A stretch of DNA of 64,000 bases from Candidatus Thorarchaeota archaeon. Lineage in GTDB: Archaea > Asgardarchaeota > Thorarchaeia > Thorarchaeales > Thorarchaeaceae. The notes beneath the pieces were generated by a model. It ran no database searches. It saw only the letters and a list, made by a program, of their open reading frames with translations, and had not been told where the DNA came from. Below are positions 1-64,000 of this stretch, one piece after another; position 1 is the first letter of the stretch, and each line of letters opens with the position of its first letter. The DNA is taken from NCBI GenBank assembly GCA_019057475.1, contig DXJO01000041.1, positions 7,284 through 71,283 on the forward strand, written 5' to 3'. A program made the position numbers and the translations under genes.

Positions 1-30
1 ATCACAGACCTGAAGTTCAGCTGGCTCTCC

Positions 31-504
31 ATGTATCTGGGAACTATTCCTGGGTTGTTTGTAATTGCTTTTGTTGTCGGAGTGCTGGCAACAGACATTG
101 GAGGTGGGCTCCTGAGCGCCTTCGTGGCCCTAGTAGGAGGTGTGGCAGTATCGGGTGCCTTCTTTTCCTACCTGTTCCCAGAGTACTGGAATCCAGAAAC
201 TACTCTCGCAGGCGTAATCCTGTTTGTGGTAGTCTATTCTGTTAGGAATCTGTTTCCCGACGAAGAGATGTCCCCTGCTGAAGCAATCGGGATGTTTATT
301 GTAATGTTGGTCCTCACTCCAATGGCATATGGATTCTGCATGGTGTTGGGAGCCATTGGTGGCTTTGTGGGAAGGCTTCTCAGAGAGAATATTATTGAAT
401 CAAGAGGGTGGCAGCCGCCAGCCCAGGTAGATGAAACTCCAACTGAAGAGGCCCCCGTAGAAGAAACATCCCAAGATGAACCAGCTTTCACCGTCGGCCC
501 ATGA
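31..504 (+). CDS. Small polytopic membrane protein with an acidic C-terminal tail; function unknown
   Basis: ORF of 157 aa with ~4 hydrophobic helices and a Glu/Pro/Thr-rich C-terminus. No recognisable catalytic motif. Confidence 0.35.
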   Translation: MYLGTIPGLFVIAFVVGVLATDIGGGLLSAFVALVGGVAVSGAFFSYLFPEYWNPETTLAGVILFVVVYSVRNLFPDEEMSPAEAIGMFIVMLVLTPMAYGFCMVLGAIGGFVGRLLRENIIESRGWQPPAQVDETPTEEAPVEETSQDEPAFTVGP

Positions 505-543
505 TTCATAATCAGATTATTGCAGGTGCGGATTAAGCAAGCA

Positions 544-999
544 CTAGAAATCAAGGCGAATTGTTTCCCAGCGAACCCGCCCCGCGTCCACAGCTTCCTT
601 GATCCTACGTTCAGTCTTGCTGAGCCTAGCGTTACCTGTCTTTACATCTGCCAGAATCACGGTAATCGGTTCGTCTGAGTTCAGGTCCTTCACTGCGGTA
701 TAACCATCGAAGATTAGGTAGTCTATGGGCGCTCCGATGAACCTTGCATCTGATGGGTCGTACTTGAAAATGTCACTCAAGAGAGGGACCATGTGTTCAG
801 CAATCTTTCCCTTGAGTACATAGCGGCTACGATCTGCAGCGTCTTTCCTAATCCCCTTCTCCTGTTCAGCCCAGAGCTGTCTGAACTCGGCCTCAACCAA
901 TGAGATGCGATGCCTGAAACGCGCACTCATGGCAAGATACACAATCAGTGTGAGGAGCAGTCCTACAGCAAGTCCGAGCAGGATGTCTTCGAAAGCCAT
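544..999 (-). CDS. Membrane-anchored nuclease of the Holliday-junction-resolvase-like (PD-(D/E)xK) fold, COG4741-like
   Basis: N-terminal TM helix, coiled-coil segment, then a C-terminal 'PIDYLIFDG...ILADVKTG' signature (D...D-V-K) typical of Hjc-like restriction-endonuclease folds. Confidence 0.45.
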   Translation of the reverse strand: MAFEDILLGLAVGLLLTLIVYLAMSARFRHRISLVEAEFRQLWAEQEKGIRKDAADRSRYVLKGKIAEHMVPLLSDIFKYDPSDARFIGAPIDYLIFDGYTAVKDLNSDEPITVILADVKTGNARLSKTERRIKEAVDAGRVRWETIRLDF

Positions 1000-1340
1000 A
1001 CAGTACTAGTCTAACCAAGCTATTTATGCGCGGGTAATAGACAGCTGGTACGAAAGGTGGTCATACCTGGACAATTCCATTGTGGGCTTTATATGGAGCA
1101 ATACGACTTTGATCTCTGAGGAATATCACGCACCTGTAAAGGTTCCTCACGGAGTAGTCCAGTGCCGTTTTCTGGACGTACTAGACTTCGGTGTCCAACT
1201 TTGTACAACTTACAATGAACGGAAATCGGAGAACTATACGAAGCAGGAATACCTCGCATCGATTAAGAATCGTGATTATTCGTTTTTTGAAAGGTTGGTC
1301 GGATGCAACTGGAAGTGCGACATTTCGATAGCAAACACCG

Positions 1341-2438
1341 ATGGTGCATCTCTTAAGTGACGGTTTCACAGGATTGCGAGGTGGAATCGAGTTGACTGAG
1401 AATATCCTAGACTTGCTCAGAACCCTGTGTGCAGCTCCTGGACCCGTAGGAAGAGAAACTCTCGTTCAGGAGAAAATCAAAGAGCTGGTCAAGGACTACT
1501 GCAGCGATGTTTCTGAGGATAAAATTGGCAATCTCATTGCTACCATGGAAGGCACGGGTAGACATTACGCGATAGTAGCACACGCAGATGAAGTGGGATT
1601 CCTAGTTAGCAACATTGACGAGAACGGGTTCATCCGAGCGAAATGGAACACTCAAGGATACATTCCGGATTTAAGGCTGTTACCAGGACAATGGGTGCTT
1701 ATCATGACAGAGGGTGGCTTCATTCCGGGAGTATTTTGTGTGAAGACTGCTCACATAGCAGGCGCTGAAGGGAAGAAGAAGATTCCCAAGTGGGAGGATG
1801 TATTCCTGGATGTTGGCCTGGGTTCAGCAGAAGAAGTGGCTGAAGCAGGGATACAGATCGGGGATCCAGTCATCTATGCCGCACCAATCGAGAAAATCGG
1901 ACACAATCTATGCGGCAAATCATTCGATGATCGCGTGGGTCTTGTGATAATGGTCAAGCTTGTTGAGATGATATCCAAGATTTCCGAGAAGGATCGTCCA
2001 ACACTCACATTCGTCAGCACGGTCATGGAAGAGCTGGGAGCCAAGGGTGCAGCGGCAATCGCGCGAGATTTGGATGTTGATGGAGTGCTTGTTGTTGATA
2101 TTGGCCTCGCAGACGATTATCCTGGTACATCAGGCGAAGCAGGTGTATCTCTGGGAAAAGGCCCTGTGATTGTCATAAAGGATAACCAGATACACTACTC
2201 ACACAAGCAGAATCAGGAACTATTCGCTTTGGCAAAGAAATTGGGCATTCCGGTGCAGAGAGCTGTATATCACAACTACGCTACTGATGGTTCCCAGATA
2301 GCTTCACAGGGTCAGGTGGTGTCAGCTATTGGGATTCCGTGCAGATACTCTCATAGCAGCTTCGAAACCATCAAGCTTGAAGATGTGGAAAAGACGATTC
2401 AACTCATCTATCAATTCCTGTTGAGCAACGCCAAATGA
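1341..2438 (+). CDS. M42 family metallo-aminopeptidase (TET/FrvX-like)
   Basis: 365 aa. 'AIVAHADEVGF' and 'FDDRVGLV' metal-binding blocks and overall M42 architecture. True start may be an internal TTG/ATG. Confidence 0.8.
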   Translation: MVHLLSDGFTGLRGGIELTENILDLLRTLCAAPGPVGRETLVQEKIKELVKDYCSDVSEDKIGNLIATMEGTGRHYAIVAHADEVGFLVSNIDENGFIRAKWNTQGYIPDLRLLPGQWVLIMTEGGFIPGVFCVKTAHIAGAEGKKKIPKWEDVFLDVGLGSAEEVAEAGIQIGDPVIYAAPIEKIGHNLCGKSFDDRVGLVIMVKLVEMISKISEKDRPTLTFVSTVMEELGAKGAAAIARDLDVDGVLVVDIGLADDYPGTSGEAGVSLGKGPVIVIKDNQIHYSHKQNQELFALAKKLGIPVQRAVYHNYATDGSQIASQGQVVSAIGIPCRYSHSSFETIKLEDVEKTIQLIYQFLLSNAK

Positions 2439-2440
2439 GC

Positions 2441-2857
2441 TCACGAGTGAGGTTCAGTGTTCTCGGGCACATCCTCAGTTGGACCAACGTGGACCTTAAA
2501 GCTCTCTCTCGAAACTATTCGTACCTTTGACCCAATTGGAAAATCAGTTCCTTCATCACAACGAGCGACCCATATCTCAGAACCAAGTCGTACCTTCCCA
2601 GATGTGTTTGTCACAGCGTCTATCACAACGGCGGTCATTCCAATCAGATTGTAGAGTTGATGTGACTCCGTTTGTTTGAGTGTAGGATACACCAAGTAGT
2701 ACTTGACGGGCACAAAAATTGCTGCAATAATGATTCCCGCGACAGCGACTAGTACCGTGTACTCTGGAGCGAAGAAGTGTGCAAGCACAACAGCAATTGG
2801 CACTAGCGCTAACTCATCCAGAGTGATGATTATGAACTTGGTTCTGGCTGAAACCAC
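2441..2857 (-). CDS. NfeD-like membrane protein (short form with C-terminal OB-fold)
   Basis: 138 aa with two N-terminal TM helices and a C-terminal beta-rich region 'GKVRLGSEIWVARCDEG...GSKVRIVS', typical of NfeD short homologues. Confidence 0.5.
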   Translation of the reverse strand: MVSARTKFIIITLDELALVPIAVVLAHFFAPEYTVLVAVAGIIIAAIFVPVKYYLVYPTLKQTESHQLYNLIGMTAVVIDAVTNTSGKVRLGSEIWVARCDEGTDFPIGSKVRIVSRESFKVHVGPTEDVPENTEPHS

Positions 2858-2987
2858 TTTGCATACCGTCCCTATTTGGTATTAGGAAGGAGAGATAATT
2901 GCTTTTGCTATGATCTCAAACTGCTCTCTACTTCGACAACCTTACCAGACTGTTAAAAAGATAGATGACAGAGGAGCGGTCCAGTGA

Positions 2988-4136
2988 TTGTGTTTGAAGA
3001 CTGAAACTGTGCAGCTAATGGCAGGGGCGGCCATACTCTCATCCTTCACATACGTCCCGATTCTTCTCCAAGGTCTAGGAGCAAGTAATATCCAAGTCAC
3101 CTGGATTGCAGGCGCTTACTCCGCAGCTGTATTCATCTCCAGTTACATTTTTGGCAGAGCCGGAGATATCCACGGACGACGGCTCATTCTCCGTGCGGGG
3201 CTCCTGGCTTCGACGTTGAGCGTTGCACTTCTGTTCCTAGCGGATAGTGTTGAAGTGCTCCTAGTGATTAGAATCGTAACCGGCTTCTGCGTGGGTGTCT
3301 ATCCAGGAGCCTTGGCAGCTTACGCGCATGACTCTAAAATGAAGATGGGAAGATTTGCCTCATTTGGTGCCGTTGGATGGGGAGTAGGCACAGTTACCGC
3401 TGGTTTTGCAGCAGGCCTCGATATTCACTACGCCTTCTTGATTTCGTCCTTTTTCTTCCTGATAGCATTCTTGAGCGCTCTGACGCTACCACCGATTTCC
3501 AGAGTACGGGTTAAAGTCCCGCTATTCCCAATTGAAACGATCAAGCGAAATTTCCCAGTCTATCTCGGGATGCTCATTAGGCATAGTAGTGCCCATGCCA
3601 TGTGGACTCTATGGCCCCTTTTCCTTCTCAGCTTAGAAGGAGCAGATTTGTTCATGATTGGAATCATCCAGGCAACGAATGCCCTAGCTCAGGTAGTGTT
3701 CATGATTTGGCTAACCGATCGCTTTGACAGTAGAAAGCTAATCTCCATTGGCCTAATTACGAGCGCAATGGCTTTCGCCTCCTTCACTCTTATCACAAAT
3801 ATATTCGAAGTCCTCCCAACGCAGATTCTACTTGGGCTTGCGTGGGCATGTCTCTATGTTGGTGCGCTGAAGTACGTGACTGAACGCAATGTTGAGAAAT
3901 CTACAGCATCTGGTCTTCTGCAGTCAGTCATGTCAATCTCCGGCGTGATAGGACCATTGATTGCGTTTCTCCTGATTTCAGTGTGGCCAGGCTATCTTGC
4001 CATAATGATTAATGGCGCCATAATGTCGATAGTGGCGTTCCTGATGTTTGTATTCAGTTGTAGGCGAGCAGCTGCAAACGAAAGCAACTCAGAGGGATGT
4101 GACTTGCAGACCGAAAATGCAGCGGTGGAGTCTTAG
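2988..4136 (+). CDS. MFS-type transporter
   Basis: 382 aa, ~12 TM helices. Has the MFS loop 2-3 motif 'GRAGDIHGRRLIL'. Confidence 0.7.
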   Translation: MCLKTETVQLMAGAAILSSFTYVPILLQGLGASNIQVTWIAGAYSAAVFISSYIFGRAGDIHGRRLILRAGLLASTLSVALLFLADSVEVLLVIRIVTGFCVGVYPGALAAYAHDSKMKMGRFASFGAVGWGVGTVTAGFAAGLDIHYAFLISSFFFLIAFLSALTLPPISRVRVKVPLFPIETIKRNFPVYLGMLIRHSSAHAMWTLWPLFLLSLEGADLFMIGIIQATNALAQVVFMIWLTDRFDSRKLISIGLITSAMAFASFTLITNIFEVLPTQILLGLAWACLYVGALKYVTERNVEKSTASGLLQSVMSISGVIGPLIAFLLISVWPGYLAIMINGAIMSIVAFLMFVFSCRRAAANESNSEGCDLQTENAAVES

Positions 4137-4137
4137 A

Positions 4138-4863
4138 CTAGCGTCGACATGCAATCACAAGGAAGTACTCTGACTGGCCATTATTGGATCCTGAGAGGAC
4201 TCTCGTTATCTCGATATTCCTGAAATGCGTAGATAGAAGCTGCTCTATCATGTTTCTGGTGAATGCATAGGGCTGCGATTCTGGGATAGGTTCTCGTGGA
4301 CCTCGTATTATGCCAATGTATTCGCCCTTTGGTTTTAGAATCTCAGTCAGGCGCAGGACATAGTGGGCACGCTGTGTGGGCGGCAGCGTCTGAAGAAACG
4401 ATCGCTCAAAGATATAATCAAACTCTCCTTCCGTGGGACCGTTCCTCAACACGTCCCCGACAATCAGGTCGACATCAAGCCCCAGTTTCTCGATGCATTT
4501 ACGAAGCATAGATACTGCCCTTTTTGAGATGTCCAATACAGTTACTCTGAATCCATTAGAAGCGAGATACACCGCATCATGGCCCAAACCGGGACCTGGT
4601 TCGAATACTCTCCCGGGCACTATTCGCTTGGTTTTTACTAGGTTGACCAGAGCGGGGTGCGGTCGGGATATATCCCAAGGAACATCGCCCTTGCTGAAAG
4701 CGACATCGTTGGCTGTCCTTGCCATGCATGGATGATGCGCCATACCATCCTGTCCAAGCATAGTTTGGATCCATCCTCTCACTTCTAGAAGAGGGTTATC
4801 ATCAGTGGAAGGTTCATTGCACAATATGCATCTTGGTCGTTCATCGCCCATCAAGAATGACAT
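4138..4863 (-). CDS. SAM-dependent methyltransferase, thiopurine/thiol S-methyltransferase (TPMT/TehB)-like, with N-terminal Cys/His cluster
   Basis: Motif I 'VFEPGPGLGHDAVYLA' and motif II 'VLDIS'. Overall TPMT-like layout. N-terminal 'CILCNEP...HHPC' suggests a zinc ribbon. Confidence 0.6.
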   Translation of the reverse strand: MSFLMGDERPRCILCNEPSTDDNPLLEVRGWIQTMLGQDGMAHHPCMARTANDVAFSKGDVPWDISRPHPALVNLVKTKRIVPGRVFEPGPGLGHDAVYLASNGFRVTVLDISKRAVSMLRKCIEKLGLDVDLIVGDVLRNGPTEGEFDYIFERSFLQTLPPTQRAHYVLRLTEILKPKGEYIGIIRGPREPIPESQPYAFTRNMIEQLLSTHFRNIEITRVLSGSNNGQSEYFLVIACRR

Positions 4864-4885
4864 CTCTCTGTGCTCGGCACAGACA

Positions 4886-5148
4886 CATCCCAGTTCTTGT
4901 GTGTTTGGCTCGATTAAAGGCGAATCTAGAACATGCGCAAGTACTCAGGCGAGTTTAATATCCGAGCGTCCATAGGAATGTGGATATGCTTGCCTCCAAT
5001 ACCATAGAATTTCAAGGACCCAGTGTCATACACGAAGCCACAGGTCCCTGATGCTTGTTCTCCATTTACATTTTCAACCCAGTAGTTCCTGACTATCTCT
5101 GCTGTGCCAATCGTGTCGTACCATTGAAGACCATATGTGATTAATCCA
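4886..5148. repeat. Copy A of a ~265-bp imperfect direct repeat (second copy at 9628-9889), ~90% identical
   Basis: Direct alignment: 'catcccagttcttgtgtgtttgg...cgtaccattgaagaccatatgtgattaatcc' occurs at both positions with scattered substitutions. Confidence 0.9.
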
Positions 5149-5160
5149 CCCTGTCCATCA
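4926..5160 (-). pseudogene. Truncated duplicate of the 3' end (last ~80 codons) of the membrane-protein gene at 9656..11071
   Basis: Minus-strand translation gives '...GGLITYGLQWYDTIGTAEIVRNYWVENVNGEQASGTCGFVYDTGSLKFYGIGGKHIHIPMDARILNSPEYLRMF*', about 90% identical to the C-terminus of the 471-aa protein. No start codon and an upstream stop, so it is a remnant. Confidence 0.8.
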
Positions 5161-5536
5161 GGACTTCTACGAGGTATGTCCGTGAACGGAATCCGTATTG
5201 GTCAATTTCGATTTCGTCAATCTCATTTAGATAAAGAAAAATGGACCATCTTTTCGAAAAAAAATAACATCAAAGGATTCATTAACTAGTGTAGTGACTA
5301 CTCTATTGAGATAACATAGACCATGGGTGGTGACTGCAGGATTGAACTCTGATAGTCCTTTACCGATATCCAAGCAAAGGAGTCCTGCATATCCAATCCT
5401 AACTAGGATTCGAGCAAGTCAAGTGTTAGCTATTGATTCTACATCTAATCCAATCAATACCCTTTGGAATCGCAATTGGAGTGGAAGAGTAAAGACTCGC
5501 AATCCACAAAATCACATAACTAGGAGTGTTTCATCT

Positions 5537-8500
5537 ATGTGCAAGAGAATTTGGAAAAGGGATTTTGCAGCAGCGTTCATCCTTCTGACGTTCATTCTGG
5601 GTCTGTCGATGTTTATATCACTAGCAGTAATGCAGGATGACATTGCGCATCTATCTATGCCTGTTGTCCACAGAGGGCCGACAAGGAAGATGACAACCGC
5701 CTATATCACCCATGGTCCAATTGTGATAGACAGTGATAATAACTTTACAGCCACAGCGTTGGCTAAAGGATGGCCTGGTCTTGGTTCGCCTGGAGATCCC
5801 TTCATCATAAGGAATTATTCGATCGACCTTGGGGGTGCGATTGGTCATTGCATCAACATCAGCAACACTCGTGTCAGCTTCATCATCAGAAACTGCAGTC
5901 TAACTGGTGCCAATGTATCGACATTTCTTGTAGATAGTGCTGGCGTCTTTCTGAAAAATGTCACCAATGGTGAAATAGTCAATAACATCTGCACGAATGA
6001 CTGGTATGCAATCTATCTAACGAACTCTACTGGAAACACTATTGCCAACAACACCTGCTCATACAATCTCGACAGGGGGATATGTTTGGAACAGGCTTCC
6101 AATTTCAACATTATTAAGAACAACACCTGCAACAGCAATACCGAATATGGCATCTCCCTCTATCAAAGTGACTATAACGAGATGATCAACAACACCTGCT
6201 CCGATAACATAAACGATGGCATCTATGTCTACTATTCGGATTACACTCTCCTTATCAACAACACCTGCTACTCGAACACTCAGCATGGTATCAACCTGTA
6301 TTTCGCCTGTTACTATAGCGAGATAATCAACAACACCTGCTCCGATAACACCTATGGAATCTATGTCTACGCTTCACGGTACAATCTCTTTACCAACAAC
6401 ACCTGCAAGACAAATGATTATGGTATTGTCTTTGACTTTCATTCGGAATATAACGAGGTAATCAACAACACCTGCTCCGATAACATAGAAGATGGCATCC
6501 TTGTTTTCGAAGGTTCAGATTACAATCTCCTTGCCAATAACACCTGCTCCGATAACAGCAAAGGTATCACTGTTTCGAGGGGTCCTTTTGTCGGAAGTTC
6601 ATCCCACAATCTCCTTGTCAACAACATCTGCGAGAGAAATGGTGTTGGTATTCGCCTCTTAGGTGATTCATCTGATGATAGGTCACTATATAACGAGATA
6701 ATCAATAACACCTGCTCCGATAACATAGACGATGGCATCTATGTCATATGGTCGAATTACACTCTTATTGCTAACAACACCTGCGAGAGAAATAGTGATG
6801 GTATTGTCCTTTGGCTTGGCTCGGACCATAACGATATAATCAACAACACCTGCTCCGTTAACAGCTTGTATGGAATCTATGTCTACGCTTCACGGTACAA
6901 TCTCCTTGCCAACAACAACTGCTCCGATAACAGCTATGGCATCTCTCTCGACGGTTCCTACAATCTCTTATTCAATAACACCTGCTCCGATAACGACTAT
7001 GGCATCGTAGTCTGCGGTTCCTACAATCGTTTATTCAATAACACCTGCTCCGATAACGACATGCATGATCCCGATTCAGGCTTTGGCATCTTACTTTATT
7101 CTATTTCAAATTACAATCTCCTTGCCAACAACACCTGTGAGAGAAATGATCATGGTATTGGTCTCGTATCATATTTATATTCTCCAGATCATAACGAGAT
7201 AATCAATAACACCTGCTCCGATAACATGAAAGGTGGCATCTATCTCGACGGTCCAAGTTACAATCTCCTTGCCAATAACACATGTGAGAGAAATGACTAT
7301 GGCATTTACTTCGGATCTCTTTCAGAATTTAACGAGATAATCAACAACACCTGCTCCGATAACACCTATGGCATCTATCTCGACGGTGCGGATCACAATC
7401 TCCTTGCCAATAACACATGTGAGAGAAATGATTATGGTATTGGCCTTGTATCTTCCTTAACTTGGTCAAATGATAACACACTCGTGAACAACACCTGTTC
7501 ATGGAATACATTTTGTGGAATACTCCTCAACGTTAATACTCACCATAACGTGGTCACTAACTGTACCTGCAATTACAACGGTGAATTCGGAATCATGCTG
7601 GCTGGGTCAGATCATAACAACATCACCAGCAATACCTGTAATGGGAATCTTGAAGGCATTCATATCAGTGACTCGGATTCGAACATCATCGCGAACAACA
7701 CAGTCTGCCACAACACTGGTCCAGGAATACGCCTACTCTCAACCTCGTTGAGCAACACCGTCCAATGGAATATTCTCATGAACAACTCTTACAATGTCTG
7801 GAACGACCACTCAAGCAATGTGATTGACTACAACTACTACTCAGACTATGATGGTTACGATAACGACGGAAATGGCATAGGTGATGTTCCTTATCTGCAC
7901 GATGGCTCAGCAAACTCCGAAGACACTCACCCGTATATGTTTCCTGGTGGTTATCTGTACATCACTTGGACCGAGGCGATTACAGATCAATTTACTGAGT
8001 ATATGGAATCTTGGCAATATGATATAGATGTGATCGTGAAGACAAATGTTTACTTATGGTGGATCAACGACACAGCCCACTTCTCAGTCGATCCCACTGG
8101 ACTAATCACCAACAAGACCCCTTTGGTGGTTGGCACCTATGGAGTTATGATATATGTCAATGACACTGAAGGTCATGTGCTGCGAGGCGCATTCACCCTG
8201 GTAGTGTATCCTGCAGGGGCTCCAGAGTGGGTTCAAGCACCCACTGACCAGACTATAGAGTTTGGTGCCACCTTCCAGTACGACCTTGATGCGGTTGCTC
8301 CTTCAGGAATTGACTTCTGGCAGATTAATGATACTGCCAGGTTTCATATTGATCAGACTGGATTGATAACAAATGCCACGGTTCTGATTGTGGGTACATA
8401 CCATCTTGAAGTCATAGTCAATGACACTTTGGGTCAAGTGCTGATAGGAGCATTCACCCTGGTGGTGGATCCTGCAGCGCCTCCAGAGTGGGTTCAAGAA

Positions 8501-9445
8501 CCCACTGACAAGACCATAGAATTCGGTGCAACCTTCCAGTATGACCTTGATGTGGTTGATACTTCAGAAATTGACCTCTGGCTGATTAACGATACTGTCA
8601 GGTTTCATATTGATCAGACTGGATTGATAACAAATGCGACGGTTTTGATGGTAGGTGTATACTATCTTGAAGTCATGGTCAATGACACTTTGGGGCATGT
8701 GCAGACTGCTGAGTTTGCTGTGATAATACAGGACACTACAGCCCCAACTTGGGATGTTACACCAACAAACCAAGTAATCGAATATGGTAGTCTGTTTAGT
8801 TATGACCTTGATGCATCAGATCTGTCAAGCATCCATCACTGGTGGTTGAATGACACCACAAGCTTCGCTATTGATAGCAATGGTGTTATTACAAATGTGA
8901 CTACTTTGGCAATTGGTGTTCATGGTTTACAGGTCTGGGTGAATGACACTATTGGTAACATCCAAACTGCAGCATTTTCAATCTCTGTTGAAGATACAAC
9001 CGATCCAGTGATTACAGCGATTCCAGAAGACATCGAATTTGAAGAAGGTGAGACTGGATACAGTATCACTTGGCAGTTCCATGATCTTGATCCATCAACT
9101 TACACAATCTATCTGAATGGAGAAATCCTACTAACAGGTCAATGGAATTCCAGCAGTGAAGTATTCATCGTTGTTGTTGATGGACTAGCTACAGGATCGC
9201 ATAACTTCACCATAGTCGTGACCGACGGTTCTGGAAATCCTGCTATGGATGAAGTCACAGTAACAGTGACAGCGGTAACAACGACTCCTACAACAACCAC
9301 CACAACTACAACGACTACCTTATCGACGGAACCTGATGGCACGTTAATGGGTATAATGCTGACTGGCGTTGGTGGGGCGGCCATCGCCATAACCATTGTA
9401 ATAATAAGCCTCAAAAAGCGAAGAAGACAACCAAGACAAGAATAG
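5537..9445 (+). CDS. Giant secreted/surface protein: signal/TM, ~20 parallel beta-helix (PbH1-type) repeats, 5 tandem Ig/cadherin-like domains, Thr-rich stalk, C-terminal TM anchor with basic tail
   Basis: Track ORF starts at GTG 5327. ATG 5537 ('MCKRIWKRDFAAAFILLTFILGLSMFISLAV') gives a proper signal/TM start. The block 'NNTCSDN...GIY' recurs ~20 times with ~23-aa period. Five ~87-aa repeats 'PEWVQxPTDxTIEFGATFQYDLD...'. A 'TTTPTTTTTTTTTT' linker, then 'LMGIMLTGVGGAAIAITIVIISLKKRRRQPRQE'. Many N-x-S/T sequons. Confidence 0.75.
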   Translation: MCKRIWKRDFAAAFILLTFILGLSMFISLAVMQDDIAHLSMPVVHRGPTRKMTTAYITHGPIVIDSDNNFTATALAKGWPGLGSPGDPFIIRNYSIDLGGAIGHCINISNTRVSFIIRNCSLTGANVSTFLVDSAGVFLKNVTNGEIVNNICTNDWYAIYLTNSTGNTIANNTCSYNLDRGICLEQASNFNIIKNNTCNSNTEYGISLYQSDYNEMINNTCSDNINDGIYVYYSDYTLLINNTCYSNTQHGINLYFACYYSEIINNTCSDNTYGIYVYASRYNLFTNNTCKTNDYGIVFDFHSEYNEVINNTCSDNIEDGILVFEGSDYNLLANNTCSDNSKGITVSRGPFVGSSSHNLLVNNICERNGVGIRLLGDSSDDRSLYNEIINNTCSDNIDDGIYVIWSNYTLIANNTCERNSDGIVLWLGSDHNDIINNTCSVNSLYGIYVYASRYNLLANNNCSDNSYGISLDGSYNLLFNNTCSDNDYGIVVCGSYNRLFNNTCSDNDMHDPDSGFGILLYSISNYNLLANNTCERNDHGIGLVSYLYSPDHNEIINNTCSDNMKGGIYLDGPSYNLLANNTCERNDYGIYFGSLSEFNEIINNTCSDNTYGIYLDGADHNLLANNTCERNDYGIGLVSSLTWSNDNTLVNNTCSWNTFCGILLNVNTHHNVVTNCTCNYNGEFGIMLAGSDHNNITSNTCNGNLEGIHISDSDSNIIANNTVCHNTGPGIRLLSTSLSNTVQWNILMNNSYNVWNDHSSNVIDYNYYSDYDGYDNDGNGIGDVPYLHDGSANSEDTHPYMFPGGYLYITWTEAITDQFTEYMESWQYDIDVIVKTNVYLWWINDTAHFSVDPTGLITNKTPLVVGTYGVMIYVNDTEGHVLRGAFTLVVYPAGAPEWVQAPTDQTIEFGATFQYDLDAVAPSGIDFWQINDTARFHIDQTGLITNATVLIVGTYHLEVIVNDTLGQVLIGAFTLVVDPAAPPEWVQEPTDKTIEFGATFQYDLDVVDTSEIDLWLINDTVRFHIDQTGLITNATVLMVGVYYLEVMVNDTLGHVQTAEFAVIIQDTTAPTWDVTPTNQVIEYGSLFSYDLDASDLSSIHHWWLNDTTSFAIDSNGVITNVTTLAIGVHGLQVWVNDTIGNIQTAAFSISVEDTTDPVITAIPEDIEFEEGETGYSITWQFHDLDPSTYTIYLNGEILLTGQWNSSSEVFIVVVDGLATGSHNFTIVVTDGSGNPAMDEVTVTVTAVTTTPTTTTTTTTTTLSTEPDGTLMGIMLTGVGGAAIAITIVIISLKKRRRQPRQE
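6050..7500 (+). repeat. Nucleotide-level periodic repeats (~69-72 bp) encoding the beta-helix array inside the surface-protein gene
   Basis: The string 'atcaacaacacctgctccgataac' and close variants recur many times. Confidence 0.8.
7960..9250 (+). repeat. Five tandem ~261-bp in-frame repeats (Ig-like domains) inside the surface-protein gene
   Basis: 'ccagagtgggttcaag' recurs at 8222 and 8483. Adjacent units are ~85-90% identical at nucleotide level. Confidence 0.8.
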
Positions 9446-9627
9446 CCCAAGTGGTGGTTAGTATTAGACAGGAAATTCGCGGTCTAATCGTTGCCTAGTT
9501 TCTTCTGCTTCTTTGGAGGAAGTAGTGACACATAGTCGATAGAAAAGTTCAGAAAGGACCTTATCGTTAGATAATAGATCCCTATGAATAACCAGATACT
9601 CTTTCATCACTCGACCAGGCCTAGACT

Positions 9628-9889
9628 CATCCCAGTTCTTGTGTGTTTGGTTCGATTAAAGGCAAATCCAAAACATGTGCAAGTACTCAGGCGAGTTCAA
9701 CATGCGAGCGTCCATGGGAATGTGGATATGATTACCTCCAAAGCCATAGAATTCCAAGGACCCAGTGTCATACACGAAGCCACAGGTCCCTGATGCTTGT
9801 TCCCCATTTACATTGTCAACCCAGTAGCTCCTAACGATCTCTGCTGTGCCAATCGTGTCGTACCATTGAAGACCATATGTGATTAATCC
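9628..9889. repeat. Copy B of the ~265-bp direct repeat; this copy is the functional 3' end of gene 9656..11071
   Basis: See copy A. The repeat covers the last ~78 codons plus ~28 nt of downstream sequence. Confidence 0.9.
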
Positions 9890-11071
9890 CTGATCACCGA
9901 GCGACATTATCACATCAATTGCTGTAATCACTCCAGGTTGAAACAGGTCATCCCGGAGATTGTGAGCAGTAACCGCCACGTCGTAGAAGTCCAGTGCGAT
10001 ATATGGAGTGGTTATCTCGACATGAGGGATAATCACGATGCCGCCGTTGGTTTCCAGCCGCGTGACCTCTTCCTCGAAGGCTTGATGAATTCTCTCAAGT
10101 TGATTTCTGTCGATCAGTACGAACTGGAGTGTGGTCCCTTCTTTCCACGGGTGGTGGTCCATTCTGAAGACATTGTTTTCTAACCAGCCTCCGCTGTAGT
10201 AAGATCGATACCACCAGTTGGTCATGCCATTCATACTGTCAATAACATGGGTATTCATGGACTCATTGAAATGATACTCTAGGCTCACCAAACCTCGGTT
10301 AGAGAGATCTACAAGAATATCGAACATAGAGAAATGGCCATCAGTGAACAAGTCAGGACGAGTTGTTTCAATAGCGGACCAATTAAATCCATGCTTAACT
10401 CCGTCGACACTCGCATGTGCGGTGGTAACTCCCACAGGCGGAGGAAGAGTTGTGTTTCCGGGACTAATGACCGTTTCATTGCTGCGCGGCGGTACAGCCA
10501 GTGGAATGTCAATTTGAGGTGCATTGAGAAATACAACGGTCACTAACAGCGACACTGTTAACCCGATTATGAAAAGATTCGCGATTTGTTTGGAGACTCC
10601 ACGGCGTATCGAGAGGAACTTCAGTCCCACTCCCACATGGAGAATAATCAAGACTGCGAGAAAAGCGTCATAGATTCTGTGCCACCCAAAGGGGATTGTT
10701 TCGCTGAAGACAGTCGCAAACCAGATGTATCCGTTGAGCCCAGGAATGATAACGAGAAAGGCAAAGATTACAATTAGCCAAGCAGACACCCTTTGAACAA
10801 GTCGTAGAAGATGAATTGATGTTCCCTTCTTATTCTGAACCCCATCAAGCAGTCTTCTCCACGTTAGCTTGAAGTGCACGAGGGTAATTGCCACATGGAT
10901 AATTAGGAATCCAATGAAGAAGACCTCGAGTATTCTATGTATCGAGGAGATGAGATAGATATCAACTAACCATCCGCGGGCAAGACTGTAACCGGTGGCT
11001 ATTATCGCCAGAGAGAATATCGCGAGTAGCCATGCGGTGTAACGATGCACTCTTACCCTTGTGGATGACAT
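9656..11071 (-). CDS. Membrane protein with an N-terminal ~5-TM domain carrying paired histidines (cytochrome-b/DUF4405-like) and a large extracytoplasmic C-terminal domain; function unknown
   Basis: 471 aa. TM helices with 'HRILEVFFIGFLIIHVAITLVHF' and 'ILHVGVGLKF'. The C-terminal ~250 aa is hydrophilic with several N-x-S/T sequons. Confidence 0.4.
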   Translation of the reverse strand: MSSTRVRVHRYTAWLLAIFSLAIIATGYSLARGWLVDIYLISSIHRILEVFFIGFLIIHVAITLVHFKLTWRRLLDGVQNKKGTSIHLLRLVQRVSAWLIVIFAFLVIIPGLNGYIWFATVFSETIPFGWHRIYDAFLAVLIILHVGVGLKFLSIRRGVSKQIANLFIIGLTVSLLVTVVFLNAPQIDIPLAVPPRSNETVISPGNTTLPPPVGVTTAHASVDGVKHGFNWSAIETTRPDLFTDGHFSMFDILVDLSNRGLVSLEYHFNESMNTHVIDSMNGMTNWWYRSYYSGGWLENNVFRMDHHPWKEGTTLQFVLIDRNQLERIHQAFEEEVTRLETNGGIVIIPHVEITTPYIALDFYDVAVTAHNLRDDLFQPGVITAIDVIMSLGDQGLITYGLQWYDTIGTAEIVRSYWVDNVNGEQASGTCGFVYDTGSLEFYGFGGNHIHIPMDARMLNSPEYLHMFWICL

Positions 11072-11216
11072 ATTCTTTGCAAATGCACTAAGTTACAAAT
11101 ATTAACCATTAGGTATGGCTGTTGCGCTATCTGTAACCAAACGAGATCGTGCATACGACTAGAAAAGTGTCCGGGGAGGACAACAGGTGTCCTCCCGAAC
11201 GTGTTCATGATGTGGC

Positions 11217-12482
11217 TTATGCGATTGCTGCGTCTCCTGCTTCGCCGGTTTTTATTGTCATAGTCAGGAAGAATGCTACAACAAAGAAGACGATTGACAA
11301 CGGATAGAGTATTCCGATTCCGAGTAAATCGAAAAGAACACCTGACACAACCGGACCGCTAATCGCAGCACCCATACTGGCGGCATAGTACAGTCCTGTC
11401 CCCGCACCGACACGAGCCTGACCCAGATGTTCCCAGAGCATCACGATACTATTGACGTTTATCAATGCCCATCCGACGCCAGTTATTACAAGAACGCCGA
11501 GTATGGTCCAGTAGTCTGTGATGACCCAGAGAAGGCCTAAGGATACTATCATTATGATAAGGCCGGCCAGTATCGTGTTTTTCCGCCCAAACTTGCCTGC
11601 AATGAAGCCCGCTGGGACTGCAAAAACAACGAATGACAGAGCAATACCGTTTAGAAGAAATGAGGCATCCGCGACTGGGAAGCCAAGTACTTCATTGCCG
11701 TACTTCGTGAACCACGTTTCTAATGCGTTCCACCCGAAGAACCAGAAGAAGATTGCACCCATGATAGCCGCAGCAGACTTGTCCTCTGAGAAGGACACCT
11801 GCTGGAATGCCTTGATAATACCAATCTCTCTTTTGGCGTCAACTGGCGGGACTGAAGGTTCCTTGACAATAATATAGAGAATTAGTACTGCAACAATCAT
11901 AATCACTGATGTCGTCAGAAACGCCAATATGGGCCCTGACTGCACGGCGGTTACACCCAACATCGTGCCCAGAGAGGGGTCATTGATTTTGTAGATTTGC
12001 GATGCTATTGCAAATGCATAGATCGCACCAATTCCGCCCATCAGATTGATGACTCCATTTGCCTTCGAACGATTCTCACTGGAAATAAGGTCAGGCATCA
12101 GTGCCACTACAGGAGCCCGATAAAACGCCATGGCGACATTGAAAATTGTTAACATCGCAAGCATGAACCAGAACCCAAAGACTGCCCAGCCATAGGCTGC
12201 CAGTGAGAAGAAGAGTGCGGCAATCGGCGTGCCTATCATTATGTAAGGCATTCGCCTGCCCCATTTTGTCCGTGTCTTGTCTGACCGCGCCCCAATGTAG
12301 GGCTGAAGGAACAGAGCAAGAAGATTATCCACGACCATGATTGCACCAATGATTGTGTTCTGTAGATCACCAACGATGAAATCTGGTAGAAATGCAGCTG
12401 GTAGATAGCTGTTGTAGACGCTCCAACTGACACTCGTTGTAAAGAAGCCAAGACCAATCGCGAAGATGTGTAGCCATCGCAT
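11217..12482 (-). CDS. MFS transporter, glycoside-pentoside-hexuronide (GPH)/cation symporter-like
   Basis: ~12 TM helices. 'GARSDKTRTKWGRRMPYI' matches the GPH-family loop motif. Start moved to internal ATG (MRWLHIF...) because the track's 5' extension is non-membrane and overlaps a divergent ORF. Confidence 0.65.
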   Translation of the reverse strand: MRWLHIFAIGLGFFTTSVSWSVYNSYLPAAFLPDFIVGDLQNTIIGAIMVVDNLLALFLQPYIGARSDKTRTKWGRRMPYIMIGTPIAALFFSLAAYGWAVFGFWFMLAMLTIFNVAMAFYRAPVVALMPDLISSENRSKANGVINLMGGIGAIYAFAIASQIYKINDPSLGTMLGVTAVQSGPILAFLTTSVIMIVAVLILYIIVKEPSVPPVDAKREIGIIKAFQQVSFSEDKSAAAIMGAIFFWFFGWNALETWFTKYGNEVLGFPVADASFLLNGIALSFVVFAVPAGFIAGKFGRKNTILAGLIIMIVSLGLLWVITDYWTILGVLVITGVGWALINVNSIVMLWEHLGQARVGAGTGLYYAASMGAAISGPVVSGVLFDLLGIGILYPLSIVFFVVAFFLTMTIKTGEAGDAAIA

Positions 12483-12667
12483 CTTAGTCGGAGCTCCAAC
12501 TTCCAGAGCAGATGTATCGTCCGTACCATCAGTAGATGTCAAATCATTCACTCCTTTTCGATATGCGAATTGTGAACTCAGGAGGTGATGGTAAGCCGCT
12601 AAAGGAGTGCTGGACACTATAGCACACGATTCATATCTTACATATCGTAGGTCATACCGGTGCATCA

Positions 12668-12940
12668 ATGAATATACAGTACATTTCACAGCCTAGAGTG
12701 AAGGAACTCCTGCTACATCTCAAGTGGGGCGATAGGTTCGAGGAGGAAATGAGAGAGGCATTAAAGGCCATTCGCGAGTCGGAGTTGGACTTCGAGCAAA
12801 TTAAGCGAGAGCTGACAGAATCGGGACTAGTACTGCAACTCCGCGGAGAAGGAGGGAATCCGTATCTGGCGCTGACGGATATGGGTCAGGCAATCGCAGA
12901 CCTGCTTCATGAGATTGAGTTCATCTTGACGCCAAGATGA
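12668..12940 (+). CDS. Small hypothetical protein (90 aa), possibly a helical DNA-binding protein
   Basis: ORF sits divergent to the transporter. The charged helical sequence has no diagnostic motif. Confidence 0.25.
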   Translation: MNIQYISQPRVKELLLHLKWGDRFEEEMREALKAIRESELDFEQIKRELTESGLVLQLRGEGGNPYLALTDMGQAIADLLHEIEFILTPR

Positions 12941-13428
12941 CTACAAAGAATCAGAGTGAAGCTCTCGCATGGCGTCCCACGCGAAAACTTCCTCACGTGT
13001 GATCGTAGAATGAGCTTGGGTGCGCCGGGGACTATCTCCCTTATCTTCGGCACAGGACTGAACGGAATCGTTGTCGGATACCATTCTAATCCCCCTCTAT
13101 CGGTTGTAGAGATATGCGTGTGCGACTGCATTTGTCGAAACAGGCTTCTTCGGGAGCCCCTTCCTCTCGTTCTCACCTATTTTTGCGAGTGCCAGTTCTA
13201 TCACCTCCGATAGATGTATGCGTGGTATAGTGCTCCGGTCGACAGGACCTTTGCAACCTTTGCGTTCTGCGTTCCAGATACGTTCCTTGTGTTCTTTGAT
13301 AGTGCCATTGTGTTTCACCGTTCGCTAAAGGGTGTGTAAAACAAACCATTCAGCCATCTATGGTATAGTCATAAACCCATATAAGGTTTGTGTCGCAAAC
13401 CAATCTATGCAAAACGCGTGATGGATAA

Positions 13429-14262
13429 ATGGTTTGTACCAGAAACTTAAATAGGGCAAACCAAGATATCCAACTTGGAAACGCAGTAGAAAGCGAGGCA
13501 GTCAATTTGGGAAACATCAATACAGTCTTCGAAAACGAAACCGACACTCTGAAGGACATTGTCCTTACTAAGGAGGGCAAGACGCCTCAGAAAGAGGTCG
13601 AATTCGTCTATGACAAGCAGAAATGCGATGAACTTGCGGAGCCTGTAAGGTTTCAGATCGTCCAGGTGCTAAGGCAGGGCATTGATGATACTCAAACGAC
13701 CGAGGATTTCAATGAGGAAACCAATGAGAGAATCATCCGACAGAAAATGGTGAAACGCAACACCATGTCAGTTGTCGAAATTGTTAAGGCATCAACCCAG
13801 TCTGACTGCTGTGAAGTCATTACGAAGAATCAACTGTATCACCACCTCCCCAAACTGATTGAAAGCGGTTATGTCATCAAATACGGCACAGTCACAACGG
13901 GTAAACGAACCACAGATTACTACCGTCGTACGGCCAAGGGATTCATGCTGCTTGGAGCGGACCCATCAGCCGATGAGGATCATATCAGGCGCAAGATTTC
14001 TGAGGGGCGAGAGAAGATTGTAAGCATATTTGATCTCAATATCTCCCCAGAGAGTAGCAATGAGCTTTCAGAGTTGTGGGTGAAGAGCACTCAATTGCAG
14101 ATGGAGTATCGCGTGAAGATTGCCAAGATGATTCGAGGCGATGTGGCTGATTCGGAAGTATTGGAACTTTTTGAGTTGATGTTGAACATCTACTCAATGG
14201 GCTCGGATGAGTATGTGCAGATTCAGAGAAGGATGCAGGAGATACTATTCTCGGACACCTAG
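13429..14262 (+). CDS. Putative winged-helix (ArsR/MarR-like) transcriptional regulator with extended C-terminal domain
   Basis: 277 aa. 'LAEPVRFQIVQVLRQG' resembles an HTH recognition region. The rest is uncharacterised. Confidence 0.35.
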   Translation: MVCTRNLNRANQDIQLGNAVESEAVNLGNINTVFENETDTLKDIVLTKEGKTPQKEVEFVYDKQKCDELAEPVRFQIVQVLRQGIDDTQTTEDFNEETNERIIRQKMVKRNTMSVVEIVKASTQSDCCEVITKNQLYHHLPKLIESGYVIKYGTVTTGKRTTDYYRRTAKGFMLLGADPSADEDHIRRKISEGREKIVSIFDLNISPESSNELSELWVKSTQLQMEYRVKIAKMIRGDVADSEVLELFELMLNIYSMGSDEYVQIQRRMQEILFSDT

Positions 14263-14353
14263 TGGCTCCTCAGACATACAATGGTATGCAGTAAACCAAA
14301 GTGCAGCATCACTGGGTTGCGGTGAGGTTCCTCTGATTACCGATCAACAGGAT

Positions 14354-14590
14354 CTATCTAGAAGCACAGATGTTAGTCTGCGTTTCGCCCACGCCTTCAA
14401 CTGTTTTTATTTTGTCCACAACGAAGTTACTCATCGCGTCATTGTCCGTGAACTCAGCATGAATTATCAAGTCCCAGGCGCCGAACAGGATGTAGGATTC
14501 CACAACTTCTGGCATGGCCTTGAACTTTTCTAGAATAGCCCTATTGTCGCCGCCTATTATTTTTATCAGAATGAATGCTGCAACCGTCAT
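14354..14590 (-). CDS. Stand-alone Lrp/AsnC C-terminal (RAM) ligand-binding domain protein
   Basis: 78 aa. 'PEVVESYILFGAWDLIIHAEFTDNDAMSNFVVDKIKTVEGV' is a typical RAM-domain betaalphabetabetaalphabeta sequence. Confidence 0.65.
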   Translation of the reverse strand: MTVAAFILIKIIGGDNRAILEKFKAMPEVVESYILFGAWDLIIHAEFTDNDAMSNFVVDKIKTVEGVGETQTNICASR

Positions 14591-14905
14591 TGATTAGTTC
14601 CCTCGAATAGGAAGCCGAGTATGTAGAAATGTAGAACACCTCTTATTCTTTGCGCAACGGAGGGCCCTGTGGAATAAATCGAATGGCGTGAGGAAAAGCA
14701 TCTGAATTCACACTCAGTAATGTCAGGATTCAGACACTCCATGATAAAACGAATGTCGATTCTGATTGTGCTGATAGTGGACTAACGGGATTATTCCACA
14801 GAGCCGCAACGGAGAGAGTCCATGTTACGTGAGGCTGCGTTTCAGGAAAAGCCGAGGAATAGCATGAATGTACTAATTCAAGTGGAATCAGACACTGAGA
14901 TGTGT

Positions 14906-15280
14906 TCAGATCAATCCCTTGAAACGAAGCGCAGATCTTGCTAGGTCAATAACAGCCAACTCGGGGATGGACTCAGGAGTGGCCCAACCCAGCAGCCATG
15001 TAGTCCGATCGATAGATGCCATCAGGAAATGACCTTGATTGTTCTCAGCTGTTGCCACATAGGAATCGGAAGAAGAGCTTATCCTGCGGTAGGTGACCCC
15101 ATTGACGTTCACTGTATCAGCCGCATTCTTGGGGGCCTGTGCTAGGTCTGAAACATCGTTCACTAGATTCCAGTTACCAGTCTGCCAGATTATTATTGAT
15201 TCCTTGCATACTGCAAACCGCTGCATGCGGGGATTGCTGGAGTAGAGCTTTGCCCACTCATCCTCAATGATTGACCCCAT
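14906..15280 (-). CDS. Profilin-like small alpha/beta protein (Asgard-type profilin candidate; roadblock/LC7 fold not excluded)
   Basis: 124 aa. N-terminal helix with 'EWAKLY' (compare profilin 'SWQTYV'), then 'IIIWQTGNW' (compare profilin 'SVWAQS'), and a C-terminal amphipathic helix. It is a paralogue of the next gene. Confidence 0.4.
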   Translation of the reverse strand: MGSIIEDEWAKLYSSNPRMQRFAVCKESIIIWQTGNWNLVNDVSDLAQAPKNAADTVNVNGVTYRRISSSSDSYVATAENNQGHFLMASIDRTTWLLGWATPESIPELAVIDLARSALRFKGLI

Positions 15281-15379
15281 GACACTACCACCGAAACTGA
15301 TTCACAGTGGACCTTCGAGCCGTGGTGTAGGGGAGCCCATATAGATAGCCCTCGATCCCTGCGCTTCAGCTGTTGCTAA

Positions 15380-15787
15380 TCATATTTTACCTTTAAGAGA
15401 TTTGGCAGCCCGATCTACGTCGACGTAGATTCCATCGGGTGCGGCGTCTTTCGCAGCCCAAGCAACTACCCATTTGTCACCTTCAATCTTGGCTAACACC
15501 AGGGTTCCATTGCCACCGGTGTTTCTGGCCACGAGACTTTCTGGACTCGTTCTTAATGTGCTGTACTTCACTTCATTTTGTATCACGCTAGCAGCTCTAC
15601 TGGTGACCGCTGAAACCAAGCTCTTAGCATCTGCGCTGAGATCCCAGTTGTCGCTCTGCCACAATACTTGCCCGCCACCGGTGATCACTCCAAAAGCTTG
15701 AATCATCTTTCCGGAATCGTTGTACGCCTTTGTGTATGAATCCATTACAGGATCGCCCATGATGTTCACCCCGTTGAACATAGTCAA
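15380..15787 (-). CDS. Profilin-like small alpha/beta protein, paralogue of 14906..15280
   Basis: 135 aa. 'MIQAFGVITGGGQVLWQSDNWDL' aligns with profilin 'AAIIGHDGSVWAQSASF', and 'TLVLAKIEGDKWVVAW' with 'ITIKKTGQALVFGIY'. Ends in a C-terminal helix. Confidence 0.4.
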   Translation of the reverse strand: MTMFNGVNIMGDPVMDSYTKAYNDSGKMIQAFGVITGGGQVLWQSDNWDLSADAKSLVSAVTSRAASVIQNEVKYSTLRTSPESLVARNTGGNGTLVLAKIEGDKWVVAWAAKDAAPDGIYVDVDRAAKSLKGKI

Positions 15788-15906
15788 ACGGTCTTCGAGA
15801 AACTCAAGAAGCTATTTCCCATATAAGGAAATTCTTGATGGCCTTCAGTCTAATCTCCTAGAACACACTCTTATGGCGGACGATGTGCTCAACTTACATG
15901 CCCAAG

Positions 15907-16209
15907 ATGGCAATTGAAGACACAGCAGACGGCGTTTTATTGAGAGTGATTGTGAAACCAAGATCTAGAGCTACATCATTCATTGCAGAGATAGGCGTGG
16001 AGTACGTCATTCTGAACCTTAGAGCTCCAGCAAGAGAAGGAAAGGCCAACACAGAGCTACTGAAACGGGTCGCAAAATCGTTGAAACTATCCACCGCGGA
16101 TGTCATCTTGGTCAGCGGCTCCAAATCACGCGATAAAACGCTCCTGATACGGGGGGTAATGGCCGACCAAGTTCTTGGTATATTGCAGGCCGTCATAAAC
16201 AATAAATAA
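15907..16209 (+). CDS. DUF167 (YggU/UPF0235) family protein
   Basis: 'LLRVIVKPRSRATSFIAEIGVEYVILNLRAPAREGKANTELLKRVAKSLKLSTADVILVSGSKSRDKTLLIRG' is the characteristic DUF167 sequence. Start set to the third in-frame ATG. Confidence 0.7.
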   Translation: MAIEDTADGVLLRVIVKPRSRATSFIAEIGVEYVILNLRAPAREGKANTELLKRVAKSLKLSTADVILVSGSKSRDKTLLIRGVMADQVLGILQAVINNK

Positions 16210-16310
16210 CGATGTCGTTCTGAAACCCTGCTCTTCGCGCCCATAAATAGCAATTAATCCAACCTACAATGACGAACACACGTATTCGAACTGGAGGATG
16301 TCTGTAGAAT

Positions 16311-18530
16311 ATGCCAACAAGGTCAACAAGAGCTCTAATGGCGGGGATGTTCCTTGCGGGGCTTATCTATGGGCTCTTCGCGATGTCTACGGGGAGATAC
16401 GACGACCCGTTTGTGTGGCTGGCGATTTACATAGAGCTCGTACTACTAGTTGCCTCATTGACCCGAAAGCCACCCACGAAGATGGATCTTGTCTTCTTGA
16501 CGTTGATCATGATGACCTACACCATGGCCGCATCCATGCTAGGCCTCCTCTCGGAGGTTGCAATCATGGCGATTGCAGGAATTGTACTCTATGCTGGCAT
16601 CATGACTGAACCCAAGTTTCCCCTGACCAAACGCGCAATCATTACAGGGCTTGTTGTTGGTGTAATTTACACATTCTTGGGCATCTACCTAGCACTCAAA
16701 ATAGGAGTTGTCTACATCGTTGGCGCCGAGATGCTTGGTGCGATCGCTCTCAGTGCGTGGGGCAAATACACGAAAGAAGAGAACACAATCGTTGTAGCAA
16801 TATCCAACTCATCGGCTATGATTAGCATAGGTGTTCTCATCACATTTCCAGCGATTGCGATATTCACCCCTGAAATCGCATATGGACCACCCGCTCTCAT
16901 CACGTACCCGTTCATCGTGTTTGTGACGGGAATAAGTGCGATTTTCGGCTTGCTCCTCCTAGCACCTCTAAGAGAACGCTTTGAAAATGAGCCATGGCCA
17001 CAGGTGCGTCCTCAAGCTGAAACAATCATCTCAATGGGATTGGACCAGACAGCCAAACGTACTGTGCTTACTGGAGTTGCAGCTTCAGCGGCATGGGTAG
17101 GAGCAACAAAGATTGCTGAAGCCTCGGATCCGGGCGCTCTAGCTGCGGTTCCAAATGCGTTCAAATCCATCATTCCTGCCGCAGGAGCTATCCCAGAGTG
17201 GATAGGAATCACAAACTCCCCATTAATTGCCAGCATAGGGTTCTTCGTTGGTTGGAAACGAACTCTAGTGATATTCGCGGGCAGCATAGCCTCAATGCTA
17301 ATCTGGATCATCCTCGAAGGGGCTCAACCTATCACGTATGAGGAACATCTGAAGCGAGCTGAGATTCTCTATCTTGCGATAGGTGTGTTTGTATCAATCA
17401 TTGTTGGTGATGTACTCTCAAGTAGGAAGAAAGAGATGAAACCAGAGGAGTTCGAAGAGATTGTGAAGGCACACTCAACTGGCTCCGAGGGGGAAAGCGA
17501 GGGCATAATAATCGAAACCCCGCACAAGGCCTCTGAAGTGCCAGGGCTCATGCGAGTAAAGGAAGCTCTCTTCTCAATCGAAGCAATGCAAGAAGAGATA
17601 CGTGCGATGATTGCCAATCCTAGAGCATACATACGGGACAACCGAGGACAACTACCCATTTGGGTAACATTCATTTCCCTGATTCTCTATGCGATATTTG
17701 GTATCTTAATATTCTCGTTCGTCCCAATATTCCCGAATCTTCAGATTCATTGGACGTTATTCGTAATTGGCACGCCTCTTGTATTTGTTTCTGCATATTT
17801 CACAGCGCGAGCAATCTGCGAAACAGGGATGCTCGCAGGCTACATATCAGATATGGTTGCCATCCCTGCGATCCTCTTATTGCACGTATCATTTCAGTCC
17901 ATAACTGTATTCATGTCAATGCTTGGTGCACTCCAAGATGCCGCGATAGCGCTGCTGGTTCATCTGAAACTGGGACGGTTCACTGGTGTTCGCGGCAGGG
18001 ACATCGTAAAGGCAGTATCAATCGGCATGGTTCTCGGCACTTTCGTTGGCTCACTGATGATCTACGCCATATTCACAACGTATGGCTTTGGGGGTTCTGA
18101 CTTTCCAAGCCCAGCAGCACAGCTCTTTGGTTTCCTCGTGTTGAGCCTGCAGGGAATAGGAAACCTTGAGCTTCCAGGAGTGAATCAGTTCCCAGGAATG
18201 CCCCAGGAATTCATTTTCTTCTATCTCATTGCATTTACAGCCGTTGGTTTCATTGCAGGGAGAGAATTAGGCAAGAAAGGCATGAGTGCCATGAGTCTCG
18301 TCGTTGGTGTTTTGATTCCACCTGCAACAGCGGTGGCGATGCTATTTGGCGCATACATAGACTATAGAGTCAAGAAACAGGACGGTTTCCAGCCTGATTC
18401 CGTTGGCTATGAAACCACATTTAGTCCGCTTCGCAAGAAGATGAGCCGCATTCTCAGCGGCATCGTAGCAGGAGAAGCGATAGTGGTCGTGATATGGGTG
18501 ATCTGGAGCGCAATCATTCTATTTGCCTAG
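16311..18530 (+). CDS. Large polytopic membrane transporter, possibly OPT (oligopeptide transporter) superfamily
   Basis: 739 aa with ~16 predicted TM helices and an acidic cytoplasmic loop in the middle. Size and topology resemble OPT-family proteins; no definitive motif recognised. Confidence 0.35.
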   Translation: MPTRSTRALMAGMFLAGLIYGLFAMSTGRYDDPFVWLAIYIELVLLVASLTRKPPTKMDLVFLTLIMMTYTMAASMLGLLSEVAIMAIAGIVLYAGIMTEPKFPLTKRAIITGLVVGVIYTFLGIYLALKIGVVYIVGAEMLGAIALSAWGKYTKEENTIVVAISNSSAMISIGVLITFPAIAIFTPEIAYGPPALITYPFIVFVTGISAIFGLLLLAPLRERFENEPWPQVRPQAETIISMGLDQTAKRTVLTGVAASAAWVGATKIAEASDPGALAAVPNAFKSIIPAAGAIPEWIGITNSPLIASIGFFVGWKRTLVIFAGSIASMLIWIILEGAQPITYEEHLKRAEILYLAIGVFVSIIVGDVLSSRKKEMKPEEFEEIVKAHSTGSEGESEGIIIETPHKASEVPGLMRVKEALFSIEAMQEEIRAMIANPRAYIRDNRGQLPIWVTFISLILYAIFGILIFSFVPIFPNLQIHWTLFVIGTPLVFVSAYFTARAICETGMLAGYISDMVAIPAILLLHVSFQSITVFMSMLGALQDAAIALLVHLKLGRFTGVRGRDIVKAVSIGMVLGTFVGSLMIYAIFTTYGFGGSDFPSPAAQLFGFLVLSLQGIGNLELPGVNQFPGMPQEFIFFYLIAFTAVGFIAGRELGKKGMSAMSLVVGVLIPPATAVAMLFGAYIDYRVKKQDGFQPDSVGYETTFSPLRKKMSRILSGIVAGEAIVVVIWVIWSAIILFA

Positions 18531-18567
18531 GTGGTTTCCCCAAAGCATCCGACCAAACGCGAGAATG

Positions 18568-19953
18568 TTACCGCTTGTACGTGTCTTCAAGAGCCTTATC
18601 CCATTCGTCGTGTTCTTCTTCGGTCTTGCGCCTTTTCTTGGCCTTCTTGCGCGCCCTTCGAGATTTGACCGCGGCTTTCTTTTTCTTCTTCAGCTCTTCG
18701 CGACGTTTCTTGATTGCTTCCTTCTCTTCCTTGGTCAGCTCCACTACTTCTACCTCTTCCCGCTGTGAGAACCACCCTATTATCACAGAAACAAAGACGA
18801 AAAGCAATGAGATAGGCAGAAGGAAGATTAGTATGAACTCTAGTTCGAGAAGCTCTGCACTGTATTCAACTCCTGGAGGGAGATTGAGCATAGAAACAAA
18901 CAATGCAGGACTCATCATCAAGAATGAGATAGCCACTACGCCTAAGAAACGCATTGCCGATCCTGTGATGGTCGAGCCAATCACATAACTCTCTGATGGT
19001 GCCGCAGCCTTAGCTGTGAGCTCTTCTCTTGCATTGGGATTGCTCAGGAGTAGATCATTAACAAAGTGTTGGAGACGACGCACATCACTCACGGCATCAA
19101 GATTTTCAAGAGCCTCAGTACTCCCGAACATTTTCCGCTCAATCGCCTCTCTAAGAAATGAGAATGCTGTTGCACCGGAGGCACGGCTCATCGCTGTTGT
19201 CCTGACCTTCTCGCCACGCTCAATAGCATCCTGTTTCCGAGTGGCTTGGCGAAGCGCCAAGAGCTGTGTCTTGAGAGTTTCCTCCCGATCTTCTACCGGC
19301 TTACCTACCGAATGACTATAGATCATCTGATAGCTAAACTCCAGATAGGCGAAGGAAACAAGTGCCAGAATCTGTGGAGAACTCGTGAGAAACGTAGTGA
19401 TATCAGTCGGAAAGATTGTGAAGTTGGGAACCGTCAGACCTCTGAAGGCACCAATAATTAGAATGGATTGAATTGAAAGAAAAGCGCCGCCAGAGAACTT
19501 GTGATCCATTCTTACAAGTGATTGTAGAAACAGGGCAACACCAAGACCTGCTAGCAGGAAGAAGAGGAAGCTGAATGTATTGTCCCAGAGAGACAGCATA
19601 ACACCAATCAGGTCCATTTGGAAGCTCTCGAACACCAGATTGACGTCTGAGATGGGACCATCTACTCCATAGGGCTGCAAATTCCAGAATTTCAGAACCA
19701 GTGTATTGTACAACCAAGCAATCGTTTGGTCTGGTAATTGGCCTCCGAAGATCGCTGCTGTCAGCCCGTTCATTATCAGAACTGATAGGAAGAAAGCAAG
19801 CAATGAGAGAAGATGAAATACCGTAACCACAAAGTCGTATGGAGCACTCCAACCCCATGCGCTTGACTCATCCAAGGCCAAATAGACTAGGTAAGCCATG
19901 TATGCGAAAGTGGCAGTTGAGAGGATGCGCAAAATCCAAGTGACCATCTTCAA
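18568..19953 (-). CDS. Polytopic membrane protein with a highly basic Lys/Arg/Glu-rich C-terminal tail; function unknown
   Basis: 461 aa, many TM helices. Tail 'KEEKEAIKKRREELKKKKKAAVKSRRARKKAKKRRKTEEEHDEWDKALEDTYKR'. Confidence 0.35.
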   Translation of the reverse strand: MKMVTWILRILSTATFAYMAYLVYLALDESSAWGWSAPYDFVVTVFHLLSLLAFFLSVLIMNGLTAAIFGGQLPDQTIAWLYNTLVLKFWNLQPYGVDGPISDVNLVFESFQMDLIGVMLSLWDNTFSFLFFLLAGLGVALFLQSLVRMDHKFSGGAFLSIQSILIIGAFRGLTVPNFTIFPTDITTFLTSSPQILALVSFAYLEFSYQMIYSHSVGKPVEDREETLKTQLLALRQATRKQDAIERGEKVRTTAMSRASGATAFSFLREAIERKMFGSTEALENLDAVSDVRRLQHFVNDLLLSNPNAREELTAKAAAPSESYVIGSTITGSAMRFLGVVAISFLMMSPALFVSMLNLPPGVEYSAELLELEFILIFLLPISLLFVFVSVIIGWFSQREEVEVVELTKEEKEAIKKRREELKKKKKAAVKSRRARKKAKKRRKTEEEHDEWDKALEDTYKR

Positions 19954-21272
19954 AACATCGCAACCCCCATTCGCTTTGCCTCTTCATACTGTTTGATGAT
20001 GGTAGGCAAGAAATCTGCAGGCCCCACGTTGACCACGGCTATTCTAAAACGTGCCAATGCGCGTGAAATCTTGCTACGCCGCTCCCAGAGCTCCTCCGAA
20101 ACAGCCTCGGCAAGTACTTTCTCCACTGGACCAAACTGACCGACTGGAACCTCAAACCATGGACCGAACGGACTAATCACCATAGCCTTGTGACCGTTTG
20201 CAACCACAGTCTTCATGGCATTCAGTAGGGGGGCTGGACTCTCTTCAAGATCAGTCAGCCAGATGAATAATGAACGTTTTCTTGTCTGTCGGGTGACATA
20301 CTCAACTGCGGACTCGTAATCACTCCAACCACTTGGCTCAACCATCGCAAGAGATTCCAACACGCCATACATATGATTGGGATGAGTACTAGGTGGAACA
20401 TACGAATGCACGACATCTGAGAAGACACACGTGCCGACAAGATCTCTTCTCTCCATCCCCATATGCGTTAGAAGAACTGCCGCGCGAATTGCATACTCGA
20501 GCTTTGTGTTCTCGGGATAGCCATTGCCCATACTTCCGCTAGAATCAACCATGCACACAACTTGGATGTTCTTCTCCATCTCGAACTGCTTGATGACCAT
20601 GTCACCACGTTTTGCACTGCTCTTCCAATCAATCAACCTGAAGGGGTCTCCGGGCACATACTGTCGAAAGCCCGCAAAGTCAGTCCCCATACCAACAGTC
20701 TTTGTCCTATGAGATCCAAACATGAGACCAAGCTGCCTTTGCTTACCCATCGCCTCAAGACGCCTAACATCCTTCCAAGTGGGATAAACGAGAACTTCTG
20801 TTTTCTCCTTCAATACACGCTTGAAGTAATGCATCCCCAGGCGATCACGCATAATCACCTCGGTGGGACCTAGGAAGTAGCGCCCTCGCATCCGTGCCTG
20901 CAAGATGTACGAGAAAGTCATGCTGCTCCCCGGCTCTATTCGGGAAGCGATGAAATTCTCGCCTATAGCTAGAATCCAAGTTTCTGGGTAGCGGTCCCAG
21001 ACTTCAATGAAATCGAAATGCCGCCTTGACGTGTTCTTGATAGTGACTCGCACACGCAGGAAATCCCCCGAGAATACTTTCACTTTATCAATCTGGCGAT
21101 CTACCTCGATACCGGCAATGTTGGCGGCCAACGCAAAGAAGGGGAGTGTCACGACAAGCCCTACTATGAGGTAGACTCCCAACAGGGCCAAGTAGGCGTT
21201 GACGAAAACGAATCCACTCGTAAGGAGCAGGACGCCTCCGAACAGCACTACAAAGCCTCTTTGCGTGATCAC
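19950..21272 (-). CDS. DUF58 (vWA-like) protein, MoxR-associated
   Basis: N-terminal TM pair. 'VVCMVDSSGSMGNG' is a MIDAS-like vWA motif. Sits directly after a MoxR ATPase gene, the classic arrangement. Confidence 0.75.
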   Translation of the reverse strand: MITQRGFVVLFGGVLLLTSGFVFVNAYLALLGVYLIVGLVVTLPFFALAANIAGIEVDRQIDKVKVFSGDFLRVRVTIKNTSRRHFDFIEVWDRYPETWILAIGENFIASRIEPGSSMTFSYILQARMRGRYFLGPTEVIMRDRLGMHYFKRVLKEKTEVLVYPTWKDVRRLEAMGKQRQLGLMFGSHRTKTVGMGTDFAGFRQYVPGDPFRLIDWKSSAKRGDMVIKQFEMEKNIQVVCMVDSSGSMGNGYPENTKLEYAIRAAVLLTHMGMERRDLVGTCVFSDVVHSYVPPSTHPNHMYGVLESLAMVEPSGWSDYESAVEYVTRQTRKRSLFIWLTDLEESPAPLLNAMKTVVANGHKAMVISPFGPWFEVPVGQFGPVEKVLAEAVSEELWERRSKISRALARFRIAVVNVGPADFLPTIIKQYEEAKRMGVAMF

Positions 21273-21312
21273 TTCACATCGTCTCCGGCATCATGTACGT
21301 GTTTTCGTTCAT

Positions 21313-22302
21313 CTACCTTGGACAGTCTACTTCACCAAGTATCTTCGAAACGACCCGCTGGACTGTGAGTCCTTCGAGTTCAGCTTCGGGCTTCAGAATC
21401 AACCTATGATTGAGTGTTTGGACGCACAGCTTCCGTACATCTTCAGGCACAACATAATCACGATTTTGCATCGTCGCACGGCTCTTGGACGCGCTCATGA
21501 GCACCAAAGATGCGCGCGGTGAGCCACCAAGCAGTATCTGGGGGTCGTTGCGCGTACGTACAACGATGTCTCGGATGTAGTTGATGATGTCCTCCTCAAG
21601 GAAGACTGTCTTGCAGGTGTTTTGCATTGCAACGATTGTATTAGGGTCAGAAAGCACACGCAAATCAGTGGCCATCCCAATGTGCTTCCGGCGAACAACT
21701 TCAGCCTCTTCAGTATCAGTTGGATAGCCAAGTATTAATCTGAACATGAACCTGTCCAACTGTGCTTCTGGCAGCGGGTACGTGCCCTCCTGTTCTACTG
21801 GGTTTTGAGTTGCGACTATCAAGAAGGGCCTTGGTAGCTTACGCGTAACGCCCTCGATTGAAACCTGTCGCTCTTCCATCACTTCAAGCAACGCACTCTG
21901 CGATTTTGGAGGACAGCGGTTGATCTCATCAGCCAGAACCAGATTCGCGAATACGGGACCCTTGCGGTACCAAAATTCACCTGATTTCTGGTTGAAAACG
22001 TTGCTGCCCAAGAGGTCAGCAGGTAGTGTGTCAACAGTGAGCTGAATTCTCTTGAAAGCACAGCCCAGGATTGAAGCAAAGGTTCTCGCCATGTAGGTCT
22101 TCGCAATACCTGGTACCCCTTCAAGGACCACATGTCCGTTTGACAGGAATGCGACGAGCACATCCGCGAGAATGTCGGTCTTGCCGACTATAACCCGGCT
22201 GCACTCATTGATTATCTCAGTTGTCAAGTCATGGACTTCTTGGATGGTCAGCACCTGGGACACCTCCGCTTGACCTTGGTCGGTTGCATCTTTTGTTGTC
22301 AT
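21313..22302 (-). CDS. MoxR-like AAA+ ATPase
   Basis: Walker A 'LEGVPGIAKT', Walker B 'LLADEINR', sensor 'ATQNP'. About 320 aa, typical of MoxR. Confidence 0.85.
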   Translation of the reverse strand: MTTKDATDQGQAEVSQVLTIQEVHDLTTEIINECSRVIVGKTDILADVLVAFLSNGHVVLEGVPGIAKTYMARTFASILGCAFKRIQLTVDTLPADLLGSNVFNQKSGEFWYRKGPVFANLVLADEINRCPPKSQSALLEVMEERQVSIEGVTRKLPRPFLIVATQNPVEQEGTYPLPEAQLDRFMFRLILGYPTDTEEAEVVRRKHIGMATDLRVLSDPNTIVAMQNTCKTVFLEEDIINYIRDIVVRTRNDPQILLGGSPRASLVLMSASKSRATMQNRDYVVPEDVRKLCVQTLNHRLILKPEAELEGLTVQRVVSKILGEVDCPR

Positions 22303-22320
22303 GCTATTTGTTCCACCTCA

Positions 22321-23712
22321 TTATGTTACAATTAGTAGTTTTTCGATATCGCGCATCCAAAAGAATAGCGACATCATCTCACTTTCTCTGATCTTCATTC
22401 CCGGTTTTGCGGAGATTTCCTCGATTCGTCGGACTGTCTTGAAGAACTTGTCCTCTGTCAACCGGGGGTCTTTGTGTCTAGCCAGAGCCCACATCTTCTT
22501 CGGGTCATATTGGTCCCACATATGCTTCGTCTGTAATCCTCGCCGCATCTTTCTGTATATCATCTTGACTACCCGGGCGTAGTTGCCCTCAGTCCGGTAG
22601 TATGTCATCCGCTCGCTGAAGTAGGTCTGCCCTCTCCGTAGGAAAACGTCGGATACGTTCTTGACTTCGGGTTTCTTAATCTCTGGCAGATACTTCTTGA
22701 TACCAAGAGCGGTCAAAATGGGATATAGTGATGAAACGAAAGGTAAGGCACTCATCCACATTATTCTGCTTAGGAATTGACCGAACCAGAACTCCGCTGA
22801 GTTTGGAGGTACTGCGAGTAGTTGTTCGCAGAAGAGAATTGGCGTTTCAGCGTCACTGAATGAGAGCCAATCCAGAATGTTCATCCCGAACCGCTGATTT
22901 CCAGCAAATTTCTCCAGCATATCATTAGTGAATATGCTGGGGTCACTTACCGCTACAAGCCTGCCTGAACGTCCACCTGTCAAACTGGGAACTTCAAGCA
23001 CGCCCGCAACAGGAAGCCGACCTGCCCATTCGCCGGGGTCCGGATTCGGGTTTGACTGGCTTGTATTAGTTTCACACCAGGACCGTGTTGATGACCACGC
23101 CACAGCTGCAATCGGAGACCCGAGAAGGCATGTTGGACTCAGGGTCGATGCCCAGTTGAGATGCAGGTCGCTCACGCCATTCGTAACGGGATGGCCTACG
23201 AAATCGGTGATAATTGGGAATCTTGGGCTAGTATCGTAGGAGTCTAGATCAAGAAGAAGACCGCGTGTGAAGGAGAGGAATCCATCCACGCCAGCTTCTT
23301 CCAGCCGCGCACCGCCCATGATGTCAAAGAGATACTCATTGAGCCAGTAAAACGAACTGTTTGCAGTCCCAAAATCGTCCGCCACCAGGACACTGCCGCC
23401 ATTTGACAGGTGACCGAATATCGAGAAGACTGTATCTGCACTGAAGTCTCTAACAGGACCCATGATGACCAGCACTGCTGAACCATTGTATCTAGTAACA
23501 ACGCTCATGGAGGACTGTACCGCCAACACTTGATTCCCGTTTTCCTCGATCATGGATCGATATGTGCTGAGTCCATTCCATTCGGTGTTGTAGATTGAGA
23601 AGTCCTGTGTGTAAGTCCCTGAGGCGCCAGTGAGAGTACTGCCGATTAAGAATCCAGCTGGGAGCCAAACTAGAATGAACAACACGATCCAGAGACTCTC
23701 TTTCCAGCCCAT
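22321..23712 (-). CDS. DUF4350-like membrane-anchored protein (MoxR/vWA operon member)
   Basis: N-terminal TM. 'AVLVIMGPVRDFSADTVFSIFGHLSNGGSVLVADD' fits the DUF4350 pattern. Lies in the operon. Confidence 0.45.
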   Translation of the reverse strand: MGWKESLWIVLFILVWLPAGFLIGSTLTGASGTYTQDFSIYNTEWNGLSTYRSMIEENGNQVLAVQSSMSVVTRYNGSAVLVIMGPVRDFSADTVFSIFGHLSNGGSVLVADDFGTANSSFYWLNEYLFDIMGGARLEEAGVDGFLSFTRGLLLDLDSYDTSPRFPIITDFVGHPVTNGVSDLHLNWASTLSPTCLLGSPIAAVAWSSTRSWCETNTSQSNPNPDPGEWAGRLPVAGVLEVPSLTGGRSGRLVAVSDPSIFTNDMLEKFAGNQRFGMNILDWLSFSDAETPILFCEQLLAVPPNSAEFWFGQFLSRIMWMSALPFVSSLYPILTALGIKKYLPEIKKPEVKNVSDVFLRRGQTYFSERMTYYRTEGNYARVVKMIYRKMRRGLQTKHMWDQYDPKKMWALARHKDPRLTEDKFFKTVRRIEEISAKPGMKIRESEMMSLFFWMRDIEKLLIVT

Positions 23713-23729
23713 CTCAGTTCACCTATCAG

Positions 23730-24182
23730 TTACTCAAGCTTTGCCTTCACGCTCGCATCAACACGTGGATACAGATCCGTGAATGTTTTGATTGCGAACT
23801 CATAGCGCTCACGTGTCATCTCGTGATGCGAGAATCGAGCCTCCTCGTAGGTGTGCAGAAAATCTTCGACTGCCGCACCATCGATAGGGAGCTCCTTTAC
23901 CATGCGTTGCATGAACCCGTGTGCTGTTTCGGAGTTGAGTCGTTCTGCGCCCATCTTTGAGCCACACATCTGCTCGAATGTACGGTATGCTAGGGTAATA
24001 GCTGCACCGTACTTTCCCGCGTCTGCCAGCTTCTTTATGTTCCTAAGTTTGCTGGGGATATCCACCCGCTCTGATTCGACAGGGCCTTGAAACATCCCTC
24101 GCACATAGTATAGATAGAGTAGAACAACTATTATCGCGCCAGCTAGAGCGGCGATTGGAAGGATCTGGTCTAGTGTTTGCAT
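23730..24182 (-). CDS. DUF4129-like small membrane protein (partner of transglutaminase-like proteins)
   Basis: 150 aa with an N-terminal TM and an all-helical C-terminal domain. Located between DUF4350 and the TGase-like gene. Confidence 0.4.
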   Translation of the reverse strand: MQTLDQILPIAALAGAIIVVLLYLYYVRGMFQGPVESERVDIPSKLRNIKKLADAGKYGAAITLAYRTFEQMCGSKMGAERLNSETAHGFMQRMVKELPIDGAAVEDFLHTYEEARFSHHEMTRERYEFAIKTFTDLYPRVDASVKAKLE

Positions 24183-24186
24183 CCCA

Positions 24187-27100
24187 TTACCACCGTTTAC
24201 CTTTATGATGATTAAATGATATATTGAGTCTGAAACCCGGCTTGTAGGATTTTAGGAACCGGGTGTATGATCGTCTGTACCGTGCTATGACCAACAATGC
24301 GATGATGCCCTCCACAGAGATTACTAGAATCCACATGATTAACATCATCCCCGCAGGAATCTCACCAGGGCCAGATATATTGACCGTGTACTGGCCCGAG
24401 CGAACATCCGTAGTTTCGGATGACGTAATTATGATGCGGTACGTGAAAGCGCCCTCCTCTGCTGGAACCGTCGCTGTGACCGTGAATGTGCCGTCCGGGC
24501 CAGTCGTGGTCGGATTCGTTGTGGTTGTGAAATTAACTACAATCTCGATGTTGCGGTTGGCTATCGGATCCCCATTTTCGTCGATGAGTAGTCCATTGAA
24601 TGTGAAATTCTGTCCAGGAGCAACCATTGTGAGAGTGCCAGTCATGTCGAAACTAACGTTGTCTGTAAAGATATGCATCCTTTCAGATGTTTCTGCAGAA
24701 GAGGCTAGTACGCCTGTAGTGCCGGAGTACTCAACCCGTAAAGCGTAATAATCAGACGTGTCCCAAGAAACCGGCAGAGTGAATCTGAATCTGTGTTCAC
24801 TGCTGGTATTGATTGCTGCGACGCCTATTGGGGTACTCTCGAGAAGGGTGTCAAGATAGATGTTGACTACTGCCCCCGGTATTGCATTTCCAAGGTAGTC
24901 AGCAAGACTGATGATGAATGAATAGCTCTCTCCGGGCATAATATCTGGGGGGGTTGAAGGGTCAAAGCGCACCTGTAGGGCCGACTGCGTAAACAATGTG
25001 ATGATCCATGTGTCCACATTGCTGGTGACATCATAGTATCCGGGCACATTTGCGAGACTGAGTACATAATTTCCGAAAGAATAAGCGGAAGTATTAGTCC
25101 ATGTTCTGGAAAAATTGCCGTCCGATTGTGAAGTAGTTGTGAGAATACGACTGCCATCAACCAAGATGTCTAATGTAATTCCGGGAGCTGGCCCACCTCC
25201 ATTGGAAACATAGCCAGTCACTATCAAGGATTCACCAATGTTCAGGGCGGTAACTAACTGAACGTTCATGTGCAGTTCGACCGAGTCCCAAATCTCCAGA
25301 CTTTCGGGAGCGGTCTGAGCATTCTCGATTGCAGGCGTAGGTGATGAGAATAGAGCATAAATGTTGCTTGGGCCAAGCGGATATATCCAAGGTATGGAGT
25401 AGTTAACTGAGAAGCTGCCCCCACCGACAGTAGTCGCATTCCTGACCGAGACCCCAGCAAGCATAATATCTACAACATAACCCACCATGGGAGTACCATT
25501 GGCAAATGTCAGGGTGCCAGAAATAGTGACTGAAGCCCCCCTATACACTAAGCTCGGAATTGCATTCGCAGTGAGATTGACAGGAATCTGCTGAACCTGA
25601 ACTGGAATGATAAGCGATTGACCGGAACTGATGTAGGAGTCTGCCGGTGTACAGTTGGCCCACACCTGTAGTATCCCCACGGGTACCGCTTCGGTGATTT
25701 GGACCACAACCCAGAACCGTCCGCTGCCATCAGTGACTAATGACTCTATGAAGAAGTCAACGAAATCAATGCTATGGCGACCCCAGATATCAACGGCGGC
25801 AAAGGCATATGGAGTGCCATTGTCAAGGCTGAGAACACCTGAGATGTTCAAGTTCTCCGAGATGTAGACAGGATTTGGTGTTGCATCAAACGGCACCCAG
25901 ACCAAAGTATAGGCGTCAATATCAATCGGGATTGGTATTGCTGTATGATTGTCTATCCAGTTCACACTCGACAGATATCGCACAGTGACATCGTAGCTGC
26001 CCGGAGTCGTTGATTGAGGAATCGTCCAAGAGCAAGTGAAGGATCCGTCAGATGCGGTGGTGTCATTGTCAACCACTCCCACGCCCACAACAAGCATCTC
26101 TACAATGACGCCTTCAAAGGGCACACTCGACCCGTACTCCAGTGTTCCTGTAACCACCACGGTTTCGGTGAGATGGAAGACTGTGATTCCACCAGTACTA
26201 AATCCAATGAGTGTCGCCCATCGTTGAAGGGTTAATGATTCGTGAGTGGATTCAACACCCTCAATGAGCTGAGTGCCATTATAGATCCCGTAGACCTGAA
26301 CAGAGAGATCCGTGTAGTCATGCATGCCAGAGTAAGGATGACTCGCCTGACCACTCCCATCGGTAGTCACGTTCGTAATCCATGAAATCCCAGTTGAGTT
26401 TTCCCACCATAGCGAAACCACTGCACCGCTAATATTAGCACTATTGTGAGAGAAGTAGAGATGAACAGTGATTGTGACAGTTTCGTTCAGATAGACTGAA
26501 TTGACAAAGGAAACGTCCAGAGTCACAAGGTAGAGCGACAGAGTTACCGTTTCAGTTGCTGATGTGTCACTCTCCACGTACGGGTTCAGGCTTGTGTAGC
26601 TTGCCCACATCTGAATATCTTCTGCATCATCACTGATAGAGAGGTTGTAGAGGAAGCTATAGCCGCCCGTGCTGTTAGTTGTCTTCTGAAACGTGAATGT
26701 TCCAGAGCTGTTTACATAATATATAGTGATGATCTCCCCAGCAAGGGGTGTGCCATCCACAAGAGTCAGATTGCCGGAGAACACGATGACCTCGTCGAGG
26801 AAGTGAAAATCTGAGTCGGGGGTGCCAGTTAGTGTTACCTGGTACAACTGAACCGTTAGAGAAGGCGTAAGAGTTGCTGAAGCGTCGCTCTGAGTTGCTA
26901 TAGTTGAGTTCCACTCAACCCATACTGCGACCGTGCTGGTGGAGTCGCTCAGTGTTAGATTGTAGTAGAAATCGTACCAGCCTGTGGAGTTTGTTGTGGC
27001 GTTGAACAGGTATTGTGTCCCATTGTCCCAGTAGATTTGAATGGTCATGTCTACAAATGGAGACCCATCCGAACCGTTTTGGAGCCTACCCCAGATGTGC

Positions 27101-30006
27101 ACGACCTCATCCAAGTGGTAGTGTGTAGCATTGGAATAGACTGAGACGATGCTGCTTAGCCGCTCGATTGTGACCGAAACCGTTGAAGAGTTTGCACCTG
27201 CAAACGGAGATATTTCCACAAACTGAGCCCATACAGTCACACTTTCATCTAGATGACTGAATGGCACCTCATGGTCATAGACATACCCACCTGTTGCGTT
27301 TGAAATTACATTCGTTATGTTGAAGGTGCCCGATGAGTTGGTCCACCATATCTTCACGGAAGCGCCAGCAAGCAGCGCTGGGTATTCAGGGACTATTACA
27401 AGTCCCTCGATTCTCGTGGTTTCGAGTGGATGTAAGGTTGTAGGATTGACTGCTATGGTAAGTACAATGTCCCAGTTCTTCACGGTAATTGTCATGCTTG
27501 AGGAGGTCGCATTTAGGTAGTTGGGATCTGAGGACCCCTCCCACTTCGACCAATAGGTTACAGTCCCCATGTCGCTTGGTAGTGCGGTATACTCCAACTC
27601 ATAATATCCAGTTGCGTTGGTGAAAACCGTGCCAATCAAGTGCGGTCCCGTCGAGTTCTGCCAATAGATATTGACCCACTTGTTTGCCAAGCCACTACTG
27701 TTGATTGGGTCATAGAGCTGTCCGAATATGGTGATGTTTTCCCAAACGTGAAGGCTTTCTGCGGGTGGTTGCGGTACTGAGTCAATGGTTAGCTCCGCTC
27801 CCCGAATGGTAACTTGGATAGGCACAGTTTCGCTCCAGTTGCCTAGGACATGATCTATCGTGGAACTCCAATTCGCTCGAGCATTATATGTCCCCGGCGC
27901 GTGTGCAGCAGGGATTGTATAGGGGGCATTGAAGCCACCAGTACTGTTTGTAGTGGCGCTAAACAGGAAATTTCCGTCAAAGAAGAGGCCAATATCCTCT
28001 CCGATAAGGGGTGTCCCATCCAGAAGTTCGACCTGACCATCGTACGTTATTGATTCCCCTCGAAAGACGGGAGATGGAATAACATTCAGTGTGAATGAGA
28101 TCTTGCCCCACACATCAACGGTCGAGTTGTCAATAGATTGTGCCGGAAATAGATGGGGAACTCCCTGTCGGTACTCCCCTGCGTAAAAGGACCATACCTC
28201 GTGCATCCCCGTGCCCATTCTCGGGTCAGCGGCGTCCACATAGATGTCTAGCTGGTAGGTGCCGTCAGCCTGTATCGTTGCATTTCCAATCCAAGTTTCA
28301 TCCCACATAATCTGGATCTGGTCGTTGATGAGTGTCGTACCGTTCACTGGTTCGCCTTGCACAGTCATCAATCCATGCGCATGAACTGTGTCTGTCCACA
28401 CAGAAGTGTAATTGTCCCAACCGAGTTTCAGATTCACATCGATAGTTTCACTGAAACAGAACCTGCCTTCGCCGAGCGGCTCTGGCTGAGCCACCGCAAA
28501 GACGTAGGTGAAGTTGGTGACGCTGAAACTTCCCTGGTCGTACGTTGCGCTTATGTTGTGAAGACCCAGGTCGGCATCCGGTGGAAATGCATAGGTAAAG
28601 TTGGCCAGCGGCCATAGAGTCCCCTGTACTATCGTAGCAGTGCCAAGATGAAGAGACGCAGTTTCGTCACGGAACCGTATCGTCGCACCCTCGCCTGTAG
28701 GCAGGCCCTGAAGCAGCAAAGCAGCACTGAGATCGAATGGGTCCTCGAGTAACGCCCAGGGCTCAGCCAAGTTAGGCCAAACAAGAACCTGAAGATCTCC
28801 TTCTCCAACATTCTCAGGGATATCCCCCCCACCCATATCATCCGGCAGTGGGATTGGAACTACCTGTATCCACTCGCCACCCCCACCCGACATCGGTATG
28901 AAGACCTCAGCCCAGAACATCATGTGACGTACTCGCACCACACTATGTGTTCCTTCTTGATCTCCCACAGCATAGCCTATTGTCATTCTAGCGGGAATGT
29001 CAAGATAGCGCATGTAGACACAGTAGGCTGTGGCAAAGTCCATTGGTAAACCACCACCCCTCTCGATGAACCAATCCGTAACCTCTCGGCCTGGCTCGGG
29101 GCGCTCCTGGTAGTTATCGAGCGTCAGCTCGAATGTAGTGCGGAAGTAAGCATCGACCAACACGGCCATTTCATAGGCATTGTCAGCCGCTCCTAGGAAC
29201 TGAGAAGCATTGTCTTGTACGCGTTGTGAGAGCGGTTCAACATCCTCGAGCGCAGTGTAGGTTGTGTAGATATCTTCCGGGGCGAAATTTCCCGGCATCG
29301 CATTGCTCGCGACGTTGGTTAGGTCTTGTTGCCTGTATGTTACCTCGTAACTGATCAGCACATACTCGTCGCTCTCGCCTTCTATAAGGGGGTTGAACAG
29401 AAGTGTGTTGTAATCATCTGTTTCAAGGGTGTACTGCAGAAGTAAGCCATTCGGATGGCTTTGAAACGAGTCTTGTATGACTTGGATTTGCGGGAACAAT
29501 GCAGGCAGCTCAACACTTCCTGTTGCCCCTCCTGCGGAAACATTGATGAAAATCGTGTAAATCGTGTTGCCTTGGGTTACCGCCTGTGCTCTGGTAATGA
29601 GCTCTGTGCTGTCAAGGGGTCCTGTATCCAATTGTGTCTTGGCCCATCCAGAGCCATCATAGCTATCATAGGCGGTACTGCGCCATAACTGAGGTGGATT
29701 ATACGGGTCTACGATGAAGAGCACGTTCTCAAGCTGTTCAAGGAGATTGTCGGGAAGGGTCATGTTAAGTGGCAGGTCTTGATAGGTCACGTTCTCGAAC
29801 CAGTTACTCGTCCAGTCATTAAAGTTAACGTTGATTTCCCATTCGTCAGGAGGATATGGCTCGTGTGGATTTTCCAACCTCACCACACCTGCTTGGATGT
29901 TGAGAACGCTCCAAGTGGCCCAAATTATGGTGGCAACTAGGAATAGTGAGCTGATGAGAGTTATTGGGCTTGCCTTGCGGCGAACACCGGTTTTTGTGGC
30001 ACTCAA
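24187..30006 (-). CDS. Giant (1939 aa) surface protein with N-terminal TM, transglutaminase-like cysteine-protease core and >12 Ig/CarboxypepD_reg-like beta-sandwich repeats, C-terminal TM anchor
   Basis: TGase-like core 'DFATAYCVYMRYLDIPARMTIGY...VRHMMFWAEVFIPMSGGGGEWIQVVP' (Cys/His/Asp). Recurrent 'NATGYY', 'TNSTGGY' and 'DGTP' repeat signatures. Ends '...GMMLIMWILVISVEGIIALLVIARYRRSY...'. Confidence 0.7.
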   Translation of the reverse strand: MSATKTGVRRKASPITLISSLFLVATIIWATWSVLNIQAGVVRLENPHEPYPPDEWEINVNFNDWTSNWFENVTYQDLPLNMTLPDNLLEQLENVLFIVDPYNPPQLWRSTAYDSYDGSGWAKTQLDTGPLDSTELITRAQAVTQGNTIYTIFINVSAGGATGSVELPALFPQIQVIQDSFQSHPNGLLLQYTLETDDYNTLLFNPLIEGESDEYVLISYEVTYRQQDLTNVASNAMPGNFAPEDIYTTYTALEDVEPLSQRVQDNASQFLGAADNAYEMAVLVDAYFRTTFELTLDNYQERPEPGREVTDWFIERGGGLPMDFATAYCVYMRYLDIPARMTIGYAVGDQEGTHSVVRVRHMMFWAEVFIPMSGGGGEWIQVVPIPLPDDMGGGDIPENVGEGDLQVLVWPNLAEPWALLEDPFDLSAALLLQGLPTGEGATIRFRDETASLHLGTATIVQGTLWPLANFTYAFPPDADLGLHNISATYDQGSFSVTNFTYVFAVAQPEPLGEGRFCFSETIDVNLKLGWDNYTSVWTDTVHAHGLMTVQGEPVNGTTLINDQIQIMWDETWIGNATIQADGTYQLDIYVDAADPRMGTGMHEVWSFYAGEYRQGVPHLFPAQSIDNSTVDVWGKISFTLNVIPSPVFRGESITYDGQVELLDGTPLIGEDIGLFFDGNFLFSATTNSTGGFNAPYTIPAAHAPGTYNARANWSSTIDHVLGNWSETVPIQVTIRGAELTIDSVPQPPAESLHVWENITIFGQLYDPINSSGLANKWVNIYWQNSTGPHLIGTVFTNATGYYELEYTALPSDMGTVTYWSKWEGSSDPNYLNATSSSMTITVKNWDIVLTIAVNPTTLHPLETTRIEGLVIVPEYPALLAGASVKIWWTNSSGTFNITNVISNATGGYVYDHEVPFSHLDESVTVWAQFVEISPFAGANSSTVSVTIERLSSIVSVYSNATHYHLDEVVHIWGRLQNGSDGSPFVDMTIQIYWDNGTQYLFNATTNSTGWYDFYYNLTLSDSTSTVAVWVEWNSTIATQSDASATLTPSLTVQLYQVTLTGTPDSDFHFLDEVIVFSGNLTLVDGTPLAGEIITIYYVNSSGTFTFQKTTNSTGGYSFLYNLSISDDAEDIQMWASYTSLNPYVESDTSATETVTLSLYLVTLDVSFVNSVYLNETVTITVHLYFSHNSANISGAVVSLWWENSTGISWITNVTTDGSGQASHPYSGMHDYTDLSVQVYGIYNGTQLIEGVESTHESLTLQRWATLIGFSTGGITVFHLTETVVVTGTLEYGSSVPFEGVIVEMLVVGVGVVDNDTTASDGSFTCSWTIPQSTTPGSYDVTVRYLSSVNWIDNHTAIPIPIDIDAYTLVWVPFDATPNPVYISENLNISGVLSLDNGTPYAFAAVDIWGRHSIDFVDFFIESLVTDGSGRFWVVVQITEAVPVGILQVWANCTPADSYISSGQSLIIPVQVQQIPVNLTANAIPSLVYRGASVTISGTLTFANGTPMVGYVVDIMLAGVSVRNATTVGGGSFSVNYSIPWIYPLGPSNIYALFSSPTPAIENAQTAPESLEIWDSVELHMNVQLVTALNIGESLIVTGYVSNGGGPAPGITLDILVDGSRILTTTSQSDGNFSRTWTNTSAYSFGNYVLSLANVPGYYDVTSNVDTWIITLFTQSALQVRFDPSTPPDIMPGESYSFIISLADYLGNAIPGAVVNIYLDTLLESTPIGVAAINTSSEHRFRFTLPVSWDTSDYYALRVEYSGTTGVLASSAETSERMHIFTDNVSFDMTGTLTMVAPGQNFTFNGLLIDENGDPIANRNIEIVVNFTTTTNPTTTGPDGTFTVTATVPAEEGAFTYRIIITSSETTDVRSGQYTVNISGPGEIPAGMMLIMWILVISVEGIIALLVIARYRRSYTRFLKSYKPGFRLNISFNHHKGKRW

Positions 30007-30241
30007 CAGACATTTCCTCCGATTTTGTGATAGGTAAGATACATTGGGCGCGTGCTAAGGGGGGAGATATGGTCACCCCTCTGACAAACGATTTCGGGCC
30101 TAGCAATTAAAGCGTTTCTCGGATACGCAGGTCATTTATGACATCTTCGCGCATTTTTATGCCACTCAGAACACAGATATGTGGCTTTCTTGTCCGCGCT
30201 ATTGTTTCATCCTTGAGTCACATGAGGAGTGCTGTATTCAG

Positions 30242-30832
30242 ATGATGGACGAAAAACTCGATGAGTTCGTAAGGAGTGTGCTTCTCACTTCCGAGAAGGG
30301 CGCTCACTCGTATGATCACACAATGCGTGTCTATTCGCTTGCGATGTCAATAGGTTCGAAGGCTGGAGCAGATCTCAAGGTGCTTGGCGCTGCAGCTCAA
30401 CTTCATGACATTGGGCGACCACGTGAAGCACAGACAGGTGAATCACATTCAGCAATCTCTGGTGAGATGGGCAGACCCATCCTGCGAGAGGTAGGATACA
30501 CTGAGCGCGAAATCGAACTGGTTGTGCAGGCAATAAGGACACACAGGTTTAGTGAGGGCTTGACACCCACTTCGATCGAAGGTGAGGTTCTTAGTGATGC
30601 GGACAAGCTTGATGCAATAGGAGCAATTGGCGTGTTTCGAGCCATTGCCCAAGCATCAATGACAGGTGTAGGTATTGACGGTTTTCTCAGTCACGCAGAT
30701 GAGAAGCTATTGAAGCTGCGCAAGGTGATGTACACTAAACAGGCGAAGACCTTGGCAGAAAAGCGTCACTTTATTCTTGACAGATTCGTCAATCAGCTAC
30801 GTGAAGAGATTCAATCCTATGTGGAGAATTAA
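30242..30832 (+). CDS. HD-domain metal-dependent phosphohydrolase
   Basis: 'HTMRVYSLAMSI' and 'AAQLHDIGRP' form the H...HD motif, with a later 'DADKLDAIG'. Start set at MMDEKL (track start is upstream). Confidence 0.75.
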   Translation: MMDEKLDEFVRSVLLTSEKGAHSYDHTMRVYSLAMSIGSKAGADLKVLGAAAQLHDIGRPREAQTGESHSAISGEMGRPILREVGYTEREIELVVQAIRTHRFSEGLTPTSIEGEVLSDADKLDAIGAIGVFRAIAQASMTGVGIDGFLSHADEKLLKLRKVMYTKQAKTLAEKRHFILDRFVNQLREEIQSYVEN

Positions 30833-30837
30833 GGGAA

Positions 30838-31416
30838 TCAACCTTGCAGAAAGAGCTCCAAATAGGATGCTCTAATCGATTTATTCGAATCAAGCCCCAG
30901 TCGCTCAATGAGGTTGAATATTATGTCCAGAGTCGGGTTCATGTCACCCCTCGATGTGACGACACGTTCCAGTTCCAAGAAAAGACCAACGTCCTCCACA
31001 TCATCGACACTAACAGTGACAGAATCTACAGTGTAGAACACACGTCGTTTTGAGATGGTGGCCACGTGCTTGAATCCAAGACTCTCTAGGATTGACCGGG
31101 CGCTGTTTATGTTGCTGATATTTACTGAGAGTTCAACGCGCGATTTGGACCGGGACTCTAGCTTTGGCCCCTTGTAGGTCAGCTCATATGGAGTGGGGAT
31201 TGTGTTGTCTTTTTCGTCCCCTTCCACATCGGGATGACGGCTTCTTAGACGAAGAGCCTCGTCGGTTTCTTGAAAAGCCCTTGCAGGATGGTCGAAATAA
31301 ACATCAACTTGGGTTTCGCTGTTCATCTTTTGCGCACCAATGCGATGAAGAGCTTCCTCAACGGACTTTCGATTCTCTATCGGTATCTTGACCTCAACCT
31401 CAATAGATTCCTTCAT
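30838..31416 (-). CDS. CYTH-domain protein (triphosphate tunnel metalloenzyme; class IV adenylate cyclase/thiamine triphosphatase family)
   Basis: N-terminal 'EVEVKIPI' (ExExK), 'DVYFDHP', 'LRLR', 'YELTYKGP' and C-terminal 'LELERV' are all characteristic CYTH blocks. Confidence 0.65.
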   Translation of the reverse strand: MKESIEVEVKIPIENRKSVEEALHRIGAQKMNSETQVDVYFDHPARAFQETDEALRLRSRHPDVEGDEKDNTIPTPYELTYKGPKLESRSKSRVELSVNISNINSARSILESLGFKHVATISKRRVFYTVDSVTVSVDDVEDVGLFLELERVVTSRGDMNPTLDIIFNLIERLGLDSNKSIRASYLELFLQG

Positions 31417-32190
31417 CTAAAACTAGGCTCCTGTCAGTGCATAGGTAAGAACTGCAAAATGACGGGGAAACAAGTCAATAGGTGTTTCCATAGAATCTAT
31501 TTCTTACATTTCATGTGAGTGACACTCAACTGCAAGAAATTCCTGTGTTCCACCCGTCCCCTGCCAGTGTCGCCACCTCCCAGACTCCTATAGAGCCTGA
31601 GATTAGCAGGGGCTTTGTCTGTCATCATCGGGATGAGATCCCTCCCACAGTTATGGCTTCTTCCTCCTGTTTCACTACTGGGGTATCACTCCCAGCCACA
31701 GAGAGGCTTTCCACAGTTCTTGCCACGGCGGGGTCCTTATCAACCATCTCAACCTCGTCACCAAGACTGAGAAGGCTCGTCTGAGCATGGTGAACGGCCG
31801 CGGACTCCCCAAGACCTGATACAAGGCCCTTAGAGGAGAGTAAGGACTTCCCTCGAGAAGAGCTCGTCTTCCCTCGGGCTTTCGGGAGTGAGCGTGGACT
31901 GCGTGAAACAGCGCTTACCCACTTGCCTAGTCCTATCATAGTATGTGGTGGCTCTCCAGGACTAATAAGGACTCCACGATTACAATTGTCTAACATTTCA
32001 AGTACAACATTATTTGGGGAATGCAAGATTCCAACCTATCTAGACAGAGGAGGAGAAGAAACACTGTGGTCAGGGACGGTCCCGCAAGCTAGAAATTTTG
32101 CGAGTTTCCTACATTCTCAGCTGTAAAGTACTTAGAAGAATGTAGGATTTCACGCATTCCATAACTATCATAACGGAGGCCTGACACGCA

Positions 32191-33462
32191 TTGAAAGCAG
32201 GTGTAGCCATGTCAAGAATCAAACAGCTCAAGTGTGCCAAATGCGGGAAGGAATACACCGACAAAGATGTGCCGCCCAACGATGGATGCGGGGGAAGAAT
32301 CGACATATCCTTTGACCTCGAGGAACTCAAGGAAATCTTCACTAGGCAGAGCGTTGAGCAACGAAAGGGAGGCTTGTGGAAATACTTCGAGCTAATGCCC
32401 CTGAAGAAGCGGGAGAGCGTAGTAACTCTGGGTGAAGGAAATACGCCCTTGTTACGAAGTAGTCGACTTGGGGATCAGTTGAAACTTGGCAATCTGTTCT
32501 TGAAGATCGAAACGACGAATCCCTCAGGATCTTTCAAGGACCGACCGATATGTGTGGGAGTGAGTCGTGCCTATGAGGATGGTGCAGAAACGGTATCTGC
32601 AGCATCATCAGGAAATGCTGCGGCATCCATGTCTACGTACGCTGCTAGAGCGGGAATGCAAGCCGTGGTCTTTGTGCCAGAGGACGCTCCTGCAGGCAAA
32701 CTCATACATCTCAGGACTCTTGGAGCACGCGTATTCAGAGTCCAGAAGGTCAAGGATGGAGTAGATCCCACAACAACCTTGCTCAAAGCTGCTTGTGCAG
32801 AACTGGGGTGGACACCTACCCCATCATTTGGACCGTTCAATTGCTTTCAGTTCGAAGGCACAAAATCGCTTGGCTATGAGATTGCCGAGCAGATGAACTG
32901 GGAGTCACCGGATTGGATACTATTTCCCACTGGTAGTGGAGGACTTATGGCCGGGACAATGAAGGGACTATGGGAGTTCCGGCAGATGGGGCTGATAGAC
33001 AGCCTACCTAGACCAGTTGTGGTTCAGCCAGAGGGATGTGCACCCATCGTTCGGGCGTTCAAGAAGAATCAAGACCCTCTTGATATCACTCCATGGGACT
33101 CGAACAAAACCGTGGCAGGAGGGCTTGCAGATCCATTCCCGTGGGACGGCGATGCGGCGCTCAAGTATCTGAAGATGGCAAACGGTAGAGCGATTGCAGT
33201 ACCGGACGATGCCATAGAGCGGCAGCTTATAGCTCTCGGCAAACTGGAGGGTGTCTTTGCTGAACCGAGTGGTGTTGCAGCATTGGCAGGGCTTGAATCG
33301 CTTGTTAACCAAGGGGTCATCGATAAGTCTGACAGAGTTGTTGTGCCAATAACAGGTTCTGGTTTCAAGGATTTGGTAACGCCTGATCGACTCACACCCC
33401 AGGTCGTTCTCATAGCGCCAGATCTTGACCAGCTGAAAGCTGCACTTGAGAGCAGTACTTGA
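32191..33462 (+). CDS. thrC: Threonine synthase-like PLP-dependent enzyme (fold type II) with N-terminal zinc ribbon
   Basis: 'CAKCGKEY...C' zinc ribbon. 'FKDRP' PLP lysine region. 'SSGNAAAS' and overall ThrC length and pattern. Cysteate synthase cannot be excluded from sequence alone. Confidence 0.7.
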   Translation: MKAGVAMSRIKQLKCAKCGKEYTDKDVPPNDGCGGRIDISFDLEELKEIFTRQSVEQRKGGLWKYFELMPLKKRESVVTLGEGNTPLLRSSRLGDQLKLGNLFLKIETTNPSGSFKDRPICVGVSRAYEDGAETVSAASSGNAAASMSTYAARAGMQAVVFVPEDAPAGKLIHLRTLGARVFRVQKVKDGVDPTTTLLKAACAELGWTPTPSFGPFNCFQFEGTKSLGYEIAEQMNWESPDWILFPTGSGGLMAGTMKGLWEFRQMGLIDSLPRPVVVQPEGCAPIVRAFKKNQDPLDITPWDSNKTVAGGLADPFPWDGDAALKYLKMANGRAIAVPDDAIERQLIALGKLEGVFAEPSGVAALAGLESLVNQGVIDKSDRVVVPITGSGFKDLVTPDRLTPQVVLIAPDLDQLKAALESST

Positions 33463-33953
33463 AAGGAGTAGTGAAGATGACCAAACATCAACAGTCCAAG
33501 CCCACAATGCCAGAGATGGTTCGTTTCATGAAAGAGGCGTTAATCGAGGCCAAGAGAGGATTCGTAGACGGTGGTATACCTATCGGATCGGTGTTAGTGA
33601 TTGACGATGAGATTGTGGGTCGAGGGCATAACCGCAGAGTCCAGAAGAGCAGTGCAATCCTACATGCTGAGATGGATTGTCTTGAGAATGCAGGACGATT
33701 GAAGGCGTCGGAATACCAAAGGGCCACGATATACTCCACCCTTTCTCCTTGTGACATGTGCAGCGGGGCCATACTTCTATATGGCATTCCTAGGGTTGTT
33801 GTGGGCGAGAACAGAAATTTCAAGGGACCAGAGGAGTATGTTCGGAGTCGTGGAGTAGAGGTTACGATCATTGATGACAAGGACTGCGTCGAGATCATGC
33901 GGAAATTCATCAAGGGCTACCCAGAACTGTGGAACGAGGACATTGGCGTCTGA
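33459..33953 (+). CDS. CMP/dCMP-type zinc deaminase (TadA / cytosine-deaminase-like)
   Basis: 'HAEMDCLEN' (H-A-E) and 'SPCDMCSGAI' (PC...C) zinc-binding motifs. Confidence 0.75.
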   Translation: MKGVVKMTKHQQSKPTMPEMVRFMKEALIEAKRGFVDGGIPIGSVLVIDDEIVGRGHNRRVQKSSAILHAEMDCLENAGRLKASEYQRATIYSTLSPCDMCSGAILLYGIPRVVVGENRNFKGPEEYVRSRGVEVTIIDDKDCVEIMRKFIKGYPELWNEDIGV

Positions 33954-34960
33954 ACCTGATTGCAAATGGAAGTGACAGAATCCTGATAGGAAAAGAGCAA
34001 CGCAAGAGAGCCAAGGAGATTGCCAAGCAGTATGGATATCTACCGTACATGATTGAAAGATATGCTGCTCTCTGGGGCGAACAGGAAGCAATCCAGTTCC
34101 TAAAGGCATGTGAGCAGCCAATCAAGAAGTCCATCAGACTCAATACACTTCGAGCGACCGCAGAGGAAACACTCAGCAGACTCAAAGCCAAAGGCGTAAG
34201 GCTTGAGAGAGTTCCATGGCTAGATGCGGGATACACTGCTGATTTCAGTCATATCTCGCCTGGTTCACTCCTGGAGCACATGCGAGGATTCTACTATGTC
34301 CAGGGAGTACCATCTATGACCGTGGCGGAGGCACTGAGCCCGCAACCAGATAGTCTAGTTGTAGACATGGCAGCTGCCCCGGGCGGGAAGACTACGCACA
34401 TAGCTCAGATAATGAATAATTCCGGCGTTATCATTTCTATTGAACAAGACAGGCTTCGTACTGCAAGTCTTGAGAGTAATATCCATCGTTGCGGCGTGAC
34501 AAATTCGATTGTGTTGCGCGGTGATTCTCGCAAGCTTCACCAGCTTGGTATAGCACCAGATTACATACTACTTGACGCACCATGTTCTGGAGAGGGACTC
34601 ATCGCTCTGGATTCCTCACGAAAGCGCAGTAAGAGCATGGCGGACATCAGGTTTTGCGCAACCAAGCAGGATGTGCTACTCGATGCTGCAATCACCTCTC
34701 TCGCCCCGGGAGGAACTCTCGTCTATTCAACCTGCTCCATCGCTCCTGAAGAAAACGAATTCGTCATTGATGATCTCCTGAAACGGCGACCTGAAACGAA
34801 GTTAGTGCCCATCAACATCGAGTTTGGCATCCCTGCATATCCTAATCCGTACGGCGTTGAATTGCACGAATCACTGACCTTGGCAAGACGCTTTCTTCCC
34901 CATAAGCACAACTTGGAAGGTTTCTTCATTTGCAGAATTGAGAAGGAGGAATCGTCTTGA
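33929..34960 (+). CDS. NOL1/NOP2/Sun family RNA (cytosine-C5) methyltransferase
   Basis: 'VDMAAAPGGKTTHIAQ' SAM motif, 'LLDAPCSGEG' (motif IV Cys) and 'VYSTCS' (motif VI Cys). Confidence 0.8.
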   Translation: MERGHWRLNLIANGSDRILIGKEQRKRAKEIAKQYGYLPYMIERYAALWGEQEAIQFLKACEQPIKKSIRLNTLRATAEETLSRLKAKGVRLERVPWLDAGYTADFSHISPGSLLEHMRGFYYVQGVPSMTVAEALSPQPDSLVVDMAAAPGGKTTHIAQIMNNSGVIISIEQDRLRTASLESNIHRCGVTNSIVLRGDSRKLHQLGIAPDYILLDAPCSGEGLIALDSSRKRSKSMADIRFCATKQDVLLDAAITSLAPGGTLVYSTCSIAPEENEFVIDDLLKRRPETKLVPINIEFGIPAYPNPYGVELHESLTLARRFLPHKHNLEGFFICRIEKEESS

Positions 34961-35499
34961 AACCAGAGTATGTAGACTCGGTACAGTGGGACACGGTGCG
35001 GAATCAGATAGATTCGGACTTTGGTGCCGGTGTGACAAAGCGCATCTTGGGTACTCTTACACCAGTATCATTACCCAGAGCCAAGGGAATCTCATTCTAT
35101 CTAGTTCCTACCGGCTGGCTGCAGATTATTGACCGTGACTTCAAGCAATTCACGCCCCTCTCACTCGGCATGTGGCTTGGAGACCTCGTGGATGGCAAGT
35201 TTAGGTTGAGCCTACCAGCACTGGAACGCGTTCAAGAATTCACTTCCAACCTTCTCATTGTTTCAAGGCGGGGAGCTGAATCATTTACATACGGAAGAAG
35301 CATTCTCAAAGAGTCAGTTATCAAGATTGACCCTTCACTTTTGAGAGGTCAAAAGGTTTTCATCCTCAACGAATCAAACGAGTGTCTCGGTCTGGCAGCG
35401 CTCTCAGTGGATGCTGCCAAGATTGGACGTCTGGCCAAGGATAGACTTGTGGCCAAGAACCTTGTTGACATCGGATGGTACATACGAAGGTTGAGCTAG
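34957..35499 (+). CDS. PUA-domain protein, Nip7-like partner of the Nop2/Sun methyltransferase
   Basis: 180 aa. Overlaps the upstream gene by 4 nt (ATGA). C-terminal 'KVFILNESNECLGLAALSVDAAKIGRLAKDRLVAKNLVDIGWY' is PUA-like. Confidence 0.45.
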   Translation: MKPEYVDSVQWDTVRNQIDSDFGAGVTKRILGTLTPVSLPRAKGISFYLVPTGWLQIIDRDFKQFTPLSLGMWLGDLVDGKFRLSLPALERVQEFTSNLLIVSRRGAESFTYGRSILKESVIKIDPSLLRGQKVFILNESNECLGLAALSVDAAKIGRLAKDRLVAKNLVDIGWYIRRLS

Positions 35500-36236
35500 A
35501 CAAACATGTCAGAGGTCCGATCGTCGGATTCGATTGATCTGCGCATCTTCTCAAGCCGTTCAATCTCTTTGCTCTCTTCTAGGAGTTGCTCCACATTGGC
35601 CTTTAGACCGTATACTTGGTTCAGCTTCTCCAGCATTGCGGCGGCTGCTCGCGGATCTGGTCTTCCTCGTATTGCATAGGACAGCAGACCGATTGCGGGA
35701 GCATCTCGCATCTCTAGCTCTGCCAGCAGGAGCGCGAGTGGACCAGCCACGAAGAGCCCCTCCTCTAGGAGCGGAACATCCCACTTCTCAATTAAGGGTT
35801 CATACTTGCTCGTTGGGACGCAACGCATGTTGGCTTCACCTTCCTTAAAGCTTGCATCCAATCCGCCTAGGAGGATGGTTTCTGAGAACTTGCACTTTGC
35901 TAGCCACTCAGCCAGTCTGTCGACAAAATTCCACTGGTCGCTCTGATGTGGCTGGAATCGAGGTACGAGAAAGATCAGTTTCTTTTTTGCATAGGAATAG
36001 AGCTCGAACGGAAGTACCAACCTATTATTTTCCATCGATACAAATAATGGCAGCATGTCGCTCTTGATGAACCCAACTCGTTTTGCTTCTAATGTTCTGG
36101 TCAAATGGGCGGTGCTTAAGAAGCCTACTTCGCCCAGACCATGAAAGCCGCAGATGAATGTGGAGCCGGGCTTGACTTGGAAGCCCTTCTTCAAGATGAT
36201 GTCAAAACCAGACTGTCTCGTTGCAACAAATGCCAT
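35496..36236 (-). CDS. PAC2-family protein (archaeal proteasome-assembly-chaperone-like, COG1938)
   Basis: 'FICGFHGLGEVGF' matches the PAC2 G-x-G-x-G-x-V-G block. About 245 aa. Start set at MAFVAT. Confidence 0.5.
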   Translation of the reverse strand: MAFVATRQSGFDIILKKGFQVKPGSTFICGFHGLGEVGFLSTAHLTRTLEAKRVGFIKSDMLPLFVSMENNRLVLPFELYSYAKKKLIFLVPRFQPHQSDQWNFVDRLAEWLAKCKFSETILLGGLDASFKEGEANMRCVPTSKYEPLIEKWDVPLLEEGLFVAGPLALLLAELEMRDAPAIGLLSYAIRGRPDPRAAAAMLEKLNQVYGLKANVEQLLEESKEIERLEKMRRSIESDDRTSDMFV

Positions 36237-36532
36237 TCTCTCATGCCTCTTTGAAGTAGCAAGGGATGTATTTGCCGTTCCTTGCCCTTTCAAATAGCGC
36301 TGTGGCTCTGTTCCTTTTTAACACTGTGTCATAGCAGGATAGGACACCATCATCTTGTCTGCTCAGATTGACAATCGAACCGAAAGGGAAGCGAAGGGCA
36401 ACTCATCAATATTCCAAGAAATCGCTGCTGCTGGGTATTTTTGGATAATACTAGCACTTTTTGGTTAACGACAAAGCAAGAGAATGACATATCCTCATAT
36501 GTTCCATAAGGTTAGCATCGGAGCAGATTTAG

Positions 36533-38752
36533 TTGAGCACGCTTAGAGAACTTGAAATCGAGCATGTTTCGCCTCGTCTATTGGAAGTTCTCAGAAGAGA
36601 GGGCCTGACTAGTCTAACCCAATTTCAGTCTGCTGCGGTTGATGGAGGGATTTTGAGAGGGGAGAGTCAAATTCTGCAGACCTATGATTATGAAGAGGCC
36701 TATCAGATAGCGGAGATATCGCTTCTGAATCGCGTAGCGTCTGACTTCAAGACGAGGGCGCTTGTGCTCTGTCCAAACCCACATCAAGCCGAGAAACGAT
36801 TCCATTCGTTGAGCTACAGATGTAAACGACTTGGCATCGAAGCTACAGCAATCATTCGGAGAAGGACAGCAATTGGGGACGCATGGAAAGGGGGACGCGT
36901 AATCGTTGCCACCTTCCGGTCTCTAGACATCGCTCTGCGCGTACATCCTGATGCATTCAAAGGTATCGAGTGTCTCCTAACCGACCGTCTTGACTTGATT
37001 GGCCAGCCAAGGCTTGGTGCGAAGCTGGAAACTGTGCTGGTTACATTAATGGGCATGAACACTGAACTGCAGCATGTCGTGGTAAGCCCCCCGGTCGCAG
37101 ATGTAGAAGATCTTAGTTCATGGCTAGGCGCGGGGATTGTAGAGGACACTAAGACTGACATGAAACGCATATTCAGTGTCAAGGCATTCGAAAGCGTCAG
37201 CGAGTCTCTCGCGGACCTCACTGAGTTTGTTCACCATAGGCGTGGACAGGTAGCCATTCTTTGCTCCAACATTCATGCATGCGAAGAGTTGGCGGCTCAG
37301 CTTACAGGAGTAGGTGATGCAAGCAAGGAGTCAGCTCTTGATCTTAGGCTAGCGCCCGAACATAGGGATGACCTTAGAGGCCTCTCGAGGGATATTATGG
37401 GGAGGTACCCAGAATGCGCGACATCAGTTATGCTGGGGCGAACCATCTCCAGAGGGGTTGCATTCATTCACGAGGGAATTGCACGAAATCAGAGGAGGAC
37501 CATATCCGGTGCGTGGGAAGACGGTCTCGTGCCAGTGATTATCATGCCAACGCGCTTTGCGATTGCAAGCGGACTGAGAGCGACTGTAGTCTTTCTCATC
37601 GGAGTCTTCATGCAGGATCTAATTGGAGACCTGGCAGATGAGGAGGAGTTAACCCAACTCTCTGAATGGCAACTCAATGATGTACTTAGCTCTGTTGGAA
37701 GGAGAAGAGTCGACAATGAAGCTTTTGGAATAGTCGTTGTCGGCACCCAAACTGAAAGGCACAGAGTTCTTGCACAATACTTCGTCGAGGATTCGGAAGG
37801 GAACATCAGTCCCAGGCTTGGTGAGGTTGACAGCTCGATGGATGATCCAGAGAATGCTCAAGATCTCGTACTTCGACAGCTGTGCAATGACCACACAAAA
37901 GAGGAAGACCCATTCTCGATTATGGACCGTACATTCTGGGCGGCGACCAATCGCGTCACTCAGATATCTCGCGAGGGTTTAATGTTGGCAGACGATGCTG
38001 ATGTTCAGACACTAATTTCCCTGCGTACAACGAAATCCACAACCACACGTGCGCGCGAGATACCTGACGAGGATGTGAGGTTGGTAAGCATAAGCCCTAG
38101 CAAGATCGAGGGTCTCGTGCATAGTCGAAGTCGCGACTTGTGGCACCATGTCGTTGTCAGGGCAGGGGAGGGGGTTTCCTGCACCTGCGAGTCATGGAAG
38201 TATCAAGGAATCAAGAGGCACAGGCTATGCAAACACCTGGTTAGATTTTCGGATTTCGCTCTTCAGAACGATGAAACCAAACCATACGCCGCTTCGGTAA
38301 TTCGACAATCGCTGAGAGGATTGGAGATTCTTGGCGAATTGGAGAGAGAAGGATTGATGCAGCGGGATGGTAAGGGTTTCAGATGTACTGAACTCGGGCA
38401 AAGTATCACTGTTCTGGGTGTTTCCGTGAAGGATGCGAAGAGATTGACCAAAGCACTGGGACAAGCGAGGAATAAGCTGGCGAATATCCTGATAGATGTT
38501 GCAGTGGCAAGAACGGGAATGCCTAGGAAGGCGATTGCGGGAGTTCTTGATGCGGTACAGACACAAGACGTGAAAAAAGTTGTGAAGTGTGAGCAACATG
38601 GACTAGGAATTGTTGAGAATTGTTTGGAAGAGTTGCACTACATCAACAGCATCCTGATAGGCATCATGGGAAGAAAAGCCGACAAAGAACTGAAGAGAGA
38701 GATTCGTAAACTAGACAAGAATTTGACGGCCACCGTAGACACCATCAGTTAG
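36533..38752 (+). CDS. Helicase-like protein with degenerate SF2 motifs and a C-terminal SWIM zinc finger
   Basis: TTG start. Has 'LCPNPHQAEK' (Ia-like), 'LLTDRLDLI' (a degenerate DExH), 'IVATFRSLD' (III-like), no Walker A GKT, and a C-terminal 'CTCESWKYQGIKRHRLCKHL' (CxC...CxH SWIM). Confidence 0.4.
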   Translation: MSTLRELEIEHVSPRLLEVLRREGLTSLTQFQSAAVDGGILRGESQILQTYDYEEAYQIAEISLLNRVASDFKTRALVLCPNPHQAEKRFHSLSYRCKRLGIEATAIIRRRTAIGDAWKGGRVIVATFRSLDIALRVHPDAFKGIECLLTDRLDLIGQPRLGAKLETVLVTLMGMNTELQHVVVSPPVADVEDLSSWLGAGIVEDTKTDMKRIFSVKAFESVSESLADLTEFVHHRRGQVAILCSNIHACEELAAQLTGVGDASKESALDLRLAPEHRDDLRGLSRDIMGRYPECATSVMLGRTISRGVAFIHEGIARNQRRTISGAWEDGLVPVIIMPTRFAIASGLRATVVFLIGVFMQDLIGDLADEEELTQLSEWQLNDVLSSVGRRRVDNEAFGIVVVGTQTERHRVLAQYFVEDSEGNISPRLGEVDSSMDDPENAQDLVLRQLCNDHTKEEDPFSIMDRTFWAATNRVTQISREGLMLADDADVQTLISLRTTKSTTTRAREIPDEDVRLVSISPSKIEGLVHSRSRDLWHHVVVRAGEGVSCTCESWKYQGIKRHRLCKHLVRFSDFALQNDETKPYAASVIRQSLRGLEILGELEREGLMQRDGKGFRCTELGQSITVLGVSVKDAKRLTKALGQARNKLANILIDVAVARTGMPRKAIAGVLDAVQTQDVKKVVKCEQHGLGIVENCLEELHYINSILIGIMGRKADKELKREIRKLDKNLTATVDTIS

Positions 38753-38919
38753 CATTACTCGAAACTTTAACGAACCTAAACACTCCAACGAAAATTTGCA
38801 CGGGTCGGATACCAATCAAAGCATTCCTGCATTTTCAGTTACCTTTTTCTAGCTCAGAGTGTCGGTCCGAGCCTATGCCCGGGGTCGTACAATGAGCCCC
38901 AAAGCATGGGAGCATTATC

Positions 38920-40065
38920 ATGAAATTACTTGAGCATGAAGCCAAGGACATTTTCCGTGCCTTCAATATGCCTACACCCCCCGGAGGTGTAGCTAAGACG
39001 CCTGAAGAAGCGATGAATCTCGCAGCCAAGGTGGGTAAACCCGTTGTCGTCAAGGCACAGGTACTCTCAGGGAAGAGGGGGAAGGCAGGCGGTGTGAAGT
39101 TCGCAGACACACCTGAGCAAGCCAAGGAAGTCGCAAAGCATATCCTTGGATTGAAAATCAATAATTTGTCCGTGGAATCAGTCTTGGTTGAGGAAAAACT
39201 GGACATTCAACAGGAGATCTATGCAGGCATTACCATTGACAGGAATAAGCGAAAATACGTTGTGATAGGCAGTGGAGCCGGTGGGATGTCAATCGAAGAG
39301 CTTGCAGAAGAAAACCCTGAGAAGATTGTGAAGATGCATGTAGATCCGAGCATTGGATTCCTGCCCTATAATGCCCGCGAAATGGCCACAAGGATGGGGT
39401 TCCGAGGGAAGCAGATTAACAAGTTGGCAAGCTTCTTCCTCAAACTGTGGAACATTGTTGAAGCAAACGACGTAGAGCTGACAGAGATTAATCCCCTTAT
39501 TCTAACAAAGGATGGCAGATTCCTAGCAGCTGATGCGCGTCTGAATGTGGATGATAATGCACTCTTCAGGCACAAGCAAATAATGGATAGTCTGAAGAGG
39601 GACCCAGTAGAGCAAAATGAAAGAGAGAAGTTAGCAACAGAGAATGACATGGCCTATGTCGAGCTCGACGGCAACATTGCATGCATCTGCAATGGAGCAG
39701 GACTCACAATGGCAACCCTTGATACTGTGTCGCTGTACGGAGGCAGCGCGAGCACCTTTCTTGACCTAGGTGGCGGGGCAGATGCAGAGAGAGTGGAGAA
39801 AGGCATCGAGGTAGCCCTGATGTATCCCAAGGTCAAAGCCATACTCATCAACATAATGGGAGGAATAACGCGATGCGACGAGGTGGCGAAAGGTATCCTA
39901 GCCGCACGTGATGATGGCGACATAACCGTGCCAATGGTTGTACGCATGGTTGGAACGAATGAAGAAGAGGGACAAGAGATTCTGAACAAGGCAGGAATCC
40001 CGTTCCTGAAAACCATGGAGGAAGCAGCCTCCAAGGTGGTTAATCTTGCAAAGGAGGCAAAATAG
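38920..40065 (+). CDS. sucC: Succinyl-CoA synthetase (ADP-forming) beta subunit
   Basis: ATP-grasp N-terminus 'MKLLEHEAKDIF...VVVKAQVLSGKRGKAGGVKF' and the CoA-ligase block 'NGAGLTMATLD'. Confidence 0.85.
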   Translation: MKLLEHEAKDIFRAFNMPTPPGGVAKTPEEAMNLAAKVGKPVVVKAQVLSGKRGKAGGVKFADTPEQAKEVAKHILGLKINNLSVESVLVEEKLDIQQEIYAGITIDRNKRKYVVIGSGAGGMSIEELAEENPEKIVKMHVDPSIGFLPYNAREMATRMGFRGKQINKLASFFLKLWNIVEANDVELTEINPLILTKDGRFLAADARLNVDDNALFRHKQIMDSLKRDPVEQNEREKLATENDMAYVELDGNIACICNGAGLTMATLDTVSLYGGSASTFLDLGGGADAERVEKGIEVALMYPKVKAILINIMGGITRCDEVAKGILAARDDGDITVPMVVRMVGTNEEEGQEILNKAGIPFLKTMEEAASKVVNLAKEAK

Positions 40066-40066
40066 A

Positions 40067-40936
40067 ATGGCGATTTTAGCAGACAAGGACACCAGAGTCA
40101 TCATTCAGGGAATCACAGGTGGACAGGGAACATTTCACTCACGGGCCATGCTTGAGTATGGAACCAAAATCGTTGCAGGGGTGACACCTGGGAAAGGCGG
40201 TCAAGAGGTCAATAGAATCCCGGTCTTTGATACTGTAATGGAAGCAAAGGAGGCACATGATGCCACTGCTGCGGTAATTTTTGTTCCTGCACCGTTCGCA
40301 GGAGACGCCGCACTTGAGGCAATTGCTGCACAGCTGAATCCTGTTGTTGTGATAACTGAGCATGTTCCCGTTCGCGATGAGATTAGAGTAATTCATACCG
40401 CTAAAAGGCAGGGAATCACCGTGATTGGCCCCAATACGCCAGGAGTGATTACTCCAGGAGCAAAGCAGAAGCTTGGCATCATGCCCGGTCACGTCTTTGC
40501 TGATGGTCCTGTGGGACTCATGTCGCGAAGCGGCACACTAACCTATGAGATTGCAGCTGGGATGACATACGCAGGAATCGGAATGACCACTGCGATTGGT
40601 CTTGGTGGGGATCCATGCGTTGGACTGACGCCCATAGAGGCAGTCAAACTGTTCGAGAACGACAATGACACCAAGGCATTGGTTCTTGTGGGGGAAATAG
40701 GCGGTGATGCAGAAGAACGCGCGGCAGCATATATCAAAGAAAACTATGACCGACCTGTCGTAGGCTACATCGCAGGAAGAACCGCGCCTCCAGGCAAGAG
40801 GATGGGACACGCAGGAGCCATCATAAGTGGCAGCACCGGAACTGCACAGGCCAAGATCAAGGCGCTGAACGACGCAGGCATACCAGTGGCAGAAAAGCCA
40901 AGTGATGTCGCCAGATTGCTCCAAGATGTCTTGTGA
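40067..40936 (+). CDS. sucD: Succinyl-CoA synthetase alpha subunit
   Basis: 'RVIIQGITGGQGTFHS', and 'SRSGTLTYE' and 'GHAGAII' around the phosphohistidine. Start ATG lies 1 nt after the sucC stop. Confidence 0.9.
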   Translation: MAILADKDTRVIIQGITGGQGTFHSRAMLEYGTKIVAGVTPGKGGQEVNRIPVFDTVMEAKEAHDATAAVIFVPAPFAGDAALEAIAAQLNPVVVITEHVPVRDEIRVIHTAKRQGITVIGPNTPGVITPGAKQKLGIMPGHVFADGPVGLMSRSGTLTYEIAAGMTYAGIGMTTAIGLGGDPCVGLTPIEAVKLFENDNDTKALVLVGEIGGDAEERAAAYIKENYDRPVVGYIAGRTAPPGKRMGHAGAIISGSTGTAQAKIKALNDAGIPVAEKPSDVARLLQDVL

Positions 40937-41060
40937 GCGGGCTCAGTACATGCAAATGGTGGCGTAGAGAGCATAAGTTTTTTAACGTCACCTAGCGGGG
41001 ATGCCTGAGCAGACTTGAGGGGAACCAGATAGTCCGCCGTTAAGGAATGAGGTTATAGAT

Positions 41061-41219
41061 ATGCCAGTAGCAGATATCGAAAAACGCAGACTTGCACAAC
41101 ATTATCTGCTCTACAAATCGGTATGCCGTTATTGCGGAGCTACCAACCCGCTGAAGGCGAAGAAGTGTAGAAAGTGCCATACAAAGGACCTCAGGCCGAA
41201 GAGGCGGTCTAGAAGGTAG
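41061..41219 (+). CDS. rpl40e: Ribosomal protein L40e (eL40)
   Basis: 52-aa ORF, below the track threshold: '[52 protein letters not shown]', a C4 zinc ribbon with a basic tail. Confidence 0.7.
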
Positions 41220-41247
41220 TTCCTCCCGAGTGATGAGCCGGCAGTAT

Positions 41248-41324
41248 GGGCCGGTGATCTAGTTGGCTATGATGCCGCCTTCACACGGCGGAAATCGGGT
41301 GTTCGAGTCACCCCCGGCCCACCA
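41248..41324 (+). tRNA. tRNA-Val (anticodon CAC), CCA encoded
   Basis: Acceptor stem GGGCCGG/CCGGCCC. Anticodon stem ccgcc/ggcgg with loop 'ttCACac'. T-arm 'gggtgttcgagtcaccc'. Ends 'A-CCA'. Confidence 0.75.
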
Positions 41325-41355
41325 CTGACAAGAAATGATAACAAGGGGCGCAACA

Positions 41356-41571
41356 ATGCCAAAGCAAATCTATGACGCAGAAAAGTTCCTCGAGATGACT
41401 GAGAACGCAACAGAGTGTCGCGTGAAGCGAGGCGCAAACCAGGTCACTCTGAAGCTCCGGACTGGTAGGTATCTTTACACGCTTATCGTTGAACCCCAGA
41501 AAGCTGAAGAGATTCTTCAGCAGGTGAAGTGCCAAATCGTAGAGGCTCGCTCCATTTCCGAAGAGAGCTAG
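41356..41571 (+). CDS. rpl38e: Ribosomal protein L38e (eL38)
   Basis: 'KRGANQVTLKLRTGRYLYTLIVEPQKAEEILQQV' aligns with eukaryotic eL38 '[35 protein letters not shown]'. Confidence 0.7.
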   Translation: MPKQIYDAEKFLEMTENATECRVKRGANQVTLKLRTGRYLYTLIVEPQKAEEILQQVKCQIVEARSISEES

Positions 41572-42833
41572 ATCTCGAAACTCTCGCTAACCTCGGGCAC
41601 ATGCGCTCGACGACCTGATTTCTTCAACTTCTCCGCCAAGGCGTCACAAGACTCAGACTCGCCGTGAACCACGTAGAACTCTGGGTCTCCGGGTATCTTC
41701 TTCAGCAAGTCCAACAGACCTCTAGAGTCAGAATGAGATGATAGATGGTGCATCCTTACTTCGGCGTCCACTTCGAAATCACGGTTGCCAACTGTGACCC
41801 TATTCTTTGCCAGCAGCTCTGCACCAGGCGTCCCAGGAATCTGGAAACTGACGAGTATGATCGCATTCTTTGGATTATCATATAGCATCTTAAAGTACAG
41901 GTGGGAAGCTCCACCCTTCAACATCCCTGCTGGAGAAATTATGATTCCGCCCTTCTTGACTGCGCGCTGACGATCTCGTTTGTCATGTATTGCATGTGCC
42001 CTCGACACAGCCCGTGAGAATGCTTGAGGCGAAGCGATGTATTCTGGATGTTTCACCAAGATATCATTGACCTTTCTGGCCATTCCATCCACATAGATTG
42101 GGTATTTCCGGGGAATATTGCTGGCCTCAAGAATGCACATAATCTCTTGACTTCTCCCAACAGCAAACGCAGGAATGAGGACCGTCCCTCCGCGCTCCAA
42201 GGTTTCAATGACGGTGTCTACTAGATCTATCTCTATCTCTTCCCGATTCGGGTTCATTCTGCGAGCGTACGTGCTTTCGGTGACAACCACATCGTGCTTC
42301 GGGAGGTTTTTCCTTGCACCCATATTCAGTCTAGACTCTATCGCGTTGAAGTCGCCAGTGAACAGGATTCTCTTGCCATTGCATCGCACAGAGACCATCG
42401 CACTCCCGGGGATATGTCCAGCATTGAACAGCGTCAACTCGAAGTTGTGACCAAGTGGGACCGTTTCCTCGTAGGCTGTAGGTTGACATTGACGCTTCAC
42501 ACGCGGAATCTCATTGCGACTGAAGGGAAGACGTCCTCTGGAAATCTTATCCATGTCGCGGAGCAGGAGTACGCTCAGATCGCGGGTTGCAGGCGTGCAG
42601 AAGAGAGATACATCGGGATCTGAGAGGACCATGGGTATTCCCCCAGAATGATCAAGATGTGCGTGAGTGAGTGCGACCCCTTGGAGAGTATCCAACGGTA
42701 CTGGGGGCGGAAACGCAGGCGGGTTGAGGAACTTAACACCATAGTCCACAATCACGCTCTCTTTGCCCTCTTCAATGAAGAACCCAGCACGACCTATCTC
42801 TCTACAGGAACCGAGGAATGTCAACATTGTCAT
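41568..42833 (-). CDS. Beta-CASP metallo-beta-lactamase ribonuclease (aCPSF2-like, no KH domains)
   Basis: 'THAHLDHSGGIP' (HxHxDH). Downstream 'NAGHIPGSAMV' and 'HLSSHSD' are beta-CASP motifs. Confidence 0.75.
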   Translation of the reverse strand: MTMLTFLGSCREIGRAGFFIEEGKESVIVDYGVKFLNPPAFPPPVPLDTLQGVALTHAHLDHSGGIPMVLSDPDVSLFCTPATRDLSVLLLRDMDKISRGRLPFSRNEIPRVKRQCQPTAYEETVPLGHNFELTLFNAGHIPGSAMVSVRCNGKRILFTGDFNAIESRLNMGARKNLPKHDVVVTESTYARRMNPNREEIEIDLVDTVIETLERGGTVLIPAFAVGRSQEIMCILEASNIPRKYPIYVDGMARKVNDILVKHPEYIASPQAFSRAVSRAHAIHDKRDRQRAVKKGGIIISPAGMLKGGASHLYFKMLYDNPKNAIILVSFQIPGTPGAELLAKNRVTVGNRDFEVDAEVRMHHLSSHSDSRGLLDLLKKIPGDPEFYVVHGESESCDALAEKLKKSGRRAHVPEVSESFEI

Positions 42834-43041
42834 CCGTCTTTACTCCGAAGGGTGACCGTGTTCGGTCGCAAGAAAAGGCTTTCGAAGGCGAATGTCCAGA
42901 ATTTCTTTCTGATGCTCCAATAGGCGTGACATGCCTGCTCGCGGTTAAATCCAGCAATGTTTCCTAGCATCGGAATCAATATTAGAAGGACTCTACAGAG
43001 GGGCTATATTGAATCAGCGATAGCAAGCGTGGTGACTTCGG

Positions 43042-43356
43042 GTGACGGAGGGAAAGCCTGACAAAGTAGAGCAGACAGACTTCGGGCCTAGAGATGCAGT
43101 CGTCCTCGTTGGGTCAAAGAATGTGATGTCTTACGTGCTAGCATGTGTGACCCTCTTCAACAAGGGTGCCGAAGAAGTTGTGATTAAGGCCCGGGGGCGG
43201 CTCATTAGCAGAGCTGTTGACGTGGCTGAGATAACCCGTCATAGATTCATCACCGATGTTAAGGTCAAGGACATACAGATAGATACAACCACCGTGCAGA
43301 CTGACAAGGGAAGCGACTTGAACGTTTCCACGATCGATATTACGATCTCCAAATAG
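43042..43356 (+). CDS. albA: Alba (Sso10b) DNA/RNA-binding protein
   Basis: '[38 protein letters not shown]' matches Alba. Confidence 0.8.
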
Positions 43357-43432
43357 TCTGAGAACAACTGATATTGTCCTCGCCCGAAGCCTGGCTACAG
43401 CTGGAGCGTTCTAGATTGGCGAGGAATAGAAA

Positions 43433-44023
43433 ATGAAAATACCAGTTTGCCGTTTTGATTTGGAGTCGGATACTCTGTGTCCCAATTGTCAGGAGCGATT
43501 CGATAAGGGCAAGATTACTTCTTTCGATGTTGAGTTCTGCAAATGGCTGCTGGAAAAGGAGAAAGATTACTCAGCTTTGCAGGACCTCAATCTTCAACGA
43601 GCCATCAAGGTGGCAGACCAGATAATCCTAGTTGTGAAGAAGAGGACCAAGGTCGCCTTGTTATCTGCGGAAGAGCTCATTGGTGATATCACTGAAACAT
43701 TCGGTGAAATAATAATCATCGAAGGGCCCATCAAGCTCCGGAAGATTGTCAGAACATTCATAGACCCTGCAATCGAAGTGGGAGTCAATAGTCTGCACAT
43801 GCCCGGAGGATATAGGGAGAGCATAGTAATCTTGAGGGCGGACGATAAAGAACGGATTCCATACACGACTGCTCAACTCAAGGAAATTGTTTCCGCAATC
43901 ATGGGAGAGGAAGTACTGTTTGAGTACGACGACGGTCGCCTTGAGAAAGATGATGACGCAACAGAGGATGAGTTCGAAGAGAGTATGCGAAAACTCAGCG
44001 AAAAACGGCGAGATATGAACTGA
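43433..44023 (+). CDS. Zinc-ribbon protein with acidic C-terminus, possibly nucleic-acid binding; function unknown
   Basis: N-terminal 'CRFDLESDTLCPNC' is Cys4-like. The rest is mixed alpha/beta with no GxxG KH motif. Confidence 0.3.
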   Translation: MKIPVCRFDLESDTLCPNCQERFDKGKITSFDVEFCKWLLEKEKDYSALQDLNLQRAIKVADQIILVVKKRTKVALLSAEELIGDITETFGEIIIIEGPIKLRKIVRTFIDPAIEVGVNSLHMPGGYRESIVILRADDKERIPYTTAQLKEIVSAIMGEEVLFEYDDGRLEKDDDATEDEFEESMRKLSEKRRDMN

Positions 44024-44024
44024 C

Positions 44025-45377
44025 TCAGATTCTGTTTATGGGATGATTCTTCATTAGCTCGCGCATGACTATAGTTGCGTAGGATCCCTTCCTAAGGTTG
44101 AACTGCAGCCAGAGCCCGTCATCGTCACATCGTGGATTGAGTTCAGGGACCTTGATTGAGATTAGATGCAGACTCCCAGGAGAATCCAGCGCTTTGCTTT
44201 CTGTGCTTCTGAAATCCATGAGGGTTATCCCTTCATCATTCAGTATTCTCTCAAGCATCTCTGATTGTAGGGATGGAGGCGTTCTCGTGGAATATCCAGG
44301 TAATGGGGCAGCCACACCATATGCATCGGAACTCACAAGTTCTTTGCGTTGTTCGAGGTTCCGTTCTGTCACGAAAAGCCAGGAATCACGACCCGAATGC
44401 GCTTGATCCAATTGCATCAGGAAATCGCCTGGTATGGGTGACTGTATGGAAAGCCCGGATCTCAGGCGTTGACTAATCAGTCGATTAAACAGATACGACT
44501 GATAAGAGTGCACAAAAAAGGTCTGAATACGTGAAGGTATCTTAGTGAACGCCCTGCGATAGTCGCCAGGATGTTTCATGAGATGTCTAAGCACGATACG
44601 CTCATGTCCCAGTCCCCTTGGGAAGCAATCGAGTATTTTCTGGTTCACAGTCATATTCTGCGCAATGTCCTGACGAGCTCCTGTGAGCTCTTCCGATTCA
44701 TACTCACTTGTGACCGTCAGCATGATGCGAAGAGCCCCCTCGAAATCGCCCTCTACGGCAGTCTTTCCCACCATGTGTGTATCCGGTCGGGTTACACCAA
44801 ACCGTTGAACGCCAAAGTAGTTGAGAATGAATTTTCCCGTCAACTCTTGCGCGATGTCCATGGAGTCCGTGCAACTGGATTCGAGTTCCCTCAATAAAAT
44901 AGCAAACCGGTTTCCCCAGAGATCACCTATCAGAACGGGTTGTCGCACATACTCCATATCCCTGATTGCCATTTTGAAGAGTTTGAGCTTCGCAAGGGAT
45001 TGAGATGCTCCAGCGGGCACTGACATGGATTGCACAGTCAGAGCACGCTTATCCTTCAGGCCAGCATAGGAGACTAGATGCCTTGGGAGGCCCAATTCTG
45101 TGGCGAGTATTGTGGAAACATCCATCGTGGACAGGCCGAGTTTCTGGACAGTGAATCGAACGTATTTCCTTTTATCCCCGTCAATCGTGAGTTCAACCGC
45201 GGCTGCTGGGTCTGACTCATCAAGCGATTTCTGTAACTCCAGATTCCTCCCGTCTGGCAGTATCTCTTCGACGCGGAAATCCTCAAAGCGCGTCTTCAGC
45301 CGTCCTCCGATACCCTTCGCCTCAGTGCTGTAGAGCTCCATTCCCACTAGGACCTCGAGTGGATGGGGCTCAATCAA
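44025..45377 (-). CDS. truD: tRNA pseudouridine(13) synthase TruD/Pus7
   Basis: 'RFEDFRVEEIL' N-terminal signature. 'GLKDKRA' catalytic Asp region. Confidence 0.8.
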   Translation of the reverse strand: MIEPHPLEVLVGMELYSTEAKGIGGRLKTRFEDFRVEEILPDGRNLELQKSLDESDPAAAVELTIDGDKRKYVRFTVQKLGLSTMDVSTILATELGLPRHLVSYAGLKDKRALTVQSMSVPAGASQSLAKLKLFKMAIRDMEYVRQPVLIGDLWGNRFAILLRELESSCTDSMDIAQELTGKFILNYFGVQRFGVTRPDTHMVGKTAVEGDFEGALRIMLTVTSEYESEELTGARQDIAQNMTVNQKILDCFPRGLGHERIVLRHLMKHPGDYRRAFTKIPSRIQTFFVHSYQSYLFNRLISQRLRSGLSIQSPIPGDFLMQLDQAHSGRDSWLFVTERNLEQRKELVSSDAYGVAAPLPGYSTRTPPSLQSEMLERILNDEGITLMDFRSTESKALDSPGSLHLISIKVPELNPRCDDDGLWLQFNLRKGSYATIVMRELMKNHPINRI

Positions 45378-45389
45378 GTGAAGTCCTCC

Positions 45390-45761
45390 TCAGAGCAGCT
45401 TGAGTTCACTAGTTACAAGATCGATATCTTCAATCTTCGCGGGGCCTATACCTAAAACTGTGACAGTGCCGGGAGGAAGTTCAGTCATTCCTGCATCTCT
45501 GATGAGAGCGATGGGAAGATTCTTGGATGCTGCTACGATTTCAAGTTTTAGCAGCTCTTCTTCTGAGCCAACTTTGACGGCCACCTTCTTCTGACCTTCA
45601 TTGAGCCAGCGTTTCCAGAGCTCAGGCGCTCTAACCCTTGTCCGCTCAGCAGCAGTCACTGCACCGTGAGCCACCTGAACAGATATCTTACCGCGACTCA
45701 TGCCCAAGTCGGTTCTGACTGCGATAACTTGCTTGTATCTGAACTCGCGTTTAGCCATCAT
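45390..45761 (-). CDS. pth2: Peptidyl-tRNA hydrolase, archaeal type
   Basis: 'KQVIAVRTDLGMSRGKISVQVAHGAV' and C-terminal 'VTVLGIGP' match Pth2. Confidence 0.85.
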   Translation of the reverse strand: MMAKREFRYKQVIAVRTDLGMSRGKISVQVAHGAVTAAERTRVRAPELWKRWLNEGQKKVAVKVGSEEELLKLEIVAASKNLPIALIRDAGMTELPPGTVTVLGIGPAKIEDIDLVTSELKLL

Positions 45762-45838
45762 TTTGACCGCCCAGTCAGCTCTTCGACTCCAACCTAGGCG
45801 AGAGATAATAAAGGGTTGCCCTCAGGATTAATTCGAGA

Positions 45839-47053
45839 GTGGCTATTCTGAACCCCGAAGCGATTGTCATCGGAGCAGGGCCGGCGGGATTGCTGGCTGC
45901 AGCCGAAATCGCTCAAAGTGGTCATCGGGTTCAGGTGTTTGAAGAGCATCCTGAGATAGGGAAGCCTGATCATTGTGCTGGCTTGCTGAGCGCATCCGGA
46001 TTGAACTTGCTGGGGCTCAAACCGCCTTCCGATGTTATTCAGAATCGGGTTTCGGGCGCCAGGATATTCGCTCCAGCGGGACAATCGCTATTGATTGAAC
46101 GTGGTCGTCGTGAGGCGCTAGTAATCAATCGGTCGCGGTTCGATTCATGGTTGGCAGATAGGGCTAGGGACAACGGAGCAGACATCAATACTCAAGCGAA
46201 AGTTCTTGGAATACGAACGAGTGAAAGCCATACCAAAATATTGAGCATTAGAGAAGAAGGAATGTCGTCAGAACGCAGTGCTCAAGTCATTATCAATGCA
46301 GAAGGCTCTCGGTGTCAGATCTCCAAAGCATTGAGTCTACCGGTAGTATCAAGGCGGAACAAGCTTCCTGCGTACCAGTATGAAGTGAAAGGTGTCGATA
46401 TTGATGATGACATTGTGGAGATGTTCTATGGACGCCAGATTGCGCCTGGGTTCTTCGCTTGGTTGATACCTATGGGCGAGGGGAGGGCAAGAGTTGGTCT
46501 TGCAGCCAAGGATAGTGCGAAACCTCGACTAAGAGCCGCGATTAATCACCACCCAGTCCTACGAGAGCGACTAAAGGGTGCCACTCTAGAGAGAGGATTC
46601 GGAGGAATTGTGCTCGTGGGGTTGCCGGTAAGAAGATCCTTTGCTCAAGGGGTCGTTGTAGTAGGTGATGCTGCGGGTATGGTCAAGGCAACAACAGGCG
46701 GCGGTATTATTGTGGGAGGAATTGCAGCTCAAATTGCAGGAAGGACTGTCACCAAAGCGCTTGATGAGAGGGATTTCTCACACAAATCACTGAGCCGCTA
46801 CGAATCGGGTTGGCGGTTCCGAACCTTGAAAGACTTGCGGATGATGTACGTAGCTCAAAGAGCATTGTCCGTTCTCTCAGACAAGGGATTGAACTCCATA
46901 ATAGAGGATGCGAAATCTATGGGACTTGTGGAGATTGTGAAGGAAGAGGGCGACATGGACATGCAGCGCAAGGTGATCGCTCGGCTTATGCGGGATCCCA
47001 GAACGTTTGTCTTGGGTCTGAAAGCGTTGAAATACATAGACCCACTTGTCTAG
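45839..47053 (+). CDS. FAD-dependent geranylgeranyl reductase (digeranylgeranylglycerophospholipid reductase family)
   Basis: GTG start. 'IVIGAGPAGLLAA' Rossmann fold, 'GDAAGMV' and overall GGR length. Confidence 0.75.
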   Translation: MAILNPEAIVIGAGPAGLLAAAEIAQSGHRVQVFEEHPEIGKPDHCAGLLSASGLNLLGLKPPSDVIQNRVSGARIFAPAGQSLLIERGRREALVINRSRFDSWLADRARDNGADINTQAKVLGIRTSESHTKILSIREEGMSSERSAQVIINAEGSRCQISKALSLPVVSRRNKLPAYQYEVKGVDIDDDIVEMFYGRQIAPGFFAWLIPMGEGRARVGLAAKDSAKPRLRAAINHHPVLRERLKGATLERGFGGIVLVGLPVRRSFAQGVVVVGDAAGMVKATTGGGIIVGGIAAQIAGRTVTKALDERDFSHKSLSRYESGWRFRTLKDLRMMYVAQRALSVLSDKGLNSIIEDAKSMGLVEIVKEEGDMDMQRKVIARLMRDPRTFVLGLKALKYIDPLV

Positions 47054-47088
47054 TGAATAGCCATCTTTATGTGTAAAGTGCATGCCGG

Positions 47089-48486
47089 GTGACGATGAGG
47101 CCCTACTACATGGTGGGTAGAGAGAAACCAGGGATACTAGACACCGCAGCATCATTGCTCGAGGAATACCCTCTATGTAACAGATGCTTGGGTCGACAGT
47201 TCGCCTGGTTGAGCACTGGCACATCGAACGACCAGAGAGGATATTCAATCAAGCTCATACTCTCAATGAAGGCTGATGAGATAATCAAATCTGATGCGAA
47301 GGACGAAGGCAGGAAACTACTCGCGACTCTCGCTGGCAACGGCATGTTCTCTCCAGCGCAGATTCTTGCTGAGAAAGAAGCACTAGATCATGAGAAGGGC
47401 AAGGTCTGTCACCTCTGTGCAGTGGATGTTGATTGTGCGTTCGACAAAATACCAGAGATCGTTCAACGGGCGGTGAGGGAAACAGAAGACATCGAATTCT
47501 ACACCTTCCTCGCAGGGTCCATACCACACCCAATCCTCGCGGAAAGGGAAGATGAATTGAAAGGACAACATAATCTCATCTACGGAGAAACCATGAGGTC
47601 TGACTTCAATAGGGAGTTCGGGAAACAGGTTAGCGCGGCCTTTGACAAACCCGTTGACTTTGATAAGCCGGAACTGGTTGTAGTCTATGATATGCAGAAC
47701 GATTTGGTTAGGCTGCAAATCAACCCGCTGTTTATCTACGGTAGGTATCGAAAGAGGGTGGTGGGAGTCCCCCAAAGCCGATGGGATTGTTCGGATTGCA
47801 ATGGCAAAGGATGTGATGCTTGTCACAACACCGGGAGAAGGTACCCGGACTCCATTTCGGAGTATGTTAGTTTGCCAATCCAAGAAGCCGCCAAAGGCAC
47901 CCGTTTCAAATTTCATGCTGCAGGACGGGAAGATGTGGACGCTCTGATGCTTGGGTCTGGACGTCCATTCGTTGTGGAGATTACTAGGCCTCGCGTAAGA
48001 ACGCTGAATCTTCCTAAGCTGGAGAAGAAAATCAGAAAGAAATCACGCAAGAAGGTGGAAGTCGAAGGCTTGCGGCCCACTAACAGACAACATCTGCAAC
48101 GACTTAAGAGTGAATCTTCTGAGAACATCAAGGAGTATTCAGCCATCATCAAGACGGACCGAGAGTTGACTGATGATGAAGTAAGAAGAGCAGAAAGAGA
48201 ACTAACAGGTATTGACCTTGCTCAGAGAACTCCAATGCGAGTGGCACACAGAAGAAGTGACTTGACAAGGAAGAAGCACATCTACGAGGTACGACTGAAG
48301 AAGAAGGGAAACCATGAGCTGGACGGTTACTTCAAGGTTCAAGGTGGCACCTACATCAAGGAATTGATATCAGGAGACGAAGGAAGAACTATACCATCGG
48401 TTTCCGATAAGGTAGGTTCTGCATGCGTTTGCACCGAATTGATTGTTACAGCGATTCACAGCCTAGAAACAGACCATAATCCTTAA
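47089..48486 (+). CDS. pus10: tRNA pseudouridine(54/55) synthase Pus10
   Basis: N-terminal zinc cluster 'CNRCLGRQF', second cluster 'CSDCNGKGCDACHNTG', and 'GREDVDALMLGSGRPFVVE' around the catalytic Asp. Confidence 0.75.
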   Translation: MTMRPYYMVGREKPGILDTAASLLEEYPLCNRCLGRQFAWLSTGTSNDQRGYSIKLILSMKADEIIKSDAKDEGRKLLATLAGNGMFSPAQILAEKEALDHEKGKVCHLCAVDVDCAFDKIPEIVQRAVRETEDIEFYTFLAGSIPHPILAEREDELKGQHNLIYGETMRSDFNREFGKQVSAAFDKPVDFDKPELVVVYDMQNDLVRLQINPLFIYGRYRKRVVGVPQSRWDCSDCNGKGCDACHNTGRRYPDSISEYVSLPIQEAAKGTRFKFHAAGREDVDALMLGSGRPFVVEITRPRVRTLNLPKLEKKIRKKSRKKVEVEGLRPTNRQHLQRLKSESSENIKEYSAIIKTDRELTDDEVRRAERELTGIDLAQRTPMRVAHRRSDLTRKKHIYEVRLKKKGNHELDGYFKVQGGTYIKELISGDEGRTIPSVSDKVGSACVCTELIVTAIHSLETDHNP

Positions 48487-48579
48487 GTGGCGACCCAAGA
48501 GGAGAGGCTCGGCCTCGGGTACGTAAGGGAATATCTCTCGCACCAATCGAGGTACTAACGAACAACATGTTGATGCCCT

Positions 48580-48876
48580 ATGGTCAAGAAGAGTCATGGT
48601 TACCGTGCTCGCACAAGAGCTTTGATGAGCAAAAGGGTACGGACGCGTGGTCTTGTCCCTCCGAACAGAGTGCTCGTCGACTTTGAGAAAGGGCAGAGAG
48701 TCGATATAGTGATAGACCCGGGTTTTCACAAGGGCATGCCTCATCGAAGGTATCAAGGGAGAACGGGTGTTGTCAAAGAAATGCGTGGAAGGGCAGTTGT
48801 CGTTGATGTCAGCCTTGGTAAAGCCATGAAGACATTGATCATAAGACCCGAGCACCTTCAAGTCAGCAAAGGCTGA
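48580..48876 (+). CDS. rpl21e: Ribosomal protein L21e
   Basis: 'MVKKSHGYRARTRALMSKRVRTRG...FHKGMPHRRYQGRTGVV'. Confidence 0.9.
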   Translation: MVKKSHGYRARTRALMSKRVRTRGLVPPNRVLVDFEKGQRVDIVIDPGFHKGMPHRRYQGRTGVVKEMRGRAVVVDVSLGKAMKTLIIRPEHLQVSKG

Positions 48877-48886
48877 GTGATACCAC

Positions 48887-49222
48887 ATGCCAAGAGAAGT
48901 CTTAGCGGAAGAGGAAATAACCCTCCCGCAAGTGAAAAAGGTCCTAGCCAAACGAGCCAAAGAGGGGGAGCTATCATTTCAGCAGACAATCACTCTGGAG
49001 CATGCTTCATCGTTCTCTAAGATGGCACCAGCTGTATCAAGGAAGCTCGTGGAACGCCTCATCAAGAAGTATTCCGTCAAGCGGGTTAAGGCCGTTCAAG
49101 TGGCAAATATAGCTCCAACAACCAAGGAAGAGCTGAGGACTATCCTTGATGCGCGGTCTACTGACGTGACTGATGAACAGCTGATAGAGATAGTGGACCT
49201 TGTTTTAAAGTCAAGATCTTGA
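48887..49222 (+). CDS. rpoF: DNA-directed RNA polymerase subunit F (Rpo4)
   Basis: 111 aa. Conserved position between L21e and DUF655/KsgA. Helical HRDC-like sequence. Confidence 0.7.
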   Translation: MPREVLAEEEITLPQVKKVLAKRAKEGELSFQQTITLEHASSFSKMAPAVSRKLVERLIKKYSVKRVKAVQVANIAPTTKEELRTILDARSTDVTDEQLIEIVDLVLKSRS

Positions 49223-49337
49223 ATTTCGACCAATTGACTGCGACCAGAACTGGTGTGAAGTAAGAGCGCTGCATTTTTATCCACAAACAGCTATTTGCTC
49301 ATGTAATGCGGCTTGATAGTGTCAGGAGTGTAAGAGT

Positions 49338-49940
49338 ATGGAATCATCTCAAGGCAGGATGTACGAGAGTCACGCATATGTCCTGGCAGTCATTCAGCCG
49401 AAGCTATACCTGAGAGATTCACGACCACGAGGAGACCCCGTAGTACAGGCAGTGGGTGAGTCGCACTTCACTCTTCTTGAACTTGTACCCCGAGGTGGTG
49501 CTAGATTCAACCCTCAAGATCGTGTGTCAATTCAGAAGGACTCCCAGACCAACATCGATCATGTGAAACGGAGAGTCTTCTACGAGGACCTGATTCCTGA
49601 AAGCACAGCAGAGCTGTCATTCGTCATTGAATTAATCGTAACGAAGCATGAACACAAATTCGTGCAGTTCTTCAATGAAGCGAAACCAATCACAACTAGA
49701 ATGCATTCGCTCCAACTCCTTCCTGGTGTGGGGAAGACGTTGATGTGGGCGCTTCTTGATGAGAGAAAGAAGGCGCCATTCAAGAACTTCGAAGATATCG
49801 CTGCTCGGACCAAGCTGCAGAATCCAAAGAAGACCATTACTGCAAGAATCATCAATGAGCTGAAAGAGGATGTTAAGCGGTGGATATTTGTTCGTCCGTC
49901 TAGGCGAAGCGATGATGAGAGAAGACAATGGCCAGGGTGA
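49338..49940 (+). CDS. DUF655 (COG1491) predicted RNA-binding protein
   Basis: Conserved archaeal gene preceding ksgA. C-terminal 'LLPGVGKTLMWALLDERKK...FEDIAART' is helix-hairpin-helix-like. Confidence 0.65.
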   Translation: MESSQGRMYESHAYVLAVIQPKLYLRDSRPRGDPVVQAVGESHFTLLELVPRGGARFNPQDRVSIQKDSQTNIDHVKRRVFYEDLIPESTAELSFVIELIVTKHEHKFVQFFNEAKPITTRMHSLQLLPGVGKTLMWALLDERKKAPFKNFEDIAARTKLQNPKKTITARIINELKEDVKRWIFVRPSRRSDDERRQWPG

Positions 49941-50815
49941 GATCTCTGTATCAAGAAGAGGTCAAATCCCTGCTTCAGAAATACTCGGTACGACCTAGCA
50001 AGAAGGCTGGTCAGAGCTTTCTCACAAGTCACAGAATTGCCAAGGACATCGTATCGTCCGCGAATCTGACCAAGGATGAATCGGTCTTGGAGATTGGCGG
50101 AGGGCTAGGCATTCTCACTCAATGGCTTGCTCAGTGTGCTAAGACTGTATATGTTGTCGAGAAGGACGTGGGATTAGTCAGAGCTCTAAGAGAAATCCTG
50201 AGTGGACTGGACAATGTCGAGATCATAGAGGGCGATGCACTGGCGATAGACTTCCCTGAAGCTGACAAAGTGGTCTGCAATCTGCCCTACAGCATTTCTT
50301 CTGATATCACCTTCCGACTTATTGAGCAAGTGAAATTCGAAAGCGCTACTCTGATGTATCAGAAGGAATTCGCAGAAAGACTCCTTGCAGAACCGGGGTC
50401 AGGCAATTACGCACGTTTGACAATTGGTGTGAGATATCATGTTGATGTGGCACAGATCATGAGTGTGCCAGCAAGTATGTTCTATCCCGTTCCAAAAGTC
50501 GATTCAAGTGTTGTTTGCTTGACACCCAGATTAGCGGGGCCATTCGCGAGAAATCCTGAGGTTTTCTTCTGGCTTATTCATGGCACATATTCCTACCCAA
50601 ACAAACAGATTGGGAAGGCACTTCGAATCTGGTTCCGAAATATGAAGTTGGACAAAGCCCTAGCTAACACGCTCCTGGATAGAGCGGGGGCTTCTGTGAC
50701 TGGCACCGAACGGCTAAGGAACCTAACACTGGATATCCTGGTTACGCTTGCAGACTGCCTCGTGGAAATGATAGAGGACGAATTAGTACCGGGTCCAAGG
50801 GGCAAGAACATGTGA
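49928..50815 (+). CDS. ksgA: 16S rRNA (adenine1518/1519-N6)-dimethyltransferase KsgA/Dim1
   Basis: 'GQSFLTS', 'VLEIGGGLGILT' SAM motif and 'NLPYSISS' catalytic motif. Confidence 0.85.
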   Translation: MARVRSLYQEEVKSLLQKYSVRPSKKAGQSFLTSHRIAKDIVSSANLTKDESVLEIGGGLGILTQWLAQCAKTVYVVEKDVGLVRALREILSGLDNVEIIEGDALAIDFPEADKVVCNLPYSISSDITFRLIEQVKFESATLMYQKEFAERLLAEPGSGNYARLTIGVRYHVDVAQIMSVPASMFYPVPKVDSSVVCLTPRLAGPFARNPEVFFWLIHGTYSYPNKQIGKALRIWFRNMKLDKALANTLLDRAGASVTGTERLRNLTLDILVTLADCLVEMIEDELVPGPRGKNM

Positions 50816-51399
50816 GAGTAGAAGACCTTGATTTTAGGGTTGATTCCGGGGTGTATGCTCCAGTTGAAGACACGTTTCTATTGATAGATGCCATTGATTT
50901 TGACCGCGATGATGTTTTTCTGGATGTGGGCTGTGGTGCTGGGCTTCTGACACTAGGCGCCGCCAGAATCGCAAAAAGAGTTGTAGCGATTGATATCTCC
51001 CTGGAGGCTGCTTGGAACACGCTAAGGAACCTCGAGCGAAACGGGCTTGATCTCCCGTGCAGTGTCATGCAGTCGGAATTGCTTGGTTCCATTCCTCCAG
51101 CCGCATTGTTCTCAGTAATCGCCTTCAATCCGCCATATCTTCCTTATGATGGCACCACAACTGATATGGATCATGCGTTGTTGGGAGGGGTTAACGGCAC
51201 TGAACTCGCCGAGCGTTTCATTCAACAGGCTGTCAGGCATCTTCAGAAAGGGGGTTCTATCTTCGTCGTCAGTTCATCTCTTGCGAACATCAAAGACTTG
51301 AAGAATGTGATGGTGAATTGTGGTCTTGATATTGATATCGTAGCGAGTTTGTCAATATTCTTTGAAAAGATACAAGTACTGAAGGGAACTCAGCAATAA
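50812..51399 (+). CDS. HemK/PrmC-like SAM-dependent methyltransferase (NPPY type)
   Basis: 'LDVGCGAGLLT' and 'IAFNPPYLP'. 4-nt overlap with ksgA. Confidence 0.65.
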   Translation: MRVEDLDFRVDSGVYAPVEDTFLLIDAIDFDRDDVFLDVGCGAGLLTLGAARIAKRVVAIDISLEAAWNTLRNLERNGLDLPCSVMQSELLGSIPPAALFSVIAFNPPYLPYDGTTTDMDHALLGGVNGTELAERFIQQAVRHLQKGGSIFVVSSSLANIKDLKNVMVNCGLDIDIVASLSIFFEKIQVLKGTQQ

Positions 51400-51461
51400 T
51401 ACCACAAGGAAACCGTTTTATTCCACCATCAAATTGGGCGGCAAAATACACATCGAAACGC

Positions 51462-52286
51462 GTGAGGTTATCGACAGTGTCCAACGAAAAGGCCAAGAAG
51501 AAGACAACCAAGAAAAAACCGAAGTCCACGAAACAGACAACAGGGAAGAGTGCGGCCAAGAAGCCGGTTGCTGAGAATGTTGTTAGCGAAGGCAGTCTCC
51601 TGTATGTCGATTACATCATTAAAACCAAGAGAGATGGAAAAGTCTTCGATTGTACCATGGAGGATGTCGCGCGGAAAGAAGGCATGTACAAGGAGGATGA
51701 GCGGTATGAGCCAATGCTCGTCGGAATTGGCTGGAACTGGCTTCTCGCTGCTGTCGAGGAAGAGCTAATCGGGATGAAGGTGGGGGAATCAAAAACTGTT
51801 GAGGTGCCACCAGAGAAAGGATCAGGACCTAGAGACCCAAGCAAGATCAAACTATTCGCCAAAACAAAACTGGCCAAACACGGAGTACGGCCCATAAAGG
51901 GGGAAGAGGTGAAGATAGGTCACGAGCGAGGTGTGATTACCCAAGTGCTTGGACGTCGTGTCAGAGTTGACTTCAACAGTCCGCTAGCCGGAAAAACCCT
52001 TGTTTTCGATATTACGGCCAGAGAGCTCGTTACTGACCCCGAGAAGAAGGTCTTGGCAGTCATCAAAAGAAGAATCCCTGCCGTACCAGTAGACCAGTTT
52101 GGTGTGTCCATTAAGGGAAAGACTGTCACTATTGAGTTCCCGCAGGCGAGTCGCTACATTGAAGGAATTCAGTATGCGGAGATTGGCGTGGCTTCTGACG
52201 CGCTTAAGGTGATTGAGAAAGCCAAGAAAGTCAAGTTTGTCGTCAACTACGAACGACCTGAGGCTCCTAAGAAAATCGAAACCTAG
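51462..52286 (+). CDS. FKBP-type peptidyl-prolyl cis-trans isomerase (long type with IF insert) carrying a Lys-rich N-terminal extension
   Basis: FKBP core 'LLYVDYIIKTKRDGKVFD...YEPMLVGIG...L..AVEEELIGMKVGESKTVEVPPEKGSGPRD'. The N-terminal ~40 aa 'NEKAKKKTTKKKPKSTKQTTGKSAAKKP' is low-complexity basic. GTG start. Confidence 0.7.
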   Translation: MRLSTVSNEKAKKKTTKKKPKSTKQTTGKSAAKKPVAENVVSEGSLLYVDYIIKTKRDGKVFDCTMEDVARKEGMYKEDERYEPMLVGIGWNWLLAAVEEELIGMKVGESKTVEVPPEKGSGPRDPSKIKLFAKTKLAKHGVRPIKGEEVKIGHERGVITQVLGRRVRVDFNSPLAGKTLVFDITARELVTDPEKKVLAVIKRRIPAVPVDQFGVSIKGKTVTIEFPQASRYIEGIQYAEIGVASDALKVIEKAKKVKFVVNYERPEAPKKIET

Positions 52287-52416
52287 CTCCACAAGGATTT
52301 CAACGCAAGTGAATCGCAAGAGCGACCACTAAGAAACGTTTTAATACGAATCTCAGGACCAGCTCTTTGTCACTAGTTCTCCTAGGCTATATTTCATTGA
52401 TACGGAGTTACTCGAT

Positions 52417-53055
52417 ATGGAACATCAGATGCAGCCACCTGCAGAGGTAACCAAGACAGGAACTACAACTGTTGGCTTGATAGCAAAAGATTGTGTCATC
52501 CTGGCTAGCGACCAGAGAGCGACCATGGGTTACCTTATCGCCAATAAGACAGCCAAAAAGATTTACCAAATCAGCGACAGCATTGGTGCGACAATTGCAG
52601 GTTCAGTTGCTGATGCTCAGGCAATTATGGAACTTCTGAAAGCAGAAGCGAAGCTCTTTGAGATTCAGAGAGGACGACCCATGCGTGTTAGGGCACTAAC
52701 ACGTCTCTTGAGCAACATAATGTTCTCAGCTCGAGGAACATATATGCTCCAATGCCTAGTGGGAGGATTTGATGACGAGGGCCCACAGGTCTTCTACACG
52801 GACTTCATTGGGTCCGTCCTGCCCGATAAGTACACATCGACAGGATCGGGATCCCCGATAGCTTTTGGTGTCTTGGAAGCAGAGTACAAGGATGGGCTTG
52901 CCAAGAAGAAGGCCATAGAGCTTGCAGTGCGAGCAATCGCCGCAGCAATCGAAAGAGATGCTGCAACAGGAAACTCGATTCTTGTGAGTGTTATCGATAA
53001 GGACGGCTACAAAGAAGTAGACAAAGACGTCATCACGAAGATCTGGAAACGGTAG
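52417..53055 (+). CDS. psmB: Proteasome beta subunit (with propeptide)
   Basis: Propeptide, then 'TTTVGLIAKDCVILASDQRATMG' with the active-site Thr. Confidence 0.9.
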   Translation: MEHQMQPPAEVTKTGTTTVGLIAKDCVILASDQRATMGYLIANKTAKKIYQISDSIGATIAGSVADAQAIMELLKAEAKLFEIQRGRPMRVRALTRLLSNIMFSARGTYMLQCLVGGFDDEGPQVFYTDFIGSVLPDKYTSTGSGSPIAFGVLEAEYKDGLAKKKAIELAVRAIAAAIERDAATGNSILVSVIDKDGYKEVDKDVITKIWKR

Positions 53056-53069
53056 TAGTAGACATTGTT

Positions 53070-53083
53070 TTTTGTCAGCTCTA
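53070..53083 (+). terminator. Oligo-T tract, candidate archaeal terminator after psmB
   Basis: 'cattgttttttgtc' lies 15-28 nt after the stop codon. Confidence 0.3.
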
Positions 53084-53170
53084 TCTGAAACCGTTTCAGC
53101 CCAGTGGCTGTGGGTCTTAGATGAAACCATAGGGGCAAGTAATACGCCTTAAACTACGATGTGATTCTAG

Positions 53171-55081
53171 ATGGGTTCCCGCAACAATGAGCACGTTGAC
53201 ATTCGTGAAGCAATCAAGGAAGCGCTTCCAAGATCGGCCGCGATAAGCGCTGTTGAGTATGAAGGTCCGGAGATTGCGATATATTCGAAAGCGCCAAAGA
53301 TACTTCTTGACGACGGGGATATGATCAAGGCACTAGCCCGCAAGATGAGAAAACGCATCGTAGTCAGGTCGGCCCCGGAAGTGAGAATTTCTCATGAAGA
53401 TGCTGAGAAGTCGGTACGTGAGCTGGTGCCTGCGGATGCGGAGATAACCTCAATTGATTTTGACGATTCAAGAGGCGAAGTCATAATCGAAGCCCAGAAA
53501 CCGGGCCTCGTGATTGGCAGAAGTGGAACAACGCTCAGAGAGATTACGAGGCGTACCTTTTGGCGGCCAGCCGTGATGAGAACTCCACCTATTGAAAGCA
53601 AGCTGATTAAACAGATTCGTTACATCATTCAATCGGAGGCAGCAAGCAGGAACAAGTCATTCCGGGAGATTGGGAGAAGGATACATCGGCGGAGTCTGGT
53701 GGATAACGGATGGATTAGACTAACTGCACTAGGAGGGTTTCGCGAGGTTGGAAGACAATGCATGCTTCTTCAGACTTCTGAGAGTAGCATCCTGATTGAA
53801 TGCGGCGTGAACGTGGGCACTCCAACTAGAGCTTTTCCTCGTTTGGATATGCCGGAGTTCAGCATTGACAATCTAGATGCGGTGGTCATCACCCATGCTC
53901 ACCTAGACCACTGCGGCATGGTTCCGTTCTTGTTCAAGTATGGGTATCGCGGACCAGTTTACATGACTGCCCCGACACTCAATCTCTCCACGCTCCTTCA
54001 GCTAGACTATCTCGATGTGGCTGAACGAGAAGGGAAGCTTAGACCGTATCGTGATAAAGATGTGAAAGAAGCTATTCTGCACACAATTCCATTGAACTAT
54101 GGAGAAGTAACTGATATTGCTCCAGATGTCCGTTTGACACTTCACAATGCAGGGCATATCCTCGGATCGGCCATTATCCATCTGCACATAGGAGATGGTC
54201 GATATAATATGGCATACACAGGCGACTTCAAGTTCGGCCGCACTAGGCTTCTTGAGCCCGCTACGTTCACATTCCCCAGGTTGGAGGCCCTCATCGTAGA
54301 GAGTACTTATGGCCACCCGACAGACAAGATGCCCCCTAGACAGGAGGTTGAGAGAAAGTTTGCGTCGATAATTAAGCGAACGTTAGCGAGAGGCGGGAAG
54401 ATACTGATTCCAGTCCTTGCAGTTGGCCGAGCACAGGAGATTATGCTTGTGCTGGAGGACTTAGTTTCCAAGAAGCGGATTCCGAGGATTCCAATCTACA
54501 TTGAGGGGATGATTGCCCAAGCCACAGCAATCCATACAACACATCCAGAGGCCCTCAGCAAAAAGATACGGGAAATGGTATTTCACCAGGGGGTCAACCC
54601 ATTCTTGAGCGATATCTTTGTTCAAGTGGACAACCCCGACCAGCGCGAGGAGATTGTGGAGGGCGAACCCTGCATTATCATGGCTACCTCGGGGATGCTA
54701 GCTGGTGGACCAAGTGTGGACTACTTCCGACTCCTAGCATCTGATGAGAAGAATACGTTGGCATTTGTTTCATATCAAGGGGCAAATACGCTTGGCAGTA
54801 GAATCCAAAAGGGCTGGAAAGAGGTACGCATGAAGAACCATGAGGGAGAGACGAGGGCGATTCCCGTGAACCTTGAGATTACCACTGTCGAAGGCTTTTC
54901 GGGACACTCCGACAGAAAGCAAATACTGAACTTCGTTAAACGTGTCAGTCCCGTTCCAGAAATTGTACTAACCTGTCATGGAGAAGCGTCCAAGTGCACG
55001 AATCTTGCCTCAACAATCCACAAAGCGCTAAACATTGACACAATGGCGTTGAGGGTCACAGAAACCGTCAAGCTGAGATAA
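53171..55081 (+). CDS. fttA: aCPSF1 / FttA: beta-CASP ribonuclease with two N-terminal KH domains (transcription termination factor)
   Basis: KH regions with 'IGRSGTTLREI'. 'VVITHAHLDHCGMVP' (HxHxDH). beta-CASP 'NAGHILGSA' and 'GHSD'. 636 aa. Confidence 0.9.
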   Translation: MGSRNNEHVDIREAIKEALPRSAAISAVEYEGPEIAIYSKAPKILLDDGDMIKALARKMRKRIVVRSAPEVRISHEDAEKSVRELVPADAEITSIDFDDSRGEVIIEAQKPGLVIGRSGTTLREITRRTFWRPAVMRTPPIESKLIKQIRYIIQSEAASRNKSFREIGRRIHRRSLVDNGWIRLTALGGFREVGRQCMLLQTSESSILIECGVNVGTPTRAFPRLDMPEFSIDNLDAVVITHAHLDHCGMVPFLFKYGYRGPVYMTAPTLNLSTLLQLDYLDVAEREGKLRPYRDKDVKEAILHTIPLNYGEVTDIAPDVRLTLHNAGHILGSAIIHLHIGDGRYNMAYTGDFKFGRTRLLEPATFTFPRLEALIVESTYGHPTDKMPPRQEVERKFASIIKRTLARGGKILIPVLAVGRAQEIMLVLEDLVSKKRIPRIPIYIEGMIAQATAIHTTHPEALSKKIREMVFHQGVNPFLSDIFVQVDNPDQREEIVEGEPCIIMATSGMLAGGPSVDYFRLLASDEKNTLAFVSYQGANTLGSRIQKGWKEVRMKNHEGETRAIPVNLEITTVEGFSGHSDRKQILNFVKRVSPVPEIVLTCHGEASKCTNLASTIHKALNIDTMALRVTETVKLR

Positions 55082-55091
55082 CGCTGTGTGC

Positions 55092-55493
55092 TCAGTACTT
55101 GACGAACCAGGGTGTTACTATGACGCAGTTATCGTTAACTAGAGCAATGTCTGCACTGTAGCTTCGGGTTTCTCCACGAATGCGCTCGATTATGCGTTTC
55201 AATTCCAGATGGCTCTGTTCTTTTCCGTCATTCATTCTTGTGATGTCAAGGAGTATGATGTTGCCATTACGGATTTGATCTACAACATAGGGAACATCAT
55301 TGAGAGAGTCAAGGCGTTTTGATCTAATGAATATGGACTCGAGCTCCGCTAGCCTCTTGCATTCATGAGCAGGGTCTGGACTTTCGCCTTTCACAGCGGG
55401 CGAGAATACACCTAGGCCTGCATATGGCGGAATTACCGTCGTTTCATTGTCAGCCTCTTTCTTGTCTCGCTTGCGTCTAAACAGGGAACGCAC
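55092..55493 (-). CDS. sepF: SepF (DUF552)-like protein, candidate FtsZ-membrane anchor
   Basis: C-terminal domain 'LDSLNDVPYVVDQIRNGNIILLDITRMNDGKEQSHLELKRIIERIRGETRSYSADIALVNDNCVIVTPWFV' fits the SepF pattern: conserved GN, a hydrophobic beta-strand and DxxxG. The N-terminus is basic/amphipathic. Confidence 0.5.
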   Translation of the reverse strand: MRSLFRRKRDKKEADNETTVIPPYAGLGVFSPAVKGESPDPAHECKRLAELESIFIRSKRLDSLNDVPYVVDQIRNGNIILLDITRMNDGKEQSHLELKRIIERIRGETRSYSADIALVNDNCVIVTPWFVKY

Positions 55494-55701
55494 TTAGAAT
55501 CACCTCGAGTTACGGATGCTCTAAACTGGCATAAGAAGAAAAGACCTAGTATTATGAGGTTGGCATAGCCTCATCAAAGAGGAGCCTCGCAAGGAACAGA
55601 TTCGCCAAGAACTCGGGATTGGAACCTGAATTTGCAAAGGAGCTGTACAAGGCTGCACTCAATCATATCCGAGCAGAGATGGCCAAGGATGACTGAACAG
55701 T

Positions 55702-56217
55702 TCAAATCTTGAATTCCCAAAGCTTGTCGCCGATATGGTGTATTGATTGAATTACCTTGCCTGAAGCTGCGCTACGGAGTTCTTCACTTGACATCTTGGA
55801 GACCCCAACTGCAAGAGGTTTTCCATGCCGCTCATCGACTATGGCGACGATTGATCCCGCCTTGATTCCATCCTCTATGTGAGTGATTCCGGGCCGCATG
55901 ATGTCTGCACCGTTGACGACAAACTTGACTGCTCCCATGTCGACTGTCACCTTCGGGATCCTCACAACTTCGCTGAGTAGTGCCCGGAGAGTTGGGAAGA
56001 GAACTCCATCGGTTTCAAAGAAGATAATCTCGCCTTCTACTAGGATGACCCGTGACCCGTCATCCAGCACGCCTTCTTCGAGCTTTGTCTTTTCATCCAG
56101 CCCTGTTATACTCGAACTCAGAATATCCTCTATCCGCTCCAGCTCCCTCCTCTGGTCGCGTTTCTTCATTGGATGGCGTCTTCTAATACGTTCTATCTTT
56201 GGCATTAACCATCCCAA
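55702..56217 (-). CDS. PUA-domain RNA-binding protein (COG2016-like)
   Basis: C-terminal 'GAVKFVVNGADIMRPGI...GSIVAIVDERHGKPLAVGVSKMSSEEL' is a canonical PUA beta-sandwich. Confidence 0.65.
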   Translation of the reverse strand: MGWLMPKIERIRRRHPMKKRDQRRELERIEDILSSSITGLDEKTKLEEGVLDDGSRVILVEGEIIFFETDGVLFPTLRALLSEVVRIPKVTVDMGAVKFVVNGADIMRPGITHIEDGIKAGSIVAIVDERHGKPLAVGVSKMSSEELRSAASGKVIQSIHHIGDKLWEFKI

Positions 56218-56392
56218 ATGACTATGTCCTTTTGAAACCTATGGCGCGAGAGTGGCTGGAAACGTGACCAGGTTGGCTGGTTTCATCGTCACGTTTTTAA
56301 GCCAAACCCAGCGACAAGACGAAAGCGTCGAGGGCCCGGAGGCTCCGACTATTGTTCTGTGTTGGTGAAGACTGGTGAACGCAGGTAGACCT

Positions 56393-56635
56393 ATGGAACT
56401 GCTCAAAGAATCAATTGGCGCTCAGGTGCTCGTTGAGATGAAGGGGCGTAAGAAGGTCAAGGGGAAATTGCTTGGTTATGACCAGCATCTGAACCTCATA
56501 CTTGAGAACGCCGAAGAGATAACCTTCGACCCAGAAACCAATACGGAATCTGTTGTGGCTATCGAGAATGTGATTGTGAGAGGAGACAACGTCGTAATCG
56601 TTAGTCCGGCACCCAAGTCAGGTAAGAAGGAGTAG
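56393..56635 (+). CDS. Sm-like archaeal protein (SmAP/LSm)
   Basis: Sm1 'VLVEMKGRKKVKGKLLGYDQHLNLIL' and Sm2 'VIVRGDNVVIV'. Start at ATG 56393; the track uses an upstream GTG. Confidence 0.85.
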   Translation: MELLKESIGAQVLVEMKGRKKVKGKLLGYDQHLNLILENAEEITFDPETNTESVVAIENVIVRGDNVVIVSPAPKSGKKE

Positions 56636-56641
56636 ACTGCT

Positions 56642-56830
56642 ATGGGAAAGGGCACTCCAGCCAAAGGCAAGAAGAATAATCCCCACCACATTCGCTGCAG
56701 AAGATGCGGCAGACGATCCTATCACGTCAGGCACAAGAAGTGCGCAGCCTGCGGCTATGGCGCCTCAGCCAGACTCCGGAAGTTCGCCTGGGCTCACAAG
56801 AACATTCAGGGCACTCGTATTCGGGGTTAA
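56642..56830 (+). CDS. rpl37e: Ribosomal protein L37e
   Basis: '[38 protein letters not shown]' is the C4 zinc finger of L37e. Conserved Sm-L37e gene pair. Confidence 0.9.
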
Positions 56831-56877
56831 AACCAGAGTCGGTAGGTCAGCGCCATCACATGCCATGTTTTCTTTTC

Positions 56878-57246
56878 CTACTCTATTTCGTCTATGAGGA
56901 AGTCACCGAGTGACACCACGCCTCTCGCGAAATAGGGGATAAAGACACGGAAACGCCGGCCCATAATGGCCAGGACTAGGACCTGTCCAGCTTCGTATCT
57001 CTGTTCACCGTAGAACTGACCGTCCTCATCTGTCAGGACAGTTTCACTTGTAAGCTCGTCGGTGGCGAATATTCGAACCTCGACTCCAGCGGCTGGGGTG
57101 TAGTTGGACCAGTACACGAAACCTTCGACATGGGCATTGTAGCCACTGTAGCCACCGATGAGCAGAGCTGGAGCCGGTGAATACTCGCTGTACATGACTG
57201 GAGCGTAGAACAATGGGCTCACTGTTATGACGATGGCCAGCAGCAT
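56878..57246 (-). CDS. Small secreted/membrane protein with carboxypeptidase-regulatory-like beta-sandwich; function unknown
   Basis: 'VEVRIFATDELTSETVLTDEDGQFY' resembles CarboxypepD_reg. Hydrophobic N-terminus. Confidence 0.3.
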   Translation of the reverse strand: MLLAIVITVSPLFYAPVMYSEYSPAPALLIGGYSGYNAHVEGFVYWSNYTPAAGVEVRIFATDELTSETVLTDEDGQFYGEQRYEAGQVLVLAIMGRRFRVFIPYFARGVVSLGDFLIDEIE

Positions 57247-57290
57247 CAGGAGGAATACAAGCCCGCGACTAGGCAGTCTAGCCCTCCTGA

Positions 57291-57578
57291 CTACTCGTTT
57301 TTTTGGAGGCTGGCATGGAGGGGGTAAAGGCGGTCGACCATCTTGTCGATTATGGCAGTAGATATGACAATGCCAATACCTATAGTAATAGTGCCGATAG
57401 TGGAAACGCTAACCCACTCGACACCAAGCCAGATGATGATGTCCGTGATAAGCGAGCCAATTCCCCACCAAATGATGATGAGGCCCGCCAGCATTACAAG
57501 TCGGAGGGCCAACTTCACACGCCAGTATTCCGGGGTGTATGTGACTTCTTCACCCATCGATGTTACCTCAGGAATCAC
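57291..57578 (-). CDS. Small 3-TM membrane protein, unknown
   Basis: 95 aa, strongly hydrophobic. No motif. Confidence 0.25.
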   Translation of the reverse strand: MIPEVTSMGEEVTYTPEYWRVKLALRLVMLAGLIIIWWGIGSLITDIIIWLGVEWVSVSTIGTITIGIGIVISTAIIDKMVDRLYPLHASLQKNE

Positions 57579-57747
57579 CTATGTTGTGCCGTGGTTTCTG
57601 ACGAAAAAAGCCCGTCGTGGTTGTTAGGGCGATGTAAGCATATAAGTATGAAGAGATACTCGGATTCGTACTAGAACTACTTCCGGCCATCCACTAGGAC
57701 AAGTGGGACAACTTGCAGGTGATTGACAAAATCACAAGTCACTCCAC

Positions 57748-57760
57748 AATTCTTTTAACC
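57748..57760 (+). promoter_or_regulatory. Candidate BRE/TATA element for the tRNA-Ala gene
   Basis: 'aattcttttaacc' lies ~30-40 nt upstream of the mature tRNA 5' end. Confidence 0.3.
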
Positions 57761-57790
57761 GTTCTCTTGGGATTTGCGAACTAACAACAT

Positions 57791-57898
57791 GGGCCGGTAG
57801 TTCAGCCTGGACGCGACTTCACTCGCGAAGCCGCGGGGACCTAGAATGCCTCCTTGGCATGGAGGAGGTCGTGAGTTCAAATCTCACCCGGTCCACCA
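57791..57898 (+). tRNA. tRNA-Ala (anticodon GGC) with a ~32-nt non-canonical intron in the D-loop region; CCA encoded
   Basis: Acceptor stem GGGCCGG/CCGGUCC gives a G3:U70 pair, the Ala identity element. Anticodon arm cctcc-TTGGCAT-ggagg. T-arm gtgag-TTCAAAT-ctcac. Discriminator A plus CCA. 108 nt in total, so ~32 nt (about 57812-57843) must be removed from the D-arm region. Confidence 0.6.
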
Positions 57899-57904
57899 TT
57901 TCTT

Positions 57905-60613
57905 CTATTCCAATGACCCCTCTTTCTGAAGTTGCCTTCTTACTCTCTCTACGTCATCAGGTCTTTCCGCTAGCCAACTCTTAACCTTGTCAGATTTCTT
58001 CGGGTCGTTGGGTGGAGCAAGTAATGCCCATCTAATTGCATCATCCTTGGACTTGGTCTTTGCCACCCATTTCAGTGAGATTCTACCAGTTCCTTCATAC
58101 AATGTAATATTCTCTGCATAGATATGTATCTCAATGCCCAATTGCTTTGCCAAAGTCGCTTCATCATCTAACAACTTGCTTCGTTTGGTTTCTACGATTG
58201 ATAATGCAGTTCGAGCAACTTCCGATTCGGATTGCTCCTCAATTCTTGAAATCGGTATGAAGATATGCCCTCTCACCTTATCCCTTCTTACATTTTCCAT
58301 ACCACTCAAAAAATCAATCTCTTTCTGCATGAATCCGGGTTCCAGTTTATATTTCACATCGTTACTTCCAGAATTGAGTACAATAGTCCGACTCCATCTG
58401 AAACCGGCATAGTGTCCGAATGATCCGTCCTCTGAAATCAAGTCTTCCAAATATGCTCTACTGGATTCGAGAGTTCCATTCCTCACAGATTCTACAAGCC
58501 GTTCATTTTGAATGGGCTTATCACCAACTGTAAATCCCCAGTAAATGAAAGCCTTGCCCACTGGTCGTGGGAGCAACATTTTGGAACATTCACTCGCTTC
58601 ATTTGGCACCTGGGTAAATGATATGTTTCCGAAGCATTGAAACTGCTTCTCTACTATTCTTATTCTATCAGCATTAGCCTCAGTGTATTGTAGCTGACCA
58701 TCTGCTCCAAGCCAACAATCGCTATTGACAACTGCACCTAACCGAGCTCGCAGAATCTCCAGTTCTTTTCCTCTGAGAAGTTTTGGATGAGGAATTCCAC
58801 CGCGCCCGTTCTTCCCTGTGACCTTCTCAATCCCATCCTCAAAATCCCGTGGCGAAGCTCCCAAAATGTTGCATTGTAGATGCAAGACCTCTCCCATTGC
58901 ACGTGATTGACCGCTCTTTATCCTAATCTGACTCGCGGAATCATCTGACACCATCTGCCGAATCAGTTTATTGAGATGTTGTAGTCTGGAGTAACTACCC
59001 TCATCTAGTTTGAGTCTATCTCCAACTCTTTCTACTATGCTCGCAAGGTCTTGGCTTTTGAAGTGGAAGTAATGGTCAGCCCATACATTGATGAGATCAT
59101 CGGATGTCTTGTTTGGAGTCCAGACGTAAATTCTGTTGTCCACCACACCCAACCGAATGTTTCGGTCAGATTCACTCAACCCTAGACGGTCCTGCAAAGC
59201 CGCTTCAACCTCTGTGTGGTTGGCTTCTAGAGCTTCTTTGAAGTGCGTCAATCTATCCTTGTTCAATCCCCCGGAGTTGAGTTCCAGATATGACACCTTG
59301 ACCTTGGTGTCGATTGACTCTCTATGCAGTTCCTCAGCAACATCAGTTAGTGTCTTGAGGGAATCTGATTCATTGTCACATCTCGATAGAGCTTCAAGTA
59401 GTTTGGTTAATCTAATTTCATGAACAGTTCTACTTGATAACCCCGGAAATTCTACATGTCCAATATCTCTCACAACCGCTCGCCTTTCTCTCTGTAGGTA
59501 GTCATTCAACCTTTCATGCGCCCATTCTTTCACGATACGGTCTTCTTCGAGCCTTCGAAGAGTAGCGACGGATTCCGGTTCCTTCCCCGACCTATAATCA
59601 CTGATCCGTTGTTGAATCACTTCATGAGTCTTAGCCAGCTGTTGCTGCGTCTTTGACTTGCTATCCTTGACATCCAAATAGACACCAGCTCGCCTATAGG
59701 ACTCCTGGGAATTTTTCCATCCTCGTAGATGCGGATATGTTTCCAGCAATCTGTCAATGTCGGTCATTGTTTCTATTCTGACTTCTGGGGAATGACCAAC
59801 ATCTCTTTCATATGCAAGATGCAACTCCTTCTTCTCAATGAATGATAGAAGCTTTGGAGTATGTCTTCGACTGCTTTCGTCTGATTCAAAATACTGTCTT
59901 ATCCTGCTATACTCCTTCTCGAAGTTCTCCCTATAGCGAAATTCTGGGTATCTCTTGAGCGCTCGGTCAAAATCGTCTATTGAACGAATTACCCTGACTT
60001 GTCCGACATCTTTCTCTCTCTTGGTCATCTTGGATTCAGGTCGTCCCGTTCTCAGCCTGTGATGTTGCTGTTCCTTTGAATCCTTCCGAGTTTCCGACGC
60101 CTTTTTGTCTTCCTTGGCGTCTGTACCTGAAGACCGAAACCGCTTTTCCTGTGCGGACTCAACGCTAGAGGCTGACTCTCGCTTGGTTTTCTTGGTCGGT
60201 TTGCTTTGCTCCTCTCGTTCTTGGGAATCCTTGGTTTTTTCTTCCGAGCTATCAGCACTCCTGCGAGCAACTGAGAATCTGAAGGCTTCAGCAATGGTTC
60301 TTAGCAAGTCCCTCCCCGAGTCCTTCACTTCGGAAGTAGAAAACCGGCTTGGACGTTTTCTATTTCCGTTGGGAAACATATGCTTCCACTCACGTTCAAC
60401 CCACTCATCGAACTTCTTCCTGTCGACCAAGCACGCATCTGACACGACAGGCTTGTGGTCTTTGGGAAGGTCACCGTGAAGGTGCTCCTTCTCTCTCTTC
60501 TTCAGTTTCTGTTTTCTTTGGAACTCCTGAGCAGCTTCTGTCAGTTTAGATGCTAGCTCCCTCCTAAGCCGCGCCTTGGTCTTTGATTCAATCCCTTTGA
60601 ATCGGGATCCCAC
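57905..60613 (-). CDS. 902-aa protein with a ~250-aa Lys/Glu/Arg/Ser-rich low-complexity N-terminal region and a globular ~400-aa C-terminal domain of unknown function; operon partner of the upstream HerA-like ATPase
   Basis: The ATG immediately follows the ATPase stop codon, so the two are translationally coupled. The N-terminus begins 'MGSRFKGIESKTKARLRRELASKLTEAAQEFQRKQKLKKREKEHLHGD' and the basic/acidic Ser-rich low-complexity run continues to about residue 250. The C-terminal domain has no family I can assign. Confidence 0.5.
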   Translation of the reverse strand: MGSRFKGIESKTKARLRRELASKLTEAAQEFQRKQKLKKREKEHLHGDLPKDHKPVVSDACLVDRKKFDEWVEREWKHMFPNGNRKRPSRFSTSEVKDSGRDLLRTIAEAFRFSVARRSADSSEEKTKDSQEREEQSKPTKKTKRESASSVESAQEKRFRSSGTDAKEDKKASETRKDSKEQQHHRLRTGRPESKMTKREKDVGQVRVIRSIDDFDRALKRYPEFRYRENFEKEYSRIRQYFESDESSRRHTPKLLSFIEKKELHLAYERDVGHSPEVRIETMTDIDRLLETYPHLRGWKNSQESYRRAGVYLDVKDSKSKTQQQLAKTHEVIQQRISDYRSGKEPESVATLRRLEEDRIVKEWAHERLNDYLQRERRAVVRDIGHVEFPGLSSRTVHEIRLTKLLEALSRCDNESDSLKTLTDVAEELHRESIDTKVKVSYLELNSGGLNKDRLTHFKEALEANHTEVEAALQDRLGLSESDRNIRLGVVDNRIYVWTPNKTSDDLINVWADHYFHFKSQDLASIVERVGDRLKLDEGSYSRLQHLNKLIRQMVSDDSASQIRIKSGQSRAMGEVLHLQCNILGASPRDFEDGIEKVTGKNGRGGIPHPKLLRGKELEILRARLGAVVNSDCWLGADGQLQYTEANADRIRIVEKQFQCFGNISFTQVPNEASECSKMLLPRPVGKAFIYWGFTVGDKPIQNERLVESVRNGTLESSRAYLEDLISEDGSFGHYAGFRWSRTIVLNSGSNDVKYKLEPGFMQKEIDFLSGMENVRRDKVRGHIFIPISRIEEQSESEVARTALSIVETKRSKLLDDEATLAKQLGIEIHIYAENITLYEGTGRISLKWVAKTKSKDDAIRWALLAPPNDPKKSDKVKSWLAERPDDVERVRRQLQKEGSLE

Positions 60614-63172
60614 TCAAACCCCTCCGCTCTCGGGCAGAGTCAAGCCCGATTGCAAGTTATCACCCACTAGCTTGGCCACCAAGTCACGGTCCGGCGGATT
60701 GGAGGGTGCTCCAAGGATCTCAACTGAACGTTTCAGGAGAACCCAAGCGAACTCAATCGGGCTCAGGTTGGGAACCTGAAGGCTGGCCGCGTAGAATGCA
60801 ATCACCTCTTCGACTCGGTGTGCTGTATCGTCCTGGCCCTTGACGCCTATTGATGCGAGGTACAGTCTGCGAAAATCATCATCCTGAACCACATCTTCAA
60901 CCAGAAGTGCTAGTTGGACTATGTCATCGCCGTTGGTTCTAGGCTCAAGTTGCGGCGCTCTTGGTGTTGCTGCAAAATCTGGATGTGTATCATAGAAGGG
61001 CTTCATTCTTCTTCTCACATCATCATCTGTCCAATTGTGTTTCATGTCCGGATGAAACTCAGGGTCATAGAACACCTTTACCTTGGTCGGAACATCGTCA
61101 GAAGGCAAACGTAGAACAATTTCCCCATTCTTCAGAACGCCTATGTGCCTTGCCTGCTCCGGCGTACAGCCTGTTTCCAGACCAAGCAAGTTCCAATCCT
61201 CTGGACTCGTTAAACGATGTACAATCTTCGTATTGCAGGTCTTGAGAGCATCACGCGATAGACGCGCGGGGTTCTGGTCAGCTATCACAAGCCCGAGTCC
61301 AGAACTTCTAGCTTCTGCAAGCAGGTTCAGCAGCTGGTCCAGAACTTGTCTTCTTGAAACTGCGCCCTCGCTCATGTCGGCAATTCTGGGCAGTTCCTCA
61401 AGGAAACTATGCGCCTCATCAATCACAAGCAGATTGCGGAGCTTTTTCGCCGGACCAAGCTTGTCAAAGAATTCGTAAACACGGATGATAAGAAGACTAA
61501 GCATAAGGGCCTTGAAGCTAGGGTCACCAATGTGCTTCAGCTCAATGATAGTTGGCTTTGAGAGCAGCTCATCGATTGGTAAGTTCCTTTCAGCGTTGAG
61601 AATTGCCGCACGCGATTGGTCACAGAGATCCTGAGCTCTTGCTACAATAGCGCCTTCGAAGTCTTTCTTGAGTTCCGCACCATATCTGAGATTTCGTGAG
61701 TAGGTTTCTGCTTCCTCTAAAAACATGTCCAGCGTGATGGGTTTTCCTGGACTGTTGTTGAGCAAATCCCATCCATTATGCTTGTACGTCCGATTTATCA
61801 CCTTGCGTAAATGATTGGCGAGAATACCGTAAAGTGGCCATGCAGCCAAGAAACATGAATAGAGCAAGTCAATGTGAAGTTGAACTGGCACATTCACGTC
61901 AATCAGGAACGGATTATGGCGGTAGGGAGCCACATCCTCCCGGCCCACCGTGAAGACGCGCATCTCAGGAATGGCACCCATGAGAATGCGTGCATCGGTT
62001 TTCACCGGCTCAATCAACAGACTAGGAATTCCGTTCCTCCATGCGTCGATGACAATCCTGTTCTTTGTAGTGCTCTTTCCTGACCCTGACATTCCTACGA
62101 TGGCCGTGTGGAGTCTAAGTTGCTCCATCTCAATGAGTTTCGTTCGTGACTTGTCAACAGTGTTGTGTCGGAATACATGACCGAGAGCGATACGACCAGT
62201 TTGGAATTCTAGGATCTCTGATGTCGATTGTGTTGCTTTGGCGCCAGATGTTGAAAATGATGCTGGGCTGCCTACTCTTGTCCCAACTTCGACACTGGGG
62301 ACCTCAACCAATGAAACCGCTTCTTCCGGCAGCAGTTCAGTTGTCATCCTCCTCCTTTCTAGCATGAGCGTCTTTCGAATCACGTTTCGGGCAATCTTAC
62401 CTGAGAGAAACCTAACCTTCATCCTGGCGTTTCTGTGGCTGGATGAGAGTGCTGCAAGCAATGCATTCACAGCAGTTCTCAGCTTCTCTTCCGAATCCGG
62501 TCGATCCCAGAATGCCAATGTGATTTGACATTTCAGAACGCGATTCGAGATTGACCTCCCATAGTTTCTCTCAAGATGTTTGAGGTTCATCTTGGCGTTT
62601 ACATCAGCTTGTGTCGCAGTTTCTTGACCCCCCAGCCAAGTCTGAGTCGTTTTTTGCCTTTGGAGGCCCTCCAAAGCAGACCTGTAGCGCTTCTTTGCAA
62701 GAATTCGCCTAGCCCTACTTGGCCTCGCAGGAACCATCCAGACTTGGTATAATGAATTACCTTCGAAGTTGACCATAATCTCTGTCATTGCCTGCAATGC
62801 TTGGACAGCCGGCTGGGGAACTCCGGTCAATAACGCAGCATTTGCTTGTCCAGCCACCAAAGGGCACCCAACTTCGGATAAGGACTGAACCACGAACTCA
62901 GGGAAGTGCGCTGCAAAGCTCTCCTTGATGACCTCCATATTCGACCTACTACCTCTTGTAACGTAGAGCAATCGAGCATTCCCTCCTGACCCTTGAATCC
63001 TGAATCCAGTTGGGACATCCGTGTGTGAAAGAGAACTTAGGAATCTCTCAAGCTTGACATGCGTCGGACTGGAAGCCTTTTTCTCAAGATGCTTCATGGC
63101 ATGCTCGAAGTAGGACCTAGGAATCTCAGTAATCTCGATTGCATACACTTGGTTCCTGTGGTTCTTTTCCAA
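60614..63172 (-). CDS. HerA/FtsK-superfamily (DUF87-like) P-loop ATPase with a ~340-aa N-terminal domain of unknown function
   Basis: Walker A 'IVGMSGSGKSTT', Walker B 'LLVIDEAHSFL', and 'VIADQNPARLSRDALKTCNTKIVHRL' (HerA/VirB4-type arginine-finger/sensor region). Confidence 0.7.
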   Translation of the reverse strand: MEKNHRNQVYAIEITEIPRSYFEHAMKHLEKKASSPTHVKLERFLSSLSHTDVPTGFRIQGSGGNARLLYVTRGSRSNMEVIKESFAAHFPEFVVQSLSEVGCPLVAGQANAALLTGVPQPAVQALQAMTEIMVNFEGNSLYQVWMVPARPSRARRILAKKRYRSALEGLQRQKTTQTWLGGQETATQADVNAKMNLKHLERNYGRSISNRVLKCQITLAFWDRPDSEEKLRTAVNALLAALSSSHRNARMKVRFLSGKIARNVIRKTLMLERRRMTTELLPEEAVSLVEVPSVEVGTRVGSPASFSTSGAKATQSTSEILEFQTGRIALGHVFRHNTVDKSRTKLIEMEQLRLHTAIVGMSGSGKSTTKNRIVIDAWRNGIPSLLIEPVKTDARILMGAIPEMRVFTVGREDVAPYRHNPFLIDVNVPVQLHIDLLYSCFLAAWPLYGILANHLRKVINRTYKHNGWDLLNNSPGKPITLDMFLEEAETYSRNLRYGAELKKDFEGAIVARAQDLCDQSRAAILNAERNLPIDELLSKPTIIELKHIGDPSFKALMLSLLIIRVYEFFDKLGPAKKLRNLLVIDEAHSFLEELPRIADMSEGAVSRRQVLDQLLNLLAEARSSGLGLVIADQNPARLSRDALKTCNTKIVHRLTSPEDWNLLGLETGCTPEQARHIGVLKNGEIVLRLPSDDVPTKVKVFYDPEFHPDMKHNWTDDDVRRRMKPFYDTHPDFAATPRAPQLEPRTNGDDIVQLALLVEDVVQDDDFRRLYLASIGVKGQDDTAHRVEEVIAFYAASLQVPNLSPIEFAWVLLKRSVEILGAPSNPPDRDLVAKLVGDNLQSGLTLPESGGV

Positions 63173-63421
63173 GATGGTCTACCGTAGGTTGGTCTGGAGC
63201 TGGCCTAAAGAACACCACAAAAGGTGACTTGAACGTGCAGGCACGAGAGATGTTCTGGCCTATCCGTGAGTAGTATCAATCCTGCTCATAAGCCCCTGAA
63301 AGGGACATCTACCAGTCTGAGTTATTTACGAGTCGAACCTGACGAGTTCCTCTAGTTCGCCCAGACCATCGAACTCGGAATGAGTTATATCAACCTACAA
63401 TAGAAATGGAAGGGAGTAAAA

Positions 63422-63997
63422 ATGGAAGATATCCAATGGGTAGTCAAGCATAGGGATGAGATAAACAACTGGTACTCCGACCTTGGCGTATTTGGGGATG
63501 ACGCACTCTATGAAGATGGAGATAGTAAAGCCTACTATGAAAGCTATGTTGTCAATTATGTAGCAGCGAATGCAGAGAAATTCACAGGAAAGCCGCCCAA
63601 TCATATCTGGCATGAGTTGGATGTGCACGATTTCAGATTGAAAGAAATTGAAACAGATCCTAATGTAAAACCCTGGTGGAAGGGTCGTGTTAAACCAGAT
63701 TTGTTATTGCAGTTTGACGATGCGATTTGGGTGATCGAGGTCAAATTCGGTTTCAAAAGCCCTAATCTCGAAGCAGTCCCGACGATGAAGGGTCCGAAGT
63801 CCTGCATCGATCAAGTCAGTATCTACGTAAAGAGGCTTGAAAATATGATGACTCTGGGATGGTTTCCAAACATGGAGATTCATCCGGTTGTAGTCTGGGC
63901 TTTTTGGGAAAAACGAGTACGCCCGTCCGAGATGTACATGGACGCAATCCGGTCAGAGTGGCCCTATTTGCGAGAAGACCCGTATCCGAAACCATAG
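63422..63997 (+). CDS. PD-(D/E)xK nuclease-fold protein, unknown family
   Basis: 'HELDVHDF...VKPDLLLQFDDAIWVIEVKFG' gives E ... PD-x14-EVK, the canonical restriction-endonuclease-like catalytic signature. Divergent from the ATPase operon. Confidence 0.5.
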   Translation: MEDIQWVVKHRDEINNWYSDLGVFGDDALYEDGDSKAYYESYVVNYVAANAEKFTGKPPNHIWHELDVHDFRLKEIETDPNVKPWWKGRVKPDLLLQFDDAIWVIEVKFGFKSPNLEAVPTMKGPKSCIDQVSIYVKRLENMMTLGWFPNMEIHPVVVWAFWEKRVRPSEMYMDAIRSEWPYLREDPYPKP

Positions 63998-64000
63998 AAG

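Follow-up and report, generated by a model that had tools for sequence, protein, structure and literature searches.

The locus lies in a 64-kb window (the whole stretch of DNA analysed, 64,000 nucleotides) on a 386-kb Thorarchaeota metagenome contig that is collinear with its relatives on both sides of the locus; the related Thorarchaeota contigs used for comparison share ~89-92% nucleotide identity. Its conserved frame consists of a gene for a TPMT-like SAM methyltransferase, whose orthologues are 84-90% identical and present in all related loci, a gene for a 471-aa membrane protein that is widespread in Thorarchaeota and other Asgard archaea, and a gene for an MFS transporter. Between the first two, a segment with a single giant surface-protein gene is bracketed by a long direct repeat (Table 1).

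Table 1. Features of the insertion locus, in window coordinates.
Feature	Position	Strand	Description
TPMT-like SAM methyltransferase gene	4138..4863	-	Pfam TPMT 1e-18; conserved right-hand neighbour of the site
Repeat copy A	4876..5147	-	5′-truncated pseudogene fragment of the 471-aa gene; in-frame TAG at 4926-4928
22-nt element CCAAACACACAAGAACTGGGAT	4887..4908	-	Upstream of TPMT start; invariant or nearly so in all relatives
Insert-specific DNA, 4476 bp	5148..9623	.	No match in any related locus (blastn vs L001-L007, L013)
1302-aa surface protein gene	5537..9445	+	Start as called in the source record; maximal ORF 1372 aa
Repeat copy B	9618..9889	-	Working 3′ end of the 471-aa gene: last 77 codons + stop (9656-9889), then 32-38 nt downstream
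Second, identical 22-nt element	9629..9650	-	Faces the insert; antisense to the giant gene at its 3′ end
471-aa membrane protein gene	9656..11071	-	Cytochrome-b/DUF4405-like N-terminus
MFS transporter gene	11217..12689	-	With the 471-aa gene, forms a block deleted in several relatives

Within the insert, the giant gene is preceded by 389 nt and followed by 178 nt; no other open reading frame with homologues was found between the repeat copies, in agreement with the sequence-only reading, which had placed a surface-protein gene there and nothing else. The protein has an N-terminal hydrophobic anchor, NosD/parallel beta-helix repeats (Pfam NosD 7e-81, Beta_helix 1e-72; TIGR03804, 14 repeats), Ig-like tandem repeats, a Thr-rich linker, a C-terminal transmembrane segment and a basic tail; the transmembrane segments span residues 9-33 and 1270-1293, and the 46 N-x-S/T sequons compare with 25 ± 4 in shuffled sequences. 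In the composition check proposed with the sequence-only reading, the GC content of the insert was low (GC1 0.43) because of the amino-acid composition; GC3 (0.48) was within one standard deviation of the window’s genes. Among 5.8 billion proteins, the giant protein matched only itself and, as its best non-self match, a 58%-identical homologue in a different context. No relatives of the gene were found in viral contigs, and the protein and viral-contig searches found no second copy of the insert.

The two repeat copies are 272 nt long, 92% identical and spaced 4742 nt apart (repeat search and alignment); coincidence can in practice be dismissed for a match this long. Relatives share homology with a gap-free core of 262 nt, in which the two copies agree at 243 of 262 positions (92.7%); the longest exact match is 60 nt, and the copies differ at 19-20 positions. 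They form the only pair of long dispersed repeats in the window, all others lying inside the giant gene. The direct repeat around the giant gene, as proposed earlier, is therefore real, and its first description was accurate overall, with one edge misplaced by ~10 nt and the identity put at ~90%.

Copy B is the genuine 3′ end of the 471-aa gene, as had been claimed. Copy A, read in the frame of this gene, translates as GLITYGLQWYDTIGTAEIVRNYWVENVNGEQASGTCGFVYDTGSLKFYGIGGKHIHIPMDARILNSPEYLRMF*, in which a TGG codon has become TAG, four codons short of the normal stop. It had been described as a remnant with a premature stop; the in-frame TAG is present, but it costs just four residues, and copy A is a fragment mainly because the first 393 codons are missing, with 78 codon positions represented. 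The changes unique to copy A comprise three synonymous and five non-synonymous ones, including the stop, against four synonymous and no non-synonymous changes unique to copy B (Fisher p = 0.08); judged by these substitutions, the changes in copy A look neutral, and the fragment is decaying. Between the end of copy A and the TPMT-like start (4863) lie 13-23 nt; the copy aligns collinearly with the TPMT flank in every relative and still supplies the sequence directly upstream of the TPMT-like gene. Annotators should mark 4876-5147 as a pseudogene remnant.

In L001-L005, L006/L007 and L013, at least three lineages, the 471-aa gene and the TPMT-like gene are direct neighbours; this empty site bears out the earlier view of the segment as an insertion. 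A single-copy stretch of 266 bp in L001 (11177-11442) matches both 5147-4882 and 9889-9624 of the window (blastn). Copies A and B both cluster with the L001 lineage and separate from L006/7/13 (11 shared sites, 99.8% bootstrap); since both copies fall within the clade of the window and L001, the duplication is derived, not ancestral. In the lineage to which this Thorarchaeota genome belongs, a self-contained 4.5-kb segment with one surface-glycoprotein gene entered the short spacer that precedes the TPMT-like gene, ~32 nt beyond the stop codon of the 471-aa gene, and ~270 bp of the target came to lie on either side of it; the 471-aa gene remains intact through the upstream copy B, and the downstream copy A is a decaying gene fragment.

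The opposite polarity, with an ancestral insert that the relatives repeatedly lost by recombination between the direct repeats (pop-out), is highly unlikely. Direct repeats of ~270 bp invite deletion, to which this locus is prone; yet the position of both copies inside the clade of the window and L001 implies that the L006/7/13 lineage never had the duplication, L022 has no insert and retains part of the 471-aa gene across the repeat boundary, and the private changes of copy A occur in no relative’s remnant. The arrangement is known from one assembly alone among the related assemblies compared, many related lineages at ~90% identity co-occur in the sampled environments, and the related contig L014 stops 32 nt into the repeat region, all of which would suit an assembler that had joined two co-occurring strains or loci through their shared 3′-end sequence and so created a false duplication. 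Such an artefact is nonetheless improbable to a degree that leaves it little weight: the number of differences between the copies and the shortness of their longest exact match are not those of a collapsed repeat, both junctions lie at the ends of the homology and not inside it, so that each must exist in a real molecule, the same gene is flanked by both junctions, and the long contig is collinear with relatives on either side.

Five other alleles of the locus are deletions (L015/L023, L016/17, L018-21, L025, L022). Each is without the 471-aa gene, with or without loss of the MFS gene, and every one retains the last 8-26 codons of the 471-aa gene together with the 22-nt element, amounting to at least 76 nt upstream of the TPMT ATG. 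Judging from its conservation, the 22-nt element, which occurs only twice in the window, is probably part of the TPMT promoter or 5′ UTR. Copy A may have been retained for holding this putative promoter, since without copy A the TPMT gene would be severed from it. The spacer with the neighbour’s putative promoter would limit which rearrangements survive; every insertion or deletion allele keeps it.

The sequence-only reading had interpreted the layout as the footprint of an integrative element that targets the 3′ end of a gene, and also stated that no integrase is present. The second statement is correct: no integrase or transposase (Pfam families) was found in the insert or among the genes called in the 10 kb to each side of it. 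The first is not upheld, as a recombinase, a short att core, terminal repeats, a tRNA and a second cassette are all missing. Terminal inverted or direct repeats at the insert ends did not exceed chance, the best inverted-repeat score falling below the shuffle mean; the site has no tRNA (the only one in the window is at 41248) and no Rfam match; and no short exact att core was found at both ends, the only perfectly conserved core being the 22-nt element, which touches one junction. Among the candidates considered, a transposon, IS element or casposon was rejected (no transposase or casposase, no terminal inverted repeats, a duplication of ~270 bp), as was an aloposon (one 1302-aa gene, no tRNA at the site, no accessory genes) and a decayed integrase gene within the insert, where one gene with its flanks takes up all 4476 bp.

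A site-specific integrative cassette that used the ~270-bp repeat or its 22-nt core as att, with the recombinase encoded elsewhere (trans-mobilised) or the insert being the last remnant of a larger element, is improbable. The direct repeat includes a gene 3′ end, relatives have empty sites, and the B-side junction directly follows the perfectly conserved 22-nt element common to both copies; the A-side junction, however, is 240 nt away from that element, no recombinase lies in or near the insert, there is no space for decayed genes, and the cassette was found nowhere else. Its preservation in every deletion allele makes TPMT promoter or 5′ UTR the better reading of the 22-nt element. Described Asgard elements, moreover, have tyrosine integrases with an 11-bp motif (PMC11529989) or tRNA sites (PMC8813620). 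The locus resembles archaeal tyrosine-recombinase elements, including these Asgard MGEs (PMC11529989) and aloposons (PMC8813620), in its direct repeats with a host gene end and its empty site in relatives; it differs in having no integrase, short exact att core, tRNA target, ParA-like or tandem giant genes, or second copy, and in a repeat that is long (~270 bp) and 92% identical. Aloposons are characterized by tandem genes of 3,000-6,000 aa, integration at tRNAs, and four upstream genes including a MinD/ParA-like ATPase (PMC8813620). A related and very unlikely variant takes the ~270-bp repeat with its 22-nt core as the long homology of an integrase-less, single-gene cassette, trans-mobilised or moved by host recombination, that would pop in and out beside the putative TPMT promoter. 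If true, this cassette would constitute a reversible on/off switch for a surface glycoprotein in Asgard archaea, and the putative promoter in copy B would drive antisense transcription over the 3′ end of the giant gene.

The origin of the second repeat copy depends on how A and B are related. Informative sites are few and conflicting: one supports A and B as sisters, four support B with L001, and two support A with L001, a split that is compatible with a trichotomy (chi-square p ~0.4 for 7 sites in 262 nt); bootstrap support is 10-18% for A+B and 67-78% for B+L001. The dS between A and B is 0.21, with a wide interval (~0.09-0.47), and the flanking genes of the window yield 0.19-0.23 against the nearest relatives. 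At three A/B-differing sites without private states, the near-relative remnants that overlap the repeat match B and not A; at 4-5 sites A has the L006/7/13 state, and B, L001 and the near relatives share another; L001 has eight private sites. Site patterns of this kind mildly favour the view that A and B are not each other’s closest relatives. Mild support also goes to the earlier proposal of a replacement copy from a different genome, as A and B do not look like sisters and their dS is of between-lineage size; the outlier, if anything, is copy A and not the working copy B. Relationships among lineages differ from bin to bin across the flanks, and with this variation the resident and the donor copy cannot be assigned confidently.

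Under an in-situ duplicative insertion, a staggered break or template switch (MMBIR/FoSTeS-like) would have captured the 4.5 kb and re-entered ~270 nt behind the break; the copies would have been identical at the start, after which A diverged neutrally and B stayed under selection. This course of events is rather unlikely. In its favour, the layout is exactly target - insert - target, imperfect microhomology occurs at both edges, synonymous sites place A and B nominally nearest to each other (9 differences, vs. 14-15 to L001), the private changes look neutral in A and constrained in B, and the GC3 and codon usage of the giant gene are host-like. Against it, A and B share just the one exclusive derived site, compared to the eight private sites of L001, and their low joint bootstrap does not unite them; the sites at which A has the L006/7/13 state exceed the ~0.3 expected by convergence (a rough estimate); and a dS of 0.21 would put the event at roughly the age of the separation from the nearest relatives, none of which has the insert. 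An old in-situ duplication at the base of the lineage would also be compatible with the wide dS interval.

The preferred explanation, given about an even chance of being correct, is recombinase-independent, homology-anchored illegitimate recombination between two structural alleles of an unstable locus in related Thorarchaeota. One allele would have carried the intact 471-aa gene, the other the giant gene abutting a truncated 471-aa remnant or following closely on an intact gene. Homologous recombination in the shared flank would have anchored the incoming DNA at one end, and an illegitimate join would have closed the other; the repeat would then consist of one resident and one donor copy, and would not be an integrase-made att site. 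Similarity past the repeat edges is short and imperfect (7/10, and 8/11 with a 3-nt indel), which would fit microhomology joins. A donor allele with the giant gene beside a truncated remnant, lacking the intact 471-aa gene, was not found among the relatives. The locus is best read as ordinary, integrase-free gene gain within flexible-genome dynamics, at a site where relatives have been repeatedly rearranged as well; it provides a base-resolved example of cell-surface gene gain in Asgard archaea without mobile-element machinery, and can serve as a worked case for Asgard flexible-genome studies, where it raises no new question.

The order target - insert - target, with a long target duplication made without a dedicated recombinase, is also the product of Campbell-type single-crossover integration and of MMBIR; the former requires a circular intermediate with the homology on it, and the copies made by MMBIR start out identical. 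The present locus has the same layout, with neither intermediate visible. A further parallel is found in flexible genomic islands for surface variation (Lopez-Perez et al., 2014, PMC4033161), where a strain-specific, glycosylation-rich surface gene likewise lies between conserved core genes, and mosaic lineage relationships in the flanks suggest recombination; here a lineage-specific surface gene occupies a conserved syntenic frame. Unlike those islands, this one consists of a single gene, and the present locus is particular in its flanking duplication and its many independent deletion alleles. Finally, homology-facilitated illegitimate recombination is described for the “C-terminal displacement” that leaves orphan 3′ fragments in Rhs, CDI and T6SS effector-immunity arrays (Kirchberger et al., 2017, PMC5361080, citing de Vries and Wackernagel, 2002, and Jackson et al., 2009). 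Unlike these arrays, the Asgard locus records a single event, its cargo is a surface protein gene in opposite orientation and not a C-terminal tip with an immunity gene, and its anchor and donor are putative; as in the arrays, new DNA lies beside a conserved gene, without an integrase, a homologous stretch would have been the anchor and the other end would have been joined illegitimately, and copy A is a displaced, 5′-truncated 3′ gene fragment beyond the insert, present as a direct repeat.

The direct repeat that a sequence-only reading of the window had placed on either side of the giant surface-protein gene is real; its two copies (272 nt, 92% identity, 4742 nt apart) are the sole long dispersed repeat that a repeat search returned in the 64-kb window. 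As that reading had proposed, copy B is the genuine 3' end of a 471-aa membrane-protein gene, and copy A is an out-of-context remnant, located 13-23 nt upstream of the gene for a TPMT-like SAM methyltransferase; in the frame of the 471-aa gene it retains a recognisable C-terminus, lacks the first 393 codons, and is ended by an in-frame stop (TGG to TAG at 4926-4928) four codons short of the normal end. Homologue searches show the family of the 471-aa membrane protein to be common across Asgard archaea and place the window in one of their groups, Thorarchaeota; the window sequence is an identical stretch of a 386-kb JGI metagenome contig (3300032107 Ga0326314_1000005).

Coordinates of features in the window and of alleles in related Thorarchaeota contigs (L handles; deletion breakpoints as window-equivalent positions)
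Feature	Coordinates	Strand	Remarks
TPMT-like gene	4138-4863	minus	
Copy A	4876-5147		
Copy B	9618-9889	minus	last 77 codons and stop of the 471-aa gene, plus 32-38 nt downstream
22-nt element	4887-4908 and 9629-9650	minus	
Insert	5148-9623		
Giant gene	5537-9445		1302 aa; between the repeats
Coil units in giant gene	6000-7650		
Tandem duplication in giant gene	8156-8677		
48-aa ORF	9464-9610	minus	B-side junction
471-aa gene	9656-11071	minus	cytochrome-b/DUF4405-like N-terminus
Second very large ORF	24187-30006	minus	1939 aa
Deletion, L015/L023	11146 to 9734		471-aa gene; 26 codons kept
Deletion, L016/L017			MFS gene and 471-aa gene; ~13 codons kept
Deletion, L018-L021	12615 to 9706		17 codons kept
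Deletion, L025	12615 to 9681		8 codons kept
Deletions (two), L022	12525 to 9993 and 9825 to 9703		
Block missing from window	~1335-1338		L016 5837-10385; L018 4892-9454; L001 13509-17966

Orthologues of the 471-aa protein (89-92% identity) occur on several independent contigs; on those of L001-L005 (one MAG, GCA_054182255.1, and four metagenome contigs), as well as of L006/L007 and L013, the TPMT-like gene directly follows the 471-aa gene with nothing between. This is the empty site that the earlier reading had named as a check, and it favours insertion. Window 13000 to 9624 aligns with L001 8069-11442, and window 5147 to 3000 with L001 11177-13324; both alignments cover L001 11177-11442, and therefore 266 bp that are present once in L001 occur twice in the window. 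No counterpart of the 4476-bp insert was found in any relative examined, and the inserted cassette of the earlier reading is an accurate description. Within a 262-nt core, A, B and L001 have 11 sites in common against L007 and L013, and A, B and the L001 group form a clade with 99.8% neighbor-joining bootstrap support; the duplication therefore postdates the split from the L006/L007/L013 lineage, and the empty site of that lineage represents the ancestral state, which makes an ancestral insert with repeated loss among the relatives very unlikely. Metagenome and genome scans for the window's arrangement returned only empty-site or deletion alleles, and no second independent assembly with this arrangement was found, exact-protein look-ups returning the source contig only. 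The presence of the structure in a single assembly could suggest an assembly artefact, yet this is improbable: the copies differ every ≤60 nt, and both junctions are located at the ends of the homology and not within it.

The insert consists of 389 nt upstream sequence, the giant gene and 178 nt downstream sequence, and has space for no further genes; its small ORFs have no families and no convincing homologues (Pfam and protein searches), consistent with the claim that the giant gene is the sole gene between the repeats. The 48-aa ORF is unlikely to be a gene and was rejected as one: it has no Pfam family or convincing homologue, its one match in a search of 1.8 billion representatives being to a 709-aa protein and confined to residues 15-38. 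Integrase and transposase families are absent, as previously noted, from the insert and from the called genes ~10 kb on either side (Pfam, NCBIfam and source annotation). Terminal direct or inverted repeats at the insert ends do not exceed chance, and repeat searches returned no inverted repeats; there is no tRNA at the site (the window's single tRNA is 31 kb away), Rfam families gave no match at E<=1 in 4700-10000, the repeat had no match in PLSDB, and no relatives of the giant gene were found in viral contigs (IMG/VR). Base composition was discarded as a sign of foreign origin; the low GC of the insert comes from its Asn/Ile/Thr-rich protein (GC1 0.43), and neither GC3 (0.48) nor codon usage stands out in the window. 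The proposed footprint of an integrative element that targets the 3' end of a gene is unsupported, since no recombinase, terminal repeats, tRNA or second cassette copy was found; a site-specific cassette, either trans-mobilised or decayed, is unlikely.

NosD/parallel beta-helix repeats were recognised in the giant protein (Pfam 7e-81; TIGR03804 x14), which also has a hydrophobic N-terminal anchor and a C-terminal part in which a Thr-rich linker leads to a transmembrane segment and then to a basic tail; its N-x-S/T sequons number 46, compared to 25 +/- 4 in shuffles. Based on the repeats, the anchor, the transmembrane segment and the sequons, a surface glycoprotein is a fair reading of the predicted product. 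The gene includes a 261-nt tandem duplication (87% identity) that corresponds to one Ig-like domain unit, and a beta-helix coil unit of 63-72 nt, built around AACAACACCTGC (NNTC), that recurs in at least 19 diverged copies; the second very large ORF is found 15 kb off. Apart from the giant protein itself no database entry is close; the best of the others shares 58% identity with it and sits in an unrelated context. This best homologue (L009/L010) was rejected as a clue to the donor allele; its neighbours differ, and its contig begins 159 nt upstream of the gene. Both assemblies start exactly there (positions 1-160; 58% amino acid identity), which hints at a repeat or strain break at this point; they share homology with the window from position 5427 onwards, which lies 110 nt before the called start of the giant gene.

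Upstream of the TPMT ATG, at least 76 nt are kept in every allele. This stretch contains a TATA-like CCTTTAATCG, overlapping the stop codon of the 471-aa gene, and a 22-nt element, CCAAACACACAAGAACTGGGAT, that shows little or no variation among lineages with dS of 0.2-0.8, deletion alleles included; it is probably the TPMT promoter and 5' UTR, and the strictness of its conservation could mark the element as a regulatory site. The insert lies directly downstream of the element, some 40 nt ahead of the TPMT start. Insertion alone would separate TPMT from the element; copy A restores it, which would explain the persistence of a dead gene fragment. In copy B the element is oriented towards the inserted DNA, where the 3' end of the giant gene lies antisense to it; the 48-aa ORF, which starts 20 nt after the GGGATG of this element (22 nt for the TPMT gene from that of copy A), marks the path that any transcript from the duplicated putative promoter would take.

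A search with the TPMT-like protein recovered further alleles among relatives, deletions with five distinct breakpoint sets (window-equivalent 9681-12659) that take out the 471-aa gene and in some cases also the adjoining MFS transporter gene; the two genes are dispensable, and the locus is a rearrangement hotspot. Between an M42 peptidase gene and a Hjc-like gene, relatives carry a ~4.5-kb block (a 326-aa gene, an ABC ATPase, an FtsX-like permease, DUF4418 and small ORFs) that is missing from the window, where the junction shows an overlap of ≤4 nt; in L018-L021, the M42 peptidase gene is missing too. In L014 (WTCK01000063.1, MAG GLR93), a relative at 90% identity, the contig ends 32 nt into the repeat region, at window-equivalent 9857; this could be a de Bruijn assembler break at a second repeat copy or, equally, low coverage.

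When changes were polarised against relatives, copy A had 6-8 private changes (3 synonymous and, with the stop counted, 5 non-synonymous) and copy B 3-4, all synonymous (Fisher p = 0.08 for the contrast); copy A is decaying, and copy B is under selection. Between the copies the Nei-Gojobori dS is 0.21, from 9 synonymous differences and with an approximate interval of 0.09-0.47, and omega is 0.22; the flanking genes differ from those of the nearest relatives, the L015 group, by a dS of 0.19-0.23, and from those of L001 by 0.31-0.41. Trio-informative sites unite B with L001 (four), A with L001 (two) or A with B (one), with bootstrap values of 67-78% for B+L001 and 10-18% for A+B; at three sites where A and B differ and neither state is private, near-relative remnants overlapping the repeat match B and not A. 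Mosaic tracts within copy A were rejected, the discordant sites being interspersed, bar a possible 16-nt patch. In the flanks, lineage relationships vary bin by bin, and a breakpoint scan of the 471-aa gene, with sites scored as L001-like or L013-like, gave the interleaved pattern expected of a star-like tree, so that the scan is uninformative. The data lean towards different histories of the two copies, against the main rival, a duplication that arose in situ through a staggered break or a template switch; an old event of this kind at the base of the window's lineage would be compatible with the data, and such a duplication is a possible if rather doubtful alternative.

The explanation preferred here for the arrangement is an illegitimate recombination, anchored by homology and independent of any recombinase, that would have joined two structural alleles of an unstable locus. 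Incoming DNA from a related Thorarchaeote would have recombined homologously at one end, within the shared flank, and been joined illegitimately at the other, so that the resident and donor copies of the 3' end would now form the direct repeat. Since alleles with truncated remnants are common in the group, a donor allele with the order giant gene - remnant - TPMT is plausible; the foreign copy may be copy A, the remnant. Beyond each edge of the repeat a short, imperfect similarity continues (7 of 10 positions in one case, 8 of 11 with a 3-nt indel in the other), in keeping with microhomology joins.

Known Asgard integrated elements have tyrosine integrases with an 11-bp motif (PMC11529989), both missing from the window site, and aloposons are distinguished by tandem 3,000-6,000-aa genes, tRNA sites and a ParA-like gene (PMC8813620), none of which the insert has. 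[quoted passage not shown] Although resolved in detail, the case is an ordinary one: turnover in a flexible genome brought in a surface-protein gene, much as in the flexible genomic islands described from other prokaryotes (PMC4033161).

Follow-up and report, generated by a model that had tools for sequence, protein, structure and literature searches.

The 64-kb window analysed here, that is, the whole stretch of Thorarchaeota DNA of 64,000 nucleotides, carries a conserved two-gene profilin unit in which a canonical profilin, ORF-B, is followed by a probably specialised paralogue, ORF-A, an explanation of the locus as a whole to which we assign a probability of roughly 0.85. It builds on the paralogy of both genes, their fold, their synteny, the purifying selection acting on them and their asymmetric divergence. 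Beyond these observations, we infer that either protein may bind actin, that the two genes may be organised as an operon, and that ORF-A would be specialised in one of the ways discussed below. Asgard profilins constitute central evidence for a regulated actin cytoskeleton before eukaryotes. These proteins and their duplications, as well as the occurrence of profilin in Thorarchaeota, are already published; new is the presence of a second, divergent profilin directly downstream of the B-type gene in almost every sampled Thorarchaeota genome, and earlier Asgard supplementary trees may include such A-type sequences. Experiments on Thorarchaeota profilin have so far dealt with the B-type protein only, while the genome that encodes the protein studied, thorProfilin, also carries an A-type copy labelled hypothetical in the databases. 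With two proteins encoded at one locus and one of their structures already solved, the pair offers a cheap and direct way to test whether profilin isoforms have specialised within a prokaryotic actin system.

Both genes reside on the minus strand. ORF-B (15380..15760) encodes the orthologue of thorProfilin (TFG12995.1, PDB 7pbh) and is separated by a spacer of 99 bp (15281..15379) from ORF-A (14906..15280), the divergent, fast-evolving paralogue, which encodes 124 amino acids from an ATG start. The first-pass annotation had described a tandem pair of paralogues, and indeed two minus-strand ORFs occupy exactly the coordinates it assigned, their products being full-length paralogues with 31% identity over about 126 residues (BLASTP, E 3e-20). 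A correction is needed at the start of ORF-B, whose longest reading frame (15380-15787, 135 amino acids) counts from an upstream TTG. The internal ATG at 15760 is used by 61 of 61 orthologues and lies about 12 nt 3' of a GGGGTGA Shine-Dalgarno-like motif (15766..15772, minus strand, 6-12 nt 5' of this ATG), and most database relatives comprise 126 residues. The true start of ORF-B is thus almost certainly this ATG, which would yield a protein of 126 amino acids. A third profilin copy was not found in the 64-kb window.

The order of the B-type gene, a gap of about 85 bp and the A-type gene is kept in 63 of the 65 genome loci centred on A-type genes, nearly all of which are labelled Thorarchaeota, and the tandem was also recovered in both of two look-ups centred on B-type genes; in 62 loci taken together, the median spacer measures 85 bp. 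Adjoining NCBI locus tags, such as ACFFED_03750/03745 and JSW61_10550/10555, confirm the arrangement independently, and locus L052 (TEKIR_14) encodes the exact thorProfilin core (126/126 residues) with an A-type gene directly downstream. Because the pair recurs in 63 of 65 loci and dN/dS of both genes amounts to 0.04-0.14, its association is far beyond chance.

The conserved neighbourhood of the pair comprises a DUF167 gene, an OPT transporter, an AsnC-domain gene and a gene for a 277-aa protein. The DUF167/YggU gene (15883..16209, plus strand; Pfam DUF167, E 4e-18) is divergent from the profilin pair, and is adjacent and divergent in 57 of 59 loci. A DUF167 gene likewise adjoins, in divergent orientation, a single profilin gene in one non-Thorarchaeota locus (L064). 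A small gene consisting of an Lrp/AsnC ligand-binding domain (14354..14590, minus strand; Pfam AsnC_trans_reg, E 3e-15) is located 3' of ORF-A on the same strand, and in 32 loci such a gene occurs within 3 kb of the pair. The gene for the 277-aa protein (13429..14262, plus strand) is convergent to the pair and takes a matching relative position in 55 of 59 loci; Pfam and NCBIfam searches with its product gave no match. Genes for actin, gelsolin or Arp proteins were not detected in the 64-kb window, as judged by Pfam searches of 50 long ORFs and inspection of short intergenic ORF translations by eye.

At the sequence level, the profilin reading put forward in the first-pass annotation is supported by matches to solved Asgard profilins. 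ORF-B matches 7pbh with a phmmer E-value of 3e-58, with 91 of 126 core residues identical (72%), and the Odin profilin 5zza with 2.7e-10. The corresponding values for ORF-A are 1.4e-16 and 8.8e-6, while a profile of the A family finds 7pbh at 3.6e-30, 5zza at 2.1e-14, 5zzb at 8.9e-13 and 5yed at 2.6e-12. The Pfam Profilin model PF00235 scores ORF-B at 18.6 bits (E 0.0021), below its gathering threshold of 25 bits, and does not match ORF-A. In a Pfam scan of 66 members of the A family, no family was matched by a larger number of members than Profilin, with sub-threshold matches in 13 of them (best 7.9e-5), and other families appeared scattered and with weak E-values. The gathering threshold reflects how far the Pfam model can detect relatives and is not a property of the fold. 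Precomputed PF00235 matches exist for some B-type orthologues only, and NCBIfam searches gave no match for either ORF. In the databases, B-type proteins form more than 130 clusters, mostly of 126 residues and mostly from Thorarchaeota, and all 75 A-type clusters are annotated as hypothetical and lack a Pfam domain. The motifs noticed earlier are present: EWAKLY and DSYTKAY both lie in predicted N-terminal helices, and a C-terminal helix is predicted for either protein. The proposed V(L/I)WQ(S/T)xNW block stands in its WQ(S/T)xNW part, which covers the second beta-strand and the following loop, but its first positions do not hold for ORF-A, which reads IIWQTGNW.

The fold itself, which the first-pass annotation had left to be discriminated between profilin and roadblock/LC7, was examined with AlphaFold2 and Foldseek, and the predictions yielded a profilin fold for both proteins. 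The ORF-A model (pLDDT 94.4, pTM 0.88) displays an alpha-beta2-alpha-beta5-alpha topology, with helices at residues 2-15, 43-52 and 106-120 and strands at 19-26, 29-33, 56-59, 62-69, 73-78, 84-89 and 94-100; the ORF-B model (pLDDT 86) has an equivalent layout. Profilins feature a seven-stranded antiparallel sheet, one face of which carries both terminal helices (PMC10933270), and both models comprise seven strands along with a central helix of 9-10 residues. Foldseek ranks 1-10 for the ORF-A model are all profilins, with TM-scores of 0.68-0.92 for Asgard and 0.75-0.78 for eukaryotic structures, including Odin profilin (TM 0.87/0.90, RMSD 1.4 Å) and the Loki profilins (TM 0.91-0.92). For the ORF-B model, ranks 1-9 are all profilins, headed by 7pbh with a TM-score of 0.83. 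Taken together, the two models match Asgard profilins at TM-scores of about 0.80-0.92 (RMSD 1.4-3.0 Å) and eukaryotic profilins at about 0.7-0.8.

The alternative that both products are roadblock/LC7/MglB-like proteins regulating small GTPases retains next to no likelihood. It derives some support from JGI, which labels several B-type orthologues 'Roadblock/LC7/MglB family', from roadblock structures that turn up lower in both Foldseek lists, and from the core fold that roadblock and profilin have in common (PMC10933270). Members of the roadblock family, such as 7f8m and the MK-D1 Roadblock3 9jue, indeed exhibit an alpha/beta core with terminal helices packed on one face, as found here. However, the roadblock topology is alpha-beta-beta-alpha(long)-beta-beta-beta(-alpha), with five strands and a long central helix (PMC10933270) that serves dimerisation, whereas both models possess the profilin-specific strand insertion, a three-strand replacement that results in seven strands and a short central helix. 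The structural match to roadblock/MglB proteins is much poorer than the profilin match for the ORF-A model (TMq 0.53-0.67, RMSD 4.5-7.1 Å, as opposed to 0.87-0.92 and 1.4-1.9 Å for Asgard profilins) and lower for the ORF-B model (TMq 0.57-0.72), with RMSD values mostly of 4-7 Å over both. Moreover, the Robl_LC7 Pfam model gave no match down to E=10 for ORF-A and ORF-B or down to E=1 for the 66 A-family members, the Thorarchaeota roadblock 7f8m matches the A profile only non-significantly (E 0.066), and no gene for a small Ras-like or MglA GTPase was found near the pair when 50 long ORFs of the 64-kb window were searched with Pfam and short intergenic translations read by eye. Finally, thorProfilin, the B-type orthologue, has a solved profilin structure (bioRxiv 10.1101/2021.08.06.455371). 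On the modelled structures, the roadblock reading is already refuted at the level of the fold.

Both genes are under purifying selection, dN/dS ranging over 0.06-0.14 in A and 0.04-0.10 in B, and they have diverged to different extents. Mean pairwise identity amounts to 48% among A-type and 76% among B-type proteins, conservation is higher for B than for A in 99.9% of genome pairs, and A evolves about 2.7 times faster. In ORF-A, a core consisting of W32, Q33, N36, W37, Y64, G83, D112, the aromatic W9 and the hydrophobic position 120 is conserved. Conversely, in 23 alignment columns, K65, R70, Y112 and D116 among them, conservation is confined to B, and six columns switch residue class between the families. 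B-type proteins keep K65 in 86%, R70 in 97% and R79 in 98% of sequences, positions not kept in A, where T replaces R79 in 72% of sequences. The A family has invariant residues of its own, namely L12, N16, H84, L108 and Y74, and its median net charge is -5 as compared with -1 for B. The three basic positions of B would correspond to the actin-contact residues K69, R74 and R88 of human PFN1, a weak mapping that stems from a 12-column hhalign match of probability below 1% with manual, topology-based extension. The register of beta3-beta4 to human PFN1 was taken from hhalign with the family profile; under this weak mapping, based on sequence and topology, ORF-A varies or switches at the K69, R74 and R88 equivalents and where the C-terminal helix begins its first turns, whereas B is nearly invariant there. 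A Kimura-distance NJ tree groups A and B with a bootstrap value of 53%, a level of support that dates the duplication only loosely.

How far ORF-A departs from canonical profilin function may be judged from the same data. That it represents a redundant or decaying duplicate devoid of a function of its own is very improbable. In favour of such a reading, it evolves faster, its added variability extends through nearly all of the protein and is not confined to one face, weak TTG starts are common among A genes, and truncated or fused copies occur in the databases (e.g., P0127 and P0138). Since the faster evolution affects nearly the whole protein, simple relaxed constraint may account for the pattern. 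Against decay, however, an intact ORF-A of 120-126 amino acids persists at a fixed position in almost all of the 62 loci with both genes, which come from highly diverged Thorarchaeota, its dN/dS is low, eight alignment columns show no variation and 13 hardly any among 66 A-family sequences, and its fold is predicted very confidently.

A neofunctionalised ORF-A is considerably better placed, though we regard it as the less probable course. According to this reading, the protein would keep the profilin fold, would not bind monomeric actin in the canonical manner and would act as an operon-expressed modulator of another partner, for instance an actin-related protein, a proline-rich ligand or its B-type neighbour. 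The putative actin-contact positions that are near-invariant in B (K65, R70, R79, Y112, D116) vary or are replaced in A, which is in addition more acidic, conserves residues of its own and is maintained by purifying selection in over 60 genomes. On the other hand, fold and conserved core of ORF-A are unaltered, the actin-contact mapping is weak, and no gene for an alternative partner adjoins the pair. Moreover, since the Odin and Loki profilins bind actin at only 20-24% identity to ORF-A (Foldseek alignments), sequence divergence alone is no sign of lost actin binding. In its wider form, in which the A-type is a Thorarchaeota-wide profilin-fold paralogue off canonical G-actin binding that has another partner or antagonises canonical profilin, the proposal is likewise tentative. 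Such a partner might, for example, be related to actin or be a nucleator-like factor rich in proline. If true, the B-A operon would constitute a two-component actin-regulation module whose division of labour evolved independently of the eukaryotic profilin isoforms. An A/B heterodimer was also considered and set aside, as nothing supports pairing of A with B.

The preferred reading of a canonical B and a specialised A profilin can be extended to a plausible course of events. ORF-A would have arisen by tandem duplication, probably early in Thorarchaeota, and retained the profilin fold and the conserved core. ORF-B is the canonical profilin of the lineage and, because it is orthologous to thorProfilin, most likely binds actin, restrains filament growth and weakly binds polyproline. 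ORF-A is most likely a specialised second isoform of altered affinity or partner preference, for instance for a different actin-family paralogue. Sub-functionalisation, which the first-pass annotation had brought up, is plausible in view of the asymmetric divergence and the changed putative actin-contact positions in ORF-A.

Signals of expression were counted by script as archaeal TATA-like and Shine-Dalgarno-like motifs, and a scan for sigma-70 promoters and intrinsic terminators was disregarded as meaningless for an archaeon. An A/T-rich box at about -61 of B is present in 45 of 59 loci, as opposed to 4 of 59 in a control interval, and in the window it corresponds to the TATA-like TTATATGGG box (15818..15826, minus strand, 58-66 nt 5' of the ORF-B ATG), which is likely the promoter of the pair. 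Shine-Dalgarno-like motifs precede B in 53 of 59 loci (median position -12) and A in 54 of 61, here as GGTGGT (15287-15292) within the spacer. Spacers rarely contain a TATA-like box (4 of 61 loci) or a run of at least five T (6 of 61), and 30 of 61 A genes start with TTG. Given that the TATA-like box is conserved upstream of B only, that Shine-Dalgarno-like motifs occur at both genes and that half of the A genes begin with TTG, these signals suggest that B and A form a two-gene operon, in which ORF-A would probably be co-transcribed with ORF-B from a promoter 5' of the latter. Because of the TTG starts of half of its orthologues, ORF-A is probably translated less efficiently than ORF-B. The spacer of the window carries a TATA-like CTATATGGG element (15336-15344), confined to this sub-lineage, which runs counter to the operon reading.

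Among known systems, thorProfilin (TEKIR_14, TFG12995.1, PDB 7pbh; Survery et al. 2021, Inturi et al. 2022) is nearest to the unit. It slows the elongation of rabbit actin, binds polyproline and co-localises with F-actin, with HeLa cells among the systems used (PMC8410842; bioRxiv 10.1101/2021.08.06.455371). Functional Thorarchaeota gelsolins have been reported as well. ORF-B resembles it in 72% identity over the 126-aa core, in equal core length and in its context between DUF167 and an A-type gene. The thorProfilin residues implicated in polyproline binding, V24, Y28, T29, W53, K139, L141 and I145 (bioRxiv 10.1101/2021.08.06.455371), are all identical in ORF-B (V5, Y9, T10, W34, K120, L122, I126), and the B family keeps all seven. 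ORF-A differs, with about 29-31% identity and I5, W9, A10, W32, L118, F120 and I124 at the cleft positions; the A family keeps I5 (98%), W9 (100%), W32 (100%) and L/F120 (90%), whereas the positions matching K139 and I145 are not conserved. Since in-frame stops lie upstream, ORF-B lacks the N-terminal extension of about 19 residues studied in the work on thorProfilin. This extension may be an annotation artefact, which would affect the reading of the published polyproline results for thorProfilin, as well as of those on polyproline and lipids for the analogous extension of heimProfilin.

The Odin profilin (5zza) and the Loki profilins-1 and -2 (5yed/5yee and 5zzb) are the structures closest to the ORF-A model (TM 0.87-0.92, RMSD 1.4-1.9 Å), though only 20-24% identical in sequence. 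The long 'Loki loop' is a Loki feature missing from both ORF-A and ORF-B, and appears as Loki insertions of 9-10 residues in the alignments with 5zzb and 5yed. Phosphoinositide binding is known for Asgard profilins other than thorProfilin. Akil and Robinson are said to have described, in 2018, several profilin paralogues in Lokiarchaeota; a description of a fixed, probably co-transcribed tandem of Odin or Loki paralogues was not found in the literature.

With eukaryotic profilins (human PFN1-PFN4; PF00235) the fold is common, at TM-scores of about 0.7-0.8 to the yeast, Acanthamoeba and S. pombe proteins, whereas identity to ORF-A and ORF-B amounts to 7-18% and both score below the Pfam gathering threshold. 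The human polyproline cleft consists of W3, Y6, W31, H133, L134 and Y139, aromatic and hydrophobic side chains contributed by both terminal helices together with a tryptophan on a strand, and this aromatic platform is only partly present in ORF-A and ORF-B. Eukaryotic profilins combine a conserved housekeeping isoform with divergent isoforms of altered ligand binding. The Thorarchaeota pair, arising from a duplication independent of the eukaryotic ones, resembles them in principle, as a conserved copy is accompanied by a divergent one.

The window carries two profilin-fold paralogues in a conserved tandem, both under selection and unequally diverged. Two minus-strand open reading frames, ORF-A (14906-15280, 124 aa from an ATG) and ORF-B (15380-15787 in its longest form, 135 aa from a TTG), lie exactly where the first-pass annotation had placed them, and since BLASTP aligns their products over the full length at 31% identity (E 3e-20), they are true paralogues; a third profilin copy was not found in the 64-kb window by tblastn. 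The motifs quoted earlier occur in both proteins, except that ORF-A has IIWQTGNW as its strand block instead of the V(L/I)WQ form. The 135-aa start of ORF-B had to be corrected to the ATG at 15760, which is almost certainly the true one and gives 126 aa: in-frame stops lie just 5' of the TTG, database relatives are mostly 126 aa long, and an ATG at the position equivalent to 15760 opens the B-type gene in 61 of 61 related loci (about 12 nt past a GGGGTGA-like motif).

The best PDB sequence match of ORF-B is 7pbh_A, 'Profilin' (phmmer, E 3e-58), followed in order by 5zza_P, 5zzb_A, 6yrr_A, the Heimdallarchaeota LC3 profilin, and 5yed_A. Its relatives fill more than 130 database clusters at 90% identity, the named ones almost all from Thorarchaeota, and its AlphaFold2 control model (pLDDT 86) retrieves 7pbh as top structural match (Foldseek, TM 0.83), then Odin and Loki profilins. 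The 7pbh entry corresponds to thorProfilin, a protein of a Thorarchaeota MAG (TFG12995.1); ORF-B shares 91 of the 126 residues of its core (72%) and all seven polyproline-site residues listed for it (bioRxiv 10.1101/2021.08.06.455371). The elongation of rabbit actin is slowed by thorProfilin, which also binds a polyproline peptide from VASP and, in HeLa cells, co-localises with F-actin (PMC8410842; bioRxiv 10.1101/2021.08.06.455371); the literature further documents profilin and gelsolins, both functional, for Thorarchaeota.

ORF-A matches no family in Pfam or NCBIfam, while phmmer against the PDB yields 7pbh (1.4e-16), Odin profilin (8.8e-6) and Loki profilin-1 (1e-3). Exhaustive phmmer among 1.84 billion representatives returned only 27 matches, 13 of them below 1e-10, and an A-family profile search of a 5.8-billion-protein collection gave 75 clusters, every one 'hypothetical protein' or unnamed and devoid of a Pfam domain. 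A 66-member A profile recovers 7pbh (3.6e-30) and the Odin (2.1e-14), Loki-2 (8.9e-13) and Loki-1 (2.6e-12) profilins, the Thorarchaeota roadblock protein 7f8m being non-significant (E 0.066); among these 66 members, 13 have Pfam Profilin matches, all sub-threshold, and none matches Robl_LC7. The AlphaFold2 model of ORF-A, built from a 99-sequence alignment (pLDDT 94.4, pTM 0.88), comprises helix 2-15, strands 19-26 and 29-33 and a short helix 43-52 in the N-terminal half, and strands 56-59, 62-69, 73-78, 84-89 and 94-100 and helix 106-120 in the C-terminal half, a predicted topology that is the seven-strand profilin layout (Tran et al.). By Foldseek against the PDB, this model superimposes on Odin profilin (5zza; TMq 0.87, 0.90 by target length; RMSD 1.4 Å), Loki profilin-2 (5zzb; 0.90-0.92; 1.7-1.9 Å), free Loki profilin-1 (5yed; 0.91; 1.8 Å), thorProfilin (7pbh; 0.83; 2.6 Å) and the yeast, Acanthamoeba IB and S. 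pombe profilins (0.75-0.78; 2.3-2.4 Å), and on roadblock proteins with TMq 0.53-0.67 and RMSD 4.5-7.1 Å. Both genes thus match Asgard profilins in sequence and in predicted fold, as first proposed, and the structural matches together with the seven-strand layout therefore reject for both the roadblock/LC7 (MglB-like) fold that had been named as the main alternative, in line with the poor roadblock TM scores and the lack of Robl_LC7 matches. The JGI/IMG name 'predicted regulator of Ras-like GTPase activity (Roadblock/LC7/MglB family)', carried by several B-type Thorarchaeota profilins (P0042, P0062, P0063, P0098) and identically by related Frey/Jordarchaeia-type profilins (P0216, P0218, P0219), is contradicted by these model-based tests and, on the B orthologues, is a misannotation.

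A scan by pattern and tblastn of one genome per GTDB species located A-type relatives at 65 loci, nearly all labelled Thorarchaeota, of which 63 have a B-type gene directly upstream in the same orientation, with a median spacer of 85 bp (range 42-187; 62 complete pairs, including the window and one duplicate contig). One exception, L021:3-983 (Thorarchaeota MAG CSMAG_2458), has a transposase-like ORF in place of B, which an insertion may have displaced or destroyed, an assembly join being an alternative possibility; the other, L064, belongs to another Asgard lineage that has only one profilin (P0133). Moreover, two B-centred look-ups on long contigs both found an A-type gene directly downstream, and at least nine MAGs carry consecutive NCBI locus tags for B-type and A-type matches. 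In L052, the TEKIR_14 genome from which thorProfilin originates, the B gene is identical to 7pbh residues 20-145 (126/126) and an A-type gene follows. Some A-type genes and proteins are oddly called (L067:2395-2949, P0124, P0127 and P0138): some genes have a 60-aa N-terminal extension starting 14 bp past the B stop (184 aa), and P0127 (201 aa) and P0138 (114 aa) join an A-type N-terminal part to unrelated sequence; these extended or fused calls are probably frameshifts or gene-calling artefacts.

The neighbourhood is shared as well, with an OPT transporter upstream on the opposite strand (53/59 loci), a divergent DUF167/YggU gene adjoining the profilin gene (15883-16209, plus strand; 57/59), a small AsnC-domain gene (32 loci) and, downstream and convergent, a 277-aa protein (13429-14262, plus strand; 55/59) that matches nothing in Pfam or NCBIfam and whose middle part resembles, by eye, a winged-helix DNA-binding domain. 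Since DUF167/YggU (L064:5540-5842) also adjoins the single profilin of L064, this linkage is older than the duplication. Genes for actin, gelsolin, Arp or small GTPases were not found within the 64-kb window, which holds archaeal housekeeping genes (proteasome subunit, FttA/aCPSF1, Pus10, TruD, SepF) and a tRNA-Val (41248-41324). Further observations concern a minus-strand cluster at 18568-30006 (461-aa membrane protein, DUF58/VWA, MoxR AAA+ ATPase, DUF4350, DUF4129, 1939-aa transglutaminase-core protein), whose gene order is identical in Logan contig L001; a 1372-aa protein of repeated NosD/right-handed beta-helix units (5327-9445, plus strand), probably a surface protein; two abutting large ORFs of 902 and 852 aa (57905-63172, minus strand), essentially without family assignment, the second having as sole match a weak TraG-type P-loop below cut-off (E 2.5e-5); and short ORFs lying between the long genes (41061-41571, 43042-43356, 56375-56830) and resembling, by eye only, small ribosomal, Sm-like and Alba-like proteins.

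A TATA-like A/T box precedes B at about -61 in 45 of 59 loci (TTATATGGG at 15818-15826 in the window) and A in 4 of 61, against control intervals of 4/59 and 4/61, respectively. Shine-Dalgarno-like motifs accompany both genes (B 53/59, A 54/61), B starts with ATG in 61/61 cases, A with TTG (30), ATG (27) or GTG (4), and runs of at least five T occur in only 6 of 61 spacers. The simplest reading would be that a single promoter drives a bicistronic B-A mRNA from which A is translated less efficiently; because the spacer of the window and its closest relative holds its own CTATATGG element, an internal promoter is possible in this sub-lineage. The N-terminal extension of thorProfilin, studied in two papers, comprises about 19 residues and begins at the ATG L052:5481 (within the region L052:5468-5535), about 4 nt past the conserved TATA-like box; it spans the Shine-Dalgarno-like motif, and its equivalent in the window (15761-15826) contains in-frame stops. 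This extension, now in doubt, probably stems from an annotation artefact and is absent from the native protein.

Across 58 genomes, two A sequences share 48% identity on average and two B sequences 76%, B being more conserved in 99.9% of genome pairs (distance ratio about 2.7). Purifying selection acts on both genes, dN/dS among close relatives being 0.06-0.14 (A) and 0.04-0.10 (B), so that ORF-A is not a pseudogene, nor is it a duplicate left to drift. A neighbour-joining tree of A, B and nine other Asgard profilin-like sequences (bootstrap: B 100%, A 59%, A+B 53%) is consistent with, though it does not prove, a duplication at the base of Thorarchaeota. In the joint alignment, 17 columns are conserved in both families (among them F22, V24, W32, Q33, N36, W37, L39, Y64, G83, P106, D112 and A117), 23 in B only (for instance K65, R70, P73, G83/N84, K91, Y112, D116, K125 and I126), and six switch class between A and B (L12/A12, N16/G17, K18/M19, Y74/L76, A78/N80 and L108/G110). 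A is more acidic and, per region, more variable almost everywhere (overall entropy 1.57 vs 0.64 bits), the sole exception being the N-P-K loop past the N-terminal helix, which was lost from B but is common to A and the Asgard profilins outside Thorarchaeota.

ORF-B would be the housekeeping actin-monomer regulator and ORF-A a specialised isoform with an altered putative actin-facing surface. Human PFN1 (query identical to 4x1l_A) is aligned by hhalign only over the beta3-beta4 hairpin (ORF-A 57-68 to PFN1 64-75, Met-inclusive); in this register, and not by superposition, B residues K65 and R70 would correspond to PFN1 K69 and R74, and manual extension along the next strand, again not superposition, would pair B R79 with PFN1 R88. 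K69, R74 and R88 are actin-contact residues in the bovine profilin-actin structure, R88 binding lipid too; B R79 is 98% conserved, and 72% of A sequences have T there. That ORF-A continues to bind actin, as an isoform of altered properties, is given a probability of roughly 0.55. That it acts on a new partner is a rather unlikely reading of the same paralogue, and redundancy and other readings share the small remainder.

The characterisation of Asgard profilins goes back to 2018. Since no description of the Thorarchaeota tandem pair or of any A-type protein was found in literature of which key papers were covered incompletely, the finding adds to a known family a new member that is unannotated and conserved in its arrangement, and is not a new kind of system: ORF-B is the orthologue of thorProfilin, and a second, testable profilin adjoins the one already studied.

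Follow-up and report, generated by a model that had tools for sequence, protein, structure and literature searches.

The window analysed here, a 64,000-nt stretch of a Candidatus Thorarchaeota contig, contains a tRNA-Ala gene followed by three genes encoding proteins of 902, 852 and 191 aa, and the question is whether these form a single system and what such a system might do. A preliminary description took them for an inserted trio, a candidate defence or mobile module made up of an ATPase, a charged protein and a PD-(D/E)xK nuclease. All three ORFs are genuine, and so is the tRNA-Ala gene with its putative intron. Of the defence reading, an ATPase-plus-nuclease, defence-like module stands as the best interpretation, with the PD-(D/E)xK gene no longer part of it.

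The tRNA-Ala(GGC) gene, with an encoded CCA, is at 57791..57898 on the forward strand; its anticodon GGC and G3:U70 pair were read off the sequence. ARAGORN misses it, and the Rfam tRNA model matches its 3' part alone (30.5 bits). A 31-nt insert in the D-loop (57811..57841, forward strand) corresponds to a clean gap in the orthologous tRNAs of two sister genomes, L002 and L004. Minus this insert, the gene is 100% identical to the ARAGORN-called tRNA-Ala of L004 and 98% identical to that of L002, and the insert is a putative non-canonical archaeal tRNA intron. The tRNA gene is convergent with the gene for the 902-aa protein and ends 6 nt from its stop codon.

The ATPase (60614..63172, reverse strand) has 852 aa when read from a TTG start; the JGI gene call is 844 aa. 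In its AF2 model (pLDDT 85.6), an alpha/beta N-terminal domain (residues 1-290) and a small beta-barrel (~300-348) precede a RecA-like ATPase core that has a helical insert (349-715); a helical domain (716-841) makes up the C-terminal part. The expected Walker motifs are present, A as GMSGSGKS(T) at residues 360-367 (62072..62095, reverse strand) and B as LLVIDEAH at residues 581-588 (61409..61432, reverse strand). Both are conserved among 38 family members, with G360, K366, E586, A587 and H588 invariant and D585 at least 90% conserved. The closest full-length structural matches found by Foldseek are TrwK/VirB4 (8e-16); S. solfataricus HerA (5e-14) and the ATPases of SIR2-HerA, DUF4297-HerA and TdpAB are also matched. 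The model thus supports membership in the HerA/VirB4 clade, in line with the FtsK/HerA-superfamily assignment made earlier, while profile matches to HerA, DUF87, TraG and FtsK are all sub-threshold. HerA-type matches from PADLOC (mad8 1.5e-14, HerA models ~1e-13) and NCBIfam (HerA equivalogs at 19-44 bits vs cut-offs of 800-970) span just part of the ATPase domain. NCBIfam CedD matches the C-terminal region (3.8e-12, 45.7 bits vs a cut-off of 600), and there are weak matches to a PHROG terminase and to Pfam TraG. No transmembrane helix is predicted in the ATPase (maximum Kyte-Doolittle 19-residue average 1.52) or in the 902-aa protein. It is read as a soluble motor and, by likeness to its relatives, is presumably hexameric and DNA-translocating.

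The 902-aa protein, here called the partner (57905..60613, reverse strand, GTG start), has an AF2 model with pLDDT 82.6 overall and above 90 across most of residues 210-902. Its N-terminus is as charged as first described: residues 1-205 are long helices with 27% K+R, 18% D+E and 11% S, disordered at 129-203 (pLDDT below 50). These are followed by a helical HTH module (206-380) and an alpha/beta domain (~397-560), with helices at the C-terminal end (871-902). The C-terminal domain, which the preliminary description could not assign, is in the predicted structure a double-LAGLIDADG endonuclease fold (residues ~561-870; 58004..58933, reverse strand), matched in Foldseek by I-Tsp061I, PI-SceI and I-DmoI (E 1e-5, TMt up to 0.74). 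Pfam, NCBIfam and PADLOC searches with the partner gave no family match. The two LAGLIDADG motifs read LGAVVNSD(632)C and LEDLISED(729)G. In a family of 156, 152 of the 153 members aligned at D632 keep it and all 152 aligned at position 729 have D or E there, and from these active-site acids the partner can be inferred to be catalytically competent. Since its C-terminal domain is modelled as this fold, the 902-aa protein is itself the likely nuclease effector.

The TGA stop codon of the ATPase gene directly abuts the GTG start of the partner gene, with a Shine-Dalgarno-like GGAGGGG upstream; judged from this arrangement, the partner is translationally coupled to the ATPase, as had been proposed. 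No fewer than 15 Thorarchaeota-type loci have this ATPase with an HTH/LAGLIDADG partner gene after it, with partners of 680-950 aa in L002, L005, L006, L008, L012, L013, L014, L090, L093, L111, L112, L113 and L114. Partners of types A and B have the HTH module in common (hhalign probability 96.9%, E 1.8e-10), and both have two LAGLIDADG-like motifs; Pfam LAGLIDADG_3 matches the type B partner at 27 bits, and on type A partners matches to the Pfam LAGLIDADG models are undetectable. Partner type follows the ATPase in a rough NJ tree. Partner copies also stand alone without an ATPase, in L003 and in L112 from 21629 onward. The pair is widespread, being seen in Thorarchaeota and Sifarchaeia. IMG/VR yielded no relatives, and phage and plasmid records no match to the partner. 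Overall, the ATPase and 902-aa genes are a conserved, undescribed two-gene unit of Thorarchaeota-type Asgard archaea.

The pair occupies the same tRNA-Ala site in both sister genomes, so the insertion proposed earlier holds for a variable island at the tRNA, discussed below, but not as a recent arrival of the pair in this genome alone. Protein identities to the sister genomes are 94-97% for housekeeping genes and 95% for the ATPase, but only ~40% for partner residues ~293-902. The corresponding 1.84-kb segment (57899..59737, reverse strand) has sharp DNA breakpoints and terminates exactly at the tRNA 3' end. Flanking DNA on either side matches the sister genomes at 92-93% identity; inside the segment blastn finds nothing apart from the last 90 codons, at ~70% identity. 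Protein identity is 26-60% within the segment, vs 72-98% for partner residues 1-300, and there are two haplotype groups. Because the replaced segment is so sharply bounded, the recognition and nuclease part would appear to be swapped as a cassette between close strains. The ATPase is truncated in L004 and hence dispensable there. A second syntenic group, in other Thorarchaeota, has the pair in a fixed position adjoining an acyl-CoA dehydrogenase gene, with identities of 86-96% for the dehydrogenase, 60-85% for the ATPase and 31-76% for the partner. Taken together, these patterns are read as the signature of a conflict system.

The reading preferred here, at about an even chance of being right, is that 57905-63172 encodes a new type of defence module, an ATPase plus a nuclease, in which the part for DNA recognition and cleavage can be swapped. 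Such a module would act against invading DNA: the HTH/LAGLIDADG part of the partner may recognize a sequence or structure and cleave, and the ATPase could serve in loading, translocation or activation. The two proteins presumably contact each other. The scheme parallels HerA-NurA, SIR2-HerA, DUF4297-HerA and TdpAB. The pair usually has defence-like or transposase genes beside it, as assessed by eye for ~10 loci: restriction-modification genes of type I and type IIG, a DNA methylase with HATPase_c_3, SLFN_AlbA_2, HEPN_AbiV, a NucC-like DUF6602, proteins of the HNH/ZorE-like and STAND-TPR kinds, a PLD nuclease and transposases. No validated defence family is matched above threshold. As a rule, LAGLIDADG proteins act as selfish homing enzymes or, in the case of WhiA, as regulators, and the fixed chromosomal position of the pair over considerable divergence also fits host DNA metabolism.

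Machinery of a mobile element is an unlikely alternative. The pair would then be a transfer or maintenance module with a relaxase- or terminase-like endonuclease, its VirB4-like motor and site-specific endonuclease processing the DNA of an integrated element; or the LAGLIDADG part would be a selfish homing cassette, cutting alleles that lack it and spreading through recombination events between the tRNA and the gene's conserved 5' part. The surroundings lend this some weight. The 48-nt 3' half of the tRNA (57851..57898, forward strand) resembles an attL core, with an 88% identical copy 12.1 kb downstream, outside the window (L001 16533-16580, window-equivalent 69954-70001), and beyond that lie four more degenerate, att-like remnants of the tRNA-Ala 3' end (L001 17593-17640, 18240-18266, 18827-18852 and 19980-20011). 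The direct repeat suggested by the preliminary description was thus found, while a search for an integrase in the island and around the pair found none. These observations support a variable island, prone to insertion, at the 3' end of the tRNA-Ala gene, with the pair at the tRNA-proximal end of the 12.1-kb segment. In three genomes a gap of 0-6 nt separates the partner stop codon from the tRNA 3' end, the replaced segment resembles cassette exchange by homologous recombination, and the VirB4/TrwK, terminase and TraG matches to the ATPase point the same way. Against this, Pfam detects no gene for an integrase, relaxase, replication function, capsid, pilin or VirB6/CedA-type membrane protein, whether inside the element or near other pairs; neither protein has a transmembrane helix; and relatives are missing from IMG/VR, as are those of the partner from phage and plasmid records. 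In other lineages the pair is away from tRNAs, with none within 10 kb at the other loci. The housekeeping-like conservation of the ATPase in the sister genomes and the fixed positions in two lineages also tell against mobility, as does the retention of the catalytic acids over ~150 diverse members, which is atypical of rapidly decaying homing genes. On the preferred reading, too, the module lies in a decayed tRNA-Ala integration island, at its tRNA-proximal end and among other defence-like genes.

Inheritance at fixed loci, wide distribution and structural resemblance to the HerA of HerA-NurA complexes would also suit a host repair or recombination machine, with the ATPase moving on DNA ends that the LAGLIDADG protein processes. 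This seems improbable for a partner that changes far more quickly than the genes around it and is swapped out from strain to strain, and with an ATPase that is truncated in one sister genome and scores far below the HerA equivalog cut-offs. Linkage to NurA, Mre11 or Rad50 is absent at the loci examined, and LAGLIDADG enzymes are sequence-specific, a poor fit to end processing.

The HTH domains, of which the L008 partner has as many as seven, raise the possibility of a DNA-binding regulator of the WhiA kind, or a chromatin factor, in which LAGLIDADG serves for binding only and which the ATPase remodels or loads. The near-invariance of both catalytic acids makes this improbable; in addition, the domain order is unlike that of WhiA, and swapping between near-identical strains would be unexpected for a regulator.

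The 191-aa protein (63422..63997, forward strand) has a PD-(D/E)xK-like motif spaced PD-x12-EVK, not PD-x14-EVK as first reported, and weak matches to NERD (E 0.006) and PADLOC CARF_PDDEXK (0.003). That it forms one three-gene system with the pair is scarcely credible: it is adjacent to the ATPase gene and divergent from it across a common 249-bp intergenic region, but is missing upstream of the ATPase in L002, L004 (which have a beta-helix protein or small ORFs there) and every other pair locus examined, and is alone in its 90%-identity cluster (n=1). The comparison with relatives thus upholds the pair and not the trio. The adjoining PD-(D/E)xK, LRR and STAND genes, all missing from the sister genomes, are on this evidence separate island cargo, outside the pair.

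Among known systems, SIR2-HerA/Nezha, DUF4297-HerA, TdpAB and HerA-NurA are, like this pair, two-gene operons of a HerA-clade hexameric ATPase and an effector, often a nuclease, and the 852-aa ATPase domain superposes on their HerAs; the PADLOC HerA models match it too. The effector here differs, being HTH plus double-LAGLIDADG rather than Sir2, DUF4297/Cap4-like, TdpB or NurA. Canonical HerA lacks the 290-residue alpha/beta N-terminal and helical C-terminal domains of this ATPase, for which the curated HerA models are all far under cut-off. VirB4/TrwK and the archaeal DNA-transfer ATPases CedB/CedD are similar in size, at ~800-850 aa with a large N-terminal domain, and share the Foldseek and CedD matches noted above, yet the ATPase has no transmembrane helix and no VirB6/CedA-like, pilin or T4SS gene nearby; CedD has a transmembrane domain and a role in DNA import (PMC11868833). 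The locus resembles tRNA-targeted islands in its position 3' of a tRNA, its tRNA 3'-half repeats, serial remnants and strain-variable cargo; it differs in that no integrase was detected and that the pair also occurs away from tRNAs in other lineages.

I-DmoI, I-Tsp061I, PI-PfuI and PI-SceI are monomeric double-motif LAGLIDADG homing endonucleases. Here, in contrast, the domain is C-terminal in a protein of 700-1600 aa that also has HTH and further domains, lies outside any intron or intein, is operonic with a motor ATPase and, in type A partners, is invisible to Pfam LAGLIDADG models. WhiA (DUF199), a high structural match to the partner, is likewise a cellular protein without a homing role in which a LAGLIDADG scaffold and an HTH occur together. 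Its catalytic acids have been lost and its HTH is C-terminal, whereas the partner has conserved acids, an N-terminal HTH and an ATPase companion.

The genes considered here lie beside a tRNA-Ala(GGC) gene (57791–57898, forward strand). A 902-aa ORF (57905–60613) and an 852-aa ORF (60614–63172), both on the reverse strand, are followed by a 191-aa PD-(D/E)xK-like ORF on the forward strand (63422–63997); all three have the lengths and positions reported in the preliminary description. The first two, referred to below as the partner and the ATPase, and together as the pair, are coupled as in an operon: the GTG start of the partner gene directly abuts the TGA stop of the ATPase gene, with a GGAGGGG 8 nt upstream. 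The window sequence is archaeal, with genes for a KH/beta-CASP CPSF homologue, SepF, a PUA protein, an Sm/LSM protein and ribosomal protein L37e in the left flank. The 10 kb past the window were read from the 386-kb contig JGI 3300032107 Ga0326314_1000005 as locus L001, whose coordinates plus 53421 give those of the window. The sources assign homologues of the ATPase to Candidatus Thorarchaeota or Sifarchaeia, and one 95%-identical locus is from a Thorarchaeota MAG.

In sequence libraries the ATPase has only sub-threshold matches. These are to TraG P-loop, DUF87 and HerA_C in Pfam (all below gathering scores), to ser_rich_anae_1 (3.8e-21), CedD and HerA_antiphage in NCBIfam, and to one PHROG of unknown function; PADLOC gives mad8 (1.5e-14, residues 352–699) and several HerA models at ~1e-13. 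Because its NCBIfam scores are 19–46 bits against cut-offs of 567–970 (helicase_HerA 25.5/970, HerA_Thermprot 19/800, HerA_antiphage 44/800, CedD 45.7/600, TraC 20.5/567), the ATPase falls outside the curated HerA, CedD and TraC families. An AlphaFold model built on a 38-sequence alignment (pLDDT 85.6) has an alpha/beta N-terminal domain of ~290 residues, a small beta-barrel, a RecA-like core and a helical C-terminal domain. Its top Foldseek match in the PDB is full-length TrwK/VirB4 (8e-16), followed by Sulfolobus and Thermococcus HerA and then by the HerA subunits of SIR2-HerA, DUF4297-HerA and TdpAB, with E-values overall of about 1e-13 to 8e-16; for the VirB4 C-terminal domain TMt is 0.74. 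Walker A (G360, K366) is invariant in the 38 sequences and Walker B (D585, E586) is conserved. By its P-loop core, Walker motifs and fold likeness the protein belongs to the FtsK/HerA superfamily, as the preliminary description had proposed, and within it to the VirB4/HerA clade.

Among the matches listed from ATPase-profile scans of genomes and metagenomes, most are distant bacterial DUF87 ATPases, with true family loci numbering, approximately, at least six and at least five. Against phages and plasmids, the only matches to the ATPase are ~30%-identical DUF87 ATPases on bacterial plasmids. Two of ~1040 aa, on Acinetobacter plasmid NZ_CP048660.1 and Streptomyces plasmid NZ_CP108214.1, have this identity to the ATPase core, and one of them has a WYL-domain regulator upstream and four hypothetical genes downstream. 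These plasmid proteins and ser_rich_anae_1 may be the same distant group. IMG/VR scans with the ATPase and with the 191-aa protein found no relatives, and tblastn of the partner against phage and plasmid records found no match.

Pfam, NCBIfam and PADLOC hold no model for either family of the pair, and the partner has no match in any of the three libraries. Only eight relatives were returned by a word-indexed search and only six close homologues by one with a 53-sequence profile, where the candidate list was swamped by low-complexity words. Searching 1.84 billion representatives with a profile gave 372 clusters at 50% identity, 210 of them with E < 1e-30, so that the family comprises at least 372. 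Its members are 600–1600 aa long, with varying N-termini and a conserved core in the C-terminal ~400 residues. Compared with PDB sequences the partner profile gave only noise. In an AlphaFold model (53-sequence alignment, pLDDT 82.6, >90 over most of residues 210–902), residues 1–205 are charged and form long low-confidence helices, disordered at 129–203; they are followed by a confident helical HTH module (~206–380) and an alpha/beta domain (~397–560). Foldseek clearly matches the model to I-Tsp061I, PI-SceI and I-DmoI. The C-terminal part thus has, in the model, a double-LAGLIDADG endonuclease fold, with two half-domains and catalytic-type acids: the LAGLIDADG-like helices end in D632 (motif ...SD[GC]) and D729 (motif ...LIPEDG). 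In an alignment of 156 family members, 152 of the 153 sequences aligned at position 632 have D there, and 152 of 152 have D or E at 729, a near-invariance that favours an active nuclease over a WhiA-like binder. The preliminary description had suggested looking for an effector-type fold in this domain, with NurA among the candidates; the model shows a LAGLIDADG fold, not NurA.

The preliminary description had taken all three genes as a unit, and here it has to be narrowed, as only the ATPase and partner genes recur together. Every family ATPase with readable downstream sequence is directly followed, with an overlap or a gap of a few nt, by a partner of 680–950 aa (loci L002/L010, L005, L006/L007, L008/L009, L012, L013, L014, L090, L093, L111, L112, L113 and the distant L114). 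The 191-aa gene recurs beside the pair in none of the other loci examined; its product has a PD-x12-EVK motif and weak matches to NERD (17.5 bits vs. 22.1) and the PADLOC CARF_PDDEXK model (0.003). The partners make up at least two sequence families, type A (that of the window) and type B, with one further variant that has seven HTH repeats. Type B members score up to 27 bits to Pfam LAGLIDADG_3 (cut-off 22.5) and have the motifs LGTYVSDS and LQGxSDGDG. The HTH module is common to both types (hhalign probability 96.9%, E 1.8e-10), and in a rough NJ tree the partner type goes with the ATPase clade. Type A genes are also found with no adjacent ATPase, at L003 10001–12856 (951 aa, between flavin reductase and unknown genes) and as a second copy at L112 21629–22556, so the LAGLIDADG protein may also function by itself.

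Two sister genomes (L002 and L004) have the pair at the same site, abutting tRNA-Ala. Amino-acid identity with them is 94–97% for CPSF, SepF, PUA and LSM and 95% for the ATPase; in 50-residue blocks of the partner it is 72–98% over residues 1–300 and 26–60% over residues 300–902. At the DNA level, identity is 92–93% through the ATPase gene to about codon 292 of the partner (window 59737), and returns to this level at the tRNA and over the 50 nt upstream of it. Between window 59737 and the tRNA, blastn finds no match to the sisters save for ~70% identity over the last 90 codons. The sequences form two haplotype groups, with uniform identity along the partner gene inside each. Together with the sharp breakpoints, this indicates that recombination has replaced a cassette of 1.84 kb, which codes for the HTH-distal, middle and LAGLIDADG parts of the partner. 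Special constraint on the low-complexity N-terminal region was considered and dropped, since the breakpoint at codon ~292 explains its high conservation. In a second syntenic group, by an acyl-CoA dehydrogenase gene (L005, L006, L113), the ranking is the same as in the sister genomes: 86–96% for the neighbour, 60–85% for the ATPase and 31–76% for the partner. In L004 (8116–10000) the ATPase gene is broken into ORFs of 194 and 439 aa beside an intact partner gene; with the ATPase truncated to 439 aa, the pair is dispensable there.

The tRNA-Ala gene itself was missed by ARAGORN, and Rfam matches only its 3' part. Nucleotides 57811–57841 (31 nt) are missing from the two sister tRNAs and are therefore a D-loop insert, between tRNA positions 20 and 21. 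Judged from sequence, this is presumably a non-canonical archaeal intron, recently gained or lost. It contains a CUCGCG/CGCGGG hairpin; no clear BHB motif is seen in the MFE fold of the pre-tRNA. The LAGLIDADG family is classically encoded in archaeal introns, and the insert sits beside a LAGLIDADG gene, possibly by coincidence.

The preliminary description had also called for a search past the window for an integrase and for a directly repeated tRNA 3' end. The repeat is there: the 3' half of the tRNA (48 nt, 57851–57898) recurs with 88% identity at L001 16533–16580, 12.1 kb downstream. Past it, within 3.5 kb, come four more decayed copies of the tRNA-Ala 3' end; comparable remnants occur in L004, and the distal flank of the island, as far as a nitroreductase gene, is common to the genomes compared. 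A direct repeat with serial remnants is what repeated integrase-mediated insertion at tRNA-Ala leaves behind, although no recombinase or integrase was found by Pfam in called genes or ORFs of at least 100 aa over L001 4478–16580. The idea of an SSV-type split integrase was set aside, because convergent ORFs, and not one split ORF, flank the att repeats. The 12.1-kb segment holds the partner, ATPase and PD-(D/E)xK genes and those for an LRR protein, an AAA_16/TPR STAND protein, a membrane protein and a 71-aa ORF. As an archaeal integration hotspot linked to a tRNA and marked by serial att remnants, the locus is a clean example.

Several features of the surroundings may be noted. The five remnants at L001 16533–20011 (window-equivalent 69954–73432) differ in T-stem sequence and are spaced 0.6–1.2 kb apart, with one small gene in each gap (DUF6997, two membrane ORFs and an acetyltransferase); the array looks like a graveyard of serial integrations. 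At L001 10767–15094 the 387-aa LRR protein is next to the 945-aa AAA_16 + TPR STAND NTPase, and these two genes, absent from both sister loci, could form an NLR-like module of their own within the island. The sisters have two insertions that the window lacks, a NucC-like DUF6602 gene just upstream of the tRNA (L002 12843–14098 vs. window 57710–57740; PADLOC NucC 3e-20) and an 895-aa DEAD/ResIII helicase gene between PUA and SepF (L002 16111–18798 vs. window 55560–55564). In other lineages the pair lies away from tRNA. Its neighbours there include type I and type IIG restriction-modification, a DNA methylase with HATPase_c_3, SLFN_AlbA_2, HEPN_AbiV, NucC-like DUF6602, an HNH/ZorE-like protein, a PLD nuclease, UvrD and transposases.

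In prokaryotes, the pairing of a HerA-type ATPase with an effector is well established in both immunity and repair. We infer that the ATPase and partner form a complex, and the retained acids suggest that the partner would cleave DNA. A role of the pair in defence is the reading we favour, at about even odds; it is backed by the HerA-like ATPase-effector logic, by a recognition/nuclease part that evolves fast and swaps alleles, by the dispensability in one sister and by the neighbourhoods. The partner would then be a domesticated LAGLIDADG scaffold fused to HTH modules, acting as the sequence-reading effector of a VirB4/HerA-type motor, and strains would diversify its specificity by exchanging the whole recognition/nuclease half as a cassette. 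The fuller proposal, a hitherto unrecognised Asgard (Thorarchaeota-type) immune system with a LAGLIDADG effector, a VirB4/HerA motor and cassette-swapped specificity, is put forward tentatively. In the literature searched, neither a pairing of a HerA/VirB4-type ATPase with a LAGLIDADG protein nor a LAGLIDADG nuclease as effector is described, and we know of no LAGLIDADG nuclease that is the effector of a HerA-type pair. If the immune reading is true, LAGLIDADG enzymes would join the effectors of prokaryotic defence as a new class. These enzymes are long-target meganucleases used in genome engineering, and new specificities might be drawn from a motor-coupled, cassette-swapped family. Recognised defence systems are few in many archaeal genomes (PMC12988326), a gap that an Asgard-wide module would help to fill.

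The main rival, a mobile-element or homing function, we consider unlikely. The pair abuts a tRNA, exchange is cassette-like, the ATPase resembles VirB4 and, as in a tRNA-integrated element, there is a distal direct repeat; against this, integrase, transfer, replication and virion genes are all missing, and the stable chromosomal position of the pair would have to be accounted for. Homing endonuclease genes lie in an intron or intein or are free-standing at their own target. The partner gene lies outside any intron or intein; its end abuts that of the tRNA, and its replacement is cassette-like. VirB4-type T4SS and Ced have membrane association and VirB6/CedA channel and pilin genes, and CedD has a TM domain and acts with membrane partners in DNA import (PMC11868833). 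In the window ATPase no TM helix is predicted, and no VirB6/CedA-type channel or pilin neighbours were found in ~12 pair loci; the ATPase resembles VirB4 in fold, and the preliminary description had named VirB4/VirD4, together with NurA-HerA, among the families a match to which would speak against its reading. A HerA-NurA-like repair role is improbable: the partner has a LAGLIDADG fold in place of the NurA nuclease, the ATPase scores far below the HerA cut-offs, no Mre11/Rad50 genes were found in the examined neighbourhoods, and it accords less well with the variability and the conserved catalytic acids. A WhiA-like regulatory role, which would combine LAGLIDADG and HTH, is also improbable and accords less well with the same two features. 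WhiA/DUF199 has a degenerate LAGLIDADG without catalytic acids and a C-terminal HTH, whereas the partner keeps the acids and has its HTH module N-terminal of the LAGLIDADG domain.

A role in defence would place the pair beside other systems with HerA-like ATPases. SIR2-HerA and DUF4297-HerA (Gao_Her, Nezha) have a Sir2 or DUF4297 effector, whereas the partner matches no such family in PADLOC, Pfam or NCBIfam. In MADS (methylation-associated defence system) the mad8 ATPase occurs with other mad genes, a methyltransferase gene among them. The mad8 model matches the ATPase of the pair, and Pfam shows no mad1–7-like genes at the window locus; the remaining mad models covered the three proteins of the window and ten neighbours. 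The pair would be a kind of ATPase-nuclease conflict module, unusual among these in its LAGLIDADG effector and cassette-type diversification.
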